Origin: a virus
Lineage: Duplodnaviria > Caudoviricetes
IMG/VR virus record: IMGVR_UViG_3300020420_001018
Coordinates: 1,650-65,649 of that record
DNA: 64,000 nt
Direction: 5' to 3' (one strand)
Shown here: positions 1 through 64,000 of the stretch, piece by piece
Layout of the letters: every line of letters starts with the position of its first letter
How positions within the stretch are numbered: the first letter of the stretch is position 1
Made by a program: the position numbers and the translations under genes
The notes under the pieces: generated by a model
What the model was told of the DNA's origin: nothing
Seen by the model: only the letters and a program-made list of their open reading frames with translations
Database searches by the model: none

Positions 1-477
1 TATTTGGTAACCAATCAAACACGTTTGCAGTTTATTGCCGACTTGGTTGATACAATGAGAGCAGAAGGAAATACTCTTATTCTAGTTGATAGGATTAAAA
101 CAGGACAAGCATTAGAAGACATAATTGTTGATTCAGTTTTTATACAAGGCAGAACTAAACTAGAAGATAGAGAAGAAGAATATGATGAAATTGCTACAGA
201 GCAACACAAAGTCATTATTGCTACATATGGTGTAGCGGCGGTAGGTATTAACTTACCAAGAATATTTAATTTGGTATTAATAGAACCAGGTAAATCTTTT
301 GTGAGAGTTATACAATCAATTGGTAGAGGTATAAGAAAAGCAGAAGACAAAGACCATGTAGAAATATGGGATATAACAAGTGCTTGTAAGTTTTCTAAAC
401 GTCATTTAACAACAAGAAAAAAGTTTTACAAAGAAGCAAATTATCCTTTTACAATTGAGAAAGTAAACATAGAATGA
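1..477 (+). CDS. uvsW: SF2 DNA helicase, UvsW-like (C-terminal part, 5' truncated by window)
   Basis: Helicase C-terminal motifs IATYGVAAVGINLP and QSIGRGIRK, followed by WDI...HLTTRKKFY as in T4 UvsW. Confidence 0.85.
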   Translation, partial: YLVTNQTRLQFIADLVDTMRAEGNTLILVDRIKTGQALEDIIVDSVFIQGRTKLEDREEEYDEIATEQHKVIIATYGVAAVGINLPRIFNLVLIEPGKSFVRVIQSIGRGIRKAEDKDHVEIWDITSACKFSKRHLTTRKKFYKEANYPFTIEKVNIE

Positions 478-974
478 ACATATTAACAGTTGATAATAAC
501 ACGTATAATTTAAACGCAGTACCAAATGAAATTGAAGATTTACAATATTGCGTATTAGATTGTACAAATCCAAAAGTATTAGATTATTTTTATATTCCAC
601 TTATATTTTTAGAATCCTTTAATGCTCCAGCAGTGATTCTTGACATAGGTGGACAAACAATTGAAATGCCAATGGATTGGAGTATAATGATAGGTGAAAA
701 AGAAATGGGGCAGTGCGAAATGGTTCCACTAACAAGTTTAAATGATAGAGGATTTGAAGCATTTGTATATAATCCATTTTCAGGCTATACACATGACTTT
801 AAAGAAGTTAAAATAGTAAATGTGTTTCAAGAAGTAAAATGGTTTTTTCCTAAACTTAAAAATGGACATATTTTAACAACACCATTAACACAAGGAAGCA
901 AACCGAACTGCATTTATTTTGCAAAAGAACTGAATCAAATTCCTGATCAAATACAAGTAGGAGATTTAATATAG
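474..974 (+). CDS. hypothetical protein
   Basis: 166-aa ORF, ATGA overlap with the helicase stop; no motif recognised. Confidence 0.7.
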   Translation: MNILTVDNNTYNLNAVPNEIEDLQYCVLDCTNPKVLDYFYIPLIFLESFNAPAVILDIGGQTIEMPMDWSIMIGEKEMGQCEMVPLTSLNDRGFEAFVYNPFSGYTHDFKEVKIVNVFQEVKWFFPKLKNGHILTTPLTQGSKPNCIYFAKELNQIPDQIQVGDLI

Positions 975-1456
975 TGGCAACAACAACTAAAAAAATAAAT
1001 CTAAATCAAATGTTGTACAACATTGATATGGCAAATTCAAAGTGGTATAACACACTTGATGAAGAAGAAAAGAAAACATTTTCGCCATACACAGCAATGA
1101 GATTTACAAGCAATGTTCAAGGACAAAAAGCATTTAAAGAACACTACATACTTTCTGTAAATGAATTCGCAAACAAGCATTTTGGCACAACACAAAAGCA
1201 TGAAGGTGATTCGGAAATGTTTTGGAAGTTGTTATCACTAGCAGGTATAAAAAAGAAAATGTTTCATCCATGGGTAAAAGCACCCAAAGGTAAAGGGAAA
1301 AAAACTGGTGTAGATAAGCTGTTAGCAGAGTGTTTTCCACATGCTAAAAATGATGAAATAGAAGCATTGAAGCAAATTAATGATGTTGATGGGTTTAAAA
1401 AGTTAGCACGTCAACAAGGATGGACAGACAAAGAAATAAAAGAAATAGGTAAGTGA
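974..1456 (+). CDS. putative clamp-loader small subunit (T4 gp62-like)
   Basis: FSPYTAMRF..S, VNE..N, KKMFHPWVK pattern resembles the gp62 family; replication gene context. Confidence 0.55.
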   Translation: MATTTKKINLNQMLYNIDMANSKWYNTLDEEEKKTFSPYTAMRFTSNVQGQKAFKEHYILSVNEFANKHFGTTQKHEGDSEMFWKLLSLAGIKKKMFHPWVKAPKGKGKKTGVDKLLAECFPHAKNDEIEALKQINDVDGFKKLARQQGWTDKEIKEIGK

Positions 1457-2130
1457 TGTTTGAGTGTAAGTATTGTGGAAAAAAATTTACAAAAGAATCA
1501 ACATTATCAGTACATTTGTGTGAACCAAAAAGACGTTATCAACAACAAGATGAACGTTTTGTGCAATTGGCATTTAGGGCATATCAATATTTTTACAAAT
1601 CAACAATGCCACAAACTCAAAAAGATAGGACATATGATGATTTTGCAAAAAGCAAATACTACACAGCATTCACAAAATTTGGCAGATATCTGTATGATGT
1701 ACATGTAGATGATCCTAGCAAGTATATTGATTACTTGTTAAAAAACATGGTGAAGATTGATAGATGGCATTTAGATTCTGTGTATGAAAAATATATAAAA
1801 GAACATTTAAAAAATGAAGCGGCACAAACAGCAGTCGAACGTGCAGTCATTATAATGAAACGTTGGGGAATTGACAACGATAAAAATTTCAACGATTGCT
1901 TAGAAAACATAACACCAAACAGGGCAGTCCACTTTATTAGATCAGGAAAACTATCTCCGTGGGTCTTGTATAATTGTCAAAGTGGTGTTAAACTATTAGA
2001 AACATTAAACAACGAACAAGTTGGACTAGTACATGATTACATTGATCCTGATTACTGGACAGCTAAATTCCAAATGGCACAACAGGATGTAAAGTTTGTT
2101 GAACAAGTGCTAGAAACGGCAGGGTTATAA
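1453..2130 (+). CDS. N-terminal zinc-finger protein (CxxC-x12-HxC)
   Basis: FECKYCGKKFTKESTLSVHLC. Confidence 0.65.
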   Translation: MMFECKYCGKKFTKESTLSVHLCEPKRRYQQQDERFVQLAFRAYQYFYKSTMPQTQKDRTYDDFAKSKYYTAFTKFGRYLYDVHVDDPSKYIDYLLKNMVKIDRWHLDSVYEKYIKEHLKNEAAQTAVERAVIIMKRWGIDNDKNFNDCLENITPNRAVHFIRSGKLSPWVLYNCQSGVKLLETLNNEQVGLVHDYIDPDYWTAKFQMAQQDVKFVEQVLETAGL

Positions 2131-2615
2131 TGTCAAAGTATAATGAAGGTATTCCAGAAATAGTAGCCAAAGTGGCTGATAAAACTGACAACGAAACTGT
2201 GAAAGAAAAATGGGAAGAATTGAAAACACTAGTACATCTAGTACATAAAGATGAAGTAATGAGACAACGAAAAAAGCTAGATGATTGGAAAAGAGGAATG
2301 GATGAAGTAAACAAAAAAATATCTAAATTACAACAATCCTCATATGGAGTTGGTGTAGAAGATGATGATGACTATACTTTTGATGTTACTTACAATGGTG
2401 CAGGTGTTAGTATGGCTGATTATGGAGTAACATCGATGTCAACAACATTTGATGATATAGGCGAAGCAGATAATCAAATGGTATTAAACTTTCCAATGAC
2501 CAAAGAAGAAGAGTATGCCAATGCTGGATATACAGAAGAACATATTAAACAAATGCAAGATCCAAAACATAATCAATGGGGTATTGCTGGAGAACCTAAA
2601 AAATTAAATGACTAA
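2130..2615 (+). CDS. hypothetical protein
   Basis: 161-aa ORF, TAATG coupled to the upstream gene. Confidence 0.65.
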   Translation: MSKYNEGIPEIVAKVADKTDNETVKEKWEELKTLVHLVHKDEVMRQRKKLDDWKRGMDEVNKKISKLQQSSYGVGVEDDDDYTFDVTYNGAGVSMADYGVTSMSTTFDDIGEADNQMVLNFPMTKEEEYANAGYTEEHIKQMQDPKHNQWGIAGEPKKLND

Positions 2616-3192
2616 TATAGCAAAAACAGATATTGATATTGATGTAAAAGATAGAGATGTTTTATTAGAAAAGTTAAAACATATTCCTGCTAGTATCATT
2701 AATAAAGGTGAAGTTAAAAAACATAATACAGGTGTTTACTTTACAGATATTCCTGTGCATCCATTTACAAATACAGCAAACATTGATTACAAAGAAGCTG
2801 AAGATAGAGGATATTTTAAACTTGATATATTGAATGTGAGTGTATATGAAAAAGTTAAAAATGAAAAACACTTACAAGAATTAGTCAATCAAGAACCAGA
2901 TTGGAGTCTATTGGAACACAAAGAAATAGTAGAACAATTGTTTCATATACACAATCATTTTGATATTGTTAATAAACTAAAGCCAAAGTCTGTTGAAGAG
3001 TTAGCGGCAGTTTTGGCAATAATACGCCCTGCCAAAAGAAACTTGCTCAACTTGAGTTGGCCAGAGATTCATGCTAACGTTTGGGTAAAACCACAGGACG
3101 ACACATACTACTTTAAGAAGAGTCATGCTATCGGTTATGCTTTAGCCATATGTGTACAAATGAATTTAATGTCTAATGGTCAGTCTTTTTAA
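2608..3192 (+). CDS. miniature family-C DNA polymerase (DnaE palm/fingers-like)
   Basis: DIDID, KHNTGV, KLDIL, AIIRP, FKKSHA..YA occur in the order of the DnaE motifs DFDVD, KHAGG, KFDFL, LFRPG, FNKSH..AYA. Confidence 0.75.
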   Translation: MTNIAKTDIDIDVKDRDVLLEKLKHIPASIINKGEVKKHNTGVYFTDIPVHPFTNTANIDYKEAEDRGYFKLDILNVSVYEKVKNEKHLQELVNQEPDWSLLEHKEIVEQLFHIHNHFDIVNKLKPKSVEELAAVLAIIRPAKRNLLNLSWPEIHANVWVKPQDDTYYFKKSHAIGYALAICVQMNLMSNGQSF

Positions 3193-3550
3193 CTAATTGT
3201 ATTTGACGTCTTTTAATTCTTTTTCTTACAATATTATTTAAACTTGTGGTAGGTCCAAAGATCATTTTAATATCTTTGGTAGTAAAAGTTTTAAGCCAGT
3301 TTTGATATACGCTAAATTCTCCAGCTAAGAATATATTAATAGGTATTACTCTATTAGATTCCCACCACCACATATCACCTAATCTTAGAAAATCTGCTTT
3401 CAACTGATCAGTTGCAATATCATCATAGACATATATGCTAGTAACAAAATCATCTTGATTTTGTAAAATACCTACATACTCATTTAAACCGTGCTTTACA
3501 CACGATAAAAAAGGGAACTTATCTGATAATTCGTTATAATCCATGCTCAA
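3173..3550 (-). CDS. hypothetical protein (only convincing minus-strand gene)
   Basis: 125-aa ORF fills a gap with no + strand gene; protein-like sequence (WWWESNRVIPINIFL); minus-strand CTAAATA at 3581-3587. Confidence 0.75.
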   Translation of the reverse strand: MSMDYNELSDKFPFLSCVKHGLNEYVGILQNQDDFVTSIYVYDDIATDQLKADFLRLGDMWWWESNRVIPINIFLAGEFSVYQNWLKTFTTKDIKMIFGPTTSLNNIVRKRIKRRQIQLVKKTDH

Positions 3551-3580
3551 AATATTTCTTTATTATATACTCACTAATTC

Positions 3581-3598
3581 TATTTAGCAACATAAATA
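3581..3598. promoter_or_regulatory. back-to-back T4-late-like promoters
   Basis: TATTTAG (CTAAATA on minus strand) then CATAAATA on plus strand, between divergent genes. Confidence 0.5.
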
Positions 3599-3623
3599 TA
3601 TGTAACTTTAAGGAATTATTAGT

Positions 3624-4463
3624 ATGACAGTAACGGTATATGTATATGACGATACTCATACAGTGATAGTAAATACAAGTGCAAATCAAGGTAGTACAAC
3701 TATGTATGATAAAACTATAAAATTGTATCAAGGTATTGATAACACTGTGAAGTTTGCGTTGAAAGACAATGACAGAAAAGCAGTTAATTTAACAAGTTTA
3801 ACTGTAACATTTAACATTGTTGACCCAAATACAAACGAATCAATGCTTTCAAGACCATTGACAGTAACAAATGCAACAAAAGGTTTAGCACAGCTAAACT
3901 TACCAGCATCTGCTATTGATAATATGGCTGGTGCATTTTATAATTATTCATTGTATACTACTAATGCATCATCTGAGCAACAGGCGGTGTTTACAGACCT
4001 TAATGAAGCAGTAAAAGGCACATTAGAGATAGTTGAAGGCATCGCATCTAATCCAAGAGAAACACAACAAATTACTTTTGATTCTGCAAATCCAAATTTT
4101 ACTAAACAAAACATAGGTAAATCAGCAACAGGAGAAACTTGGTATTATTCAAGTGCAGTGTCAGGAGCAAGTGAAAGAAATTTAACTTCAGCGAAACACA
4201 CAATTGCATTATATTCAAATGGATTTGATGGAGATTTTATTGTTGAAGGATCAATGGAAAGTACTGCAAATACCACATCACATACCGAATGGTTCCATAT
4301 TAAATTAGATGGACAAACAAACGATTACGTATCACTTACAAACACTACAACAATTGCGTCATATAATTTTACAAGTATGGCAAAATGGATTAGAATAATT
4401 TATCTACCAACGACTACTCCAGATGATGTTGGAAAAATTACAAAAGTTTTAGTAAGGAATTAA
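3624..4463 (+). CDS. putative virion structural protein (BppU N-terminal-like Ig fold)
   Basis: LYQG.DNTVKF..KD...VNLT pattern; Thr/Ser/Asn-rich; follows a late promoter. Confidence 0.55.
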   Translation: MTVTVYVYDDTHTVIVNTSANQGSTTMYDKTIKLYQGIDNTVKFALKDNDRKAVNLTSLTVTFNIVDPNTNESMLSRPLTVTNATKGLAQLNLPASAIDNMAGAFYNYSLYTTNASSEQQAVFTDLNEAVKGTLEIVEGIASNPRETQQITFDSANPNFTKQNIGKSATGETWYYSSAVSGASERNLTSAKHTIALYSNGFDGDFIVEGSMESTANTTSHTEWFHIKLDGQTNDYVSLTNTTTIASYNFTSMAKWIRIIYLPTTTPDDVGKITKVLVRN

Positions 4464-4465
4464 AA

Positions 4466-5617
4466 ATGCCAATCCAGCCAATGGATATTAAAGAAATCAA
4501 AACAAAAGGTTTTGAACGTGTAGTTCATGGTTATCATGAACCAAGTAATCTCAGTATGTACATTGCTATTCACACGTTAAAAAATGGACCAGCATTTGGT
4601 GGTATAAGATATTTTAATTATAAAGATAACGAAAGACCTTATCTCGATGTTCAAAAACTTGCAGAAGCAATGACTGAAAAATGTATGGTTGCAGGAATAA
4701 AATTAAGTGGTGGAAAAACAGCGATTCAAAAATCTTATCATAAAGACATAGGTGCTTTCCAAGTTGAAGAAAAAAGAATTTATCCTTATTTAGGTGAACT
4801 TATAAATTATCTTAATGGTGACTACTATGGCGGTCTTGATGTAGGTTTTAATTTTGACATGTTGCAAAATTTAAGAAACTATACAGAATTTACAACAACA
4901 TATTCTGACCCAGACATTGGTAGTTCCTGCACAGCATATGGAGTTTATAATGCAATGAAGGCAGGTGTAAAATATAAGTTAGAAAAAGATTCATTAGATG
5001 GACTTACAATAGCAATAAAAGGAATAGGTAAAGTAGGTTATCAGTTAGCTAATTATGTTTTGGAAGATGGTGCAAAATTAATTGTTGCAGATAAAAGTGA
5101 TAGTAAAATAGAATTTATAAACGAATTGCAAAAAAATTATCCTTTCAAAATTGAAATAACAAGTCATGAAGAAATACATAAAAAAGAAGTTGATGTTTAT
5201 TCTCCTTGTGCTATGGGAAATGACATTAGAATATCAAGAATTTCAGAAATGAACTGTAAAATTATATGTGGCGCGGCAAACAATCAATTAGATATTGTTG
5301 ATCCTGCGATTGCTAAACAACAATTACTTGATCATAAAATATTATATGTTCCGGATACAATTGCAAATGCTGGTGGAGTTTTTAGGTCAGCTGGTGCAAT
5401 TTTAAAATCAAGAAATGAACAAGAATCATTTCAATTAATCGAAACCATATATGATAGAACTCTTAATATATTAGATACAGCAAGTGAACATAGAGTGTCA
5501 CCAGCGGATATATGCACGGAGATAGGTCAAGCAATTACAGGAAAGTCAAATAGATTTAAAATGGAAGTATCTGGTTTAACTGGTGTAAAGGCCGGAAATA
5601 ATACTTACAAGATTTAA
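4466..5617 (+). CDS. Glu/Leu/Phe/Val dehydrogenase
   Basis: IAIH...GPAFGGIR, LAEAMTEK, SGGK, GIGKVG (NAD binding), PCAMG, GAANNQL, ANAGG. Confidence 0.9.
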   Translation: MPIQPMDIKEIKTKGFERVVHGYHEPSNLSMYIAIHTLKNGPAFGGIRYFNYKDNERPYLDVQKLAEAMTEKCMVAGIKLSGGKTAIQKSYHKDIGAFQVEEKRIYPYLGELINYLNGDYYGGLDVGFNFDMLQNLRNYTEFTTTYSDPDIGSSCTAYGVYNAMKAGVKYKLEKDSLDGLTIAIKGIGKVGYQLANYVLEDGAKLIVADKSDSKIEFINELQKNYPFKIEITSHEEIHKKEVDVYSPCAMGNDIRISRISEMNCKIICGAANNQLDIVDPAIAKQQLLDHKILYVPDTIANAGGVFRSAGAILKSRNEQESFQLIETIYDRTLNILDTASEHRVSPADICTEIGQAITGKSNRFKMEVSGLTGVKAGNNTYKI

Positions 5618-5653
5618 TTGACTTTTTGTCAAAAGTGTTATAATATATAACAC

Positions 5654-6643
5654 ATGGAACTTCAGAATACAATTATTACACACATGCCTGGTAAAAGGAA
5701 AAAGACTCCTTCTGGATGGACAACAATTAATTGTCCAATGTGTACAACCAATGGCCAATCAAGACCAGACACACGTTCAAGAGGTGGATTTAGTTTTAAT
5801 GATGGAATGGTATATCATTGTTTCAACTGTGGTTTTAGTACAAGTTACAAACCTGGTAGAACATTTGGTAAAAAATTAGTTGGTCTATTGCGTGGTATTG
5901 GAGTTCCGGATAATGAAATAAGAAGATTACAATTATTGGCAATACGTGAAAAAGAAAATAATCCACAACAAGAAGAAAAGCCAAAACCAAAAATTAGTTG
6001 GAGAGAAATTCAATTACCAAAAGGCTCAAAACCTTTAATAGAAATAATAAAACAAGATGAACCATCAGAAGATGCTATATGGGTGTATAAACATATTATT
6101 GATAGAGGTTTAGACCATTTTGGTGATTTTTATTGGTGCAATGATACATATATAGATTTGAATAGAAGATTTATTGTGCCATTTTATTACAATGGTAGTA
6201 TAGTTGGTTATACATCAAGAATAATTGATAACAACAAAGACAAGCCAAAGTATTTTACTAATTCACAACCAAATTATATGTACAATATGGATGTGTTAAG
6301 TAAGAAAAGAAAATATTTGATAGTGGTAGAAGGTGTGCTTGATGCATTAAGTATTGATGGATTAGCAGTATTACATAACAAGCTGAATCAAATACAAATT
6401 GATTTGATAAAAGAATTTGATGGAGAAATTATTGTGTGTCCAGATAGAGATGCCGCTGGATCAACGTTGATTGATCAAGCAGTTGAAAATGGTTGGGCAG
6501 TAAGTTTTCCACCTTGGCAAGATCATATCAAAGACTGTGCAGATGCAGTAAAACACTATGGACAATTGTTCACAGTAAAAAGCATTATAGATAGTCGGGT
6601 AAATAATAAAACAAAGATAGAAGTATTAAGAAAAATTGCGTAG
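5654..6643 (+). CDS. DNA primase (T4 gp61-like)
   Basis: Zn motif CPMC...HCFNCG; TOPRIM VVEGVLDA and PDRDAAG, KDCAD. Confidence 0.9.
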   Translation: MELQNTIITHMPGKRKKTPSGWTTINCPMCTTNGQSRPDTRSRGGFSFNDGMVYHCFNCGFSTSYKPGRTFGKKLVGLLRGIGVPDNEIRRLQLLAIREKENNPQQEEKPKPKISWREIQLPKGSKPLIEIIKQDEPSEDAIWVYKHIIDRGLDHFGDFYWCNDTYIDLNRRFIVPFYYNGSIVGYTSRIIDNNKDKPKYFTNSQPNYMYNMDVLSKKRKYLIVVEGVLDALSIDGLAVLHNKLNQIQIDLIKEFDGEIIVCPDRDAAGSTLIDQAVENGWAVSFPPWQDHIKDCADAVKHYGQLFTVKSIIDSRVNNKTKIEVLRKIA

Positions 6644-6651
6644 GAGAAAAA

Positions 6652-7257
6652 ATGGCAACTTTAGATAAAGATAATAAGAAAAAGTCAGGCCCAGAAAAAG
6701 CACAGCAACCTTTACAACCAGGTATGATGATGTGGGAAGCTGGAATAATGTATTTCAGTGACGGATTTGACAGCAACTCAACAAAACCAGTGATACAAGC
6801 AATAATTGAAAAAAATTTATTGCCTGATTCATCAAGGCCAAAAGAATTAACATTGGTAATTAATTCACCTGGCGGACAAGTACATTCAGCATTTGCATTA
6901 ATTGACACAATGAAAGGATCAGCTATACCTGTAAAAACAGTAGGACTTGGTATGATTGCATCATGTGGACTATTAACTTTTATGAGTGGTACAAAAGGTC
7001 GAAGAGTCATTACACCAAATACATCAATACTATCTCATCAATACAGTTGGGGTAGTGTAGGTAAAGAACATGAATTATTTGCAAGAGTAAAAGAATTTGA
7101 ATTAAGTACAGCACGTATGATGGATCATTATAAAAAATGTACTGGTTTGAGTGAAAAGAAAATTAGAGAAATATTGTTACCTGCTGAAGATGTTTGGTTA
7201 AGTGCCAAAGAGGCTGTTAAGTACGGCATTGCAGATAAAATTGTTTCAACATATTAA
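6652..7257 (+). CDS. clpP: ClpP-family serine protease (divergent copy)
   Basis: INSPGG, GMIASCG (Ser), SHQ (His), EDVWLSAKEAVKYGIAD. Confidence 0.88.
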   Translation: MATLDKDNKKKSGPEKAQQPLQPGMMMWEAGIMYFSDGFDSNSTKPVIQAIIEKNLLPDSSRPKELTLVINSPGGQVHSAFALIDTMKGSAIPVKTVGLGMIASCGLLTFMSGTKGRRVITPNTSILSHQYSWGSVGKEHELFARVKEFELSTARMMDHYKKCTGLSEKKIREILLPAEDVWLSAKEAVKYGIADKIVSTY

Positions 7258-7265
7258 AGGATTTT

Positions 7266-7439
7266 ATGAATCAAAAATTACTAATTATTTTTTTATTAGT
7301 ATTAGGTTTATCAAATGTTTATCTAGCATATCAAATTATAGAGTTACAAGTTACAGTAACAGAATTGCTTGAAATGGTATATGAAAACAGAACTATATTA
7401 GAAATGTTAACATTATTTGGAGTTGGAGTAGACGTATAA
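7266..7439 (+). CDS. small membrane protein (57 aa, not in ORF track)
   Basis: MNQKLLIIFLLVLGLSNVYLAYQ...; AAGGA RBS; TAATG overlap with thyX. Confidence 0.6.
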   Translation: MNQKLLIIFLLVLGLSNVYLAYQIIELQVTVTELLEMVYENRTILEMLTLFGVGVDV

Positions 7440-8062
7440 TGGAAGTACAACTAATTGATAAAATGGGTGATGATCTAACTGTGGTAAATGCGGCAAGGGT
7501 CAGTTACGGAAAAAATAAAACAACCTTTGAGCTTTCAGATGAAAAATTAATTAAGTTTTTAGCTAAACACAATCACTGGTCACCATTTGCACATTGTAGT
7601 TTACAATTTAGAATTAAAGCACCTGTATTTGTTGCTAGACAGTTAGTAAAGCATCAAGTAGGTTTAAGTTGGAATGAAATTAGCAGACGGTATGTTGATT
7701 ATGAACCAGAATTTTACACTCCAGATACTTGGAGAGGAAGGCCATTAGATTCTAAACAAGGATCAGATGGAGAAGTGTCAGTTGACAACAGCAAATATGA
7801 TAATATGATGTCTCAGCTAAAACTTTTTTATGAAACATTATTAAATCAGGGTGTGGCTCCAGAAATGGCTAGAATGGTTTTACCACAAAGTATGATGACA
7901 GAATGGTATTGGACAGGAACTTTGTATGCTTTTTCGAGAGTTTGTGAATTAAGATGTGCCAAAGATACACAAGAAGAAACAAGAAAAATAGCAGATAAAA
8001 TAGATGGAATATGTGATGAAGAATTTCCATACAGCTGGAAATACTTGCGAAATAAGGATTAA
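7439..8062 (+). CDS. thyX: FAD-dependent thymidylate synthase
   Basis: AARVS, HWSPFAH, VARQLVKHQ, NEISRRY, EMARMVLP. Confidence 0.95.
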   Translation: MEVQLIDKMGDDLTVVNAARVSYGKNKTTFELSDEKLIKFLAKHNHWSPFAHCSLQFRIKAPVFVARQLVKHQVGLSWNEISRRYVDYEPEFYTPDTWRGRPLDSKQGSDGEVSVDNSKYDNMMSQLKLFYETLLNQGVAPEMARMVLPQSMMTEWYWTGTLYAFSRVCELRCAKDTQEETRKIADKIDGICDEEFPYSWKYLRNKD

Positions 8063-8080
8063 TATTGTATAGTTATTAGT

Positions 8081-9505
8081 ATGAACGATTTAAAAGATTA
8101 TAATGAAGAATTGCAAAAACTGTTTTTAGAGTTTTGTGCTACAGATCCAGAATTATTTGTTAGAGTAAAGAATATTGTTAAAGTAGAATACTTTTCACGT
8201 AAGTTAGCCAATGTAGCTAAATTTATGTTAGAACATTCTGAAGAATACAATGCACTTCCAACTATAGAACAAGTACAAGCAACCTGCGGAGTTGAACTTA
8301 AAAAAGTTGATATAGATGAAAGACATAAAAATTGGTTTTTTGATGAATTTGAAACTTTTTGTAGACACAAAGCATTAGAACTTGCAATTATCCAATCAGC
8401 AGATTTATTAGAAAAAGGTGACTATGGTCAAGTAGAAGATAAAATTAAACATGCAGTAAGGATTGGACTTACAAAAGATTTAGGTACAGATTATTTTATT
8501 GATCCAAAAGCAAGATTGTTATCACTCAAAGATAATAATGGTACAGTAAGCACAGGATGGTCAGCATTGGATCATAAATTGTATGGCGGATTTAATAAAG
8601 GTGAATTGAATATATTTGCAGGACAATCAGGTGCAGGTAAAAGTTTATTCTTACAAAATGTTGCATTGAACTGGGCAAACGTTGGCATGAACGTGATATA
8701 CTTTACTTTTGAATTGAGTGAAGAATTAAGTTCTATGAGAGTTGACAGTATGTCAACAGGAGTAGCATCAAATGAAATATTTAAAAAGATTGATGACATT
8801 GATTTAATGGTTAGGATGCAAGGGCAAAAGTCTGGTAAGTTCCAACTAAAGTATATGAGCAGTGGTGCAACTGTAAATGATTTGCGTAGTTATCTAAAAG
8901 AATATGAAGTACAAACAGGTACAAAGCCAGACTGTATTTGTGTTGACTATTTAGACTTGTTGATGCCAATATCAAAAAGAGTTTCTCCAAGTGATCTGTT
9001 TATTAAAGACAAATATGTATCAGAAGAGTTGCGTAATCTAGCAGTAGAACAGCAAATAGTGTTGGTAACAGCATCGCAGTTGAATAGGGCAAGTGTTGAA
9101 GAAACTGAGTTTGATCATTCGCATATTGCTGGTGGATTAAGTAAAATACAAACAGCAGATAATGTAATTGGTATTCAAACTAGTAGAGCTATGCGTGAAC
9201 GCGGAAGATATATGATTCAACTGATGAAAACAAGATCAAGTGGCGGTGTTGGAACTAAAATTAACTTGGCATTTAATATAGATACCTTAAGAATTACAGA
9301 CTTAACAGAAGCACAAATGGCTGAGGATGATAGCATGACTACATCAAATATGGCAACTAGTATTAAGAAAAGAACTAGTGTAATCACGCCTAAAAAGCCA
9401 GAAAATCAAGGTGCACAGGTGGCTGAAAAGGTTGAACAAGTAGCAAATCTGCGTAGTATATTAAAATCTAAAAGACATCAATATTCAAGTGAAAATGACT
9501 TATAG
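8081..9505 (+). CDS. replicative DNA helicase (T4 gp41/DnaB-like)
   Basis: AGQSGAGKS Walker A, TFELSE, VDYLDL, TASQLNR, KTR. Confidence 0.92.
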   Translation: MNDLKDYNEELQKLFLEFCATDPELFVRVKNIVKVEYFSRKLANVAKFMLEHSEEYNALPTIEQVQATCGVELKKVDIDERHKNWFFDEFETFCRHKALELAIIQSADLLEKGDYGQVEDKIKHAVRIGLTKDLGTDYFIDPKARLLSLKDNNGTVSTGWSALDHKLYGGFNKGELNIFAGQSGAGKSLFLQNVALNWANVGMNVIYFTFELSEELSSMRVDSMSTGVASNEIFKKIDDIDLMVRMQGQKSGKFQLKYMSSGATVNDLRSYLKEYEVQTGTKPDCICVDYLDLLMPISKRVSPSDLFIKDKYVSEELRNLAVEQQIVLVTASQLNRASVEETEFDHSHIAGGLSKIQTADNVIGIQTSRAMRERGRYMIQLMKTRSSGGVGTKINLAFNIDTLRITDLTEAQMAEDDSMTTSNMATSIKKRTSVITPKKPENQGAQVAEKVEQVANLRSILKSKRHQYSSENDL

Positions 9506-9532
9506 TATGAGTATACATAGGCTTCTTTTTAG

Positions 9533-9540
9533 TATAAATA
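9533..9540 (+). promoter_or_regulatory. T4-type late promoter TATAAATA
   Basis: Exact consensus upstream of the putative head-protein block. Confidence 0.65.
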
Positions 9541-9561
9541 AGTGTATAGGAAAGTAAAGAG

Positions 9562-9834
9562 TTGAAACATATGAAACGACACACTAAATCAATACTAGAA
9601 GAGATTTCTCAATCAATACCTCAAAATAATAGAGAGGCATTAATAGAATCTCGTGCGAGTCATGTGATAACATCTGCTTTAAATTTGATTGATATGCTGT
9701 ATGAATCTTATGATGAAAACACTGCTGGTGAACTATCTAGACGATTAATCAACAGCATTAAAAGTTCAGATCCTGCAAAATTTGAACGTGGCATAAGAAA
9801 AGTGAACGGCAACAATGAAACTGACACAAATTAG
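9562..9834 (+). CDS. hypothetical protein
   Basis: 87-90-aa ORF downstream of late promoter. Confidence 0.7.
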   Translation: MKHMKRHTKSILEEISQSIPQNNREALIESRASHVITSALNLIDMLYESYDENTAGELSRRLINSIKSSDPAKFERGIRKVNGNNETDTN

Positions 9835-11803
9835 TATTACGGAAAACGTAAACACACACTTAACACATTTAGAAGACTTATCTTTGTTTAAAGGTAAAAA
9901 AGGTGCAATTGAAGGCATTCGTTTCTTAAAAAACTTATCAACAATAGTAAAAGGACACACACCTAAAAAATTTAATATTACTACAAAGTGGGATGGCTCT
10001 CCGGCAATTGTTTGTGGAAAAGATCCAGCTGATGGTAAATTTTTTGTAGGTACTAAAGGAGTATTTGCAAAGTCACCGAAATTAAATAAATCAGCAAAAG
10101 ACATCGAAACAAATCATGCTGATGTTGGAGATAACGATAAAAGTGAATTACGTGGAAAGCTAAACGCAGTATTACAAAATTTATCAAAATTAAATATCCA
10201 AAATGTATTACAAGGTGACTTAATGTTTACGCAAGGAGATTTAAAAGAAAGAGGTTTTGAAAATAAAAAATATTTAACATTTAAACCAAATACAATTACA
10301 TACGCAGTACCAAGTGATTCTGAACTAGCAAGTAAAATGAGATCAGCAAAAATTGGTATTGTTTTTCATACTGCTTATGAAGGCGAAAGTTTAGATAAAA
10401 TGACAGCATCATTTAAAGTTGATTTATCTAGTTTAAATCAAACTCCAGATGTTTGGTTTGATGATGCATATATAAAAGATTTTTCAGGTATGGCGACAAT
10501 GACAGCACAGGAGTCTGAAGCTGTTGAAAATGCAATTGCTGATGCACAAAAACATTTAAATTCTACAGGGAACGCTTTTGAATTTTTAGATGGTTCTGAT
10601 GCCGGCAATGATTTAAAAGTAAATATAGCGGCAAATATGAATGCCAACATAAAACAGAATTCTATACAACAAGATCCAGAAAAGTTTTTCAATCAGTTTC
10701 TTTCTGATTATATTCGTAGGTCAGAAGAAAAAATAGCTTCATTAAAAACAGGACGTGAAGGACCAGCTGGACAAAGACGTTTAAATGCCCTACAAATTGG
10801 CTTGAATTACTTAAATACTAATAAGAGTAATATGATGAACTTTTATGCACTGTGGCTTAAATTAGGTGCTATAAAAGACGTATTATACAAGAAACTATCA
10901 AATATTAAAGCAATTGATAGTTTTGAAGAAGTAGATGGTGAATTAAAAGTAAGAGATCCTGAAGGATTTGTTGCTATTGATCATATAGGTAATGCAGTAA
11001 AGGTAGTAGATAGATTAGATTTTAGTAGGAAAAATTTTATGAAAAGTGAAACAATAGAACTAGACTTTGTAAATGATTTAATGACAGAAGCAAGAATGTT
11101 TAGATCACGACACGGGTTATCAGATTATTCAGCTCGTGAAATGGCAGATAACACTTTTGCACATATAGTTGCATTACAAGTATTAAATAGAGAATTTAAA
11201 TATTCATCTGTAGCAAGTACCTATGCTGGTAGAACAGCAAGTTACGGAAACTTTGATTACTTTAGATCAAATGGCACAGACTTATATGCTATGCTACATT
11301 CTTTATTTGGAAAAGGTTCAATTACAAAATTTGCAGATGAAAAAAATAGTGAAATACTTTTAAAAAGAATGCGTCCAAATATGACACAAATAAAAGGATT
11401 TTTAAATCATATTTCGTCATCTGGTGCAAATGGTGACAAAGAAAAAAGAATGTTAATGCAGTTGCAATCAATGTTGTTTGTAAATGACAGCAGATTAAGA
11501 TCAATGAAACGTCTAGCAGGTGATTGGGAAAATTTAACAACTAGAGAAAAAAGAACATTAGTTTCAAGTTTATATAATTATTTCAGAGCAAATGCACCAA
11601 AATCATCTTTGATGTCAGTGTTACAAAAACTATCACGTGAAAGAGATTATGCTGGCGGTGAAAAAGTTAAAACATCAAAAGCAATGGCAACTGGTGCGGC
11701 AATTGCCGGTGCATATTTAGGATATAAATTAGGAAGAGGCAAAGGTCCATCTTATGCAGATAAGATGAAAGGATTTGATTTGTCTGGTAGGAAGAAAAAA
11801 TAA
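9815..11803 (+). CDS. ligase/nucleotidyltransferase-fold protein (KxDG; DUF6267-like) with extra C-terminal domain
   Basis: HLTHLED, TKWDGSP (motif I), QGDLMF, EGFV, VKVVDR.FS resemble covalent nucleotidyltransferase motifs. Confidence 0.6.
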   Translation: MKLTQISITENVNTHLTHLEDLSLFKGKKGAIEGIRFLKNLSTIVKGHTPKKFNITTKWDGSPAIVCGKDPADGKFFVGTKGVFAKSPKLNKSAKDIETNHADVGDNDKSELRGKLNAVLQNLSKLNIQNVLQGDLMFTQGDLKERGFENKKYLTFKPNTITYAVPSDSELASKMRSAKIGIVFHTAYEGESLDKMTASFKVDLSSLNQTPDVWFDDAYIKDFSGMATMTAQESEAVENAIADAQKHLNSTGNAFEFLDGSDAGNDLKVNIAANMNANIKQNSIQQDPEKFFNQFLSDYIRRSEEKIASLKTGREGPAGQRRLNALQIGLNYLNTNKSNMMNFYALWLKLGAIKDVLYKKLSNIKAIDSFEEVDGELKVRDPEGFVAIDHIGNAVKVVDRLDFSRKNFMKSETIELDFVNDLMTEARMFRSRHGLSDYSAREMADNTFAHIVALQVLNREFKYSSVASTYAGRTASYGNFDYFRSNGTDLYAMLHSLFGKGSITKFADEKNSEILLKRMRPNMTQIKGFLNHISSSGANGDKEKRMLMQLQSMLFVNDSRLRSMKRLAGDWENLTTREKRTLVSSLYNYFRANAPKSSLMSVLQKLSRERDYAGGEKVKTSKAMATGAAIAGAYLGYKLGRGKGPSYADKMKGFDLSGRKKK

Positions 11804-12207
11804 TGACAGTAAGAATCAACGGAGCGGCTAGAGGTGGTGAATTTATTAGTAACAATTTGCAGTTTTACAATTTGTACACCAATATTAATATTGAACAAAC
11901 TGGCAATTATCAAGATGCTACACAAAAAGATTTTGATTCAATTGTACAAATGATTGCTATGTTTTCACAGGTGATCATTTCAAACGATCCTGTCAATGTT
12001 GCTGATTTAAATGCCAATGGTGCACCTACGTTAACGGGTGCAGGATATGTATTCAAGTTTGCAGTTGAATATCCAGATGTTTTTACTGATAATGGAAACC
12101 CAGCCGGGAAACTAATAAGCATAATGGATGGCGTAATACTGAATGGTGGAACAATTGCAACTACAGGATCAATTAATTTAGAATTTACACAATCGGAGAC
12201 ATTATAA
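11803..12207 (+). CDS. putative virion protein
   Basis: Gly/Asn/Thr-rich, low charge, late block. Confidence 0.5.
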   Translation: MTVRINGAARGGEFISNNLQFYNLYTNINIEQTGNYQDATQKDFDSIVQMIAMFSQVIISNDPVNVADLNANGAPTLTGAGYVFKFAVEYPDVFTDNGNPAGKLISIMDGVILNGGTIATTGSINLEFTQSETL

Positions 12208-12208
12208 A

Positions 12209-12469
12209 ATGGACAATAAACCGCAAAGAGCACCAAAAGATTTAGCAAGTTTAGAAACACAAAGTTTAGAAACGCATGTTGTTGTTTCTCATGAAAGACA
12301 CGAAGAAATACAAAAAAGATTTGATAAAATTGATATACGTATGGACAGGATGGAAGATCATACAGACAAACAATTTACAAAAATTGAAAGAATTATTATT
12401 TGGTCAATGGGTACTTTGTTTATTACATTATTAACTACATTATTCACAATTGTGTATAGGGCAGGATAA
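12209..12469 (+). CDS. small coiled-coil protein with C-terminal TM helix (XhlA/holin-like)
   Basis: ERHEEIQKRFDKID coil followed by IIIWSMGTLFITLLTTLFTIV. Confidence 0.55.
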   Translation: MDNKPQRAPKDLASLETQSLETHVVVSHERHEEIQKRFDKIDIRMDRMEDHTDKQFTKIERIIIWSMGTLFITLLTTLFTIVYRAG

Positions 12470-12470
12470 A

Positions 12471-12767
12471 ATGATTATTGCTGAATTAGATTACAACGTT
12501 GATATACCAGAATCTAGATTGATTTTTGGCCGCAAAGGAAATAAAGTGGTCAAGAAATATCGTTGTTCGTTTGGCAGGAAAAAAGGCAGAATTGTATCAA
12601 ATCCTAGTGTTTGTTCTGCACCATTAGATATTAAAAAAAGATTTACGCTTAAAAAAACTAGAGCAAAAATGGGTCAAAGAATTATTAGAAAAACATTAAG
12701 AACTAAAAGATTTAATCCAGCTTCTAGACGTGTAGCGGCTATGAATAAAGCATTGAGAAGAAGGTAA
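12471..12767 (+). CDS. very basic protein, possibly prohead core (T4 gp68-like)
   Basis: ATG at 12471 after AGGA; Arg/Lys-rich; late block. Confidence 0.5.
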   Translation: MIIAELDYNVDIPESRLIFGRKGNKVVKKYRCSFGRKKGRIVSNPSVCSAPLDIKKRFTLKKTRAKMGQRIIRKTLRTKRFNPASRRVAAMNKALRRR

Positions 12768-12775
12768 ATATTGAC

Positions 12776-13300
12776 ATGAGCTTAAAAGATGATATTATAA
12801 ATGGCATTGATGATCCTAAAACATTTACTAACCAAGTTAGTAAATTAGTTCACATGCCGACTAGTGTTGTTAAATCATTAACAGAGCCACTAGGTCTTAG
12901 AGACTATATGAATTTAGCAAAAGCAGTTGATGAAGAAGATCCAGAAAGTGCAAAAGAAATTTTGATGTCTGGATACGAGCAACTAGATGATGTTGTAAAA
13001 AGCATACTTGACGAATATACTAGTAGTACAAGTGTTTCTAGCACAAAATCAAAAAATGTTCCTTCAGCTGGTAATACAAGTGGAAATACAACTATTGAGC
13101 CTAAATCAACACAAGGTACACAACCAACACAAACATCAAAACCAACACAAGATACACAAGGATCAGCATCAACTCAAGCAGATAAAATGCAAAAAGATGT
13201 TGATAAAGAAATATCAGGGTCAATAAAAAAGTTGCAAAAAGATCCAGAATTTGCTAAAATAATAAAATTTGCAGATATTGTTGCAAAAAATAAAAAATAA
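12776..13300 (+). CDS. hypothetical protein with Ser/Thr/Gln-rich linker
   Basis: 174 aa, TQxTQ low-complexity repeats. Confidence 0.65.
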   Translation: MSLKDDIINGIDDPKTFTNQVSKLVHMPTSVVKSLTEPLGLRDYMNLAKAVDEEDPESAKEILMSGYEQLDDVVKSILDEYTSSTSVSSTKSKNVPSAGNTSGNTTIEPKSTQGTQPTQTSKPTQDTQGSASTQADKMQKDVDKEISGSIKKLQKDPEFAKIIKFADIVAKNKK

Positions 13301-13315
13301 TAGTATAATAAACAA

Positions 13316-14044
13316 ATGTTTAGACAAAAAAGAAAACAAAGATATGAAGTCGCCGCACATGTTGAACAATTAACTGACGGTATGACAGCACGTGATCTAA
13401 CAGAGCATCTTAGATTTTGGAAAATTATTACTAAATGGGATCCAGAACCAAATGCTAATAAAGATTTTATAATAGCAGTAGAAAGAAGATTAAAAAATCT
13501 AACAAAAGAAGAAGGTAAACAAAACAAACAAAAAAATTTAAATGATGCGAAATCATTAATTGATAACTTAAATAAACTTGATAGAACAGTTCTTAAAGAA
13601 ATAGTTGAAGTTGGAATTACAGATCCAAGATTCAAAAAAGCATTAACCACACAAAAAACAGATCATGGCGTAAAAGTTGGTGATTATTTAATTAAAATAC
13701 GCCCTTTTAAGAAAAGATACTTATATGATATACTTAATTTAACTACTTCAGAAACAGTAGTTAAAGATATTAAGCTGTATGAAATGGCCTTTTGTTTAGT
13801 AAATTATATGAATGATGAGTTGTTAAACACTGACCCTAAAATGGTAGAATTGCATGACATATATAATGATTATGTGAAGTACTCGAACACAGCATCGCAC
13901 TATAAAATAATGTATTTTGAAGCTAAAAAATCAGGCGAAATAACACGTGAAGCTAAGAATCAGCTTGAATTTGAAAAAAATAGGGATCTAGCACTTGGAT
14001 GTAAGGTTAAAATCGTAGATCTGTTTAAAAAAAATACCGAATAA
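13316..14044 (+). CDS. hypothetical protein
   Basis: 242-aa ORF. Confidence 0.7.
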   Translation: MFRQKRKQRYEVAAHVEQLTDGMTARDLTEHLRFWKIITKWDPEPNANKDFIIAVERRLKNLTKEEGKQNKQKNLNDAKSLIDNLNKLDRTVLKEIVEVGITDPRFKKALTTQKTDHGVKVGDYLIKIRPFKKRYLYDILNLTTSETVVKDIKLYEMAFCLVNYMNDELLNTDPKMVELHDIYNDYVKYSNTASHYKIMYFEAKKSGEITREAKNQLEFEKNRDLALGCKVKIVDLFKKNTE

Positions 14045-14057
14045 AAATAAAGAAAAG

Positions 14058-14065
14058 TATAAATA
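14058..14065 (+). promoter_or_regulatory. T4-type late promoter TATAAATA
   Basis: Exact consensus upstream of 14088. Confidence 0.65.
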
Positions 14066-14087
14066 AGTTAAGTAAGGTAGAAACATT

Positions 14088-15032
14088 ATGAATATATCAG
14101 AGTTTGAAAAACCAGCTAATGAGAAATTAGCAAAGATCAACGAAGCACTTGATACCCTATACGGTTTTAGAGTGTACGACACAATTGACATCAAAAAACT
14201 ATATGATGTTAAAAAAGATCTTAAGACAAAATTAAAAGAGCTTGAAGCTACATTGCCTTTTAATTCACACAATAGCGATCCAAAGTATATGAAGCATGTA
14301 CTATTAGCAGAAGCTATTGATAACATGATTGAAGCAAAGAAAAAAGATCATGACAAAGATGGTGATATTGATTCAGATGATTACATGGCGGCACGTGATA
14401 AAGCAATCAAAAAAGCTATGGGCAAAGACAAGGAAAAATCAGAAATGAAAAAACAGCAACAAGATCCAAGACACAATCAAGAGTCAATCGAAGAAGAACT
14501 TACTGATAAACAGAAAAAACTACCACCAGCATTGCAAAAAGCAATTGCTAAAAAACAAGGTGATAAACCAAAAGACAAAGTTGAAGAAAAAGTAGAATCA
14601 TTAAAAGCATTACTAGAACAAGAAGTTGAAAAAGCAGAAGTAGTTATTGCGGCTAAAAGTATTGTTGACGAAATGCAAGACATGATTGAACAACTTGGTA
14701 AAATGCAAAATGATGAATTAGGTGCAGTTGTTGATCAAATGTCATATCAATATGGCGCAGACAAGGCGGCATCATTTAATACAGCAGTTGCATCACAATT
14801 AGAAACACTACTTGGTTCATTAAAATCAGCCAAAGAAGCAGTTAACAATGAAGTATTAGTTTTAACTGGCGAAGCACCTGCTCCAAGCGACATGGCTCCA
14901 GCAGATTCAGATCTAGGTGACATGGAAGATGACGGTGAAGATTTAGAAGCACCAGCAGATGATTTAACTGGTGGCGATGATTCAGCAAGTGGTCCAGAAG
15001 AAGAACCATTAGGTAGAGCCAAAAAGGCTTAA
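14088..15032 (+). CDS. acidic coiled-coil, scaffold/internal-head-like protein
   Basis: Helical, many L/I-x-E sites, DHDKDGDIDSDD EF-loop-like motif, acidic tail. Confidence 0.55.
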   Translation: MNISEFEKPANEKLAKINEALDTLYGFRVYDTIDIKKLYDVKKDLKTKLKELEATLPFNSHNSDPKYMKHVLLAEAIDNMIEAKKKDHDKDGDIDSDDYMAARDKAIKKAMGKDKEKSEMKKQQQDPRHNQESIEEELTDKQKKLPPALQKAIAKKQGDKPKDKVEEKVESLKALLEQEVEKAEVVIAAKSIVDEMQDMIEQLGKMQNDELGAVVDQMSYQYGADKAASFNTAVASQLETLLGSLKSAKEAVNNEVLVLTGEAPAPSDMAPADSDLGDMEDDGEDLEAPADDLTGGDDSASGPEEEPLGRAKKA

Positions 15033-15035
15033 CCA

Positions 15036-15365
15036 ATGAAAATCACAGAAGTCATAGGCGAAGACAAATACATCAACCAATTAGATTCAGATATTAATTC
15101 TATCATTATCACAATGATGGCCAACGATATTGATGAAATGAAAATGGATGATTTTCAAGAACAATTAAAAGGTTTAGGTTCAGTAGTTGATCCACAAGCA
15201 TTAAGAACATACTTACTAAAAAATGGAAAAATTAAATCCATAACAGGTGATAAAATTATATTAGATACTCCATCAAACAATAAATCATTCAGTAAACAGG
15301 ATGATACAGCTGACAAAGTATCTAAAATGGCTTCACAGTCGGCCAAATCTAGCATAGATAATTAA
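15036..15365 (+). CDS. hypothetical protein
   Basis: 109 aa, starts MKITEVIGE. Confidence 0.65.
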   Translation: MKITEVIGEDKYINQLDSDINSIIITMMANDIDEMKMDDFQEQLKGLGSVVDPQALRTYLLKNGKIKSITGDKIILDTPSNNKSFSKQDDTADKVSKMASQSAKSSIDN

Positions 15366-15394
15366 TTGACATTTTTAACTTTACTTGCTATAAT
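15366..15394 (+). promoter_or_regulatory. sigma70 consensus promoter
   Basis: TTGACA-17 nt-TATAAT with TG extension; AAGGAG RBS follows. Confidence 0.85.
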
Positions 15395-15414
15395 AACGAA
15401 CAAGGAGTATAGTT

Positions 15415-15579
15415 ATGATAAAGATATTAGACTGGTTATTAGGTACAACTAATTCTAAATCACCTGCTAAAATAAAAGCAAAAACTAAAAAAGCTAAAGC
15501 TAAAAAGAAAAAAGCAGTAACAAGAAAAAAGAATGTGATAAAGAATTATGTTGGAAGAAAACCTAGAAGTAAAAAATAA
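15415..15579 (+). CDS. small Lys/Ala-rich basic protein (54 aa, not in ORF track)
   Basis: MIKILDWLLGTTNSKSPAKIKAKTKKAKAKKKKAVTRKK...; strong promoter and RBS. Confidence 0.65.
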   Translation: MIKILDWLLGTTNSKSPAKIKAKTKKAKAKKKKAVTRKKNVIKNYVGRKPRSKK

Positions 15580-16255
15580 ATCGCTATTAGTTGAAAAATT
15601 TAAATATAAAGAATTTAAAAGAAAAAATCTTGATGGTCAACGTTACTATGTAAATGATTCTGGTGATCCAGTACCATCGGTAACTTCCATACTTTCTAAA
15701 ACTAAAGATATGACGGCTCTAAATGCTTGGAAAAAAAGAGTAGGGGCCGCTGAAGCACAAAGGATAGTTACTGAGTCAGCAAATTTAGGTACTATCATGC
15801 ACAAACATCTAGAGTGTTATATTGAAGGAGTAGAACGCCCTAGTGGAACAAACCAAGTATACGTACAAGCAAAAAATTTAAGTGAAACTGTAATTGAGCA
15901 TGGGCTTAAAAACGTGGATGAAGTATGGGGAATTGAAACACATTTAGCATTTCCAGGACTTTATGGAGGAACAGCAGATTTAATATGTGTTCATGAAGGA
16001 GAACCAGCAATTGGTGACTTTAAAACATCACGTAAATTTAAGAAAAAAGAGTGGATTGAAGATTATTTCATGCAGGCGTCAGCTTACGCACTAGCACATA
16101 ATGAAGTATATGGCACAAACATTCAAAAAGGCGTTATTTTTATGGTTACGCATGACAATGAATACCAGCAATTTGTCGTTGAAGGTAAAGAATTTCAAAC
16201 ATTTACAGATAAGTGGTTAGATAGAGTAGAAACTTATTACAAAATGAATAAATAG
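15548..16255 (+). CDS. PD-(D/E)xK exonuclease
   Basis: PSVTSIL, GTIMHKHLE, GTADL, GDFKTS, QASAYA. Confidence 0.88.
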   Translation: MLEENLEVKNKSLLVEKFKYKEFKRKNLDGQRYYVNDSGDPVPSVTSILSKTKDMTALNAWKKRVGAAEAQRIVTESANLGTIMHKHLECYIEGVERPSGTNQVYVQAKNLSETVIEHGLKNVDEVWGIETHLAFPGLYGGTADLICVHEGEPAIGDFKTSRKFKKKEWIEDYFMQASAYALAHNEVYGTNIQKGVIFMVTHDNEYQQFVVEGKEFQTFTDKWLDRVETYYKMNK

Positions 16256-16275
16256 TATTATATTGGAGTAATCAA

Positions 16276-17565
16276 GTGGCAACAACATATACTAGAATTA
16301 AAAATAGACGTGGTTTAAGAGCAGACTTACCTCAACCTTTGGCTGACGGTGAAATTGGTTTAGCACTAGATACAAGAGAATTGTATATTGGTGTAGGTAA
16401 CCAAGACAATCTTAACACAGATGTACAAGTAAAAAATGATATATTCAACATTAGATCATTTGTTGCTGAAGATTTAGGTGGCAACATAGCTTCTAATGGT
16501 ATATTAATGTTTAAAGTATCTGGTACACAAACATTTTCCGGTAACGGATCAACCAATACTTTTGCACTAGGATCAAATAATGGCTTACCAGCAAACCATC
16601 CATTGTCAACACCAACTGCAAGTGATATTGTAGTTACGCAGTTTGTAAATGGAGTACCTACAATATTAGATCCTACATCGTACACTATTACTTTTAATGC
16701 AGGAAATGGTACGTTATCTTTTACTACTCCTACATCAGTTATTCCGCCAAGCGGTTCAAAAATACTTGTATGTAAATGGACTGAAGCAAGAATAACAGAA
16801 GCACTTAGAGCCAGAGCAAGTTGGTCAACTAATTCAGCAGATGCATCTTACAGCAAATGGCAATATAATGACGTAAACAACAACCAAGTTTTTGTTGATA
16901 CAACAACTGGCACAGGATTTGTTGAATATGTAACTGGTGCAGAATATACTGCATTAACAACAGGTACGTCAGATTGCTTCGATGGAACAGATGGAAAAAT
17001 TGCTGTTCCAACATCAGTTAATTCTGGTACAACGTATGGAACTTTTTTAGGTGAAAACTCTGCTATACATAGTCCTGTAAGAGAAGTAGAAATCAATTCA
17101 AGTTTAAAAATTGATTTGGACACACCAAGACAAGCACTTAACGTTACAAAATATATTAACAAGAAAAGAGGATCATCAGTTGCAAGAGTGGCAAACAATA
17201 TTGAGATATTTACAGAAGCAAGTTATCCACAATATCAAACTAATCAATATATTGGATCGCTACAAACAGCAACATTAACAGCAAGTGGTAATGGAACAAT
17301 TGTAGAATATTTGACATCAGAATCAAATGTTTATAAAATTGATTATAGTTTAAAATTAGGATCAAATTTTAGAACAGGTACAATATACATTACTACAGAC
17401 GGAACAAATACGGTAATAAACGACATGCATGTTGAAACAAATGCAACAGCAGACATCACTTTCTCAGCGGCTATAAGCAGTTCAAAATTGCAGTTTAAAT
17501 ACGCAAATGCAAATGCTTCTAACGCCAATTTATCATACAAGATAGAACGCTGGTTACAATCCTAA
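16276..17565 (+). CDS. tail/fibre structural protein
   Basis: N-terminal RIKNRRG...LADGEIGLALDTRELYIG (Mtd-N-like), FSGNGSTNTF motif, Thr/Ser/Gly-rich. Confidence 0.7.
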   Translation: MATTYTRIKNRRGLRADLPQPLADGEIGLALDTRELYIGVGNQDNLNTDVQVKNDIFNIRSFVAEDLGGNIASNGILMFKVSGTQTFSGNGSTNTFALGSNNGLPANHPLSTPTASDIVVTQFVNGVPTILDPTSYTITFNAGNGTLSFTTPTSVIPPSGSKILVCKWTEARITEALRARASWSTNSADASYSKWQYNDVNNNQVFVDTTTGTGFVEYVTGAEYTALTTGTSDCFDGTDGKIAVPTSVNSGTTYGTFLGENSAIHSPVREVEINSSLKIDLDTPRQALNVTKYINKKRGSSVARVANNIEIFTEASYPQYQTNQYIGSLQTATLTASGNGTIVEYLTSESNVYKIDYSLKLGSNFRTGTIYITTDGTNTVINDMHVETNATADITFSAAISSSKLQFKYANANASNANLSYKIERWLQS

Positions 17566-17684
17566 CCATAGGTTGTTAACAGATTTTTTCTGTTAATGTG
17601 AATTTAAGTATTGCTTTTACTGTGTGAGTGACAGTATAATTAATATTATGCTGAATAATAAGAAGAAGCTATGAGAGAGAAACT

Positions 17685-20027
17685 ATGAACACATCAAAGA
17701 GTCAAGAAGAAATTTTTATCATTAAAAGAGACGGTCAACAGGAACCTTTAGATATTAACAAGGTACATAAAATGACTGAAGCCGCATGTGATGGTTTGTC
17801 AGGAGTATCTTCATCATTAGTTGAAATGAATTCTGGTTTGCAGTTTTCAAACGGTATGTCAACACAAGATATTCAAGAAGTACTAATCAAATCAGCAAAT
17901 GACTTAATCACATTAGATGCACCAAATTATCAATATGTTGCGGCACGTCTTTTGTTGTTTACAATTAGAAAAGAAGTTTTTGGTAAACACATTGATCATC
18001 AATATGAGGTACCATTACAATTTTTAGTTGGTAGAAATATTGAAAAAGGTTTGTATGATCCTAATATCATGAAATGGTTTAATGATGAAGAATTTAAAAC
18101 TTTAGATTCTTATATTAAACATGATAGAGATTACAATTTTACATACGCAGGTTTAAGACAAGTATCTGACAAATATCTAGTTCAAGATAGAAGCTCAGGC
18201 AAAGTTTTTGAAACACCACAATACATGTATATGTTGATTGCGGCAACCTTGTTTCATGATTATCCAAAAGAAATAAGAATGGGTTACATTAAAAGATATT
18301 ATGATGCGATTTCAAAATTTAAAATTAATATTCCTACTCCTGTAATGGCAGGTGTGCGTACACCATTAAAACAGTATGCTTCATGTGTACTTGTTGATGT
18401 CGATGATACATTAGATTCTATTTTTGCTTCTGACATGGCAATTGGTAGATACATTGCACAAAGAGCCGGTATCGGAATCAACGCAGGTAGAATACGTGGT
18501 ATCAATTCACGTATTAGGGGAGGCGAAGTAGCCCATACTGGTGTTGTTCCATTTCTTAAAAAGTTTGAAGCAACAGTAAGATGTTGTACACAAAATGGAG
18601 TACGTGGTGGAAGTGCTACTGTCCATTTTCCAATTTGGCATCAAGAGATTGAAGATATACTTGTATTAAAAAATAACAAAGGTACAGAAGATAATAGAGT
18701 ACGTAAACTAGATTATTCGATACAGTTATCAAAAATATTTTATGAAAGATTTATTAAAGGCGGAGATATTACTTTATTTTCACCACATGATGTTCCAGGT
18801 TTGTACGAAGCATTTGGTACAGCAAAATTTGACAAGTTATATAAACAATATGAAAAAGATACGTCAATTCCTAGAAAAACAATACAAGCTAGAACATTGA
18901 TTGGAGACATATTAAAAGAACGTGCAGAGACCGGTCGTATATACATAATGAATATTGATCATACAAATGAACATAGTTCGTTTATTGATCCTGTACGCAT
19001 GTCTAACTTATGTCAAGAAATTACATTACCAACTGATCCGTTACAACATATTGATGGTAGAGGTGAAATTGCACTATGTATTCTATCAGCAATCAACGTT
19101 GGTGTGTTAAAGGATATAAAAGAATTAGAAACATTATGTGATTTAAGTGTTAGAGGTTTAGAACAAATAATTGATCATCAAAAATATCCAGTGAAAGCGG
19201 CAGAACAATCTACAAAAGCAAGACGTTCTCTTGGGATTGGCTACATTGGTTTAGCACATTATCTTGCAAAAAACAAAGCAAAATATGAAGATAAAGAAGC
19301 ATGGAAGTTAGTAAATGAATTAACTGAAGCATTTCAGTATTATTTGTTAAAGGCATCAAATACTATTGCAAAAGAAAAAGGTGCGTGTGATTATTTTAAG
19401 AAAACAAAATACTCAAAAGGAATTTTACCAATAGACACATATAAAAAAGATGTTGATGGTATTGTACCTAAAAAATTAAATATGGATTGGGAATCACTAA
19501 GAAAAGATATTATTGAGCATGGTTTAAGGCACTCAACATTGTCAGCACAGATGCCATCAGAATCATCAAGTGTAGTAGGCAATGCAACAAATGGTATTGA
19601 GCCTCCAAGAGGTTATTTGTCAATTAAGAAGTCTAAAAAAGGACCATTAAAGCAAATTGTACCTCAATATGAAACTTATAAAAAATATTACACACTATTG
19701 TGGGACATGCCAGGCAATGAAGGATATATCAACATTGTTGCGGCTATGCAAAAATATTTTGATCAAGCAATTAGTGGAAACTGGAGTTATAATCCATTGC
19801 ACTATGATAACAATGAAGTGCCAATGAGTGTATTAACTAAAGATTTTTTAACAACTTATAAACTTGGTTGGAAAACGTCATATTATCAAAATACATATGA
19901 TTTTAAAGGTGAAGAGCCAAACATAACTGACCAAGAAAACGTAGCAACTATAGATGAAGCATTAGAAGTTGCTGAACAACATCAATCGCAACAAGACGAC
20001 GAAGCGTGTGATTCATGTGCAATTTAA
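17685..20027 (+). CDS. nrdA: ribonucleotide reductase class Ia alpha
   Basis: ATP cone (IIKRDG), PTPVMAG, SCVL, SNLCQEI, C-terminal CDSC. Confidence 0.97.
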   Translation: MNTSKSQEEIFIIKRDGQQEPLDINKVHKMTEAACDGLSGVSSSLVEMNSGLQFSNGMSTQDIQEVLIKSANDLITLDAPNYQYVAARLLLFTIRKEVFGKHIDHQYEVPLQFLVGRNIEKGLYDPNIMKWFNDEEFKTLDSYIKHDRDYNFTYAGLRQVSDKYLVQDRSSGKVFETPQYMYMLIAATLFHDYPKEIRMGYIKRYYDAISKFKINIPTPVMAGVRTPLKQYASCVLVDVDDTLDSIFASDMAIGRYIAQRAGIGINAGRIRGINSRIRGGEVAHTGVVPFLKKFEATVRCCTQNGVRGGSATVHFPIWHQEIEDILVLKNNKGTEDNRVRKLDYSIQLSKIFYERFIKGGDITLFSPHDVPGLYEAFGTAKFDKLYKQYEKDTSIPRKTIQARTLIGDILKERAETGRIYIMNIDHTNEHSSFIDPVRMSNLCQEITLPTDPLQHIDGRGEIALCILSAINVGVLKDIKELETLCDLSVRGLEQIIDHQKYPVKAAEQSTKARRSLGIGYIGLAHYLAKNKAKYEDKEAWKLVNELTEAFQYYLLKASNTIAKEKGACDYFKKTKYSKGILPIDTYKKDVDGIVPKKLNMDWESLRKDIIEHGLRHSTLSAQMPSESSSVVGNATNGIEPPRGYLSIKKSKKGPLKQIVPQYETYKKYYTLLWDMPGNEGYINIVAAMQKYFDQAISGNWSYNPLHYDNNEVPMSVLTKDFLTTYKLGWKTSYYQNTYDFKGEEPNITDQENVATIDEALEVAEQHQSQQDDEACDSCAI

Positions 20028-20034
20028 ATAAATA

Positions 20035-20062
20035 TTGACAAGGTAGTAAAAGAGTATATAAT
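20035..20062 (+). promoter_or_regulatory. sigma70 promoter for nrdB
   Basis: TTGACA-16 nt-TATAAT. Confidence 0.65.
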
Positions 20063-20068
20063 AGAATT

Positions 20069-21169
20069 ATGGCAAAGACAGTATTTAACAGAAATGAAAT
20101 AGATTTTACCAAAGAGCCAATGTTTTTTGGGGAAGATCAGAGTGTGCAGAGATATGATGTTTTTAAATATCCTGCATTGGACAAACTTAACCAAACTATG
20201 CTTGGGTATTTTTGGAGACCTGAAGAAGTAAGTTTGCAAAAAGATAGATCAGACTATGCAACTTTCAGACCAGAACAAAAGCATATTTTTACTTCAAACT
20301 TGAAATATCAAACACTACTTGATTCAGTTCAAGGACGTGGACCGAGTTTGGCTTTTTTACCTTACGTATCAAATCCAGAATTAGAAGGTTGTATTGTTAC
20401 TTGGGATTTCTTTGAAACAATCCACTCACGTTCATACACACATATTATGAAAAATGTGTATCCAGATCCAAGTGAAGTATTTGACACAATCTTAAATGAT
20501 GAAGAAATTTTAAAAAGAGCTGTATCAGTAACAGAAAATTATGATACATTTTCTAAAATGGCTGAAGATTATTTTGTAAAAGGCAAAGGCGATATAATTG
20601 ATGTTAAGAAACAATTGTATCTTGCAATGATAAATGTAAACATCTTAGAAGGTTTAAGATTCTATGTATCTTTTGCTTGTACTTTTGCATTTGGTGAATT
20701 AAAACTTATGGAAGGCTCTGCAAAAATTATTTCACTTATTGCTCGTGATGAAGCAACACACTTAAATTTGTCAACACAGGTTATTAAGAATTGGCAAAAA
20801 AATGATGATGCACAAATGACAAAAGCAATGAAAGGCTTAGACAAGCAAGTAGTTGAAATGTTCAAGAGCTGTGTTGAAGAAGAAAAAGCATGGGCAAGAC
20901 ACTTATTCAAAGATGGTTCGATTATTGGTTTAAATGAAAAACTATTAGGCGACTATGTTGAATGGATTGCAAACAAAAGATTGAAAGCATTAGGATATGA
21001 TCCTGTGTATGACCAATCTGCTAATGCAAATCCTTTACCGTGGACACAACATTGGTTAAACTCAAGTGGACTACAAGTTGCACCACAAGAAACTGAAGTA
21101 GAAAGCTACATCATTGGTGGATTAAAACAAGACGTCGATGATAAAACTTTTGAAAATTTTGAACTATAA
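20069..21169 (+). CDS. nrdB: ribonucleotide reductase class Ia beta
   Basis: FWRPEE, LDSVQGR, ETIHSRSY, EGLRFYVSF, RDEATH, VAPQETE. Confidence 0.97.
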   Translation: MAKTVFNRNEIDFTKEPMFFGEDQSVQRYDVFKYPALDKLNQTMLGYFWRPEEVSLQKDRSDYATFRPEQKHIFTSNLKYQTLLDSVQGRGPSLAFLPYVSNPELEGCIVTWDFFETIHSRSYTHIMKNVYPDPSEVFDTILNDEEILKRAVSVTENYDTFSKMAEDYFVKGKGDIIDVKKQLYLAMINVNILEGLRFYVSFACTFAFGELKLMEGSAKIISLIARDEATHLNLSTQVIKNWQKNDDAQMTKAMKGLDKQVVEMFKSCVEEEKAWARHLFKDGSIIGLNEKLLGDYVEWIANKRLKALGYDPVYDQSANANPLPWTQHWLNSSGLQVAPQETEVESYIIGGLKQDVDDKTFENFEL

Positions 21170-21183
21170 TAAGAAAGAAAAAA

Positions 21184-21492
21184 ATGTTAAAACAAAAACT
21201 AAACAAAGATGACATTGTAGTATTTCGTACTGTTGGTAGTGACGAAGTAGTTGGTAAATTGATAGAAGAAACAGACACTTCTTACAAAGTATCAAAACCT
21301 TTAGCACTAGCAATGACTCAACAAGGTGTTGGAATGACAGCATATATGATTATGGCTGATCCAGAAGCAACATTTGAGTTTTTAAAAAGTACGATAATTA
21401 CAGCAGTTTTGGCTAATAAACAAGCCAAAGATGCTTATACAAAGAGTACATCGAATATTGTTACTCCTAGTACACCATCAATAGTTACGTAA
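21184..21492 (+). CDS. hypothetical protein (Sm-like barrel possible)
   Basis: 102 aa; V.F...G.E.VG pattern. Confidence 0.6.
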   Translation: MLKQKLNKDDIVVFRTVGSDEVVGKLIEETDTSYKVSKPLALAMTQQGVGMTAYMIMADPEATFEFLKSTIITAVLANKQAKDAYTKSTSNIVTPSTPSIVT

Positions 21493-21519
21493 TAAATACT
21501 ATTATAATAGGAGAACAAA

Positions 21520-21810
21520 ATGCCACACGTAGCAAGAGTCGGAGATGCAGATACGAATCACTCACCATGTGCACCAGGATCGTGTGCAACAGGGTCGCCA
21601 AATGTTTTGGCAAACAACATACCGGTTCACAGAGTAGGAGATAATAATACTCCTCATGGATTTATACTTTGTGTTCCTCATGTAACATCACTTGCAAGTG
21701 GTTCTCCTAATGTGTATGTAAATAATCAACCAGTTGGAAGAATTGGTGACGCTTACAGTTGTGGAATAAAAGTAAATGCTGGATCACCAAACGTGATAGC
21801 AAATAGTTAG
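21520..21810 (+). CDS. PAAR spike-tip protein (T4 gp5.4-like)
   Basis: VARVGD, GSPNV..N..PVHRVGD, PVGRIGD..SCG....GSPNV. Confidence 0.92.
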   Translation: MPHVARVGDADTNHSPCAPGSCATGSPNVLANNIPVHRVGDNNTPHGFILCVPHVTSLASGSPNVYVNNQPVGRIGDAYSCGIKVNAGSPNVIANS

Positions 21811-21818
21811 GAACAAAA

Positions 21819-22739
21819 ATGGCACAAACAATATTACCAGGTGAAGATCAAGGACTATTTAAAGATTTTAACGGATCAGCGATTAGTCAAAGTTTAGGTC
21901 CTATTGCAAAAGAAAGTTTACAAAGCGGATTGTTTGATGTAAAAGATGGAAAAGATCTTTGGGGCAATGATATAAAAACAATGGCCGCATTTAAAAATCC
22001 ACACACAGAAAATATTTCTAAAATAAGATCAAATTTATATAATGGTAATAGCAACGGTTGGGTTGGATTAAATGGTATGCCTGCAGGTTGGGATGATCCA
22101 AATTATTCTACTAGAGCAACTGTAAATGGAAGCATACTTGGCTCAGGTCAAACAGCAAGAAAATTAACTGACGCAGAAGTTCTTGAATTACAAAAAGTTA
22201 ATGGAGTATTAAACGATTTTAACAGACACACAAATATACAAAGTGGAGTAGATCAAACAGATTATGGAAATGCTAATCCATTTTCATTTATGGGAGTATC
22301 GGGTGGTCCGTCATTTAGTTTACCAACAGGTCATCTTCCAAAACCAATCGGACAAATGCTATCAATTGGACAAGGAATTAATGCACTTAATACATCATTA
22401 GGAGCCGCGGCCGCAGTAGGTACAGGTCCTTGTGCTTTCATTGATGATATATTTGGTGCTTTATCAAAAGGTGCAGGAGTATTAAATCAAATACTAGGAT
22501 TCATAGGTCAAGCACTTGGCCTACTAAATCTTATTTCAGGCGTGATTGGATATGTTGTACAACTAGCACAAATGATTTTAGCAGACTTGGCAAATTTAGC
22601 CAATGCAATTACAAGAATAACTAATGCCGCGATTGCTGGATTACTAGATGGATTAATGAGCGATCCTTGTATGAAGCATTTAATTATGGCAGGTATTGCC
22701 GGATTTGGTTTATTACAGACCATAAAGAAATTTACATAA
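21819..22739 (+). CDS. putative virion protein with hydrophobic C-terminus
   Basis: Gly/Ala/Leu-rich helical C-terminal third, directly after PAAR. Confidence 0.6.
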   Translation: MAQTILPGEDQGLFKDFNGSAISQSLGPIAKESLQSGLFDVKDGKDLWGNDIKTMAAFKNPHTENISKIRSNLYNGNSNGWVGLNGMPAGWDDPNYSTRATVNGSILGSGQTARKLTDAEVLELQKVNGVLNDFNRHTNIQSGVDQTDYGNANPFSFMGVSGGPSFSLPTGHLPKPIGQMLSIGQGINALNTSLGAAAAVGTGPCAFIDDIFGALSKGAGVLNQILGFIGQALGLLNLISGVIGYVVQLAQMILADLANLANAITRITNAAIAGLLDGLMSDPCMKHLIMAGIAGFGLLQTIKKFT

Positions 22740-22740
22740 G

Positions 22741-23286
22741 ATGATGAATACAATTGTACTTTGTGCTATACCTCAAGAAGTCGAAGGACTACACTACACT
22801 GACGTATTTTTTACAGGAGTTGGTAAAATTAATGCGGCGGCAACCACGGAACAAATTATAAAAGATTATAAACCAAAAGTAATTATTAATTATGGTACAG
22901 CAGGTTCACTTAAATCTAATGTAAGCGGACTAGTAAAAGTCACAGGTTTTGTTGATCGAGATATGGATGCAAGACCTTTGAATTTTAAACTTGGTCAAAC
23001 GCCATATGAAAAAGATATCATGTTAGGCACAGCAGAAGTTGTTTGTGGAACCGGTGACACTTTTGCTACAGAAAAACCAAAAATAGATTGTGATATTGTT
23101 GACATGGAGGCATACGCCATAGCAAAAATTTGTAAAAAACATAAAGTTGATTTTTTATGTTACAAGTATATTTCTGACTCAGCTGATAGCAATGCATCAG
23201 ATGATTGGGCAAAAAATGTTGCCAAAGGTTGTAAACTATTTAGAGAAGAAATACTAGATAATCTTTCACAACCATTGTTAGCATAA
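22741..23286 (+). CDS. mtnN: MTA/SAH nucleosidase
   Basis: TGVGKINAA, INYGTAG, TGDTF, VDMEAYA, KYISDSAD. Confidence 0.88.
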   Translation: MMNTIVLCAIPQEVEGLHYTDVFFTGVGKINAAATTEQIIKDYKPKVIINYGTAGSLKSNVSGLVKVTGFVDRDMDARPLNFKLGQTPYEKDIMLGTAEVVCGTGDTFATEKPKIDCDIVDMEAYAIAKICKKHKVDFLCYKYISDSADSNASDDWAKNVAKGCKLFREEILDNLSQPLLA

Positions 23287-23297
23287 GTAACACATAC

Positions 23298-23387
23298 GGA
23301 GAGGTGGCTGAGCGGTTGAAAGCACCGGTCTTGAAAACCGGCAAAGGGGCAACTCTTTCGTGAGTTCGAATCTCACCCTCTCCGCCA
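23298..23387 (+). tRNA. tRNA-Ser(TGA)
   Basis: GGAGAGG/CCTCTCC acceptor stem, CT-TGA-AA loop, long variable arm, GTTCGAAT, encoded CCA. Confidence 0.97.
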
Positions 23388-23440
23388 GAATAAAAGTATA
23401 TAATATTGACTTTTTTAATTAATTGTAGTACTATATCATT

Positions 23441-23806
23441 ATGACATACATAGTAAAAGATGAATGTATAAAATGTAAACATACAGACTGTGTAGAGGTC
23501 TGTCCTGTAGATTGTTTTTATGAAGGAGAAAATTTTTTAGCAATTAATCCAGAAGAATGTATCGATTGTGGAGTATGCGAACCAGAGTGTCCAGTTGATG
23601 CAATTGTGGCAGATTCAGACCCAAATATAGCTAAGAATGAATTAGACTATTGGATTCATATAAATACTGAGTACAGTAAAAAATGGCCAAATATAACAAA
23701 GAAAAAAGATGCGTTACCAGAAGCAGAAGAATATAGTCCAGCTAATATGCCAGACCAAAAATCTAAAAGAGATCTTCTTTCTGAAAACCCTGGAACTGGA
23801 GATTAA
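23441..23806 (+). CDS. fdxA: 7Fe ferredoxin
   Basis: [30 protein letters not shown]; alphaproteobacterial-type C-terminus (NPGTGD). Confidence 0.93.
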
Positions 23807-23809
23807 TAA

Positions 23810-24670
23810 ATGAGCAAAAAAGATAAAACACAATTAAATAAACCTTTAAGTCAAAACATGAATGAAAGAATTGATGTTGACATGGAGGCATTAAGAAAAC
23901 AACATGTGATGGTTGCAACACCTTGTTATGGTGGTATGGTCGGCGAACCATATTTAAAAGCAATGACGGGATTGTCAATTCTTTTTAAACACTACGGATT
24001 AAATTTTACATTAGCAACTTTGTCAAATGAGAGTCTTGTAACAAGGGCACGTAATACACTTACTGCAATGTTCTTACAAAATCCAACATACACTCATATG
24101 ATGTTTATTGATGCAGACATTGGGTTTATACCACAAGATGTTATAAAACTATTGCATAGGGATCAAGATATTGTTACTGGTGCATATCCTAAAAAATCAA
24201 TAAACTGGCCAGCAGTCCATGGAGTAGCAATGGAACAAAAACCAACTGACCCATATGAACTGGCAAAATTTCAAGCATCTTATGTTTTAAATATTAAACG
24301 TGATCATATGGATTCTAAAGAAATTCCATTAGTAAAAGGATTGATTCCTGTGTTAGATGCTGGTACTGGATTTATGATGATTAAACGTGAAGTTATAGAT
24401 AAAATGACTAAAGAATATCCTGAAACAAGATATACAAACGATCTTAATACTGCACCAGAATTAAATCCATATTTTTATGCACTATTTGATACAATGATTG
24501 ATCCTGAAACAAATAGATATCTGTCAGAAGATTACACATTTTGTAGACGTTGGCAAAAAATGGGCGGAGAAATTTGGATGGATCCATCTGTAAATTTAGA
24601 TCATTATGGTTCATATCCTTTCCAAGGAAATATTGCAGAACAATTTACTTTGGTCAAAAAAGAAGATTGA
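23810..24670 (+). CDS. GT-A glycosyltransferase-like protein
   Basis: ATPCYGG, TRARN, FIDADI (DxD), GTGFMMI, SEDYTFC. Confidence 0.75.
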   Translation: MSKKDKTQLNKPLSQNMNERIDVDMEALRKQHVMVATPCYGGMVGEPYLKAMTGLSILFKHYGLNFTLATLSNESLVTRARNTLTAMFLQNPTYTHMMFIDADIGFIPQDVIKLLHRDQDIVTGAYPKKSINWPAVHGVAMEQKPTDPYELAKFQASYVLNIKRDHMDSKEIPLVKGLIPVLDAGTGFMMIKREVIDKMTKEYPETRYTNDLNTAPELNPYFYALFDTMIDPETNRYLSEDYTFCRRWQKMGGEIWMDPSVNLDHYGSYPFQGNIAEQFTLVKKED

Positions 24671-24700
24671 TTAAAATAAATTTTTATGCTACAATAAATC

Positions 24701-25192
24701 ATGTCATTAGTAAACATTCTTCGCCAATGGTTTAGCACTGCTCCAGATACAACAGAGCCAATGTCTACTGGTGATCAAATACTTTATGACAGCTTTAATC
24801 ATTTACAAAATTTTGTTGAATATTACATAGCACAAATTTATACAGGGTCATCGGATCAAACTTTTAAAAGTAGAGAAAAAGGTTTAGAAGGTATCGAGTG
24901 GCTTCATTCACAAAAAGATAAAGATCCGGTTTATCAATCTGCATTAAATGAAATTAAAATATTATATAACTGGTGGGTTGATTTAAGGGTACAAAGATCT
25001 GACGCATGGAAAGACATTGATACAACCTATGGTCAGTTCAAAGAAGAATGGCTACAAACAACAGAACAAGAAAACAGCGAATTTAAAGAATTTATGGACA
25101 AGTGTAGACATGCAGAAAAACTGCAAAAACTATACAATACAGAGGACACTAAAATGTTATTGAGGCTTATTCAGATAAGAAATTATCTATAA
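24701..25192 (+). CDS. hypothetical protein
   Basis: 163-aa ORF. Confidence 0.65.
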   Translation: MSLVNILRQWFSTAPDTTEPMSTGDQILYDSFNHLQNFVEYYIAQIYTGSSDQTFKSREKGLEGIEWLHSQKDKDPVYQSALNEIKILYNWWVDLRVQRSDAWKDIDTTYGQFKEEWLQTTEQENSEFKEFMDKCRHAEKLQKLYNTEDTKMLLRLIQIRNYL

Positions 25193-25414
25193 GTGATAAA
25201 TAAAAAGACAGGATACATTATGGCAGAAAATAAAAACAAAAAAACTTTCAAGTTATCAAATCAACAAGTAGTAGATGCATTTGCACAATATCTATATGAT
25301 ATTGGAGAATTAGGCAATGGTGAATCCACTGGTGAGTTAGTATACGAACTATCTGAAAACAATGGTGCAACAGTAGTGTTAACTATTAAAGAAGATAACG
25401 AGGACAAGGAATAA
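25193..25414 (+). CDS. hypothetical protein (start probably 25220)
   Basis: AGGA RBS precedes the MAENK start. Confidence 0.6.
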   Translation: MINKKTGYIMAENKNKKTFKLSNQQVVDAFAQYLYDIGELGNGESTGELVYELSENNGATVVLTIKEDNEDKE

Positions 25415-25417
25415 TAA

Positions 25418-25603
25418 ATGTCTAGTAGTAGTGAATTAGAAAGATTAAAACTGCAACACAACAAACTACATACCGCTATCGAAAAAATGTTAAATGACAA
25501 TCAATCAGATGAAAACAAATTATCTGTAATGAAAAAACACCAACTTTGGTTAAAAGATAAAATATCAAATATCGAAACAACAAAAGAACTCCAAAACACA
25601 TAA
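25418..25603 (+). CDS. YdcH/DUF465-like small coiled-coil protein
   Basis: L..H.KL...I...MKK..L.LKD.I pattern. Confidence 0.65.
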   Translation: MSSSSELERLKLQHNKLHTAIEKMLNDNQSDENKLSVMKKHQLWLKDKISNIETTKELQNT

Positions 25604-25608
25604 TAAAA

Positions 25609-26310
25609 ATGTTTATTCCTGATTACTTAGGTAATGATGCCTGGCAACTTCCAATGATCAATAGAGATCATTTTAAAATCAAACCAATATTAGAATCTGA
25701 TGAACAATTAGGCTATTTTCCTTGGATTGAATTAGACATCAAATACAGTTACGAAACTTGGTTAAAAGAAATAAAGCTAGTTGGTGATTCATTTGTTGAA
25801 TTTGAAAGTGAATATGGTAAAGGTTGGAAATATGTTTCTATGTATGAAGATGATAAATGGAATGACAGATTATTAAATGGGTGTCCAGCAACAACAACTT
25901 GGTTTAAAAATATTTTCTCAGAAAAAATAAATGCAACAAAAATACATAATATAAAAGTTATGTGTTTGGAACCAAAAGGATATAGTGAACTGCAACATGG
26001 TAATCATTTTGGCCAAATTAATTTTGTTCTTAATCAACCCATAGGATGTAAAACAGTGATGTTTTATCCTAATCCCATGGACAAGACAAAACTTAAAGAT
26101 AGTGATTACATAGGTATTGTACCTTTTAGAGAAGGATCAGTTATCCAATTGAACAATGAAAATTATAATATGGCAAGGAACAATAGTGAAGAAAATAGAT
26201 ACCATATCATAGTAAATGCAGATACAGAAATTAACGACAAAGTAAAAATGTTATATGACGAAAGCATAAAACATACAACAACAAATATTAAGAAAGATGC
26301 ACAATTATAA
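25609..26310 (+). CDS. Asp/Asn beta-hydroxylase-like cupin, metal ligands apparently degenerate
   Basis: CPATT.W, MCLEPKG, NQP.GC, N.SEENRYHIIV; canonical HxD...H not evident. Confidence 0.5.
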   Translation: MFIPDYLGNDAWQLPMINRDHFKIKPILESDEQLGYFPWIELDIKYSYETWLKEIKLVGDSFVEFESEYGKGWKYVSMYEDDKWNDRLLNGCPATTTWFKNIFSEKINATKIHNIKVMCLEPKGYSELQHGNHFGQINFVLNQPIGCKTVMFYPNPMDKTKLKDSDYIGIVPFREGSVIQLNNENYNMARNNSEENRYHIIVNADTEINDKVKMLYDESIKHTTTNIKKDAQL

Positions 26311-26336
26311 AATTTGGCCAATGTCAAAAATAATGG

Positions 26337-26365
26337 TTGACGAATATGGTACATTACTATATAAT
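26337..26365 (+). promoter_or_regulatory. sigma70 promoter
   Basis: TTGACG-17 nt-TATAAT; a late TATAAATA also lies at 26422-26429. Confidence 0.7.
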
Positions 26366-26442
26366 GAGTGGAGTAAAGAGATTATTAAATCAGTGTTAAA
26401 AGCTGATTACTTATAGGAAACTATAAATAATAATAGTATATA

Positions 26443-26682
26443 ATGATTATGGCTAGTTTAGACTTACACGGTTATTATGTACAAGATGCTTGGAGGGAGT
26501 TTGTAAAATTTGTCCACGAGAACAAGCATCAAGGTCTTAAGTATGTTACTGTTATTACAGGACAAGGTAAGATCAAAGAAGAATTTGAGCTATGGGTAGA
26601 AGCAAACGATAGCTTAAAACACTGTGAGTTACTGCCTAGTAATGGTGCTTACAGAGTATACTATAATAAGGAGTACAGATGA
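26443..26682 (+). CDS. stand-alone Smr domain protein
   Basis: LDLHG, VITGQG, NGA. Confidence 0.85.
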   Translation: MIMASLDLHGYYVQDAWREFVKFVHENKHQGLKYVTVITGQGKIKEEFELWVEANDSLKHCELLPSNGAYRVYYNKEYR

Positions 26683-26930
26683 GTACAGGTAAATTAAAAT
26701 GGTACAACGCTTCAAAAGGTTTCGGTTTCATAGTGCCTGATGAAGGTGGCAATGACGTTTTTGTTCATGTTTCAGCATTTAAAGATGCAGGAATCACAAA
26801 AGTAGATCAAGGCCAAGCAATGGAATATGTTGTTGCTGAGCACAACGGAAAACCTGTTGCAACTCAGTTAAAATTGACTGAAGCAACTGCTGAAGAAAAA
26901 CCTGCTGAATCAAATACTGAATCAGCATAA
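26679..26930 (+). CDS. cspA: cold-shock protein
   Basis: GKLKWYNASKGFGFI, DVFVHVSA. Confidence 0.95.
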   Translation: MSTGKLKWYNASKGFGFIVPDEGGNDVFVHVSAFKDAGITKVDQGQAMEYVVAEHNGKPVATQLKLTEATAEEKPAESNTESA

Positions 26931-26950
26931 TATATAACCTTAGGAGGTTC

Positions 26951-27373
26951 ATGGCAAAAGAAGTAACTGGTACTCTGAAATTAATTATAGAGGCAGGTCA
27001 GGCTAAACCTGCTCCACCGGTTGGACCAGCTCTTGGTCAACGTGGTATACAAATTATGGACTTTTGTAAAAAGTTCAACGATAAAACAAAAGGTATGGAA
27101 GGTCCCATACCTTGTCTTATAACAGTTTACAAAGATAAAAGTTTTACGTTCATACTTAAAAAACCACCTGTTACATATTACATATTAAAAGCAGTTGGTT
27201 TAAAGAAAGGTGGAAGAACACCTGGACGTAACGTGATCAAGTATATTACTAAAGAGCAAATTAGAAAAATTGCTGAAGAAAAAATGGAAGATATGAATGC
27301 TTTTACAGTGGAACAAGCAATGGAGCAAGTGGAAGGGTCATGTCGCTCTATGAGTATATCAGTAAAAAAGTAG
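26951..27373 (+). CDS. rplK: 50S ribosomal protein uL11
   Basis: AGQAKPAPPVGPALGQRG, FCKKFN, ITVYKDKSFTF, GSCRSM; AGGAGG RBS. Confidence 0.95.
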   Translation: MAKEVTGTLKLIIEAGQAKPAPPVGPALGQRGIQIMDFCKKFNDKTKGMEGPIPCLITVYKDKSFTFILKKPPVTYYILKAVGLKKGGRTPGRNVIKYITKEQIRKIAEEKMEDMNAFTVEQAMEQVEGSCRSMSISVKK

Positions 27374-27497
27374 TTATATAAAAATAGCATATCTGGTTTG
27401 CATTAAAAATACTTGAAAATTCAATTTTTCACACTATATAATATATAAATATGATTGGTAGTTAGCTACCCATTCACAGATTTTTAGGAGAAATTAA

Positions 27498-27674
27498 ATG
27501 AGACAAATAATAAATTTGCTCAAGTCTTTGACAGAAAGCCTTGGCAAACAAACTATAGATCAGTTCCAAATAAACACCAACGATCCTTTGTGGTGTTTAG
27601 CAAAAACTGAATACAGTCATGATCCTGTGTATGCTTATAGATGTTTAAAGAGAGGAGTAAATCCGCATGTTTAG
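27498..27674 (+). CDS. small hypothetical protein (58 aa, not in ORF track)
   Basis: AGGAG RBS; ...LAKTEYSHDPVYAY...; follows TATAAATA at 27444-27451. Confidence 0.6.
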   Translation: MRQIINLLKSLTESLGKQTIDQFQINTNDPLWCLAKTEYSHDPVYAYRCLKRGVNPHV

Positions 27675-27837
27675 TAAAATTTTAAATTTTATGTTTGCTC
27701 CCAGAAAGTCTTTTGAAGAAAAATATTTAGAGCAATCAGCAGATCATTACGATCTTGAAAGACGCCAAAGAGAGTTAGATAAAAGACAATTCAATGGCGG
27801 TAACTTTCGTACATTGTATAACAGATTTTTTATCTAA
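27667..27837 (+). CDS. DUF3563-like small protein (56 aa, not in ORF track)
   Basis: EKYLEQSADHYDLERRQRELD; GAGGAG RBS. Confidence 0.65.
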   Translation: MFSKILNFMFAPRKSFEEKYLEQSADHYDLERRQRELDKRQFNGGNFRTLYNRFFI

Positions 27838-27843
27838 AAAAGA

Positions 27844-27865
27844 AGCCTATAAAAGGCTATTTTTT
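27844..27865 (+). terminator. putative intrinsic terminator
   Basis: AGCCT/AGGCT stem followed by ATTTTTT. Confidence 0.5.
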
Positions 27866-27963
27866 GACCAAAAAATATAAGTACATTTGGTAGTAAGCCC
27901 AACGCCTCAGATTACATCAAAAGACGGTAAGCCGATCCCTTAATAATAACTTGGAGACAGTCT

Positions 27964-28167
27964 ATGGAAAAAATATTTAGATCCATGGGCGACGGGATCT
28001 TAATGCTCAATGCTGTGTTTAGTAAACAGCAAAGGTCACTCAAAGAGCCAGCCGACCAGTCGGATCAGGTGAAAAACTTTAAAAGATGGTTATCCTACGA
28101 GCCATCAAAACACTACTTTAAGGGTAAACAATCCCAAATAACAAAGGATTGTGACCCACATAAGTAA
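27964..28167 (+). CDS. hypothetical protein
   Basis: 67 aa, GGAG RBS. Confidence 0.55.
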   Translation: MEKIFRSMGDGILMLNAVFSKQQRSLKEPADQSDQVKNFKRWLSYEPSKHYFKGKQSQITKDCDPHK

Positions 28168-28172
28168 TCTTC

Positions 28173-28201
28173 TTGACAAGATGCGTTGTTTAGTATATTA
28201 T
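28173..28201 (+). promoter_or_regulatory. sigma70 promoter for queD
   Basis: TTGACA-17 nt-TATTAT. Confidence 0.7.
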
Positions 28202-28229
28202 ATAGATATGCTACAACGCATTTTGCATT

Positions 28230-28269
28230 TGAGGACTCAACGTCAACCCTCATTAAAAACTCTGCCGTT
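28230..28269 (+). ncRNA. preQ1-I-like riboswitch candidate
   Basis: TGAGG/CCTCA stem, 13-nt loop ending AAC, A-rich tail, loop AACG can pair with CGTT; located in the queD 5' UTR. Confidence 0.55.
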
Positions 28270-28286
28270 AGAAACAGGAGATAAAA

Positions 28287-28736
28287 ATGAGCAAATATTA
28301 TAGTACAAAAACATATGGACACAATATTGGGTTGGCCTGTGTATTCAGACAGCCTAACGCAGATCATTCACATTGTCATTTATTACATGGTTATAGTTTA
28401 CAGTTTAAATTTACTTTTGGCTGTGATAAACTAGATAATAAAAATTGGGCAGTTGATTTTGGTGGGCTAAAGCCTTTGAAAAAATGGTTAGAAGATCACT
28501 TTGATCATAAGACAGCATTGGATATAAATGATCCACATCTTGAAAAATTTAGAGAGTTAGAAGAACTAGATCTAGTAGACATTGTAACTTTTGATGGTGT
28601 AGGCGCAGAGAAATTTGCCGAACATGCCTTTAACTTTGCAGATAAACTTATTAGAGAAAAAACAGATAATCGTTGTTACGTTGTATCAGTAGAGTGTGCA
28701 GAACATGGTGCCAATTCAGCAATATATGAAGCATAA
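28287..28736 (+). CDS. queD: 6-carboxytetrahydropterin synthase (QueD/PTPS)
   Basis: CHLLHGYS, VDFG.LK, FDHK, EKFA, E...NSA.Y. Confidence 0.9.
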   Translation: MSKYYSTKTYGHNIGLACVFRQPNADHSHCHLLHGYSLQFKFTFGCDKLDNKNWAVDFGGLKPLKKWLEDHFDHKTALDINDPHLEKFRELEELDLVDIVTFDGVGAEKFAEHAFNFADKLIREKTDNRCYVVSVECAEHGANSAIYEA

Positions 28737-29395
28737 TGAAAACACACAAAGTTATCTTAGGTACACCAAGAAGTGGGTCTAGCTTTATAACCAGGTGGTA
28801 TTCAAATGAATATCCAGATTACACAGCATTATCGGAAGACAAAGGATTTGAGCATTTTGAACCAGATCATCCAGGCTGGCCTGCATTAGGTGACCAAGAA
28901 GGAATCGATAAGGAAACAAAATTAAGAATTCAAAAACTTGAAGATAAAACTATTTGGAAAATGCACCCTGGCCCGGATATGAGTAATCATATCTTTGAGT
29001 ACATATCTAAAATGCCAATAATTCTTGTAAAAAGAAAAGACTTATTAGGACAATTTATAAGTTATGGTGTTGGATGGACTACAAACAAGTGGGTTAATTT
29101 TGATTCAGAATCAAAATCAAAGAATGGATTAAAAGAAAGTTTTCACTATGAAAAAAAATGGTTCGATGATATGGTTTTTAGATTAAAAGATTTAGAAGAA
29201 AAACAAAGTAAATTAAATATTGAAAAACTAATATGGTTCGAAGATATTCCAAATTATAAAGTTAATGGAAAGTTGTCTGTGAGACAAAACGATTTTCCAA
29301 ATGAACAAAAGTTAAAATGGTTAATTAACTCAAATGAATTTATGAATTGGTTTTTAAAATTTAATGATTCATTTAAAATAAAGGAGACAATATGA
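28736..29395 (+). CDS. sulfotransferase-like P-loop protein
   Basis: GTPRSGSSF (5'-PSB), KRKDLLGQFIS (3'-PB). Confidence 0.65.
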   Translation: MKTHKVILGTPRSGSSFITRWYSNEYPDYTALSEDKGFEHFEPDHPGWPALGDQEGIDKETKLRIQKLEDKTIWKMHPGPDMSNHIFEYISKMPIILVKRKDLLGQFISYGVGWTTNKWVNFDSESKSKNGLKESFHYEKKWFDDMVFRLKDLEEKQSKLNIEKLIWFEDIPNYKVNGKLSVRQNDFPNEQKLKWLINSNEFMNWFLKFNDSFKIKETI

Positions 29396-29733
29396 AAAAT
29401 AATGTTTTTACAGATTATAATATTGTTGGTGAAACCACAGATACAAATGATGATTATTCAGTAGTCGAAACTAATGAATTAGAAACGTTATCAGTTGGCG
29501 GCATAAAAATTCAACCTGGTAAAAAATCATTCAGTCATTCACATCCAAATAATGATGAAATATATTATATTCATTCAGGAAAAGGAACAATGACAATTGG
29601 AGAAAATACTTTTGAAATTTCTTCAGGAAGTGTTATTCTATATGATGGAAAAGAAGATCATTATATAACCAATACAGGTGAAACTGAAATGTATCTCACT
29701 ATGGTATTCAATAACAAAGCAAAAAATGCCTAA
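29392..29733 (+). CDS. cupin_2 protein
   Basis: HSHPNNDEIYYIHSGKG, H.ITNTG. Confidence 0.85.
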   Translation: MKNNVFTDYNIVGETTDTNDDYSVVETNELETLSVGGIKIQPGKKSFSHSHPNNDEIYYIHSGKGTMTIGENTFEISSGSVILYDGKEDHYITNTGETEMYLTMVFNNKAKNA

Positions 29734-29756
29734 ATTTTTACATAAATAATATTATT

Positions 29757-31130
29757 ATGTTTATGGCGTTATTAACATTATTGACTGCCTTAAGTATTTC
29801 GGCAGTTGCGATATACTATTCCATATTAGGTTTAGCGGCTATTTTTGCAGGTGCGGCAATACCAATCATGGTTATGGGGTCAGTACTAGAAGTTGGAAAA
29901 CTTGTTACAGCTTCATGGCTATATCAAAACTGGAAAGTAGCACCGAGATTCATAAAGGCGTATCTATCAATTGCAGTAGTAGTATTGATGTTTATTACGT
30001 CAATGGGTATCTTTGGTTTCTTATCCAAGGCACACGTTGAGCAAACCTCATTAGGTACAATCGGTCAAGAAAAACTATCAACCATTAATGAAAAATTATT
30101 GCGTTCTGAAAATAGAATAGAACGTTGGTCAACTGACATTGATAGACTTATGAAGGGCGAAGATGTTAGGGTCGATATTTTAATTGATAAAGAATTAGTA
30201 GAATTAGACAAACTGTATGCACGTATTGATAATGAAAAACAAGCATTAAGAGATCAAGCAGACAAGGATATTGAACTACAAAACAACAGATTAAAACAAG
30301 CACAAGAACGTAAAGAGGCCGACATAGCCGCGGCACAAGAACGTTTTAAAGGTGCATTTAGTAAAAAAGGTTTAGATGAAGCAATAGCAAAAGCAACAGC
30401 AAACGAACTTGCTGTGGCGTCAGCGGCACAAAGAATTATAGTTGAAATACAAAACAAATTAAAAGAAGATCTTGCTAGTGTCGATGCCAAGTATGCCGAA
30501 CAAATTGCAAGTATTGAAGAAATAATTCAAGATTACAAGAATCAAGCAAATACAAAAACAGGTGATATTGAAGGTAAAATAATTGCACTAGAAGATCAAA
30601 TTGAAGCAGAACAAGATAAAATTGATCAAGTAAACGAAGATAAGATTGTGTTAATGAGTAAACAAGCACAATTAGAAGTTGAAGTTGGTCCATTAAAATA
30701 TATTGCAGAATTTGTATATGGTCAAGAAGCCGATCAAAACTTGTTAGAAGCGGCAGTACGTTGGGTAATTATTATTATTATAATTGTGTTTGACCCACTT
30801 GCAGTATTACTTTTAATTGCGGCCAATATGTCATTTATTAGACGTTTCGGAAGAGGATTTGAAAAACAATATGATCCAGCTCTAGTAAAGAAGTATGCAC
30901 AAGGTGACATACAACAATCAAACGATAAAGAAATGGATGACCTAAAAAAAAGACATGAAGTTGAGTTAGATGAATTTCGTGAAAAACTTTCACAAGCAGA
31001 ACAAGAACTACAAGAGCAATTAGAATATCAGGAACAACAAGCAAAAGAAAAACCAGATAAAATGGTAATCAATATCGATGAATCGATAAACGTTAAATCC
31101 GATGATGACGTTAAGAAAAAAAAAGACTGA
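29757..31130 (+). CDS. membrane-anchored long coiled-coil protein
   Basis: About 3 N-terminal TM helices, ~220-aa coiled coil, further TM (VIIIIIIVFDPLAVLLL); ends just after an A9 run. Confidence 0.8.
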   Translation: MFMALLTLLTALSISAVAIYYSILGLAAIFAGAAIPIMVMGSVLEVGKLVTASWLYQNWKVAPRFIKAYLSIAVVVLMFITSMGIFGFLSKAHVEQTSLGTIGQEKLSTINEKLLRSENRIERWSTDIDRLMKGEDVRVDILIDKELVELDKLYARIDNEKQALRDQADKDIELQNNRLKQAQERKEADIAAAQERFKGAFSKKGLDEAIAKATANELAVASAAQRIIVEIQNKLKEDLASVDAKYAEQIASIEEIIQDYKNQANTKTGDIEGKIIALEDQIEAEQDKIDQVNEDKIVLMSKQAQLEVEVGPLKYIAEFVYGQEADQNLLEAAVRWVIIIIIIVFDPLAVLLLIAANMSFIRRFGRGFEKQYDPALVKKYAQGDIQQSNDKEMDDLKKRHEVELDEFREKLSQAEQELQEQLEYQEQQAKEKPDKMVINIDESINVKSDDDVKKKKD

Positions 31131-31393
31131 CCGCTAACGATCACGTTCAACTAAAGGTTGAAGAAATAGAAATTACTCCAGTAAAAAAAGATAATAGGCC
31201 AGAAGTGCAAATGAAGTTCCGAGAAGATCTAAATGTGAACATCAAAGAATTTAAAAAAGAGATTGACATTGAGCAAAATCGTGTTATTATAAATAAAACA
31301 ATGAAAGCCGATAGTTTAAAAAGATCAAAAGATAAACCAACATCAGTTGGTTGGTTAAAACCATATGTCGGTAAAATAGATAAGAAGGATTAG
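31115..31393 (+). CDS. -1 frame extension of 29757 ORF, or separate small ORF from 31205
   Basis: Frame is open from 31115 across the A9 run to TAG at 31391-31393. Confidence 0.55.
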   Translation, partial: EKKRLTANDHVQLKVEEIEITPVKKDNRPEVQMKFREDLNVNIKEFKKEIDIEQNRVIINKTMKADSLKRSKDKPTSVGWLKPYVGKIDKKD

Positions 31394-32653
31394 ATGGTAA
31401 AGAAAAAAGGTGAATCTTATGATTGTTCTTTTTGTGGAAAAGAACGTGCAAAAGTTAAAAAATTAATAGCAGGTCCTAAAGTTTATATTTGTAACGAATG
31501 TGTTGATTTATGTTATTCAATCTTAGAAGAAAATGATATCAATCAAAAAAAAGAAGGACAAAAATCAAAAGCATTAAAAACAATTATACCAGATGAATTA
31601 AAAATGCATTTAGACGAGCATGTAATTGGTCAAGAACAAGCAAAAAAAGTTTTATCAGTTGCTGTATATAATCACTATAAAAGATTAAACAATCCCACAG
31701 TGGATGGCGTTGAATTAGAAAAATCAAATGTGTTGTTAGTTGGGCCAAGTGGTTGCGGTAAAACATTGTTAGCTCAAAAGATCGCAGATTATTTAGATGT
31801 GCCTTTTGCACAGGCTGATGCGACTACATTAACAGAATCAGGTTATGTAGGTGATGATGTTGAAAATATTATTTTAAGATTATTACAAAGTTGTGATTTT
31901 GATGTCGAACGTGCTGAAAAAGGAATAGTTTACATTGACGAGGTAGATAAAAAATCACGCAAGTCAGAAAACACTTCAATTACAAGAGACGTTTCAGGAG
32001 AAGGTGTACAACAAGCATTGTTAAAATTACTTGAAGGTACAACTGTTAGAGTTCCACCTCAAGGAGGAAGAAAACATCCACAACAGGAAATGATTGAAGT
32101 TGATACTACAAACATTTTATTTGTTTGTGGCGGAGCATTTGTTGGTTTAGATGATATTGTAAAACGTAGATTAAATGTTAATACGTCAATGGGATTTATG
32201 TCAAATTTTGAATCGCAAGAAGAAATAGATCAGATATTAACGAAAGTACAGCCTGATGATGTTGTTAAGTTTGGTCTTATACCAGAAATGGTAGGTAGAC
32301 TGCCTGTAGTAGTCTCGTGTCATAGTTTAACGCACACAGACCTTAAACACGTATTAACCAAGCCAAAAAATGCAGTTTTAAAACAGTTTGAAAAAATGTT
32401 TAAATTAGATGGTGTTGAATTAGAATTTACAAATGAAGCAATAGATGTTGTAGCCAAACAGGCTCTTGAAAAAGATATTGGTGCAAGAGGATTACGTTCT
32501 GTTCTTGAAAGAATTTTGTTAGAACTACAATATGAATTGCCTTTGTTAAAACAACAAGATGTTGAAAAAATTGTAATCAACGATGCAGTAATTCTAAAAG
32601 ATAAATCTCCATTACTAATTTACAAAACAGTAGATAAGAAAAACGGAGCATAG
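31394..32653 (+). CDS. clpX: Clp protease ATPase ClpX
   Basis: CSFCG...CNEC Zn domain, [37 protein letters not shown] loop, GARGLR. Confidence 0.97.
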
Positions 32654-33207
32654 TGAAAAAACCTTTTCGCCATAGGAATCAACAACCAAATGTGCTATTA
32701 AATTCAGCCATTACATTTCCGAAAGTTAGGCTTATTGATCCTAACGGGTCATTCATTGGTATAGTTGATAGCAAAACAGCACTTGTAAAAGCTAAAGAAA
32801 GTTCTTTAGATCTTATTTGTACCACAGTCAAAGCAGATCCTCCTGTGTGTCGTATTATGGATTTCGGAAAATGGAACTATGAAAGACAAAAGAAAGAAAA
32901 ACAAAAGAAAAAATTAGAAAGACAAAATAGAGTAGAGCTTCGTGAATTACAATTCAGGCCAAATATTGATGTGCATGATCTTAATGTTAAACTTAAAAAA
33001 GCACAAGAATTTATTGACGATGGAGATAAAGTCAAGATTGTAATGAAGTTGCGTGGTAGAGAAATTCCAAACGGAAGAATGTTTATCGATCAAATAAACA
33101 TGATGGTAAAGAAAATACAAAATAGTAAATTTGATTCAATACCGAAACAGGCCGGAAATAGAATTTTAGCAGTTATTTGTAAAGACAATGATGCAAAAAA
33201 GAGTTGA
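32653..33207 (+). CDS. infC: translation initiation factor IF-3
   Basis: VRLID..G, LDL, PPVCRIMDFGK, FRPNIDVHDL, GDKVK, RGRE; GTG start. Confidence 0.93.
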   Translation: MKKPFRHRNQQPNVLLNSAITFPKVRLIDPNGSFIGIVDSKTALVKAKESSLDLICTTVKADPPVCRIMDFGKWNYERQKKEKQKKKLERQNRVELRELQFRPNIDVHDLNVKLKKAQEFIDDGDKVKIVMKLRGREIPNGRMFIDQINMMVKKIQNSKFDSIPKQAGNRILAVICKDNDAKKS

Positions 33208-33240
33208 CAAATTATATAAATATGTTAATATAGTGTTATT

Positions 33241-33585
33241 ATGAAATCAGGAAAACCAAGACAAAAATACGATACTAAATCATTTGATATAGAATACAAC
33301 GTCAATAATAAAAGAGAACGTAAACCACGTCCTCCGAAATTACCAGGCATGGCAGTAACAGTAGTTGACAACAATGTCGAACGTGCAATGCGTAAACTTA
33401 AAAAGATGTTGCTTAAAGAAGGAGTCATGCAAGAACTTCGAGACAGGCGTTACTATATGAAACCGTCGTTTATAAAACGTGAAGATAAAAAACGTGCAAT
33501 CCGAAGAGCGGCAAAATTACGTAGAGAACGTGAAATTGAAGAATTCGGTGGCGGAGTACCTAAGAAAAAAACTAGAAGAAGATAA
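33241..33585 (+). CDS. rpsU: 30S ribosomal protein bS21 with N-terminal extension
   Basis: VVDNNVERAMRKLKK..KEG...ELRDRRYYMKPS; own TTGACA and TATAAATA promoter elements at 33204-33231. Confidence 0.9.
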   Translation: MKSGKPRQKYDTKSFDIEYNVNNKRERKPRPPKLPGMAVTVVDNNVERAMRKLKKMLLKEGVMQELRDRRYYMKPSFIKREDKKRAIRRAAKLRREREIEEFGGGVPKKKTRRR

Positions 33586-33588
33586 TCC

Positions 33589-34314
33589 ATGTTACAGAAT
33601 GAAATTTCAGATTGGATTAAAGACTATGCAAAATCTAATAATCGAAAAACATTAGTTGTAGGAATTTCAGGTGGGATCGATTCGGCAGTAGTTAGTACTT
33701 TGTGTGCTATGACCAAAATGCCTACTATCGCAGTTTCCATGCCAATTAATCAAATAGAAGATCAACATGATTTAAGTATAGATCATGGCAATTGGTTAGA
33801 AAGTAAATTTAAAAATGTTAAACATGAAGTAATTGACTTAGATGGAGTTTATGAAAAGTTTTGGTTAAAAACATTTAATGACTATGGCAGTGAACATGCA
33901 TTTGCAAATACAAAATCAAGATTAAGAATGGTTACACTACATCAAATATCAGGTGACAGACAAGGTATAGTTGTAGGCACAGGTAATAAAGTAGAAGATT
34001 TTGGTGTAGGTTTTTATACCAAATATGGAGATGGAGGAGTAGACATCTCCCCAATAGCTGATTTAATGAAATCAGAAGTATGGCAACTAGGAAAAGATCT
34101 AGGAGTTATGCAAGAAATTATTGATGCTCCACCAACAGATGGTTTATGGGAAGATGGTAGAACAGACCAAGATCAATTAGGCGGTCTTACATATGATCAA
34201 ATGGAAGAAGCTATGGTCAAAGGAGAGGCTAGTGAATATTACGATAAATATCAAAGTATAAGGAAGCCAAACCTACACAAGATGGATCCAATCCCAGTTT
34301 TCAAAAAAAAGTAG
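33589..34314 (+). CDS. nadE: NH3-dependent NAD+ synthetase
   Basis: GISGGIDSA, NTKSRLRM, GTGNKVE, FYTKYGDG, PPTDGLW. Confidence 0.95.
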   Translation: MLQNEISDWIKDYAKSNNRKTLVVGISGGIDSAVVSTLCAMTKMPTIAVSMPINQIEDQHDLSIDHGNWLESKFKNVKHEVIDLDGVYEKFWLKTFNDYGSEHAFANTKSRLRMVTLHQISGDRQGIVVGTGNKVEDFGVGFYTKYGDGGVDISPIADLMKSEVWQLGKDLGVMQEIIDAPPTDGLWEDGRTDQDQLGGLTYDQMEEAMVKGEASEYYDKYQSIRKPNLHKMDPIPVFKKK

Positions 34315-34343
34315 TTAGGCTTACTTTTTGATAGGTAAAATGT

Positions 34344-35708
34344 ATGACTAACTCGAATGACGAACAGCAAAAATATTCAGTAGATAAAATAAACGAATTA
34401 TCTAAAAAACTTAACCGTAATTTAGATACGGATACTTTTTGTATTCAACCTTTTATGCATCTTAGCACAACACCAAATGGTCAAATACGTTTGTGTTGTA
34501 GGTCTCAAAAAATTGCAGATGCGTCTGATACTACATTTAAAGATGTTTGGTATAGTGATCATATGAATGAAATAAGAAAGAATATGATTGATGGTGATAA
34601 GAAAAAATTACCAGAATGTGTAAACTGCTGGTCAATGGAAAGCAAAGGTATAATGAGTTTACGTCAAGGGCAAAACATTACGAGAATAGATAGATATTCA
34701 AAAAATGTAAGATCTTGGTTAGATTACTCAGAAGGAAATCAAGAAACATTTCCGTTTACAATTCCTGTATTAGAATTAAAACCTTCAAACTTATGTAATT
34801 TTAAATGTAGAATGTGCTGGCCTAAAGACTCAACACCATGGATGGCAGATTGGGATAGTGTAAAAGAATTTTATCCAGAAGGAGATAGAGGTCCAGTTGA
34901 AAATGATATTAAACGTTTCAATATGAATAAAAGTCCATTGATTAATTTATTTGAACAACAAAAAAACTTTATTGATGAGTTTAAAGAACTTGCTCCATCG
35001 CTAGATGAAGTAGAATTTGCAGGTGGAGAACCTTTATTAGATCCTTTGGTATTTAAAACTTTAAAAATATTAGGTGAACAAGAAAATGTTAAAACTGAAA
35101 ATATTGTTTTAAAGTATAGTACAAATCTCAGTAAGTTAAATTTTAGTAAAAAAATGGATATTATTGAATTATGGAAAAAATTTAAAAGTATAAAACTTAC
35201 TATTAGTATAGATGGGGATCCAGAAAGAAACAAATACATACGTCATGGTGCAGATAGTTGGCTATTAAAAGAAAATTTAGCAATAGTAAGAAAAGAATTA
35301 GGAAACAAAGTAGAAGTAAAAGCAACAACAACAGTACAAGCATTAAATACTCCATATTTGGCAGAAACAGGACAATGGATAGTAAGAGAATTAAATTGTA
35401 ATTGGCATACTTCAAGATTGCAATGGCCTAAGCACTTGCATTCTAACGTATTACCTGTTAATATACTAGAAGAAAGTATAAAAAAAATAAAAAAAGTAAA
35501 TGTAAATTTATTAAAAGATACAATGGATAGTGAAATAGAAAAATATAGGTTAGAAACGCAGTTCAATAATGTAGTTCACTGGTTAACAAGTTGTATGAAT
35601 GATAACAAACACAAAAAATATTATAATGATTTTGTTAACTTTAATAAAGTTTTAGATAAAAATAGGGGAATGGCAATAGAAGATTATTGTCCGTTAGTAT
35701 TAAAATGA
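34344..35708 (+). CDS. radical SAM protein with N-terminal twitch/SPASM-like domain
   Basis: FC..P...CC...CxxC, then CNFKCRMC, AGGEP, STN, ISIDG. Confidence 0.9.
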   Translation: MTNSNDEQQKYSVDKINELSKKLNRNLDTDTFCIQPFMHLSTTPNGQIRLCCRSQKIADASDTTFKDVWYSDHMNEIRKNMIDGDKKKLPECVNCWSMESKGIMSLRQGQNITRIDRYSKNVRSWLDYSEGNQETFPFTIPVLELKPSNLCNFKCRMCWPKDSTPWMADWDSVKEFYPEGDRGPVENDIKRFNMNKSPLINLFEQQKNFIDEFKELAPSLDEVEFAGGEPLLDPLVFKTLKILGEQENVKTENIVLKYSTNLSKLNFSKKMDIIELWKKFKSIKLTISIDGDPERNKYIRHGADSWLLKENLAIVRKELGNKVEVKATTTVQALNTPYLAETGQWIVRELNCNWHTSRLQWPKHLHSNVLPVNILEESIKKIKKVNVNLLKDTMDSEIEKYRLETQFNNVVHWLTSCMNDNKHKKYYNDFVNFNKVLDKNRGMAIEDYCPLVLK

Positions 35709-36085
35709 CAGTAGAGCATAAACATCTAATAGTTAGAGCCGAAGTTAACAAGCCACCAACTAATCAAAAATGGGCTCACACATGGTTAACAGATTTAGTA
35801 GCAAAAATTGGTATGCAAATATGCCAAGGACCAATTACAACTTATTTAGATATGCCTGGTAACAGAGGATTAACTGGTTTAGTAATTATAGAAACTTCAC
35901 ACATAGCATTACATTGTTGGGATGAAACTGATCCTGGACTACTACAATTAGATGTGTACACTTGTGGAAGTTTACCAACAGAAATAATATTTGAAGAAAT
36001 TAAACAATTTGATCCTGTTAAAGTTGAATATAAGTATCTCAACAGAGAACGTGGATTAACAGAAATTAATATTAAGGGTGATTAG
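35705..36085 (+). CDS. speD: S-adenosylmethionine decarboxylase proenzyme
   Basis: KHLIV, IETSHIALHCW (pyruvoyl Ser), LDVYTCG; stop codon lies inside tRNA-Val. Confidence 0.88.
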   Translation: MTVEHKHLIVRAEVNKPPTNQKWAHTWLTDLVAKIGMQICQGPITTYLDMPGNRGLTGLVIIETSHIALHCWDETDPGLLQLDVYTCGSLPTEIIFEEIKQFDPVKVEYKYLNRERGLTEINIKGD

Positions 36086-36151
36086 CTCAGTTGGTAGAGC
36101 ACCTCGTTTACACCGAGGGGGTCGTTGGTTCGAGTCCAGCATTACCCACCA
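36076..36151 (+). tRNA. tRNA-Val(TAC)
   Basis: 76-nt cloverleaf GGGTGAT/ATTACCC, TT-TAC-AC loop, CCA. Confidence 0.96.
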
Positions 36152-36155
36152 TTAC

Positions 36156-36231
<76 letters not shown>

Positions 36232-36252
36232 ATAGTAAGGATAAGTAAGAGT

Positions 36253-37701
36253 ATGCCAGAAGTAAAAGATAGAAAAAAAATTGAAGATAAACTAGCCAAA
36301 GAATACAGTGCTGGCTTTGTTACCGATGTGGAAAGCGAAACATTCGAGCCAGGCCTTAACGAAGAAATAGTTACAAGACTTTCAAAAATAAAAAATGAAC
36401 CACAATGGTTATTAGACTACAGATTAAAAGCATATCGACGTTGGACAGAAATGAAAGAACCAGATTGGTCGACACTTGAAATTGATCCTATTGATTATCA
36501 ATCGATAAGTTATTACTCTAAACCAAAGCCAAAGTTAAAGTCCATGGATGAAGTTGATCCTGAAGTACTTGCAACATTTGAAAAGTTAGGTATTCCCACG
36601 TCAGAACGGGCGGCATTGGCAGGAGTGGCAGTAGATGCCGTGTTTGATTCTGTATCTGTAGCAACAACATATCATAAAGAATTATTAGAAAAAGGAATTA
36701 TATTTTGTTCTTTTGGAGAAGCAGTACAAAAGTATCCTGATCTTGTTAAAAAATATTTAGGTACAGTTATTCCAAGAACAGATAATTATTTTGCTACACT
36801 TAATTCAGCAGTATTTTCAGATGGCACATTTTGTTACATTCCTAAGAACACAAGATGTCCAATGGAACTATCAACATATTTTAGAATAAATGCTTCAAAT
36901 ACAGGACAGTTTGAAAGAACACTAATTGTTGCTGATGAAGGAAGTTATGTAAGTTATTTAGAAGGTTGCACAGCACCAATGCGTGATGAAAACCAATTAC
37001 ATGCGGCTAATGTAGAATTAGTTGCTATGAAAGATGCAGAAATAAAATATTCAACAATACAGAATTGGTATCCGGGAGATCCAGAAACAGGCAAAGGTGG
37101 TATCTATAACTTTGTGACCAAGAGAGGATTATGCAAAGGTGAAAATTCTCGCATAACCTGGACTCAATTTGAAACAGGAAGTAGATTGACATGGAAGTAT
37201 CCATCTTGTATACTAAAAGGAGACAATTCAATTGGAGAATTTTATTCAGTAGCACTAACTAATGGATATCAACAAGCTGACACAGGTACTAAAATGATAC
37301 ATCTTGGGAAGAACACTAAAAGCACAATTATATCAAAAGGAATTTCAGCAGGCAAATCTACTAATACATATAGAGGTTTAGTGCAAGTTGGTAAACGTGC
37401 CACAGGTGCTAAAAACTTTACTGCTTGTGATTCGTTAATGATGGGAGATCAATGTTCTGCTATAACTATTCCTTATATAGATAGTAAAACAAGAAAAAGT
37501 ACTTGTAATCACGAAGCAACAACATCTAAGATAGATGAAGATCAATTATTTTATTGTAGGCAAAGAGGATTAAGTGAAGAAGATGCAACTAACTTATTAG
37601 TATCAGGATTTTGTAAAGAAGTATTCCAAAAACTTCCTATGGAGTTTGCTGTTGAAGCCAACAAATTGTTAGAAGTTAGTATGGAAGGTTCTGTAGGATA
37701 A
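36253..37701 (+). CDS. sufB: Fe-S cluster assembly scaffold SufB
   Basis: [55 protein letters not shown]. Confidence 0.97.
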
Positions 37702-38276
37702 TGGAAATAAAAAATACTCACACGGAAACTATAAATTTAGAAAAAGATTCAGTTTTGAATTATACTTTGAAACCAAATTCATCTGCTAGATTGTTTTTTC
37801 ATGATCGTGCTGGTGTTGATGTAAAGATTAATATAGATTTAGAAGAAAACGCTTCTTGTGAAATGTATGGCTTGTTCCATAATGAAGGAAGAGATCCAAA
37901 AGTCGTTACAAAAGTAACACATAAAGGTAAGAAGTCAAAATGTGATCAAGATTTTAGATTTGTAAACAAAGACTGTGAAAGTTCTTTTGAGGGAAAAATT
38001 ACCATTCCAAAAGGTGTAACAGGATGTGAAAGTCATATGTTAAATAAAAATTTATTATTAGATGATGATTCTTTTGCATTCTCAAAACCAGAACTAGATA
38101 TCAAAAATGATGATACAATATGTTCACATGGTGCAACAACAGGTCCTCTAGATCAAGAGCAAGTGTTTTATCTTAGAAGCAGAGGTATACCTGAATCAGA
38201 AGCCATTGAGATTTTGATTGAAGCATTTTATCAAGATATCAAGAATAGAATGGGAGAACCTATAATGGGGGTGTAG
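37701..38276 (+). CDS. sufD: short SufD-like protein
   Basis: FEGKI, NLLL, KPELDI..DD..CSHGAT.G.LD.EQ.FYLRSRGI; only 191 aa; stop codon lies inside tRNA-Asp. Confidence 0.85.
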   Translation: MEIKNTHTETINLEKDSVLNYTLKPNSSARLFFHDRAGVDVKINIDLEENASCEMYGLFHNEGRDPKVVTKVTHKGKKSKCDQDFRFVNKDCESSFEGKITIPKGVTGCESHMLNKNLLLDDDSFAFSKPELDIKNDDTICSHGATTGPLDQEQVFYLRSRGIPESEAIEILIEAFYQDIKNRMGEPIMGV

Positions 38277-38343
38277 CTCAGTTGGTTAGAGCGTCCGCCT
38301 GTCACGCGGAAGGCCGAGGGTTCGAGTCCCTTCACTCCCGCCA
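38267..38343 (+). tRNA. tRNA-Asp(GTC)
   Basis: 77-nt cloverleaf GGGGGTG/CACTCCC, CT-GTC-AC loop, CCA. Confidence 0.96.
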
Positions 38344-38354
38344 GAAAAAATAAA

Positions 38355-38630
38355 ATGTTATTATGGATATCGAGAATTATACAAACAATAGATTTCAACT
38401 ACATAGGCAATTGGAGTGGTTCTAAGATGAATTTACCTCAATGGGAGTCAAGATGGAGAAAGTGTTTTGCCTGGTATCCGGTTAAATTAGATGACGGAGA
38501 CGTAATTTTTTTAAAAAATTATTGGGTGAATGAATCATATATGCAAAATCCATATAATGGTGCAAAAGGATATATGGTAAAAACAAGAATATCAGAAAAC
38601 GATCGTGTATTAAACAAATTAAGAAAGTAG
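38355..38630 (+). CDS. hypothetical protein (start uncertain)
   Basis: WRKCFAWYPV motif. Confidence 0.55.
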   Translation: MLLWISRIIQTIDFNYIGNWSGSKMNLPQWESRWRKCFAWYPVKLDDGDVIFLKNYWVNESYMQNPYNGAKGYMVKTRISENDRVLNKLRK

Positions 38631-38634
38631 TAAA

Positions 38635-38883
38635 ATGATTGATTTAGAAAATTTAGATCTGCGTACATTACAAAAAGAGGCCGCTCGTGCTTTGGCAACA
38701 CATATTGATAGTACAAATAACGGATTGTCTGAAATTAACAAAAAATGTCATCACAACTCTACTATATTCTACATAGAAGTAATTAAAAAGTATGCAGAAA
38801 CTTATGGAGATTTACCTAGCAAAGCTGGACCTGGCCAAAAAATTGAACTTTTTTCTGAAAAAATTGAAAAAAAATCCTCTTAG
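38635..38883 (+). CDS. hypothetical protein
   Basis: 82-aa ORF. Confidence 0.65.
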   Translation: MIDLENLDLRTLQKEAARALATHIDSTNNGLSEINKKCHHNSTIFYIEVIKKYAETYGDLPSKAGPGQKIELFSEKIEKKSS

Positions 38884-38947
38884 GCTCTTGACTTTTTAAA
38901 AATAGTGCATATATTATACATATACAGTAAAACTGTATAAATACTAG

Positions 38948-39006
38948 TGTAGATTGCTTTAGATAGGATCTACATTAAAACAACTTGCTTAAAAGGAGGA
39001 GTTAAC
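38948..39006 (+). promoter_or_regulatory. ROSE-like RNA thermometer candidate in the hsp20 leader
   Basis: TGTAGAT/ATCTACA hairpin, then CTTGCT (38984-38989) able to pair with the AGGAGG SD. Confidence 0.55.
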
Positions 39007-39447
39007 ATGACAAGAAATCTATCTATTTTTAATCAGTTACGTCCTGTAACTATTGGGTTTGATGACGTTTTCAATCATTTTGAAAGTATGTTTGATGGTG
39101 ACGTTTTCACAGCACCCACAGTAAATTATCCACCTTACAATATTGTAAGAACTGGTGACAATACCTACGATATTGAAGTCGCACTTGCTGGTTTTAGCAA
39201 AAAAGACATCAATGTTGAGTATGCTGAAAATATACTTACTATTAAATCTGTAAAATCAGATGAAAGTAAAGAGTCAAAAGATGGAGTTATCCACAAAGGA
39301 ATCTCAAAAAGACAATTTACAAAGTCATTTACAATTGCAGATGATGTAGAAGTAAAAGGTGCTGAACTAAAAGATGGTTTGCTTCGTGTATCTATGGAAA
39401 GAATTATTCCAGAGAGCAAAAGGCCAAAAACTATTCAAATTAAGTAA
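39007..39447 (+). CDS. ibpA: small heat-shock protein Hsp20/IbpA
   Basis: IGFD, NYPPYNI, IEVALAGF, HKGISKR.F..F, DGLL, IPE. Confidence 0.95.
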   Translation: MTRNLSIFNQLRPVTIGFDDVFNHFESMFDGDVFTAPTVNYPPYNIVRTGDNTYDIEVALAGFSKKDINVEYAENILTIKSVKSDESKESKDGVIHKGISKRQFTKSFTIADDVEVKGAELKDGLLRVSMERIIPESKRPKTIQIK

Positions 39448-39472
39448 CCTTAATTAACATAATACATTATGC

Positions 39473-39511
39473 GGAACCCCGGTAATACGAAACAATGCCG
39501 GGGTTTCTCTT
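39473..39511 (+). terminator. hairpin/terminator after hsp20
   Basis: GGAACCCCGGTA / TGCCGGGGTTTC 12-bp stem including G-T pairs. Confidence 0.65.
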
Positions 39512-39552
39512 GAAGACGATAAATAACTATATATTATTAGGGAAATAAGAAC

Positions 39553-40119
39553 ATGGCAATATTATCATTAAAAAAACACAGCATCTTCCTAAAGTGGTGG
39601 TGGTTCTTTACATTAATTGTAGCACTCACTGTAGTATTAATTGGATTCAATGTACACGAAGACTTATGGTTAAAAGACAAAACAAAATTATCTTTTTTCA
39701 TTCTTTTTATTTTTTATGCAATGACTTTACATTGCGGTTATGAAAGTTGGAAGTTAAGTCAACTTGCAAACGGTGACATAGAAAAATTAGAAAATTTAGA
39801 CACAAGGCATGAGCCAGGTTGGTTTGCATCTGATGTATTACTTACACTTGGATTAATTGGAACAGTGGCAGGGTTTATTTTAATGTTAGCAGGAGCATTC
39901 ACAGGAATTAATATTGCTAACGTATCGTCAGTACAACAAGCATTGGCAAGTATGGCGGTAGGTATGTCAACAGCATTGTACACGACACTTACAGGTTTGA
40001 TAACAAGTACAATTTTGAAAGTTCAATATTTTAGATTGGACCAAGACTTGGAACGTTACAGAACACTACAAGCAGAAAAACTAGTTGAGAGAGTAGTAAC
40101 AGAGCAGAAAGGCAACTAA
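39553..40119 (+). CDS. MotA/TolQ/ExbB proton-channel family protein
   Basis: LGLIGTVAGFI and GMSTALYTTLTGL TM signatures. Confidence 0.85.
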   Translation: MAILSLKKHSIFLKWWWFFTLIVALTVVLIGFNVHEDLWLKDKTKLSFFILFIFYAMTLHCGYESWKLSQLANGDIEKLENLDTRHEPGWFASDVLLTLGLIGTVAGFILMLAGAFTGINIANVSSVQQALASMAVGMSTALYTTLTGLITSTILKVQYFRLDQDLERYRTLQAEKLVERVVTEQKGN

Positions 40120-40120
40120 C

Positions 40121-40792
40121 ATGGCAACGACACGTCATCGAAGTTACGGATCACAAGTTGCGTTTATTGATTTGTTGTTTAATACACTCGTTGGGTTTGT
40201 ATTTCTATTCATAATGGCATTTATATTAATCAATCCAATAGCAAAAAAATCAAACGTAGAAATAGTTGCAGAATATATTGTAAAAATAACATGGCCAACT
40301 GATTCTCCGGACGATATTGATTTATGGATGAGAGATCCACTAGGTAATTACGTAGGATTCAAATCAAAAGATGTTGGATTAATGAGTTTGAATAGAGATG
40401 ATTTAGGTACGTCAAATGATACAGTGTATGATCCTAAAGGAAAACCAATTAAAGTTTTTAGAAATGAAGAAATGGTTACTATCAGAGGAATAGTACCAGG
40501 AGAGTATATAGTAAACGTTCATTATTACAATAAGAAAATAGCAGTAGAAAATAATGGTGAAAAAAATTATGTACCAATGCCAATTCAAGTACAAATTGAA
40601 AAGATAAATCCATACAATGTTGTATTTGCAAGAGAAGTATTTTTAGATCGTAAAGGTCACGAAGTAACAGTTACAAGATTTACAGTAAATGAAGATGGCT
40701 CAGTCACAGATTTTAATACCTTGTCCTATGGAATAGTTGGTAGAGTAGAAAACACTTCTACATCAGGGCAATGGGTACCAGGAGGTTTATAG
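40121..40792 (+). CDS. ExbD/MotB-like partner (TM with conserved Asp) plus YfaP-like periplasmic domain
   Basis: AFIDLLFNTLVGFVFLF; W...DDIDLW..DP, DDLG, E.VTIR...GEY.VNVHYY. Confidence 0.65.
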   Translation: MATTRHRSYGSQVAFIDLLFNTLVGFVFLFIMAFILINPIAKKSNVEIVAEYIVKITWPTDSPDDIDLWMRDPLGNYVGFKSKDVGLMSLNRDDLGTSNDTVYDPKGKPIKVFRNEEMVTIRGIVPGEYIVNVHYYNKKIAVENNGEKNYVPMPIQVQIEKINPYNVVFAREVFLDRKGHEVTVTRFTVNEDGSVTDFNTLSYGIVGRVENTSTSGQWVPGGL

Positions 40793-40793
40793 A

Positions 40794-41366
40794 ATGATAC
40801 AAGGTCACGTATTTTTAGTTTTGTTATTAATGATGATTGGTGCCACAGTATTATGGATCTTCATAGCATCAGCTAACACAAGATGGTTTCTAAAAGCTAC
40901 ACTGACAACATTAATGTTGTTTTCAATATTAAGTGCTTGGATAGGATTAAAAACAATGTATGGATATCCATATCATGCTTGGCCAGACAATGAAAAATAT
41001 ATTATGGTTGGGTCATATGTTGAAGAACCTGAAATAAAACAACCAGATTCTGGAGCAATATATCTTTGGTTAATCGACAACAATAGGAATATAACTGGAA
41101 AATCTTGGATAGATATTATATCAGGTGTAATTAATGGTAGACAACCTCGCGTTTATGTTATACAATATACAAGAGATATGCATGAAGAAATTGACAAGCT
41201 AGAAAAAATGAGACAAGGTAAGCCAATGCCAATTAGTTTGATTAAAAAAGAAGAGGCAGAAGAAAAAATGGAATCACATCTTGGCAACGACACAGAACGT
41301 AGGCAAGAATATATTCCATACATAATGCCAGATGCAGTAGTATTAGAAAAAAATCAACAAGGATAA
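40794..41366 (+). CDS. membrane protein
   Basis: Two N-terminal TM helices; third gene of the ExbBD-like trio. Confidence 0.7.
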   Translation: MIQGHVFLVLLLMMIGATVLWIFIASANTRWFLKATLTTLMLFSILSAWIGLKTMYGYPYHAWPDNEKYIMVGSYVEEPEIKQPDSGAIYLWLIDNNRNITGKSWIDIISGVINGRQPRVYVIQYTRDMHEEIDKLEKMRQGKPMPISLIKKEEAEEKMESHLGNDTERRQEYIPYIMPDAVVLEKNQQG

Positions 41367-41369
41367 AAA

Positions 41370-41681
41370 ATGACAGAACAAGGTAACGCAAACGTACAAG
41401 CTTCAACAAGCACACAAACTACATTAAATGAGCCAGGACAATACCATGTGTACTTGTTAAATGATGATTATACACCTATGGATTTTGTTACTGAAATTCT
41501 TAAAACAATTTTTAGAAAATCACCACAAGATGCTGAAGCTGTTATGCTAAAAATACATGAAGAAGGTAAAGGTATAGCAGGAACATACGCACATGAAATT
41601 GCAGAACAAAAAGCAATTGAAACAACAGCACAAGCAAGGGCACAAGGCCATCCTTTAAATTGTACCATCGAGAAAGCCTAA
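41370..41681 (+). CDS. clpS: N-degron adaptor ClpS
   Basis: YHVYLLNDDYTPMDFV, MLKIHEEGKG, EIAEQK, HPL. Confidence 0.95.
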   Translation: MTEQGNANVQASTSTQTTLNEPGQYHVYLLNDDYTPMDFVTEILKTIFRKSPQDAEAVMLKIHEEGKGIAGTYAHEIAEQKAIETTAQARAQGHPLNCTIEKA

Positions 41682-41684
41682 TAA

Positions 41685-42650
41685 ATGTTTAGATTTTTTA
41701 CAACCAGAAAGTGGTTACTGTGGGCTTGGCTCGGTTCAGCAGTAATTTTATCATCACTTTGGGTACAAGTTAAAATTGACGTAAAAATTAATGAATGGTT
41801 TGGTGTATTTTATGACATGATTCAGAAAGCACTTGCTACTCCTAACGCAATCACACTACAAGAATATTTCCAAAGTTTATTATCTTTTATTACATTAGCA
41901 GGTATATACATTGCGTTGTATGTTGCAATTAGTTTTTTTACTGCACACTTTCTTTTTAGATGGAGAACTGCAATGGTAGAATGGTATCATTCTGTTTATG
42001 ATAAAGCAAGAAAAATTGAAGGTGCATCACAAAGGGTCCAAGAAGATACGATTAAGTTTACAAGGATTATGGAAGGATTAGGTACAAGTTTTATCGAGTC
42101 AGTCATGGTACTCGTACAGTTTGTTCCTATACTACTTGGTTTAAGTATTGGTATACCAATTTTCTTTTTTGGAGAATGGCAATATGGCTTAATTACTGGT
42201 GCATTAGTTTGGACACTTGGTGGTACATTGTTTTTGATTGGGCTAGGCTGGATATTAAGACTAGTTGGAGTTGAATATGACTTACAGAAAAAAGAAGCCG
42301 CATATAGAAAAATTCTTGTTATTGCAGAAGATGATGGAAATGTAAGACCAAAAACGATTGACGAGCTGTTTGCTGATGTTAGATCAATACATTTTTTAAG
42401 TTATATACGTTATCTATATTTTAATGTAGGACGTATGGCATATTTACAAGCAAACGTTTTAAGTGCCTATGTATTTTTAGCACCAGCTATTGTGGCAGGT
42501 GTCGTAACACTTGGAGTCATGCAACAAATAATTAGAGCATTTGGTCGTGTAGAAGGATCAATGCAGTATCTTTTAAAAGCATGGCCAACAATTATTGAAT
42601 TGGCCAGTGTTTACAAACGTCTAAGAGAATTTGAATCTAAGCTAAAATAA
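41685..42650 (+). CDS. sbmA: SbmA/BacA peptide transporter
   Basis: INEW.G.FYD..QKAL, FRWRTAM, IEGASQRVQEDT, EAAYRK.LV..ED, W.TIIEL.SVYKRL..FE. Confidence 0.92.
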   Translation: MFRFFTTRKWLLWAWLGSAVILSSLWVQVKIDVKINEWFGVFYDMIQKALATPNAITLQEYFQSLLSFITLAGIYIALYVAISFFTAHFLFRWRTAMVEWYHSVYDKARKIEGASQRVQEDTIKFTRIMEGLGTSFIESVMVLVQFVPILLGLSIGIPIFFFGEWQYGLITGALVWTLGGTLFLIGLGWILRLVGVEYDLQKKEAAYRKILVIAEDDGNVRPKTIDELFADVRSIHFLSYIRYLYFNVGRMAYLQANVLSAYVFLAPAIVAGVVTLGVMQQIIRAFGRVEGSMQYLLKAWPTIIELASVYKRLREFESKLK

Positions 42651-42654
42651 CAGC

Positions 42655-42682
42655 TTGACAAAATTACAAAAACAACTATAAT
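42655..42682 (+). promoter_or_regulatory. sigma70 promoter
   Basis: TTGACA-16 nt-TATAAT. Confidence 0.7.
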
Positions 42683-42694
42683 ACAGTAATAAAT

Positions 42695-43267
42695 ATGAGT
42701 GAAATGATTATACAAACAGAACCAACACCAAATCCGAACGCATTAAAGTTCTTGCCTAATGTGGAAGTTAGAGGAAATAAAACACCATTGTTTTACAAAA
42801 AAGATCCTCAAAACAATCCAGAAGCAGATGCTCCTGTGGCATACGCATTGTTTAAGATAAATGGAATCCAAGATGTATTTTTTGGATCTGATTTTATTAC
42901 CATAGGTAAAGAAGATACAGTTGAATGGGAATCAATTAAATCAGATATCGTAGAAACTATCAGATATCATAGTCAAGGACCATTTGTAATTGAAGCAGTA
43001 AAACCTGCGTGTGATGAAATTAATTCAGATGCAGGAACTGACAAAATTACTAAAAAGGTTAAACAATTATTAGATGAAAGAGTAAGACCTGCTGTTGCAA
43101 TGGATGGTGGAGATATAATCTTTCATGATTTCAAGGATGGAACAGTATATTTAGAAATGTATGGTGCGTGTTCAGGTTGTCCAAGTTCAACTGCTACTTT
43201 AAAAATGGGTATTGAGAATATGCTAAAACATTACATACCTGAGGTACATACTGTTGAAGCAGTATAA
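42695..43267 (+). CDS. nfuA: Nfu Fe-S carrier (Nfu_N + NifU_C)
   Basis: IQTEPTPNPNALKF, VFFGSDFITI, RVRPAVAMDGGDI, GACSGCPSS. Confidence 0.93.
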   Translation: MSEMIIQTEPTPNPNALKFLPNVEVRGNKTPLFYKKDPQNNPEADAPVAYALFKINGIQDVFFGSDFITIGKEDTVEWESIKSDIVETIRYHSQGPFVIEAVKPACDEINSDAGTDKITKKVKQLLDERVRPAVAMDGGDIIFHDFKDGTVYLEMYGACSGCPSSTATLKMGIENMLKHYIPEVHTVEAV

Positions 43268-43947
43268 TGAAAACAAATCAAGATATTGATTTCATCTATA
43301 AAAAATTAAGCAATTACTGGCCGAAATATTCTAGCAGGAAACCAGATGCTAAAATTCACAGGAAAGCATACATGAGTTTAATTGGAGTTATGCTATCAGC
43401 ACAAAGTCAAGATGCAAGAACAGCCGTTGCCTGTGATCAATTATTTGCATTAGCAAAGACTCCACAAGACATGATAAAACTTACACAAGAACAAATCATA
43501 GAAGCAATTAAACCAGCAGGATTATATAATGCTAAATCAAAAAATATTCTTGCAACTAGTAAGAAACTATTAGAGGAGTACGATGGTCGTGTTCCTAACA
43601 CCCCAAAAGAATTAATGAAGTTACCAGGTGTTGGTAAGAAGTCATCTGATATTGTGATGCGTTTTGTTTTTAATGAACCATACATAGCAGTTGATACTCA
43701 CGTTTTTAGATTATTATGGAGATTAGGATGGACTGACACATTAGATGAAGGTAAATCTAGTCACATAGTAAATGATACTACACCTGATAAGTACAAGTAT
43801 GCCGCTCATATGCAGTTGATTACTCATGCTAAAAAAGTATGTAAAAGTAAAAAACCAAAGTGCGACATTTGTGTAATAGATCAAGTTTGTGAAAAAAGAA
43901 ACATAGATGTTCCTAAATCAAAACTTCGATTAGTAGTTAATAAATAA
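43267..43947 (+). CDS. nth: endonuclease III (HhH-GPD, 4Fe-4S)
   Basis: LSAQ..D, LPGVGKK, AVDTHVFR, C-x6-C-x2-C-x5-C. Confidence 0.93.
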   Translation: MKTNQDIDFIYKKLSNYWPKYSSRKPDAKIHRKAYMSLIGVMLSAQSQDARTAVACDQLFALAKTPQDMIKLTQEQIIEAIKPAGLYNAKSKNILATSKKLLEEYDGRVPNTPKELMKLPGVGKKSSDIVMRFVFNEPYIAVDTHVFRLLWRLGWTDTLDEGKSSHIVNDTTPDKYKYAAHMQLITHAKKVCKSKKPKCDICVIDQVCEKRNIDVPKSKLRLVVNK

Positions 43948-43968
43948 CCAATAACAATAGAAAAGATT

Positions 43969-45258
43969 ATGAGTGAAGAAAAAAATTATAAACCAGTAAA
44001 AACAAATAAAGTAGGTGGATCACCATTTAAAGGAGTACTTGGATGGATTGATAATCGATTACCTATTTTTCGTATGTTTAAATATGAATATCTTGATTTC
44101 CAAGTTCCAAGAAGTTTAAATTACTTCTGGAGTTTTGGTGGAATATTAATGGTATGTTTAATACTTTTAATTATAACAGGTTTAACTTTAGGTATGCATT
44201 ACAAACCAGATGCCGTTAAAGCATTTGACTCAGTTGAGCATATTATGAGAGATGTAAATTATGGATGGTTGATGAGATACATGCACATGAATCTTGCGTC
44301 ATTCTTTTTTATAGCAGTTTACCTACATATATTTAGAGCCATGTATTTTGGTTCTTACAAAGAGCCACGGCAAGTTATGTGGCTTATTGGTATTGTAATA
44401 TTTTTCTTAATGGTAGCAACTGCATTTTTAGGTTACACTTTGCCATGGGGACAAATGAGTCTATGGGGTGCTACTGTTATTACAAGTTTGTTTACAGCCA
44501 TACCTTTCTTTGGTGAAAGTATAGTACAATGGTTATGGGGTGGATTTGGTGTCGATGATCCAACTATCAATAGATTCTATGTACTACACTGGTTACTAGC
44601 ATTTGTTATTTTAGGTATAGTGATACTTCATGTTATTGCATTACACATTGTAGGATCAAATAATCCTTCAGGTATTGAACCAAAAGATACTCGAGACACA
44701 GTTTCTTTTTACCCATATACAACTGCTAAAGACATAGTTGGCATGATTGCATTTGCCACAATTTTTGCAGTTATGTTATTTTGGTTACCAAATGCACTTG
44801 GTCATCCAGACAATTACATCAAAGCAGATCCATTAGTAACGCCAGCACACATTGTACCTGAATGGTATTTTTTACCTTTCTACGCAATACTAAGAGCGAT
44901 ACCAGATAAACTTGGTGGAGTTATTGCAATGGTAAGTGCCATTGCCGTATTAGGATTGCTTCCTTGGTTGGATAGGAGCAAAGTAAGAAGTTGTGTATTT
45001 AGACCCTTACATAGACAATGGTTTATAATTTTTGTTTTTGATTTCTTTTTATTAATGTGGGTAGGTGCTATGCCGGCTGAAGGTATTTACATCACACTTG
45101 GTCAAATTGGAACTGGATATTGGTTTGCATATTTCTTTATAATTGTACCATTAAACAGTGTACTGGAAAAACCCCAACCAATGCCAAATTCTATTCATGA
45201 ATACATACAATGGAAGAAAGAAGGAAAACTAGGATCAGTCTTTCCTTGGATGAAATAA
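43969..45258 (+). CDS. petB: cytochrome b of the bc1 complex
   Basis: Four heme His ligands (RYMH...YLH; VLH...ILH), LPWGQMS.WGATVIT, PEWY. Confidence 0.96.
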
Positions 45259-45360
45259 ATGAAAACATTTAAAAAGTTATTCTATCGTTGGCTACAACAT
45301 TATGCTTTTATTGAAATAAGTTTAATTGCAATATTGTTGTTAGTTTGGAGACTAGCATGA
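45259..45360 (+). CDS. 33-aa single-TM peptide (not in ORF track)
   Basis: MKTFKKLFYRWLQHYAFIEISLIAILLLVWRLA; abuts the petB stop; ATGA overlap with next gene. Confidence 0.5.
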   Translation: MKTFKKLFYRWLQHYAFIEISLIAILLLVWRLA

Positions 45361-45713
45361 ATCAATATAAATCTTGGAATCATGATGGAAAAGAAGTCAG
45401 AGATAATTTAGATATAAAAGAAGAAATAATTAACAATCTTAAAAAATGTTTTGATCCAGAAATTTCGGTCAACATTTATGATCTTGGATTAATTTATAAT
45501 ATCGATCTAACAGAATTACCAAAAGCATCAATAACACATACACTAACATCAGCATTTTGTCCAGCGGCAGATCAAATTGTGGCCGATATAAAAAATGCGG
45601 CCGAATCAGTAGATGGGGTTGATTCCTGTTTTATTGAAACCACATTTGATCCTCCTTTTGGACCAGAAATGATGTCAGAAGAGGCAAAATTAGCTCTTGG
45701 CATTTTTGAATAA
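45357..45713 (+). CDS. SufT/DUF59 Fe-S assembly protein
   Basis: DPEISVNIYDLGLIY, TLTSAFCP, FDPP....MSEEAKLALG. Confidence 0.9.
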   Translation: MNQYKSWNHDGKEVRDNLDIKEEIINNLKKCFDPEISVNIYDLGLIYNIDLTELPKASITHTLTSAFCPAADQIVADIKNAAESVDGVDSCFIETTFDPPFGPEMMSEEAKLALGIFE

Positions 45714-45799
45714 ATAGTGTATAATAAGACATTGGCGTAAGCACTTTAAAGGTTTACAAGTCCGGTGTAGTAAGCAGAGTATTACATAGGAGAAAAACA

Positions 45800-46018
45800 A
45801 TGGCAGGACTATACAATAGAGAGAACATGATAGAAGCAATTAAAGAACATGCACGTGGACACATTGCTAAACATTCAATGAACGTTGAAGTGTATCTTTC
45901 AAATTCAGCAGGTGTTGGCGAACATCCAGACATCTTAGAAGCAGTAGAAAAAGAACTTGAAATTATTGCAAAGTATCATGATCAAATAGAAGTGTTAGAA
46001 AAATATTTTAAGACTTAA
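45800..46018 (+). CDS. small hypothetical protein
   Basis: 72 aa, GVGEHPDI motif, AGGAG RBS. Confidence 0.75.
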   Translation: MAGLYNRENMIEAIKEHARGHIAKHSMNVEVYLSNSAGVGEHPDILEAVEKELEIIAKYHDQIEVLEKYFKT

Positions 46019-46021
46019 TTT

Positions 46022-47518
46022 ATGAATGTAAAAAATATATTAGAAGATATAGGTGTAGATAAAAACTTATACACAGTACCAAATGGTGAATCAGTGGTAT
46101 CCCCAATTGATGCCACTGAGATTGCTACAGTAAAATTTAATACTAGACAAGAGTACGAAGCAAAAGTACTTAATGTTAAACAAGCACAAATAGATTGGCG
46201 AACAATACCTGCACCACAACGTGGTGAAGTAATTAGATTGTTTGGAGAAGAACTTCGTAATTATAAAGAACATCTTGGAAAATTAGTTACTATTGAAAAT
46301 GGTAAAATTTATCAAGAAGGATTAGGTGAAGTTCAAGAAATGATTGACATCTGTGATTTTGCAGTTGGGTTATCAAGGCAGTTATATGGATTAACAATGC
46401 CTAGTGAAAGACCTGGACACCGTATGCAAGAAATGTGGAATCCATTAGGAGTAGTTGGTGTTGTTTCAGCATTTAATTTTCCTGTGGCAGTATGGAGTTG
46501 GAACTTTGCTATAGCAACAGTTTGTGGTAATACAACAATTTGGAAACCATCTCCTAAAACACCTTTAGTATCTTATGCTTGTGAGGCAATATTTAAAAAG
46601 GCAGTAGAACGTTCTGGTATACCACAGGCACAAAATATATTAGAAGTTGTAGTAGGTGCCAATGAACATGCAGAATGGTTAGCAGATGATAAACATATTA
46701 ATCTTGTAAGTTTAACAGGTTCAACTGCAATGGGCCAAGCATTAGGAAAAAGAGTTACAGAAAGATTTGGTCGAGTGTTAATGGAACTTGGTGGTAATAA
46801 TGCAATGATAGTTACTCCAAATGCAGATATGAAGTTAGCAATCAGAGCCATATTGTTTAGTGCTGTAGGTACAGCAGGACAAAGATGCACAACATTACGT
46901 AGAGTTATTGTGCATAGTTCATTACATGAACAATTAGTAAGAATGCTTAAAAAATATTATGCTAAAATTACAGTTGGTGATCCTTTAGATCCAAATGTTT
47001 TAGTAGGTCCACTTGTAAGTGAACAGGCATATGAAAATATGAAAGACACTATGTCACAGTGTGAACAACAAGGAATTGGAACAGTAACAGGTGGAACAAG
47101 ATTAGAACGTGATGGAGTATATGTAACACCAGCAATAGTTGAATTATCTAAAGCAGAAGAAATTACAAAAACAGAAACATTTGCACCTTTGCTTTACATC
47201 ATGCCTTATGATGAACTAGCAGAAGCAATAGCAATTAATAATAATGTTCCACAAGGTTTAAGCAGTTGTATCTTTACAAAAGATTTACAAGAAGCTGAAT
47301 TGTTTATTGGAGCAAATGGTTCTGATTGTGGTATTGTAAATGTTAATATTGGTCCTAGTGGGGCTGAAATTGGCGGCGCCTTTGGTGGTGAAAAACACAC
47401 AGGCGGTGGAAGAGAAAGTGGTTCAGATGCATGGAAACAATACATGCGTAGAAGCACGGTAACTGTAAACTACTCAACAGACTTGCCATTGGCACAAGGA
47501 GTTGAATTTAATGTCTAA
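46022..47518 (+). CDS. aldehyde dehydrogenase, ALDH7/piperideine-6-carboxylate dehydrogenase family
   Basis: [60 protein letters not shown]. Confidence 0.93.
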
Positions 47519-48110
47519 GGAGATGAATATGAATCTAGTACCAATGGTTGTTGAACAATCGTCAAGAGGTGAAAGAAGTTATGATATTTTTTCACGTTTA
47601 TTAAAAGAAAGAATTATTTTTATAACTGGTCCAATTACTGACGCAACGTCAAGTTTAGTGTGTGCCCAGTTATTGTTTTTAGAATCTGAATCTAAAGACA
47701 AAGATATTTACATGTATATTAATTCGCCAGGCGGATCGGTAACAGCAGGTTTGGCAATGTATGACACTATGCAATATGTTAAGCCAGATATTTCAACAGT
47801 AAGTATTGGTTTATCAGCAAGTGCAGGATCGTTGTTGCTAATGGCAGGTACAGCCGGTAAACGAATATCATTACCAAATTCAAAAATCATGATACACCAA
47901 CCGTCAGCAGGTTTTCAAGGACAAGCAACTGATATTGAAATTCATGCAAAAGATATTTTAGATACAAAGAAAAGATTGAATGATTTGTATGTAAAACATT
48001 GTGGTAAAGATCTTAAAACAGTTGAAGACGCAATGGAACGTGATAATTACATGAATCCAGATCAAGCATTAGAATTTGGCCTAATAGATAAAATTGTTGA
48101 AAGCAGGTAG
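47502..48110 (+). CDS. clpP: ClpP protease (canonical copy; start probably a few codons downstream)
   Basis: [50 protein letters not shown]. Confidence 0.97.
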
Positions 48111-48310
48111 TGTACAGATTAGTTGGATATGAAGACCAACATAAGCACGAAAAGTTTTCTCAAGATAAAACAATTGTAAGGACATATATTCCTAATCATG
48201 CAGATGACATTGTTGCTGTAACTGACGAACAGTATGTTGTTTTAAAATTAAGATATCCAGATATTGAAACATTAGGCTTTTATTCATTTCCTCTTGATTA
48301 TTTTGACTAA
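48110..48310 (+). CDS. hypothetical protein
   Basis: 66 aa, GTG start overlapping the clpP stop. Confidence 0.5.
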   Translation: MYRLVGYEDQHKHEKFSQDKTIVRTYIPNHADDIVAVTDEQYVVLKLRYPDIETLGFYSFPLDYFD

Positions 48311-48328
48311 AACAAGTATAATAAACAC

Positions 48329-49066
48329 ATGGCATTAGATATATTTCATTTGAGTTATAAAGAACCCTATGCTGATAAAACATGGGAGTCACTGAAAAGT
48401 AAGTTTCCTTATGCTCGAAGAGTACAAGGAGTAAAAGGAATATTTGAAGCACACAAACGTTGTGCAGAATTGGCTTATACAAAAAGTTTTTATGTAGTTG
48501 ACGCAGACGCTGAACTTGAAGAAAGTTTCGATTTTACATTTAAGCCTAACAAATGGGATGAGCATTGTGTTCATGTTTGGAGATGTAAAAATCCCATAAA
48601 TGATCTAGTGTATGGATATGGCGGAGTTAAATTATTTCCAACTCAAGCATTGCGTGATGCTGAAGATTGGCGTATTGATTTTACAACATCAGTTGCAAAT
48701 AAAGAAGGAAAAAAAGGTGCTTTTAAAGCCATGCCAACGATAAGTAATATTACAGCATTTAATACAGATCCATTTAATACTTTTAAATCTGCATTTAGAG
48801 AATGCACAAAATTAGCAAGTAAAGTTATTGATAAACAAAAAGATGCTGAAACAGAACAACGCCTAAATATATGGTGTAGTGTTGGCAGTGATAGAGGCTT
48901 TGGAGAATATGCAATAGCTGGAGCAATTGCTGGTAGAGAATACGGTGAAGCAAATAAAAACAACATGGAGGCATTAAGCAAGATAAATGACTTTGGATGG
49001 CTCGAACAACAGTTCAATAAAATCCAAATCTCGTCTAGAAACGCACGAACTATTGGACAGATTTGA
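48329..49066 (+). CDS. glycosyltransferase-like protein (DxD)
   Basis: GVKGIFEAH, YVVDADA, GYGGVKLFP, SAFRECTKL. Confidence 0.6.
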   Translation: MALDIFHLSYKEPYADKTWESLKSKFPYARRVQGVKGIFEAHKRCAELAYTKSFYVVDADAELEESFDFTFKPNKWDEHCVHVWRCKNPINDLVYGYGGVKLFPTQALRDAEDWRIDFTTSVANKEGKKGAFKAMPTISNITAFNTDPFNTFKSAFRECTKLASKVIDKQKDAETEQRLNIWCSVGSDRGFGEYAIAGAIAGREYGEANKNNMEALSKINDFGWLEQQFNKIQISSRNARTIGQI

Positions 49067-49982
49067 ATTATTATATGACAATGTAGATGAACTAAAAGAT
49101 CTTAGAAGAGCAGTTATTGATGAAGATCTTTCTAGTGTTTTTAGATTGATAGGTACGAATACAAAATCAAGAAAAGTATTCAACGAACTTCGTAAAGCAG
49201 TTTTAGAAAAAAATATACATGCTATTTTTAGAGTAATACAAGCAATAGATGATAGTGAAAACATAGATTTAATTCGTAACTCAGTTATAAACAAAGGTGA
49301 CGATATTGAAGTTTTAAGAAAAACTTTATCTTTGTTTATCAAAAGTGAAACGTTAGACACACTAGTAAAAACTTTAAGAACATTTCCTGAAAGTGCTATA
49401 AAAGATGCATTTGCTAGAGGACAATTACATAGCAAAAAATGGCTAGTATCAGAAGTTGAAAATATTGGTATGCATTTAGGTACTGTATTTTTATGTGCCG
49501 GCTGGTATGGAACATTAGCCACGATGCTTTTTGAATCTAAAAAAATACATTTAGATAAAATAAGAAGTTTTGATATAGATGAATCATGTTGGAAAATTGC
49601 TGAATCAATTAACAAACCTTGGGTAATGGATGAATGGAAATTTAAAGCAACTACTCAAGACATACATAAAATTAATTTTAATGAACATACATACAAAACT
49701 TTAAGATCAAATGGAACAGAAAGAGAATTATTTGATAAACCAAATACTATTATAAACACATCATGTGAACATATCGAAAATTGGAGCGACTGGTGGGATA
49801 GTATTCCTAAAGGCAAATTATGCATTTTGCAATCAAATGATTATAAAGAATTGCCAGAACATATTAACTGTGTTAATGATGTTGAACATTTTAAGTCAAT
49901 TGCTCCTATGACAACTTATTTGTATGGAGGTGAATTAATTCTTGGTAAGTATACAAGATATATGTTGATAGGAATCAAGTAA
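48987..49982 (+). CDS. class I SAM-dependent methyltransferase-like protein
   Basis: GQLHSKKWL, FLCAGWYG, SFDID, INTSCEH, LQSN. Confidence 0.7.
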   Translation: MTLDGSNNSSIKSKSRLETHELLDRFELLYDNVDELKDLRRAVIDEDLSSVFRLIGTNTKSRKVFNELRKAVLEKNIHAIFRVIQAIDDSENIDLIRNSVINKGDDIEVLRKTLSLFIKSETLDTLVKTLRTFPESAIKDAFARGQLHSKKWLVSEVENIGMHLGTVFLCAGWYGTLATMLFESKKIHLDKIRSFDIDESCWKIAESINKPWVMDEWKFKATTQDIHKINFNEHTYKTLRSNGTERELFDKPNTIINTSCEHIENWSDWWDSIPKGKLCILQSNDYKELPEHINCVNDVEHFKSIAPMTTYLYGGELILGKYTRYMLIGIK

Positions 49983-51080
49983 ATGTATTCATACCATGAC
50001 ATTAAAACAGTTCACTTAGAAATTACAGCCAAGTGCCAAGCGGCTTGTTTGCAGTGTGATCGTAATATCAACGGCGGCGATTTAAATCCAAATATAAATT
50101 TAGACGAACTTTCACTAGAAGATTGTAAAAAGATATTTCAACCTGAATTTGTAAAACAACTTGACAGTTTGTTTATGTGTGGAAATTTAGGTGACCCAGT
50201 AATAGCAAAAGATTCATTAGAAGTAATGGATTATCTACGTAGTCAAAATCCAAACATATGGTTAAGCATGAATACGAATGCGGGTGCTAAGAAGCCAGAA
50301 TGGTGGACAGAACTTGCAAAAGTAATAGGTCGCAAAGGTCATGTGATTTTTAGCTTTGACGGATTAAAAGATACTAATCATTTATATAGACAAAATGTTA
50401 ATTGGGATATATGTATGGATTCAGCTCAAGCATTTATTGATGCTGGTGGTAGAGCAAGATGGGATTATTTAATTTTTGGACACAATCAACATCAAGTAGA
50501 AGAAGCAGAAGCATTGTCAAAACGTATGGGATTTGAAAAATTTATGAGTAAAAAAACTGGTAGATTTTTTAGTAATGTAAAAGCACAAGGTAAAGAAGAG
50601 CACCAAGGTGTAAATCGTAAAGGACAAGAAACACAAAAACTTACAAAACCAGATGAAAAGTATATAAACACAGCTCTTAAAAAAGTAGACCCATTGGTAG
50701 AAAAATATGGTTCTATGAATAACTATTATGATCAAGCACACATTAATTGCAAAGTATTAAAAGACATGAACATATATGTAAGTGCTTCTGGTCATTTAAT
50801 GCCTTGCTGTTGGGTAGCAGGACAAATGTACAAGTGGTGGGAAAAGCCAGGTCAAAATCAAATTTGGAGATTTATAGAAAATGCTGGAGGAATAGATGAA
50901 CTGTCAGTATTACAACATGGATTTAAAAAAGTATTAGAAGGTGAATTTTTTAATAACATAAAATCAAGTTGGAAAAAACAGTCTTGCAATGGCGGAGATG
51001 GAAAATTAAAAGTTTGTTCAGTTAAATGTGGAACAGAATTTGATCCTTTTGGTGCACAGTTTGAGGAGGTAAATACTTAA
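49983..51080 (+). CDS. radical SAM protein with C-terminal twitch domain
   Basis: CQAACLQC, CGNLGDP, NTNA, FSFDG; C...PCCW...CSVKC. Confidence 0.9.
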   Translation: MYSYHDIKTVHLEITAKCQAACLQCDRNINGGDLNPNINLDELSLEDCKKIFQPEFVKQLDSLFMCGNLGDPVIAKDSLEVMDYLRSQNPNIWLSMNTNAGAKKPEWWTELAKVIGRKGHVIFSFDGLKDTNHLYRQNVNWDICMDSAQAFIDAGGRARWDYLIFGHNQHQVEEAEALSKRMGFEKFMSKKTGRFFSNVKAQGKEEHQGVNRKGQETQKLTKPDEKYINTALKKVDPLVEKYGSMNNYYDQAHINCKVLKDMNIYVSASGHLMPCCWVAGQMYKWWEKPGQNQIWRFIENAGGIDELSVLQHGFKKVLEGEFFNNIKSSWKKQSCNGGDGKLKVCSVKCGTEFDPFGAQFEEVNT

Positions 51081-51081
51081 A

Positions 51082-52548
51082 ATGACTAATAAATTACCAT
51101 CAAAAACATTTTGTGCTTTACCTTGGATGCACCTTTCAACAAGACCAGACGGAAATATGAGAGTGTGTTGTACTGCCAATGCATCATCAGTTGGAGCAAC
51201 CAACGATAAAAAACATGGCGGGCAGGTAGGTGTACTAAAAACTGAAAGTGGTGCTCCAGCCAATTTAAATAATTCAAATCTAATGGAAGCATGGAACAAT
51301 GATTATATGAAGAATGTTCGTAAGCAGATGCTTAAAGGTGAAATGCCAGCATCATGTTTAAAATGTTACAAAGAAGAAGCGGCCGGACATTTAAGTAAGC
51401 GTCAATGGGAGACTGATAAATGGACAAGTATATATTCAGTAGATGAAATTGTAGGTGAAACAAAAGAAGATGGTTCTATTCCACCTAAAATTAGATATTT
51501 AGATTTACGTATGGGATCCAAATGTAATCTAAAATGTATTATGTGTTCACCCCATGATTCATCATTGTGGGTAAAAGATTGGCTAGACGTATATCCTACT
51601 ATTGAAAACAAAGATTTAAAACAAACAATGGGTTGGGACAATAAAGGTAAAATGCATGGTGCAAATTATAACTGGCATAAAGACAATCCAAAGTTTTGGG
51701 ATCAGTTATATGAACAGATACCTCATATGTATCAGTTGTATTTTGCAGGTGGTGAGTCCACCATTATTGAAGAACACTATACACTATTAGAAGAAGTTAT
51801 TAAACGTGGGTATGCTAAACAGATTGAAGTAAGATATAATTCAAATGGTTTAGAAATGCCACCAAGATTATTTGAACTATGGAGTCATTTTAAAAAAGTA
51901 ATATTTCATTATTCGGTAGATTCAATTGGTGAGATGAACGATTATATACGTTATCCTTCAAAATGGGATCACACAGTTAAACAATTTCATTTACTAGATA
52001 ATACAGGAGACAACGTTGAAGTTACTGTGGCATGTGCTGTACAAGCCTTAAACATTTATTACGTACCGGATTTTATTAAATGGAAGTTACAACAAAATTT
52101 TAAAAAAATTAATATATGGCCGTTTGGTGCAGGAATGATAAACTATCATTTTGTATATTGGCCAGGACATTTAAATGTAAAAATATTTCCACAATGGTTT
52201 AAAGATAAAGTAAAACAAAAATATGAAGAATTTTATCCTTGGTTAGAAGAAAATTGGGAAATGTCAGGAGCACCATCCAAGGAAAAATTTATGAATGCAA
52301 ATTATGGTATTAAAAGATTGCAGGGTATGGTTAAGTTTATGATGAGTGAAGACTGGTCACAACGTATGCCTCAATTTAGAGAATACATAACAAAATTTGA
52401 CAAACAACGAAATACTAACTTTGCTGAAGTTTTTCCTGAAATGGCTGATTTATTAGATGAGTCAAAAGACGCTATAGTTAAAGCAGATGCAAGTGAAAGT
52501 ATTGATGAGAAATTAGAAAAAGAACTTGCAGATGGCGGAACAATCTAA
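51082..52548 (+). CDS. radical SAM protein with N-terminal twitch/SPASM-like domain
   Basis: FCALPW...CC...CLKC; CNLKCIMC, AGGE, NSNG. Confidence 0.9.
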   Translation: MTNKLPSKTFCALPWMHLSTRPDGNMRVCCTANASSVGATNDKKHGGQVGVLKTESGAPANLNNSNLMEAWNNDYMKNVRKQMLKGEMPASCLKCYKEEAAGHLSKRQWETDKWTSIYSVDEIVGETKEDGSIPPKIRYLDLRMGSKCNLKCIMCSPHDSSLWVKDWLDVYPTIENKDLKQTMGWDNKGKMHGANYNWHKDNPKFWDQLYEQIPHMYQLYFAGGESTIIEEHYTLLEEVIKRGYAKQIEVRYNSNGLEMPPRLFELWSHFKKVIFHYSVDSIGEMNDYIRYPSKWDHTVKQFHLLDNTGDNVEVTVACAVQALNIYYVPDFIKWKLQQNFKKINIWPFGAGMINYHFVYWPGHLNVKIFPQWFKDKVKQKYEEFYPWLEENWEMSGAPSKEKFMNANYGIKRLQGMVKFMMSEDWSQRMPQFREYITKFDKQRNTNFAEVFPEMADLLDESKDAIVKADASESIDEKLEKELADGGTI

Positions 52549-53089
52549 ATTAGAAAAAAAATGGCAAGACATGAAAGATCATGTTACAAAGCCACGACCA
52601 GAACTTGACGGCATGGCTATTTGCCCATTTGCAAAAATGGGATTTAAACGTAACGAAATCGATGTAGTTTGGACAAAGGGTGACTTGTTTGAACAAGCTA
52701 ATTCAAAGATGAAAAAATATCCAAAAGGAAAACAATTAGTAATGCTAATGGCAGATCCAAAAGATTATACATTAGAACAACTTGAACAATGGGAAAATGA
52801 TAATCAAAAAAACGCAGTGGAAAAAGATTTATACATTTACACGTCTTACAAATCAGAAGATAAGCAAAAATCAGTTGGCACTGAAAATGGTCCAGTAGCT
52901 GGTTTAGGATCAGGAAATAAAGGGTTAGCAATTATACAATTACAAGTATTGAGTGATTTAAATGAAAAATCAGAATGGGTACATCAAAACACAAAGTATT
53001 ATGATAAATGGAATAAAAAATATTATGATGGAATTGTTAAAAGAAGATATCGTGATAGTGATTATGACAGTAAGGAGTTTGAAAAATAA
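52526..53089 (+). CDS. hypothetical protein (CPFA motif; start probably 52532)
   Basis: L.GMAICPFAK; within the radical SAM cluster. Confidence 0.6.
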   Translation: MQMAEQSKLEKKWQDMKDHVTKPRPELDGMAICPFAKMGFKRNEIDVVWTKGDLFEQANSKMKKYPKGKQLVMLMADPKDYTLEQLEQWENDNQKNAVEKDLYIYTSYKSEDKQKSVGTENGPVAGLGSGNKGLAIIQLQVLSDLNEKSEWVHQNTKYYDKWNKKYYDGIVKRRYRDSDYDSKEFEK

Positions 53090-54171
53090 TGGTTAATAAT
53101 TATAGTGAATTTTTTAGTGATAAACCTTTGGTGCAAACATATTCAGAGTTTCAACCTTTAGAAGAAGTTATTGTTGGAACACCATATAGTCCTGACACGT
53201 TTGATCACAGCGATAAGTTTAGCCAAGAAGCTAAAGATTTATTAAAAAGAGTATTAACAGAAACAGCAGAAGATTTAGAAGTACTTGTTGATATTTTAAA
53301 TAAAGAAAACGTGATTGTGCAAAGACCAAAGCCATTACACAATCCTTTACAAAAATATACAGTAGGGCAATTTGAAATAGAATATATAAATCAACCTTTA
53401 CAACCAAGAGACTTAATTGGTTTCTTTGGTAATAAAATTATAGAAGCATATACAAAAGATACTTCAAGGTACTTAGAAACTTTATGTTCCAGAGATATAT
53501 TAAAAGAATATTTCATGTATGGATCAGAATGGATATCTATGCCTCAGCCACAATTGAATCAAAAAACATATCATGATTATTATCGAAATGGTGAAGTATT
53601 GTTTCATTCTGCAAATTTAATTAAATGTGGAAAAGATATATTTCATTCACAATCTTATCAAAAAGATCCTACAAAAGGCAAAGGTACAGAGCAAGGACTT
53701 GCATGGTACAAACAACAACTACCTGAATTTAAATTTAATGAAGTTCCAGTAGGTGGGCATGTCGACGGAAAAATTGCATTAATCAAGCCTGGCTTGTTAT
53801 TAACATGGAAGCCAGAATGGTTACCAGAAAAATTAAAGTCGTGGGATTGTATTGTTGCCAAGTCTGGTACAAAATTTCCAGAAGATTTTAAAACAACACG
53901 TAAGCAAAGATTTTACAAAGATTACATTGAACGTTGGTTATCACATTGGATTGGTTATGTAGATGAAACTGTATTTGATGTTAATGTATTAAGTATATCT
54001 GAAGATAAAGTTATTTGCACCGGAACAGATAAAGAAGTATTTGCACAGTTAGAAAAACATGGAGTTACTCCAATCTATTGGAAATTTAGGCATCAATATT
54101 TTTGGGATGGTGGAGTACATTGTTTAACATCAGATGTAAGGCGTAAAGGAAAACAGGAAAATTATTTTTAA
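53089..54171 (+). CDS. amidinotransferase (pentein fold)
   Basis: EFQPLEEVIVG, QPRD, GHVDG, DVNVL, GGVHC..SD.RR. Confidence 0.88.
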   Translation: MVNNYSEFFSDKPLVQTYSEFQPLEEVIVGTPYSPDTFDHSDKFSQEAKDLLKRVLTETAEDLEVLVDILNKENVIVQRPKPLHNPLQKYTVGQFEIEYINQPLQPRDLIGFFGNKIIEAYTKDTSRYLETLCSRDILKEYFMYGSEWISMPQPQLNQKTYHDYYRNGEVLFHSANLIKCGKDIFHSQSYQKDPTKGKGTEQGLAWYKQQLPEFKFNEVPVGGHVDGKIALIKPGLLLTWKPEWLPEKLKSWDCIVAKSGTKFPEDFKTTRKQRFYKDYIERWLSHWIGYVDETVFDVNVLSISEDKVICTGTDKEVFAQLEKHGVTPIYWKFRHQYFWDGGVHCLTSDVRRKGKQENYF

Positions 54172-55469
54172 TGATTAATAATGAGTATTTTGATAGAGAT
54201 TGGGATTGGCATAAAACAATTAATAAAAAATGTTTAGCGCCATGGCATAGTCTTACGATTGATTGGACTGGCAATGTTTATGCTGATGCAGTTGCAACTG
54301 AACCGTATGGCAATCTATATGAAAATACTTTATCAGAAATGTGGCGTTTAGATAAAGCAGTTAGTTTAAGAAATAGTTGGAATAATGATAAATTTGATAA
54401 TCCAATATGTAAAAAGTGTTTTAAAAAAGAAGAAACAAGTGGCAGTTCTAGACGACAGTATTTTTACAGTAATTTTGAACCAGATCAAATTAAACAAGCA
54501 ACGTACAAAGTAAATTCTCAACCAGACATTTGGTATTTAGAAATCAATCCATCAAACAAATGCAATTTAAAATGTAGAATGTGTTCTGGTTTAATTTCAA
54601 GCACTTGGATAAAAGATGAAATACAGTTAAAACAAAAATTTCCAAATTGGATGCCAGATAGAGAAATAGGTCAATATCAAAAATTAGAATTTGATATTAT
54701 TAAAAATTTATTAGATAAAAAGGAGCATTTTAAAAATTTACAATTTTTAAAAATTACAGGCGGTGAGCCTTTAATGGAAGAACAAAATTATCAAATAATG
54801 GAACAATTTATTAAATGGGATATTGCCAAAGATGTTATACTTGATGTCAATACAAATGGTACAGTGTTTAACGATAGATTGCACGATATTGCAAAAAATT
54901 TTAAAATGGTTAAACTACATATTAGTATTGAAGGCACCGGAGATTTATATCAATACATCAGAGGCGGTGATAACTTTACGATTCAACAACTAGAAAGCAA
55001 TATTAGAAATTTTAATAAGCTACAAAACACAATGATAATTTATACTGTGACAATACAAGCATATAATATTTTTGATATTGCAAATATATGGAAATGGTAT
55101 TTAAAAATAAGAAAGCCAACAAATGAAATATATTTTAAAAACGTAGTTGTAAATCCAAGGTATTTAAGTTTCCATGTCTTACCTAATAGTATTAAACAAA
55201 AAGCAGTAGAAATGCTATTGCAAGAAAAGTTGCCATTAGATGATTGGTGGCAATATAGCAAACACGAAAAAGCACAAGGTAGTATTGGTTTTAAAAATAT
55301 AATTGAAGGACTTAAAAATGATAATTACTATAGTAAAGAGGAAAGAAATAAGTTTTTAAAAGAGTTTGTGCAATTTACAAATGATCTAGATAATATTAGA
55401 AACACTAGTATAAAAGAAATTGTACCAGAGCTAAAAGAACTATTTGAAAAAAAGTATGAAACAGTCTAA
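54171..55469 (+). CDS. radical SAM protein with N-terminal twitch-like domain
   Basis: CLAPW...CKKC; CNLKCRMC, TGGEP, NTNG, ISIEG. Confidence 0.9.
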   Translation: MINNEYFDRDWDWHKTINKKCLAPWHSLTIDWTGNVYADAVATEPYGNLYENTLSEMWRLDKAVSLRNSWNNDKFDNPICKKCFKKEETSGSSRRQYFYSNFEPDQIKQATYKVNSQPDIWYLEINPSNKCNLKCRMCSGLISSTWIKDEIQLKQKFPNWMPDREIGQYQKLEFDIIKNLLDKKEHFKNLQFLKITGGEPLMEEQNYQIMEQFIKWDIAKDVILDVNTNGTVFNDRLHDIAKNFKMVKLHISIEGTGDLYQYIRGGDNFTIQQLESNIRNFNKLQNTMIIYTVTIQAYNIFDIANIWKWYLKIRKPTNEIYFKNVVVNPRYLSFHVLPNSIKQKAVEMLLQEKLPLDDWWQYSKHEKAQGSIGFKNIIEGLKNDNYYSKEERNKFLKEFVQFTNDLDNIRNTSIKEIVPELKELFEKKYETV

Positions 55470-56667
55470 TACATTTTGTATATTACCATGGATGCATGTT
55501 GCTACAAATTCAAGCGGTAATTATCGTGTATGCTGTAATTCAACTCCTGGCGAAAACTTTATTACAGATGAATCAGGAACTCCTTACAAAATTTATAAAA
55601 ATTCTCCAGATGAAATTTGGAATACAAAAGTATATAAAGATTTACGTAAGGATTTACTAAATGGTAAAAAGCCAAAAATGTGTGTAAGATGTTGGAGAGA
55701 AGAAGCAACTGGTATAAAATCTGCACGTGAAGGATTCAATGAATCTTACAAAGATCACATTGAAGAAGCAATAACAAGTACTAAAGAAGATGGGTCAGCA
55801 CCAGTAAAAGGTGTTTATGTTGATTTACGTTTAGGCAATTTATGTAATTTAAAATGTAGAATGTGTAATCCATGGGCATCAAATCAATGGGTAGAAGAAT
55901 GGAATACAAAAACGTCATATGATGGATCAACAATTGATCAACAAGAACGTGATAGATTAACACATATGAATTGGCCAACCAATGAAAAGACTTGGGAAAA
56001 TTTAATGCCGATCATTGATACAGTAGAAGAAATATACTTAACAGGAGGAGAACCAACTCTTGCACTCGAACAGTATAAGCTATTTGATCGTTGTATTGAA
56101 TTAAACAAAGCAAAAGATATCATTTTAAAATACAACACAAATTTAACTAACATTCCGCCCAAAATGATTGACTATTGGAAACACTTTAAAAAAATTAAAA
56201 TAAATGCTTCTATTGATGGTTACGATCAGCTTAACAGATATATTAGATATCCAACTAATTGGAAATCAGTAAACAAAAATTTATCAGCATTTGCTGAAAT
56301 GGAAAAACAAGGCAAGATGAGAGTACAGGTTCATTCTACAGTACAAATATACAACGTACTAGATTTAAATGAATTGTTTGAATATACCATGCAATTTGGA
56401 TATTTTCCATATCTAAACATACTTGATCATCCTGATTATTTAAATGTTAGGGTGTTACCACAAAATTTAAAACAAGAAGCGGCGAAACGTTTACAACCTT
56501 GGATTAAACAAGATAAAGTTGAAGGACTTATAAATTACATGATGGCAGAAGATTGGACAAAACATACAGATAAGTTTGTCGAATACACGACAGAGATAGA
56601 TAAATCAAGAAACCAATCATTAGAAAAAGTTGCGCCTTCATTAAAAGAAGTTCTTGACAATATATAG
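55456..56667 (+). CDS. radical SAM protein with N-terminal twitch/SPASM-like domain
   Basis: FCILPW...CC...CVRC; CNLKCRMC, TGGEP, NTN, SIDG; probable start at MKQSN. Confidence 0.9.
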   Translation: MKQSNTFCILPWMHVATNSSGNYRVCCNSTPGENFITDESGTPYKIYKNSPDEIWNTKVYKDLRKDLLNGKKPKMCVRCWREEATGIKSAREGFNESYKDHIEEAITSTKEDGSAPVKGVYVDLRLGNLCNLKCRMCNPWASNQWVEEWNTKTSYDGSTIDQQERDRLTHMNWPTNEKTWENLMPIIDTVEEIYLTGGEPTLALEQYKLFDRCIELNKAKDIILKYNTNLTNIPPKMIDYWKHFKKIKINASIDGYDQLNRYIRYPTNWKSVNKNLSAFAEMEKQGKMRVQVHSTVQIYNVLDLNELFEYTMQFGYFPYLNILDHPDYLNVRVLPQNLKQEAAKRLQPWIKQDKVEGLINYMMAEDWTKHTDKFVEYTTEIDKSRNQSLEKVAPSLKEVLDNI

Positions 56668-56720
56668 TATCATGCTATTATAGTGTACGAATTAACAAAT
56701 TAACAAGAAGAGAGGTTACT

Positions 56721-56939
56721 ATGGTAAAATACTTTTTTAAACACCTATTAACGGCACTAATGTTTGTATTCTCAATTGTAGCATTTGCATGGATTGGAAT
56801 AGAAGCAGGACAGCTGATTGGCCAAGCAATGGGCGATGAAAAATACGGATTTATTATATGGATAGCATTTACTGTAACACTTGGAGTATTGTATTATGCT
56901 TACAGTCAAGCCAAGATGGACGTAAAGTATAATAAGTAA
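56721..56939 (+). CDS. small two-TM membrane protein
   Basis: Two hydrophobic helices; TTGACA...TATTAT promoter at 56654-56681; GAGG RBS. Confidence 0.7.
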   Translation: MVKYFFKHLLTALMFVFSIVAFAWIGIEAGQLIGQAMGDEKYGFIIWIAFTVTLGVLYYAYSQAKMDVKYNK

Positions 56940-56948
56940 TATGGATTT

Positions 56949-57024
56949 GTTCCCTTCGTCTAGCGGTCTAGGACAACGCCCTTTCACGGCGTAAACACGG
57001 GTTCGAGTCCCGTAGGGAACGCCA
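56949..57024 (+). tRNA. tRNA-Glu(TTC)
   Basis: 76-nt cloverleaf GTTCCCT/AGGGAAC, CT-TTC-AC loop, CCA. Confidence 0.96.
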
Positions 57025-57029
57025 ACATT

Positions 57030-58265
57030 ATGTTTGATTATATAAATGAAAAAATAAAAAATGCAAAACAACTTGATGTTCTAAAAGATCATGTTGACGC
57101 CTATGATCTTGAAAATCTTTTTACAATAGATCATTATAATAAAATATCAAACGATATTGAAATTTTTAAAACAAAATTTACTAGCAATGAATATCCTATA
57201 GACGGACAAGATCCATCTATAGTTACTTTTGAAAATATTAGAAAGCAAGATAAGTTTTATGAAAACTTATGGCAACATGTTAACAATGATATTTTTAAAA
57301 AACTTTTATTAGATAAGTTTAACTATGATAGTAAAATTTTAAAAAATGCAAAAGTTAATATTACTTTTCACACAGAATATCCACATCAAATAGATAATGC
57401 ACATTCGGATCAGAAAGATAGTTTATCAACAATAACATTACAACTTTATTTGCCAACCAATAATTCTTTATCACAGTACGGAACTTGTTTCGTAAAAGAT
57501 GAAAAGCAAATACACAAAACAGACTTTACTCCAAATAGTGGATACATGATGATATCTAATAATAATTCTTGGCACAAACCTGTATTGGGAGTTGAAAGAA
57601 ACTCGTTGCTGATAAGATTAACAATCAATTTAGATTATGAAAAAACAAAAACTATTTACAATTATGATTCTAAAAATGAAATATGTCATGCAGTTTGGAA
57701 CAAAGACATGTTAATGAAAAAGCAAACTGATTGGATGATGGCGATGACTCTACAAAATTTATTAGAACATGATTTTAAAAATATCGCAGTAACAACTCAT
57801 CCTTTTAAAAATAATTTAAAGTTTTTAAAAGAATTAAAACAAAAAGGATTTAAAAAAGTCTTAGTATTTTTTGGAGGATTTGTTTGGCACAATACAGCTA
57901 TATCAGATTACATAAAACATTTGAAAACAGAAAATATAATAAGTGGTTGGTCAAACAATGGAAAAGAATTGGCCAGACAATGTTTTATGATAAATCTTAA
58001 CAAGATAGATCAAATACAAGAGTCATTTGCAAAAGATAAGTTCTTTTCTGAATGCATTAATAACTATACAGACATCGGTGATCAAGTAAGAAATAATAGA
58101 TCTTACTATCATCCAGAAATACCAGAAAAAGATTCAGTGACTGGGTGGATAACAAATAGCTATCAAATACAAGATAAAGAACTATATGACAAAATCAAGT
58201 ATTTTGAGCCATATAAAAACAATCATAAAACATTGAAAAAACTAGCTGAATCTATATTAAGTTAG
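57030..58265 (+). CDS. 2OG-Fe(II) oxygenase fused to unknown C-terminal domain
   Basis: AHSD (HxD), TLQLYLP, YGT, NSWH, ERNSL. Confidence 0.65.
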   Translation: MFDYINEKIKNAKQLDVLKDHVDAYDLENLFTIDHYNKISNDIEIFKTKFTSNEYPIDGQDPSIVTFENIRKQDKFYENLWQHVNNDIFKKLLLDKFNYDSKILKNAKVNITFHTEYPHQIDNAHSDQKDSLSTITLQLYLPTNNSLSQYGTCFVKDEKQIHKTDFTPNSGYMMISNNNSWHKPVLGVERNSLLIRLTINLDYEKTKTIYNYDSKNEICHAVWNKDMLMKKQTDWMMAMTLQNLLEHDFKNIAVTTHPFKNNLKFLKELKQKGFKKVLVFFGGFVWHNTAISDYIKHLKTENIISGWSNNGKELARQCFMINLNKIDQIQESFAKDKFFSECINNYTDIGDQVRNNRSYYHPEIPEKDSVTGWITNSYQIQDKELYDKIKYFEPYKNNHKTLKKLAESILS

Positions 58266-58379
58266 TACTTTATATTATCTGCTATTATTTTAAATAATAT
58301 TAGCAGAAAAAGGCAGTTCTAGTTCCAAGAAAATTCCTAAACCATTGATTTTACTACATTTTTTTACCTATTTTTCTGG

Positions 58380-58407
58380 TTGACAGATCAGTATTCTATG
58401 TTATATT
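58380..58407 (+). promoter_or_regulatory. early-type sigma70 promoter
   Basis: TTGACA-16 nt-TATATT with T-rich upstream region; AGGAG RBS downstream. Confidence 0.65.
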
Positions 58408-58438
58408 TAATATAATAAACAGAAACAGGAGTACGCAG

Positions 58439-58624
58439 ATGTCGTCGAAAGTAATATTTAAAAATGTGTCAATACAAAAAGACGCAAAACTATATAAAGC
58501 AGTGAAACTAGTTAACATACTAGATCCTGAATCTTTTGATGATCTTTATACTGTTCAAGACCTTAAACCTATCCTTAATAAATTAGGGTCTAAAAGAATA
58601 ACATGGGAGATCATTAATGAGTAA
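58439..58624 (+). CDS. hypothetical protein
   Basis: 61 aa, AGGAG RBS. Confidence 0.65.
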   Translation: MSSKVIFKNVSIQKDAKLYKAVKLVNILDPESFDDLYTVQDLKPILNKLGSKRITWEIINE

Positions 58625-59291
58625 AGTTGAAGTAAAATTTGACACTAAAGTTGCATTAGCAGTAGCAAGTGCAATCTACACTAAACATGGTTACATAAAA
58701 ACTACTGAAGCTGATTATAGTGAAAGAAAATCTAACAAATCAAGAGTGTTGGAAGAATTAGCTAAAGAAAAACCAAAGTTCGCTAAAAAAGATCTAAAAT
58801 TAGCAGAAGAAATTATTGAGCACTATCAAGGTTTGCTTCTTTTTAGATTGGGCGATCAGCAAAACAATTTTCAAGAAGCAGTTTTATCATGTATTGCTCG
58901 TGACACGGTCAAAGCTAGAGACATAGGTATACTTGCATCATTACCACATACTTTCAAAACAACTTTGGATAAAGAAGCTAGAAAGCACAAAGAAGAACAA
59001 ATGGCTTCTAAAAGCAGTTTTGTTGGTAATGTTAAAAAACGTAATGTGTTTGATGTCATGGTTGAAATGGTAAAACCTTTACCACACAAAGGTTTATACA
59101 TTGTAAGTTTTATGCAAGGTAGTGACATACTAAAACATTTTACTCCAAGCAATCCAGAAGATGACGGGATTGTTGTTGGTGCCAATATGCAAATTAGTGC
59201 ATACGTTAAAGATCATCAAATCAACAAATACAATGGTGGTAAAGAAACTATTGTTAATAGAATAAAAGTTCTAAGAATAGGAGACAAATAA
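58617..59291 (+). CDS. hypothetical protein (possible C-terminal OB fold)
   Basis: S.FVG..K.R...VKDH...Y...ET.VNR.K. Confidence 0.7.
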   Translation: MSKVEVKFDTKVALAVASAIYTKHGYIKTTEADYSERKSNKSRVLEELAKEKPKFAKKDLKLAEEIIEHYQGLLLFRLGDQQNNFQEAVLSCIARDTVKARDIGILASLPHTFKTTLDKEARKHKEEQMASKSSFVGNVKKRNVFDVMVEMVKPLPHKGLYIVSFMQGSDILKHFTPSNPEDDGIVVGANMQISAYVKDHQINKYNGGKETIVNRIKVLRIGDK

Positions 59292-59539
59292 TGGCTTTTG
59301 AAAGAATGGCAACAGATCAAGTAAAGTATGATGTAGCAGTTGAACATCAAGAAAAAATTGAACCTTGGTTTTCAAATGGTACTATGTGGTGTGATTACAT
59401 TAATGAAGATGTAGCACAAACAATTTTAGAATCTTTACAATCGTTTACAGGTTATAAAGTTGTTAAGAGTTTGCTAAAGGCAACTGAAACTGAACCATGG
59501 GATCAATGGGCATTTGATATTACAGGAGATAAAGCATAA
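59291..59539 (+). CDS. hypothetical protein
   Basis: 82 aa, TAATG coupled. Confidence 0.65.
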   Translation: MAFERMATDQVKYDVAVEHQEKIEPWFSNGTMWCDYINEDVAQTILESLQSFTGYKVVKSLLKATETEPWDQWAFDITGDKA

Positions 59540-59901
59540 TGATTGAAATTATAGTAGGAAGTATCATATACACAGCAACACTTATTGGTTGTTATGATGG
59601 CGATACTTGTAAAGTTAGATTTGAAGATAGTCCTGAAATATTAGCAGAACAAACTTTTAGATTCGATGGATTTGATACTCCGGAACTAAGAGGCAAATGC
59701 CAAGAAGAAAAAGACCTTGCCAAGTTGGCAAAGCAAGAAACTCTTAGTTATATGGAAAACGTAGGAGTAGTATATGCAACTGGCGAACGTGGCAAGTATG
59801 GAAGACTGTTGGTTACAGTTCCAGAACTTCAAGAATCATTAATTGCTAAAGGTTTAGCAAAACCATATGATGGTGGAAAAAGACAAGGATGGTGCGAGTA
59901 A
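59539..59901 (+). CDS. SNase/thermonuclease-family nuclease
   Basis: YDGDT, FDTPELR, GKYGRLL, GLA.PYDGG. Confidence 0.85.
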   Translation: MIEIIVGSIIYTATLIGCYDGDTCKVRFEDSPEILAEQTFRFDGFDTPELRGKCQEEKDLAKLAKQETLSYMENVGVVYATGERGKYGRLLVTVPELQESLIAKGLAKPYDGGKRQGWCE

Positions 59902-60152
59902 TGGCTGAATGGATATTAACAATTTGGTTTACAATTATTCCAACTGATACTATGGAAGTAAAACAATTTTCATTTAGTCAATCTTTTGATAATGTAGAAC
60001 AATGTATGATACAAGAAGAAAAATTTAATTCGATAAACATAACATTACCTGGAGTTGAATTTCATACTGAAGCAACGTGTGATCCGGATCCAGATTATTG
60101 TACAGATGATGGATGTCCTAATTACATGACACCATTAGAAGATGTAAGCTAA
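59889..60152 (+). CDS. hypothetical protein
   Basis: 83-87 aa, Cys-containing. Confidence 0.55.
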   Translation: MVRVMAEWILTIWFTIIPTDTMEVKQFSFSQSFDNVEQCMIQEEKFNSINITLPGVEFHTEATCDPDPDYCTDDGCPNYMTPLEDVS

Positions 60153-60153
60153 A

Positions 60154-60369
60154 ATGAATAAAAAATACAAACCAAGATATTATACACCACAAGAGATTGA
60201 TTTTAAAGGTCATCCATTTGTTGGTGTTGAGTGGCCAGTCACAGGATCAACGGGCAACGCCTATGGAGTTGAAATGACTGATCAAGGTTTTGTATGTTCA
60301 TGTATTGGTTTCGCACATCATGGTAAATGTAAACATAGCAGAGAGGTAGCAGAAAAAATATGTCAATAA
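60154..60369 (+). CDS. SWIM zinc-finger protein
   Basis: GSTGNAY.V...CSC.GF...KCKH. Confidence 0.8.
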   Translation: MNKKYKPRYYTPQEIDFKGHPFVGVEWPVTGSTGNAYGVEMTDQGFVCSCIGFAHHGKCKHSREVAEKICQ

Positions 60370-61688
60370 CAACACAATATCCAATCATAGAAGAACTTGA
60401 ATCTAATAATTCAAGATTGTTTAAAGAAGAAGTAATTAAGAGAGAAGCAGAACAAGACAACATTGATTTCTTCGAAGGTTGTAAACTAGCACTTGATCCT
60501 ATGGTGTCATTTGGTGTTAAGCAAGTTCCTGAAAGAAGTGACATCGATGGACAAGGTCTTTCTTGGGGAGAGTTCTGTGATCTTACTGATCAATTGATGA
60601 AACGTGAACTTACTGGTCATGCGGCCAGAGATGCTATTGCTGAAGCAATGTTACAATCACATGATGCAGAATGGAACAAGTGGTATAGACGTATTCTTAT
60701 TAAAGATCTACGTTGTGGTGTTAGTGAAAAGACGATCAACAATGTTGTTAAAAAAGTAAACAAAGATTATACCATACCAGTTTTTAAATGCATGTTGGCA
60801 CACGATTCTGCTAACCATGAAAAGAAATTAGTAGGTGAAAAACTATTAGATTACAAATTAGATGGTGTGAGAGTACTTGCCATATATGATGCTGATTCAG
60901 ATTCGGTTACAATGTATTCAAGAAATGGTAAGCAGTTTATTAACTTTGGTCATATTGAAAAAGAAATAGTTGATACAATTGCAAGTAAGTTTACAGAGTC
61001 GATGGTGTTGGACGGCGAGATGGTATCAAGTTCTTTTCAAGCACTAATGAAACAAGTACACAGAAAAGACAATGTAGAAGCAACAGATGCCAAGTTTGCA
61101 TTGTTTGATGTGCTAACATTGAAAGAATTCAAAGAAGGTGTATCACAAAAGGGTTGTTGGGATAGACACAACCAACTTAAAGAAATACTTGCAGATGCAA
61201 AAGAAGATAGTAATATGTTTGTGGTAGATAAAGTAGAATGTAATTTTGATACTGAAGAAGGACAAAAAACATTTAAAGAATATAATGCAATGGCAATTGA
61301 AAAAGGTTTTGAAGGTATAATGATCAAAGATAGAAATGCACCATACGAAAGCAAAAGAAGTCATTTCATGTTGAAAGCAAAACCTTTTATAGAAGTTTCA
61401 TTAGAAGTGGTTGACACAGAAGAAGGCACAGGTAGGAACGCAGGTAAACTTGGTGCTCTCATTTGTGAAGGTACAGATGATGGAAAGTTTATTAGAGTCA
61501 ATGTTGGCAGTGGACTGACTGATGATAATAGAGATGAATTTTGGGCCGATAAGGATAAACTTATTGGACAGATAGTAGAAGTTAGAGCAGATGCTATAAC
61601 TAAAAATCAAGACGCAGACAACGAGTGGAGTTTGCGATTTCCTAGATTTTTAAGATTTAGAGGTTTTGAAAAAGGAGAAAAGATATGA
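60360..61688 (+). CDS. ATP-dependent DNA ligase
   Basis: KLDGVR, LDGE, FDVL, EGIMIK, LKAK, VGSG, LRFPRF. Confidence 0.95.
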   Translation: MSITTQYPIIEELESNNSRLFKEEVIKREAEQDNIDFFEGCKLALDPMVSFGVKQVPERSDIDGQGLSWGEFCDLTDQLMKRELTGHAARDAIAEAMLQSHDAEWNKWYRRILIKDLRCGVSEKTINNVVKKVNKDYTIPVFKCMLAHDSANHEKKLVGEKLLDYKLDGVRVLAIYDADSDSVTMYSRNGKQFINFGHIEKEIVDTIASKFTESMVLDGEMVSSSFQALMKQVHRKDNVEATDAKFALFDVLTLKEFKEGVSQKGCWDRHNQLKEILADAKEDSNMFVVDKVECNFDTEEGQKTFKEYNAMAIEKGFEGIMIKDRNAPYESKRSHFMLKAKPFIEVSLEVVDTEEGTGRNAGKLGALICEGTDDGKFIRVNVGSGLTDDNRDEFWADKDKLIGQIVEVRADAITKNQDADNEWSLRFPRFLRFRGFEKGEKI

Positions 61689-62065
61689 GACAATTTATAG
61701 TTGATTGTTGGAACGGAGTTATGAACTTTCAGCATAACCCATTGAGACATATTCCAGATTTACAAGTTCGTCATATGGTGATGCAAATACTTGCATTTGT
61801 ATGGTCAGGTGTATTTGCCATATATATTGCAAACAGCATTACGGCATTTGGTATAAGTGCCTTTGCCCATATGGCATTACTTGCCGCAGTTGTATTGACT
61901 GTAGGGTCATTTAGAGTTGCTGAAAAATCACCAGAAACATTTAATTTTTTAAAAGGATATCATAGTTATGGTAGAGGTCGTAATTATGTGATAATGCGAG
62001 ATGAAAAAGGCAATCCGTATAAGCAAAATCTACCACCAAATGATCCAGGAGGAGAACATGAATAA
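61685..62065 (+). CDS. membrane hypothetical protein
   Basis: NPLRHIPD..VRH..MQ.LA; two TM helices. Confidence 0.7.
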   Translation: MRQFIVDCWNGVMNFQHNPLRHIPDLQVRHMVMQILAFVWSGVFAIYIANSITAFGISAFAHMALLAAVVLTVGSFRVAEKSPETFNFLKGYHSYGRGRNYVIMRDEKGNPYKQNLPPNDPGGEHE

Positions 62066-62462
62066 TAAAATAAAATCACAAGCAACCAACACTATCGTTA
62101 CAATAGAAAAAGGTTTGCTAGGTTTGATTGCAATACTAACAGTGATTGCGACAGCACAAGAATTAGTAGATATTGTAAATGCTAGAAAAGTTGATTTAGC
62201 AGATCTATTATTGCTATTCATTTATACAGAGGTGTTGGGAATGATTGGTGTGTTCTATGCAAGTAATAGGATACCAATTACGTTGCCTTTGTTTATTGCT
62301 ATGACGGCCATAGCACGTTTGATAATATTACAAGGTAAGGAAATGGATCCATCTGCATTGATATATGAAGCAAGTGCGATTGCCATTATTGCTTTGGCTT
62401 GTTTGATTATTAGATTTAAGCCGCCATGGACTTACAAATATCAACCAGAAGAAGATGAATAA
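62058..62462 (+). CDS. psiE: phosphate-starvation-inducible PsiE family protein
   Basis: LADLLLLFIYTEVLGM, IPITLPLFIAMTAIARLIIL; AGGAG RBS before MNNK. Confidence 0.85.
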   Translation: MNNKIKSQATNTIVTIEKGLLGLIAILTVIATAQELVDIVNARKVDLADLLLLFIYTEVLGMIGVFYASNRIPITLPLFIAMTAIARLIILQGKEMDPSALIYEASAIAIIALACLIIRFKPPWTYKYQPEEDE

Positions 62463-62593
62463 TGGGAACGTTTACTTTAGCTACTGGTCTTGGTATGTTG
62501 TTTACAGGAATACTCGCAATGGCAATTGGCGGAACAGTTGCTCTTTATATTATAAACAAATATGTCAAATCAAATAAGGAGGATGATGAATAA
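62462..62593 (+). CDS. 43-aa membrane peptide (not in ORF track)
   Basis: MGTFTLATGLGMLFTGILAMAIGGTVALYII...; TAATG coupled. Confidence 0.6.
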   Translation: MGTFTLATGLGMLFTGILAMAIGGTVALYIINKYVKSNKEDDE

Positions 62594-62732
62594 AAAAGAA
62601 TATTGGGAAAAAGTCGAAAAAGACAACGAAGATATAATGACAAGGATGCACCCGGCTGTATTGATACCAGGATACCTAATTGGTTTCACAGTAATTGCAG
62701 GTTGTTTGTTCAAAGGATATATGGGGTGGTAA
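62586..62732 (+). CDS. 48-aa membrane peptide (not in ORF track)
   Basis: MNKKEYWEKVEKDNED...AVLIPGYLIGFTVIAGCLF; AAGGAGG RBS. Confidence 0.6.
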   Translation: MNKKEYWEKVEKDNEDIMTRMHPAVLIPGYLIGFTVIAGCLFKGYMGW

Positions 62733-62923
62733 TGAGAAAAAAGAAATCACACTGGGATATATTTCCTGAAGAACTATTTCAAGGTCTTAGAACAATACTA
62801 ATGGTAACATTTGGCGGTATAGCACTATTCTATGGCGGATATAAATTTCCATACCCAACTGCGATTGTAGTGATGGTTGTTAGTGTAGGTTTTCTAGTAT
62901 GGACAAGAAAGTGGTTTGAATAA
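62732..62923 (+). CDS. small two-TM protein
   Basis: MRKKKSHW...; TAATG-coupled start preferred over 62603. Confidence 0.6.
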   Translation: MRKKKSHWDIFPEELFQGLRTILMVTFGGIALFYGGYKFPYPTAIVVMVVSVGFLVWTRKWFE

Positions 62924-63174
62924 TGAATAATTTATTTAAAACAATTTTGATTTATGAAGTACTTGCATTTGCAATATGGAATATAATGGTAAGAACACAA
63001 TCAGATTATGAAATGTGGTTGTTTGAGAATATACACACAACCATTTATACTATATTAGCATCTTTACTATTAGTGGCAACAATTGTTTATGTGGCAAAAA
63101 CAATTGGACATAAAATAAAAGCACCTAAGATTTTAAAAGAAGATCCTAGGAAACCAAGTGGAGGTACGCAATAA
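62923..63174 (+). CDS. small membrane protein
   Basis: 83 aa, two hydrophobic segments. Confidence 0.6.
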   Translation: MNNLFKTILIYEVLAFAIWNIMVRTQSDYEMWLFENIHTTIYTILASLLLVATIVYVAKTIGHKIKAPKILKEDPRKPSGGTQ

Positions 63175-63362
63175 TGTTAAAAGCATGGAGTCCTTTCTTA
63201 GTGGCAGTTATTATTTCAGCAACATTAATTTGTGGAATAGTTTTTACTGATTATCCTGAGAAATGGTTTAGACACAATATGACTTGTGATGGGTCGATTG
63301 GCGGCGGATGTGTTTGTACTGAAGAGTCAAATAGTTTATTATGCAATATTAAAAACAGTTAG
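63174..63362 (+). CDS. small membrane protein with Cys motif
   Basis: TM helix then CDGSIGGGCVC. Confidence 0.6.
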   Translation: MLKAWSPFLVAVIISATLICGIVFTDYPEKWFRHNMTCDGSIGGGCVCTEESNSLLCNIKNS

Positions 63363-63370
63363 GAGAAATA

Positions 63371-63544
63371 ATGGACGCACAATACATAAACGATAAGTTA
63401 AATAGGTTAAAAGAAGAAAGAAAAGAGTTGAGTTCTCAATTGCAATATGCCTTCAATGATGCTACAATAGAAAGACTAGAAGAAGAGATCAGAGAATTAG
63501 ATCACACAATACAAGTAGTGTCAGGATGGAAACCAAATGAGTGA
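63371..63544 (+). CDS. small coiled-coil protein (57 aa, not in ORF track)
   Basis: AGGAG RBS; MDAQYINDKLNRLKEERKEL... Confidence 0.6.
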   Translation: MDAQYINDKLNRLKEERKELSSQLQYAFNDATIERLEEEIRELDHTIQVVSGWKPNE

Positions 63545-63800
63545 AATTATAAACATTAGAGAGCATCAGATTAAAAGAAAACATAAAAACTTAAAGTCAG
63601 CTGACGCAGTAACTAAAAGTAGTGTAGAAGCTTTGCTACATAAACTGCACGATCTAGATTTTCCAATTGAAGATTCACATTTCCAACAAGATCTTGCATT
63701 GGCATTTAAGTTCATTCATGCCGCTATATCAAAACATTATGGATTAGATAATCCTTTTTATAGTGCTATTGATAAATTTAAAAAAGATATTAAATGGTAA
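63537..63800 (+). CDS. hypothetical protein
   Basis: 87-aa ORF. Confidence 0.6.
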   Translation: MSEIINIREHQIKRKHKNLKSADAVTKSSVEALLHKLHDLDFPIEDSHFQQDLALAFKFIHAAISKHYGLDNPFYSAIDKFKKDIKW

Positions 63801-63801
63801 A

Positions 63802-64000
63802 ATGATTACCAAAGAAGAATATCAAAATTTAAAAGAATATTACGATCATCAACGATTACGAGAATACAACAAAGAAAAAGTATACAACGATATAAAAGAA
63901 TTCTTAGATCGAGTAGAAAAAATGACCAAAGAAGAAGGTGAAGAAAATCCTTTGGAAAACAGTTTAGAAGAAATGGCTTCTCAAGTATGGGCGAAAATGG
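63802..64000 (+). CDS. hypothetical protein (3' truncated by window)
   Basis: Open frame MITKEEYQNLKEYYDHQRLREYNKE... runs to the window end. Confidence 0.55.
   Translation, partial: MITKEEYQNLKEYYDHQRLREYNKEKVYNDIKEFLDRVEKMTKEEGEENPLENSLEEMASQVWAKM

Follow-up and report, generated by a model that had tools for sequence, protein, structure and literature searches.

A preQ1-I-like pseudoknot in the leaders of phage QueD-like genes as a candidate virus-restricted metabolite sensor

In a stretch of 64,000 nucleotides of phage DNA (the whole of which is called the window below), the leader of a QueD-like gene carries the outline of a small pseudoknot resembling the preQ1-I riboswitch aptamers, which raises the question of whether the structure exists at all and, if so, whether it is an ordinary member of that class, a variant that senses another compound, or an element that senses nothing. 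Here we examine the locus together with related phage leaders, and weigh the explanations that the comparison allows.

The leader and its gene in the window

All features described here lie on the plus strand. A sigma-70-like promoter (28173..28201) is formed by TTGACA (28173-78) and TATTAT (28196-201) around a 17-nt spacer, matching 11 of the 12 consensus positions, and its sequence predicts a transcript start near 28208. The same arrangement (TTGACA-17-TATAAT) is found directly 5' of the motif in related loci (L021 and L036-L041). As a class, promoter-like sites are not enriched, with 4 between 27800 and 28900 for 4.1 +/- 2.3 expected. A long inverted repeat of about 21 pairs (28174..28227; arms 28177-89 and 28213-25) overlaps the promoter and ends 3 nt short of the pseudoknot; it folds at -24.7 kcal/mol (z = -5.87), an energy that none of 200 shuffles attains, and its candidate roles are those of an operator, a terminator, or a processing site of an upstream transcript. 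Contigs from metatranscriptome libraries span 28196-28304 (X15) and 28075-28241 (X18), but contigs of this kind cannot reveal start, strand or true transcription and were consequently given no weight as support.

The aptamer is an H-type pseudoknot of 40 nt (28230..28269), supported by covariation and by a covariance model built here (R1). Its helix P1 pairs UGAGG (28230..28234) with CCUCA (28248..28252), the latter strand being also assigned through covariation. L1 (ACUC, 28235..28238) includes C28236 and U28237, invariant in 30/30 distinct sequences, preceded by A in 25 and by U in 5 of them; across the family L1 consists of A/U-C-U followed by 0-7 variable nucleotides. The strands of P2 were assigned by covariation as well: on the 5' side (28239..28245) AACG (28239-42), U28243 in a U.C mismatch and the extension CA (28244-45), and on the 3' side (28263..28269) the extension UG (28263-64), the mismatch partner C28265 and CGUU (28266-69), so that P2 is extended past the mismatch by two pairs, CA/UG. 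The loop ends in AAC (28245-47), the last two bases of which make up L2 (28246..28247). Among 30 distinct sequences, position 28246 varies (A in 17, U in 12, C in 1) and C28247 is invariant (30/30), and by analogy with preQ1-I it is a candidate specificity base. L3 (UUAAAAACUC, 28253..28262) is an A-rich run followed by YUC, with A28259, U28261 and C28262 invariant; read as DNA, the tail TTAAAAAC (28253-60) leads into the linker (C)TCTGC (28260-65). The Shine-Dalgarno (SD) sequence AGGAG (28276..28280) lies 6 nt past P2 and 6 nt ahead of the ATG (28287). A first-pass annotation, made from this sequence only, had described the promoter, P1, the AAC loop end, the tail, P2 and the AGGAG spacing, all of which are present as it had them.

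The R1 model has a single match in the window (28230-28279, 52.5 bits, E ~2e-8), and of the composite pattern TGAGG..AACCCTCA..AAAAAC there is one instance in the 64 kb and none in 100 window shuffles. The nested-structure energy of the leader alone is no better than that of shuffles (z = -0.20), as one would expect of a pseudoknot. Given this unremarkable score and the lack of promoter-site enrichment, the case against chance is a comparative one.

The gene itself (28287..28736) encodes a 149-aa protein of the PTPS family with the signature HCxxxHGY (Pfam PTPS, 52.7 bits against a cut-off of 22.4). Its earlier designation as queD holds insofar as the protein is QueD-like (phrog_2389, 139.3 bits), whereas the equivalog assignment fails, the score with NCBIfam QueD TIGR03367 being 36.3 bits, below the cut-off of 89.25. 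The active-site and zinc motif of QueD is CxxxHGH. The window protein has HCHLLHGY instead, and in a weak alignment with E. coli QueD (4ntm; E = 0.03) its Y36 stands opposite H33 and its F20 opposite H16. Further 3', a 219-aa gene and a cupin gene have no homologue in 80 related loci, and they are probably outside the conserved regulated unit.

Comparative evidence for the pseudoknot and its gene link

Two alignments were used to assess covariation: A1, with 78 distinct sequences and rows kept only where P1 and P2 had at least 3 pairs each, and A2, retrieved by protein similarity alone (54 matches, 30 distinct). The proportion of paired cells in A1 is 91.5%, against 75.1% in shuffles (0/500 attain the observed value) and 35-50% in slid strands, and in A2 it is 89.2%, against 68.0% and 37-50%, respectively; as the sequences share kinship, the shuffle controls overstate the significance of these differences. 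Both sides change at 11 of the 14 pairs in A1, and the three junction-proximal pairs of P2 combine 0-1 unpaired cells with 3-6 pair types in both alignments. In P1, the rows of A2 have AU (22) or CG (8) at pair 3-28 and GC (24), AU (4) or something else (2) at pair 2-29, and AGUGG/CCACU and ACCGG/CCGGU occur as additional variants of the helix. The extension pair 22-40 of P2 is AU in 74 rows of A1 and GC in 4, the latter form of which may stem from few origin events; in the TCG variants, TCCGC is present in 63/63 and the extension changes from CA/UG to CG/CG. The U-to-C change in the extension also strengthens an anti-SD pairing (CUCC/GGAG). Besides the helices, conservation is marked in the single strands: 14 positions are invariant in 30/30 distinct sequences, 8 of them outside Watson-Crick pairs, a pocket-like pattern of conservation.

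The P2 that had been put forward tentatively as AACG/CGTT covaries like P1 in both A1 and A2, and the covariation that the first-pass annotation had proposed to look for among phage queD leaders is found, with 89-92% of cells paired against 68-75% in shuffles. Judged from aligned sequences, P1 and P2 covary and the H-type pseudoknot is real.

The distribution of the motif was examined with patterns and with the model. A pattern fixing GAGGACT, CCCTC and TCTGC, and hence biased in its sampling, gathered 120 loci. A PTPS-like ORF lies downstream of 111 of 149 pattern matches, the remaining 38 being GC-rich and without such an ORF, and among the 80 closest QueD-like loci the model has matches in 53, always immediately 5' of the gene. 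Exactly one copy per record is present in five large phage records (1.29 Mb in total). The motif is common in uncultured marine and freshwater phages, in very divergent backgrounds that include several QueD-like subfamilies and differing neighbour genes. Among 185,579 prokaryote species genomes, the strict pattern returned three stretches in two MAGs, which look like binned phage contigs; a loose pattern returned at least 120 stretches from bacterial and archaeal genomes, with P1, P2 or a PTPS gene in 0 of the 101 parsed. The model had no match in the loci of eight cultured phages (BUCT-ZZ01, Motura, PhiXhv-12, Mendera, immuto_2-6A, Ssp-JY38, PA5oct and phiST), and an unfiltered search of phiST, Motura and immuto reached at most 7.5 bits. 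The motif is structured, conserved, restricted to phages and tied exclusively to QueD-like genes.

Possible control of translation and what might exert it

There is no terminator at the motif, so control would be translational. In models of 76 leaders, sequestering the aptamer raises the probability of an unpaired AUG from 0.09, the value for the free ensemble, to 0.42, and a swapped aptamer gives 0.21. Duplexes between the 3' half of the aptamer and the start region average -8.65 kcal/mol in matched classes and -6.85 in mismatched ones, with 0/2000 permutations as low; examples are AAGUCAUC/GAUGACUU, UGCCAUUG/CAAUGGCA and ACUCC/GGAGU. This complementarity to SD or AUG differs among clades yet is kept. 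Since the 3' segments of the aptamer pair with SD or AUG, the modelled wiring suggests an ON switch.

In the window, sequestering the aptamer raises the unpaired probability of the SD from 0.11 to 0.98 and that of the AUG from 0.07 to 0.73. Here CUCAUU (28249-54) can alternatively pair with AAUGAG (28286-91), with a pair probability of ~0.5-0.6 and an energy of -5.7 kcal/mol, against the family mean of -8.65. An alternative anti-SD hairpin (28261..28281, UCU.C.GUU with AAC.G.AGA) competes with P2 and covers the SD, but it is weak (-2.9 kcal/mol, z = -0.18) and, with 72/200 shuffles folding equally well, chance-like in the window alone. By comparison, the OFF helix of an L083-type leader is strong (-8.1 kcal/mol). 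The ON wiring is clear in other clades and weak in the window, for which the direction would follow mainly by analogy with those clades. Were the ligand a product of the pathway, ON control would be an unusual arrangement for a biosynthetic gene.

We infer small-molecule binding, the kind of ligand and the ON direction, and the reading that we prefer, with a probability of roughly 0.55, is that the 40-nt aptamer, confined to phages and related or analogous to preQ1-I, senses a ligand and switches on translation of the QueD-like gene. Another deazaguanine, a pterin or a purine, the candidates of the first-pass annotation, may each be the ligand. The ligand would be a guanine-faced heterocycle from, or feeding, the phage pathway of FolE, QueD-like and QueE-like enzymes (7-deazaguanine), and it would be read by the invariant C28247. 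Once bound, it would hold P1, P2 and the conserved L3/UCUGC segment in the knotted form, thereby withdrawing the 3' segments of the aptamer from the ribosome-binding site and turning on translation. The motif is probably, in short, a phage-only metabolite sensor.

RNA pseudoknots and hairpins serve phages as translational operators, as in T4 gene 32 and regA. With this precedent, the motif might be an operator bound by a protein of the phage or its host, for example a translational repressor of the phage or the QueD-like enzyme, without any small molecule being sensed; the invariant unpaired bases would suit recognition by a protein as well as by a ligand, and a single copy per genome ahead of one gene is in keeping with such a role. 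We consider this rather unlikely, however, given its retention in very divergent phages with several QueD-like subfamilies and different neighbours, its very small size, its layout, which agrees with that of a known metabolite aptamer even in the cytosine preceding the 3' strand of P1, and its competing SD and AUG pairings, which are typical of riboswitch expression platforms.

Less probable again is a ligand-independent structural element, i.e. an mRNA stabiliser, a translational enhancer or standby site, or an RNA thermometer, which would fold constitutively or with temperature. The weakness of the alternative helices in the window, where the knot might always form, is consistent with this idea, as is the 21-bp hairpin just upstream, which suggests features of RNA processing or stability. 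Nevertheless, the eight invariant non-helical positions exceed the needs of a purely structural knot, the start-codon and SD complementarity is maintained while varying by clade, and an exclusive tie to one enzyme family favours pathway-specific sensing.

Relation to known RNAs and to the phage pathway

Among known systems, preQ1-I (RF00522; types I-III, e.g. the leaders of B. subtilis queC, T. tengcongensis and E. coli yhhQ) is one of the closest to the motif. Both are H-type pseudoknots, ~35-40 nt long, whose P1 has 5 bp with G/C on top and whose P2 joins the loop to the 3' tail, both have an A-rich L3, of which the last A (28259) is invariant in the motif, and both stand in leaders of a gene family of the preQ0 pathway. 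A cytosine immediately 5' of the 3' strand of P1 is also shared, the AC of the window resembling types II and III; the specificity cytosine, the 5-bp P1 and the A-rich L3 of preQ1-I are described in the accessible text of PMC11625349 and PMC10622847. In contrast, preQ1-I has U or UU directly atop the 5' strand of P1 (the ligand-contacting U6 or UU), where the motif has A-C-U, with the uridine two positions later. L3 of preQ1-I runs straight into P2, whereas in the motif the A-run is followed by YUC, the 2-bp extension, the mismatch and only then the variable P2, which, at 4-7 pairs without counting the extension, is longer. The invariant YUCUGC insert sets the motif apart from preQ1-I, and bears out, together with the different L1, the longer linker and altered 5' side of the loop that had been read from the single sequence. 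Furthermore, the bound state of preQ1-I occludes the SD (OFF), while P2 of the motif contains no SD bases and ends 6 nt 5' of AGGAG, and the restriction to phages is a difference as well.

That the motif is simply a preQ1-I member, binding preQ1 and repressing translation by hindering ribosome access, is consequently very doubtful, even though it has the same type of fold, precedes a gene of the preQ0 pathway family and, in the window, leaves only 6 nt between P2 and SD. Indeed, L1 and the invariant YUCUGC between A-run and P2 depart from the class, the SD bases lie outside P2 and the alternative pairings indicate ON control, and no clear QueC is found in the five large carrier records. Nor does any Rfam 15 family match the motif, preQ1-I, -II and -III (RF00522, RF01054, RF02680) included; no riboswitch family was matched in the whole window at gathering score, or at E<=10 in 301 nt of the window or in 18 diverse loci, in agreement with the first-pass view of a variant rather than a canonical preQ1-I. 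Weak matches to miRNA, RUF1 and Mu-gpT-DE were rejected as noise. A functionless chance resemblance, for which only the unremarkable single-sequence folding could speak, is refuted by covariation and conservation in more than 140 distinct sequences and by the absence of the composite pattern from all 100 window shuffles.

Other RNAs resemble the motif in part. PreQ1-II (RF01054) and preQ1-III (RF02680) are pseudoknotted and likely to have a ligand family related to that of the motif, but their fold is an HLout pseudoknot of ~80-100 nt that comprises more helices, according to the accessible text of PMC11625349, against 40 nt here. THF-II (the folE motif), of simple architecture and located upstream of bacterial folE as far as the available text of PMC6800512 goes, is also a small leader RNA of a GTP-to-pterin gene, and here, too, the ligand may be a pterin that presents a guanine-like face; the fold type of THF-II is unlike that of the motif, which has no Rfam match. 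Glutamine riboswitches of cyanophages and marine myophages are among the few riboswitches reported from phage genomes (PMC5473149, PMC9004378, in their accessible parts), yet that class is common to phages and bacteria, while the scans made here found no counterpart of the motif in bacteria. Phages rarely use riboswitches, according to a survey by a leading laboratory in the field. No description of a riboswitch at phage queD was found in the literature searched, a search that left most subscription journals outside; the word "riboswitch" is absent from the accessible text of Hutinet 2019 and 2023, and the terms "ON switch" and "phage" from a 2024 review of the preQ1 family.

The pathway around the gene bears on the ligand. 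All five large carrier records encode FolE, near which lies a QueE-like radical-SAM gene, while the lack of a clear QueC in these records, two of which (G001 and G002) are 96-99% complete, implies that the phage pathway may not extend to preQ0 and preQ1. QueC, FolE and TGT are all missing from the window's own record, but this says nothing about the whole phage, since the record is a fragment of 65.6 kb with a completeness rating of 8%. Relatives of the QueD-like protein at 38-44% identity occur in phages with proven 7-deazaguanine DNA; in phiST and immuto_2-6A, the accessible text of PMC10516641 states, the DNA guanines are fully replaced, relatives of the enzyme act there, and DpdA3 is encoded. 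Pfam TGT (DNA transglycosylase) matched nothing in the window's record or the five large carrier records, and nothing in phiST and immuto_2-6A either, which shows that the enzymes in question escape this search. With phiST DpdA3 (CGPG_00065) as a query, there was no match in the window's record and one 13.3-bit match among the five large carrier records.

A more specific proposal, which we regard as tentative, is that the motif constitutes a virus-only riboswitch class, descended from or converged on the preQ1-I fold, that acts as a translational ON switch for a different ligand, either CDG or 7-deazaguanine, as intermediates of a QueC-less phage route to 7-deazaguanine, or the pterin precursor of that route (dihydroneopterin triphosphate or CPH4), and that times a DNA-hypermodification enzyme by the supply of precursor inside infected cells. 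If validated, this would be the first case of a sensor RNA over a viral DNA-modification route and of a preQ1-like aptamer with ON wiring, and, as a natural aptamer of very small size (40 nt), the motif would illustrate through its altered L1 and L3 how a minimal pocket gets retuned. As it stands, the motif is a candidate phage riboswitch class linked to a single 7-deazaguanine-pathway enzyme and close to absent from the cellular genomes that were scanned, where the strict pattern gave 3 stretches in 2 MAGs.

A conserved pseudoknot upstream of the QueD-like gene

Our analyses confirm that the leader of the QueD-like gene (28287-28736, plus strand) holds a real, conserved and phage-restricted pseudoknot. 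It is most likely a riboswitch, a new variant related to preQ1-I, and it is probably ON-acting. Every element described in the first-pass annotation was found when the sequence was re-read, all on the plus strand: a promoter with TTGACA (-35, 28173-28178) and TATTAT (-10, 28196-28201) across a 17-nt spacer, matching 11 of 12 consensus positions; the P1 strands TGAGG (28230-28234) and CCTCA (28248-28252); the loop end AAC (28245-28247); the A-rich tail (28253-28260) and (C)TCTGC (28260-28265); the tentative P2 strands AACG (28239-28242) and CGTT (28266-28269); and the Shine-Dalgarno (SD) sequence AGGAG (28276-28280), followed at 28287 by the ATG of an ORF of 149 aa, whose product scores 52.7 bits against Pfam PTPS. 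No terminator-like site was found between motif and ORF at this locus. The window contains a single copy of the composite pattern and none of 100 shuffles contains any, and taken by itself the leader has an ordinary nested folding energy (z = -0.20).

An inverted repeat at 28174-28227 (about 21 pairs, -24.7 kcal/mol, z = -5.87; 0/200 shuffles fold equally well) overlaps the predicted -35 spacer, -10 and start site and ends 3 nt short of P1, and the CAACG of the P2 5' strand recurs in its 3' arm (28214-28218). This hairpin might act as an operator or an insulator or, for transcripts arriving from upstream, as a terminator or a site of RNase III-type processing.

A protein-based scan of IMG/VR returned 593 stretches encoding QueD-like relatives, and a common motif was found in the upstream regions of the best 80 of these 593, which were used here; a DNA pattern scan contributed at least 120 additional stretches. 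Among the matches listed, a PTPS-like ORF lies 3' of the motif in 111 of 149 pattern instances (69 distinct motif sequences); the 38 that remain are GC-rich and have no such ORF downstream. The motif runs from N-GAGG (P1 5' strand) through a loop L1 of ACU plus 0-7 variable nt, a P2 5' strand of 3-7 nt, UCA-N-C, CCUC-N' (P1 3' strand) and NNAAANAY to UCUGC, immediately followed by the P2 3' strand. In one subgroup (L025, L035, L045, L053, L062, L066, L069, L073 and L079) P1 is shortened (AAGG/CCUU or AGG/CCU) and loop L3 is 4 nt shorter (CUAAYUCUGC), so that both lengths co-vary.

Covariation among phage queD leaders, a check proposed in the first-pass annotation, was assessed in two alignments, and in both P1 and P2 are paired above shuffled and slid controls. 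The first (A1) is a clean alignment of 78 distinct sequences in which P1 and P2 were set as a pseudoknot; its rows were partly retrieved by a pattern fixing GAGG/CCTC and filtered for at least three pairs per helix, and 91.5% of its cells pair, against 75.1% in column shuffles (a value as high arises in 0/500) and 35-50% when the partners are slid. Eleven of its 14 pairs are changed on both sides, and the three junction-proximal P2 pairs have no unpaired cells and 4-6 pair types each. Because A1 depended on pattern retrieval and pair filtering, we recounted on matches to a covariance model (R1) that includes P2 but not P1, run on the 80 loci that had been retrieved solely by protein similarity. 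R1 matches 53 of these 80 and, once (52.5 bits), the 64-kb window, giving 30 distinct sequences (A2) with 89.2% paired cells (shuffles 68.0%, slid partners 37-50%); P1 pair 3-28 is A-U in 22, C-G in 8 and never unpaired. Further P1 variants are AGUGG/CCACU and ACCGG/CCGGU. The covariation in A1 and A2 therefore shows that the tentative P2 was correct.

P2 can continue, since the invariant UCA after its 5' strand and the UGC before its 3' strand give a U.C mismatch, a C-G and an A-U pair (CA at 28244-28245 with UG at 28263-28264). The last of these is A-U in 74 rows of A1 and G-C in 4. A scan for non-A at this position yielded 84 distinct sequences; UCG is joined with UCCGC in all 63 that have good P1 and P2, and again in 10 further ones with a 5-bp P1 and GGGA-type P2, while 11 are by appearance chance matches. 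We consider the last pair likely but not proven, because its G-C form may stem from few events and the U-to-C change makes for better pairing to the SD too. Fourteen positions are invariant in all 30 sequences of A2 (G28233, G28234, C28236, U28237, U28243, C28244, C28247, C28248, C28249, A28259, U28261, C28262, G28264 and C28265), eight of them outside Watson-Crick pairs.

Relation to preQ1-I, candidate ligands and expression platform

A 2024 family review (PMC11625349) and a paper on the type III structure (PMC10622847) describe class I preQ1 riboswitches as H-type pseudoknots with a 5-6-bp P1, in which the specificity cytosine (in the form AC or UC) sits directly 5' of the P1 3' strand; the ligand is also contacted by an L1 uridine and the last adenine of the A-rich L3, and ligand-bound forms have an occluded SD. 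The preQ1-I-like layout claimed earlier stands as regards the fold, the A-run, whose last A is invariant in the phage motif, and the cytosine (C28247, with A before it in the window). It does not extend to several features of membership: L1 starts A/U-C-U, an invariant YUC plus extension separates the variable P2 from the A-run, P2 itself is longer, the SD lies outside P2, and the family model gives no score. The first and second of these bear out the remark that the TCTGC linker and the 5' side of the loop depart from the canonical form, with which the outcome of the proposed scan with Rfam preQ1 models is consistent, as it gave no match; nor did any other Rfam 15 family. We therefore file the motif as a new preQ1-I variant, not as a family member.

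As the candidate specificity base, the cytosine would point to a ligand with a guanine-like Watson-Crick face. Candidates could be 7-deazaguanines (CDG, 7-deazaguanine, preQ0, preQ1), pterins of the same pathway (dihydroneopterin triphosphate, CPH4) or guanine derivatives, and for an ON switch a substrate or precursor would be a better-fitting signal than an end product. No account of a riboswitch at phage queD emerged from a full-text literature search; McCown et al. 2017 (PMC5473149) state that known riboswitches are rarely used by phages and that undiscovered classes are possible. Of the variant riboswitch proposed in the first-pass annotation, the conserved non-canonical preQ1-I-like pseudoknot is upheld by covariation and the lack of an Rfam match, the riboswitch reading being the most likely one.

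Complementarity between the P2 3' strand with its flank and the start region or SD is seen in other clades (AAGUCAUC with GAUGACUU, UGCCAUUG with CAAUGGCA, CCAUUAUU with AAUAAUGG, and ACUCC with GGAGU). Across 76 distinct leaders, the predicted unpaired probability of the AUG is 0.09 in the free nested ensemble, 0.42 with the aptamer bases withheld and 0.21 when another clade's aptamer is put in its place. Matched combinations have a duplex energy of -8.65 kcal/mol and mismatched ones -6.85, with 0/2000 permutations as low (39 sequence classes, uncorrected for kinship). As modelled, the wiring is that of an ON switch, in which knot formation would free the initiation region. The alternative pairings in the window, CUCAUU (28249-28254) with AAUGAG (28286-28291; -5.7 kcal/mol) and UCU.C.GUU (28261-28269) with AAC.G.AGA (28273-28281), are weak, and its local hairpin (-2.9 kcal/mol) is equalled by 72/200 shuffles, compared with -8.1 kcal/mol and z = -2.0 for an L083-type leader. 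Because the window helices are weak, we infer its ON direction from the family rather than report it as a result.

Distribution and pathway genes

In five large motif-carrying records (1.29 Mb together, two 96-99% complete) R1 matches once each, and every match lies just 5' of the QueD-like gene. Among 185,579 prokaryote species, one genome each, the strict pattern found three stretches in two MAGs, L321 and L322 in 'Rickettsiales bacterium MED657' and L323 on a 4.1-kb contig of 'Nitrospira sp.'; a QueD-like ORF follows the motif at L321 and L323, and all three are probably phage contigs binned into MAGs. The loose pattern gave chance matches only, with no real motif among 101 parsed of those listed. 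QueD-like proteins of cultured phages (127 records) all show <60% identity, and the motif is absent from the eight such loci examined.

The window protein scores 139.3 bits against phrog_2389 (QueD-like) and 36.3 bits against NCBIfam QueD, below the cut-off of 89.25. In a weak alignment (E = 0.03), the family's HCxxxHGY faces CxxxHGH of E. coli QueD, with Tyr36 opposite the zinc ligand His33 and Phe20 opposite His16, so that canonical QueD may have a different metal site. Relatives at 38-44% identity are the QueD proteins of the Cellulophaga phage phiST as well as the Flavobacterium phage immuto_2-6A, whose DNA guanines are, according to PMC10516641, fully replaced by dDG and fdPreQ1, respectively.

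All five large carriers encode FolE and, close to it, a divergent QueE-like radical-SAM gene; three of these products, scanned as proteins, score 34-53 bits, under family cut-offs of 200-300. QueC has no match in four of the five and one borderline match in the fifth (16.6 bits for the stretch, 24.8 with in-frame neighbours; cut-off 22). For a DNA transglycosylase, Pfam TGT has no match in the five, but equally none in phiST and immuto_2-6A, both of them DpdA3 encoders; a single-sequence DpdA3 search of the five and the window's record gave no convincing match. In a near-complete carrier (L324, G002:C1:122000-132000) the order is FolE, HIT, the motif and QueD-like gene, two unknowns, a B12-radical-SAM C-methyltransferase, QueE-like, one unknown and a nucleotidyltransferase. 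The cultured Synechococcus cyanophage BUCT-ZZ01 (L327) has QueE, xanthine-guanine phosphoribosyltransferase, a hypothetical gene, QueD and FolE. By gene content, these clusters suggest an uncharted 7-deazapurine route.

Genomic setting of the window

The window is AT-rich (32% GC), with every gene on one strand and five tRNAs, and its 65.6-kb parent viral record has a CheckV completeness of only 8%, which hints at a very large phage as its source. Besides ribonucleotide reductase and others, it encodes a dense set of host-like genes at 26443-45258: Smr, CspA-like, ribosomal protein L11 (26951-27373), ClpX (31394-32653), IF-3 (32653-33207), S21 (33241-33585), NAD synthase, radical SAM/SPASM, SufB/D-like, Hsp20, ClpS, SbmA/BacA, NifU, HhH-GPD glycosylase and cytochrome b.

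Two genes, each with its start codon overlapping the preceding stop, follow the QueD-like gene (28736-29733) and encode a protein of 219 aa, which has the P-loop-like motif GTPRSGSS and matches no family, and a 113-aa cupin. Neither has homologues among the 80 related loci, and in the closest relative (L006) the counterpart of the 457-aa protein at 29757-31130 stands directly 3' of the QueD-like gene; the pair looks like a local insertion. At the locus of jumbo Pseudomonas phage PA5oct (L333, MK797984.1 170907-172547), where no R1 motif was found and the QueD-like gene abuts the preceding gene, the order ClpX, S21, hypothetical, QueD-like, heat-shock protein is reminiscent of the ClpX / IF-3 / S21 ... 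Hsp20 neighbourhood in the window.
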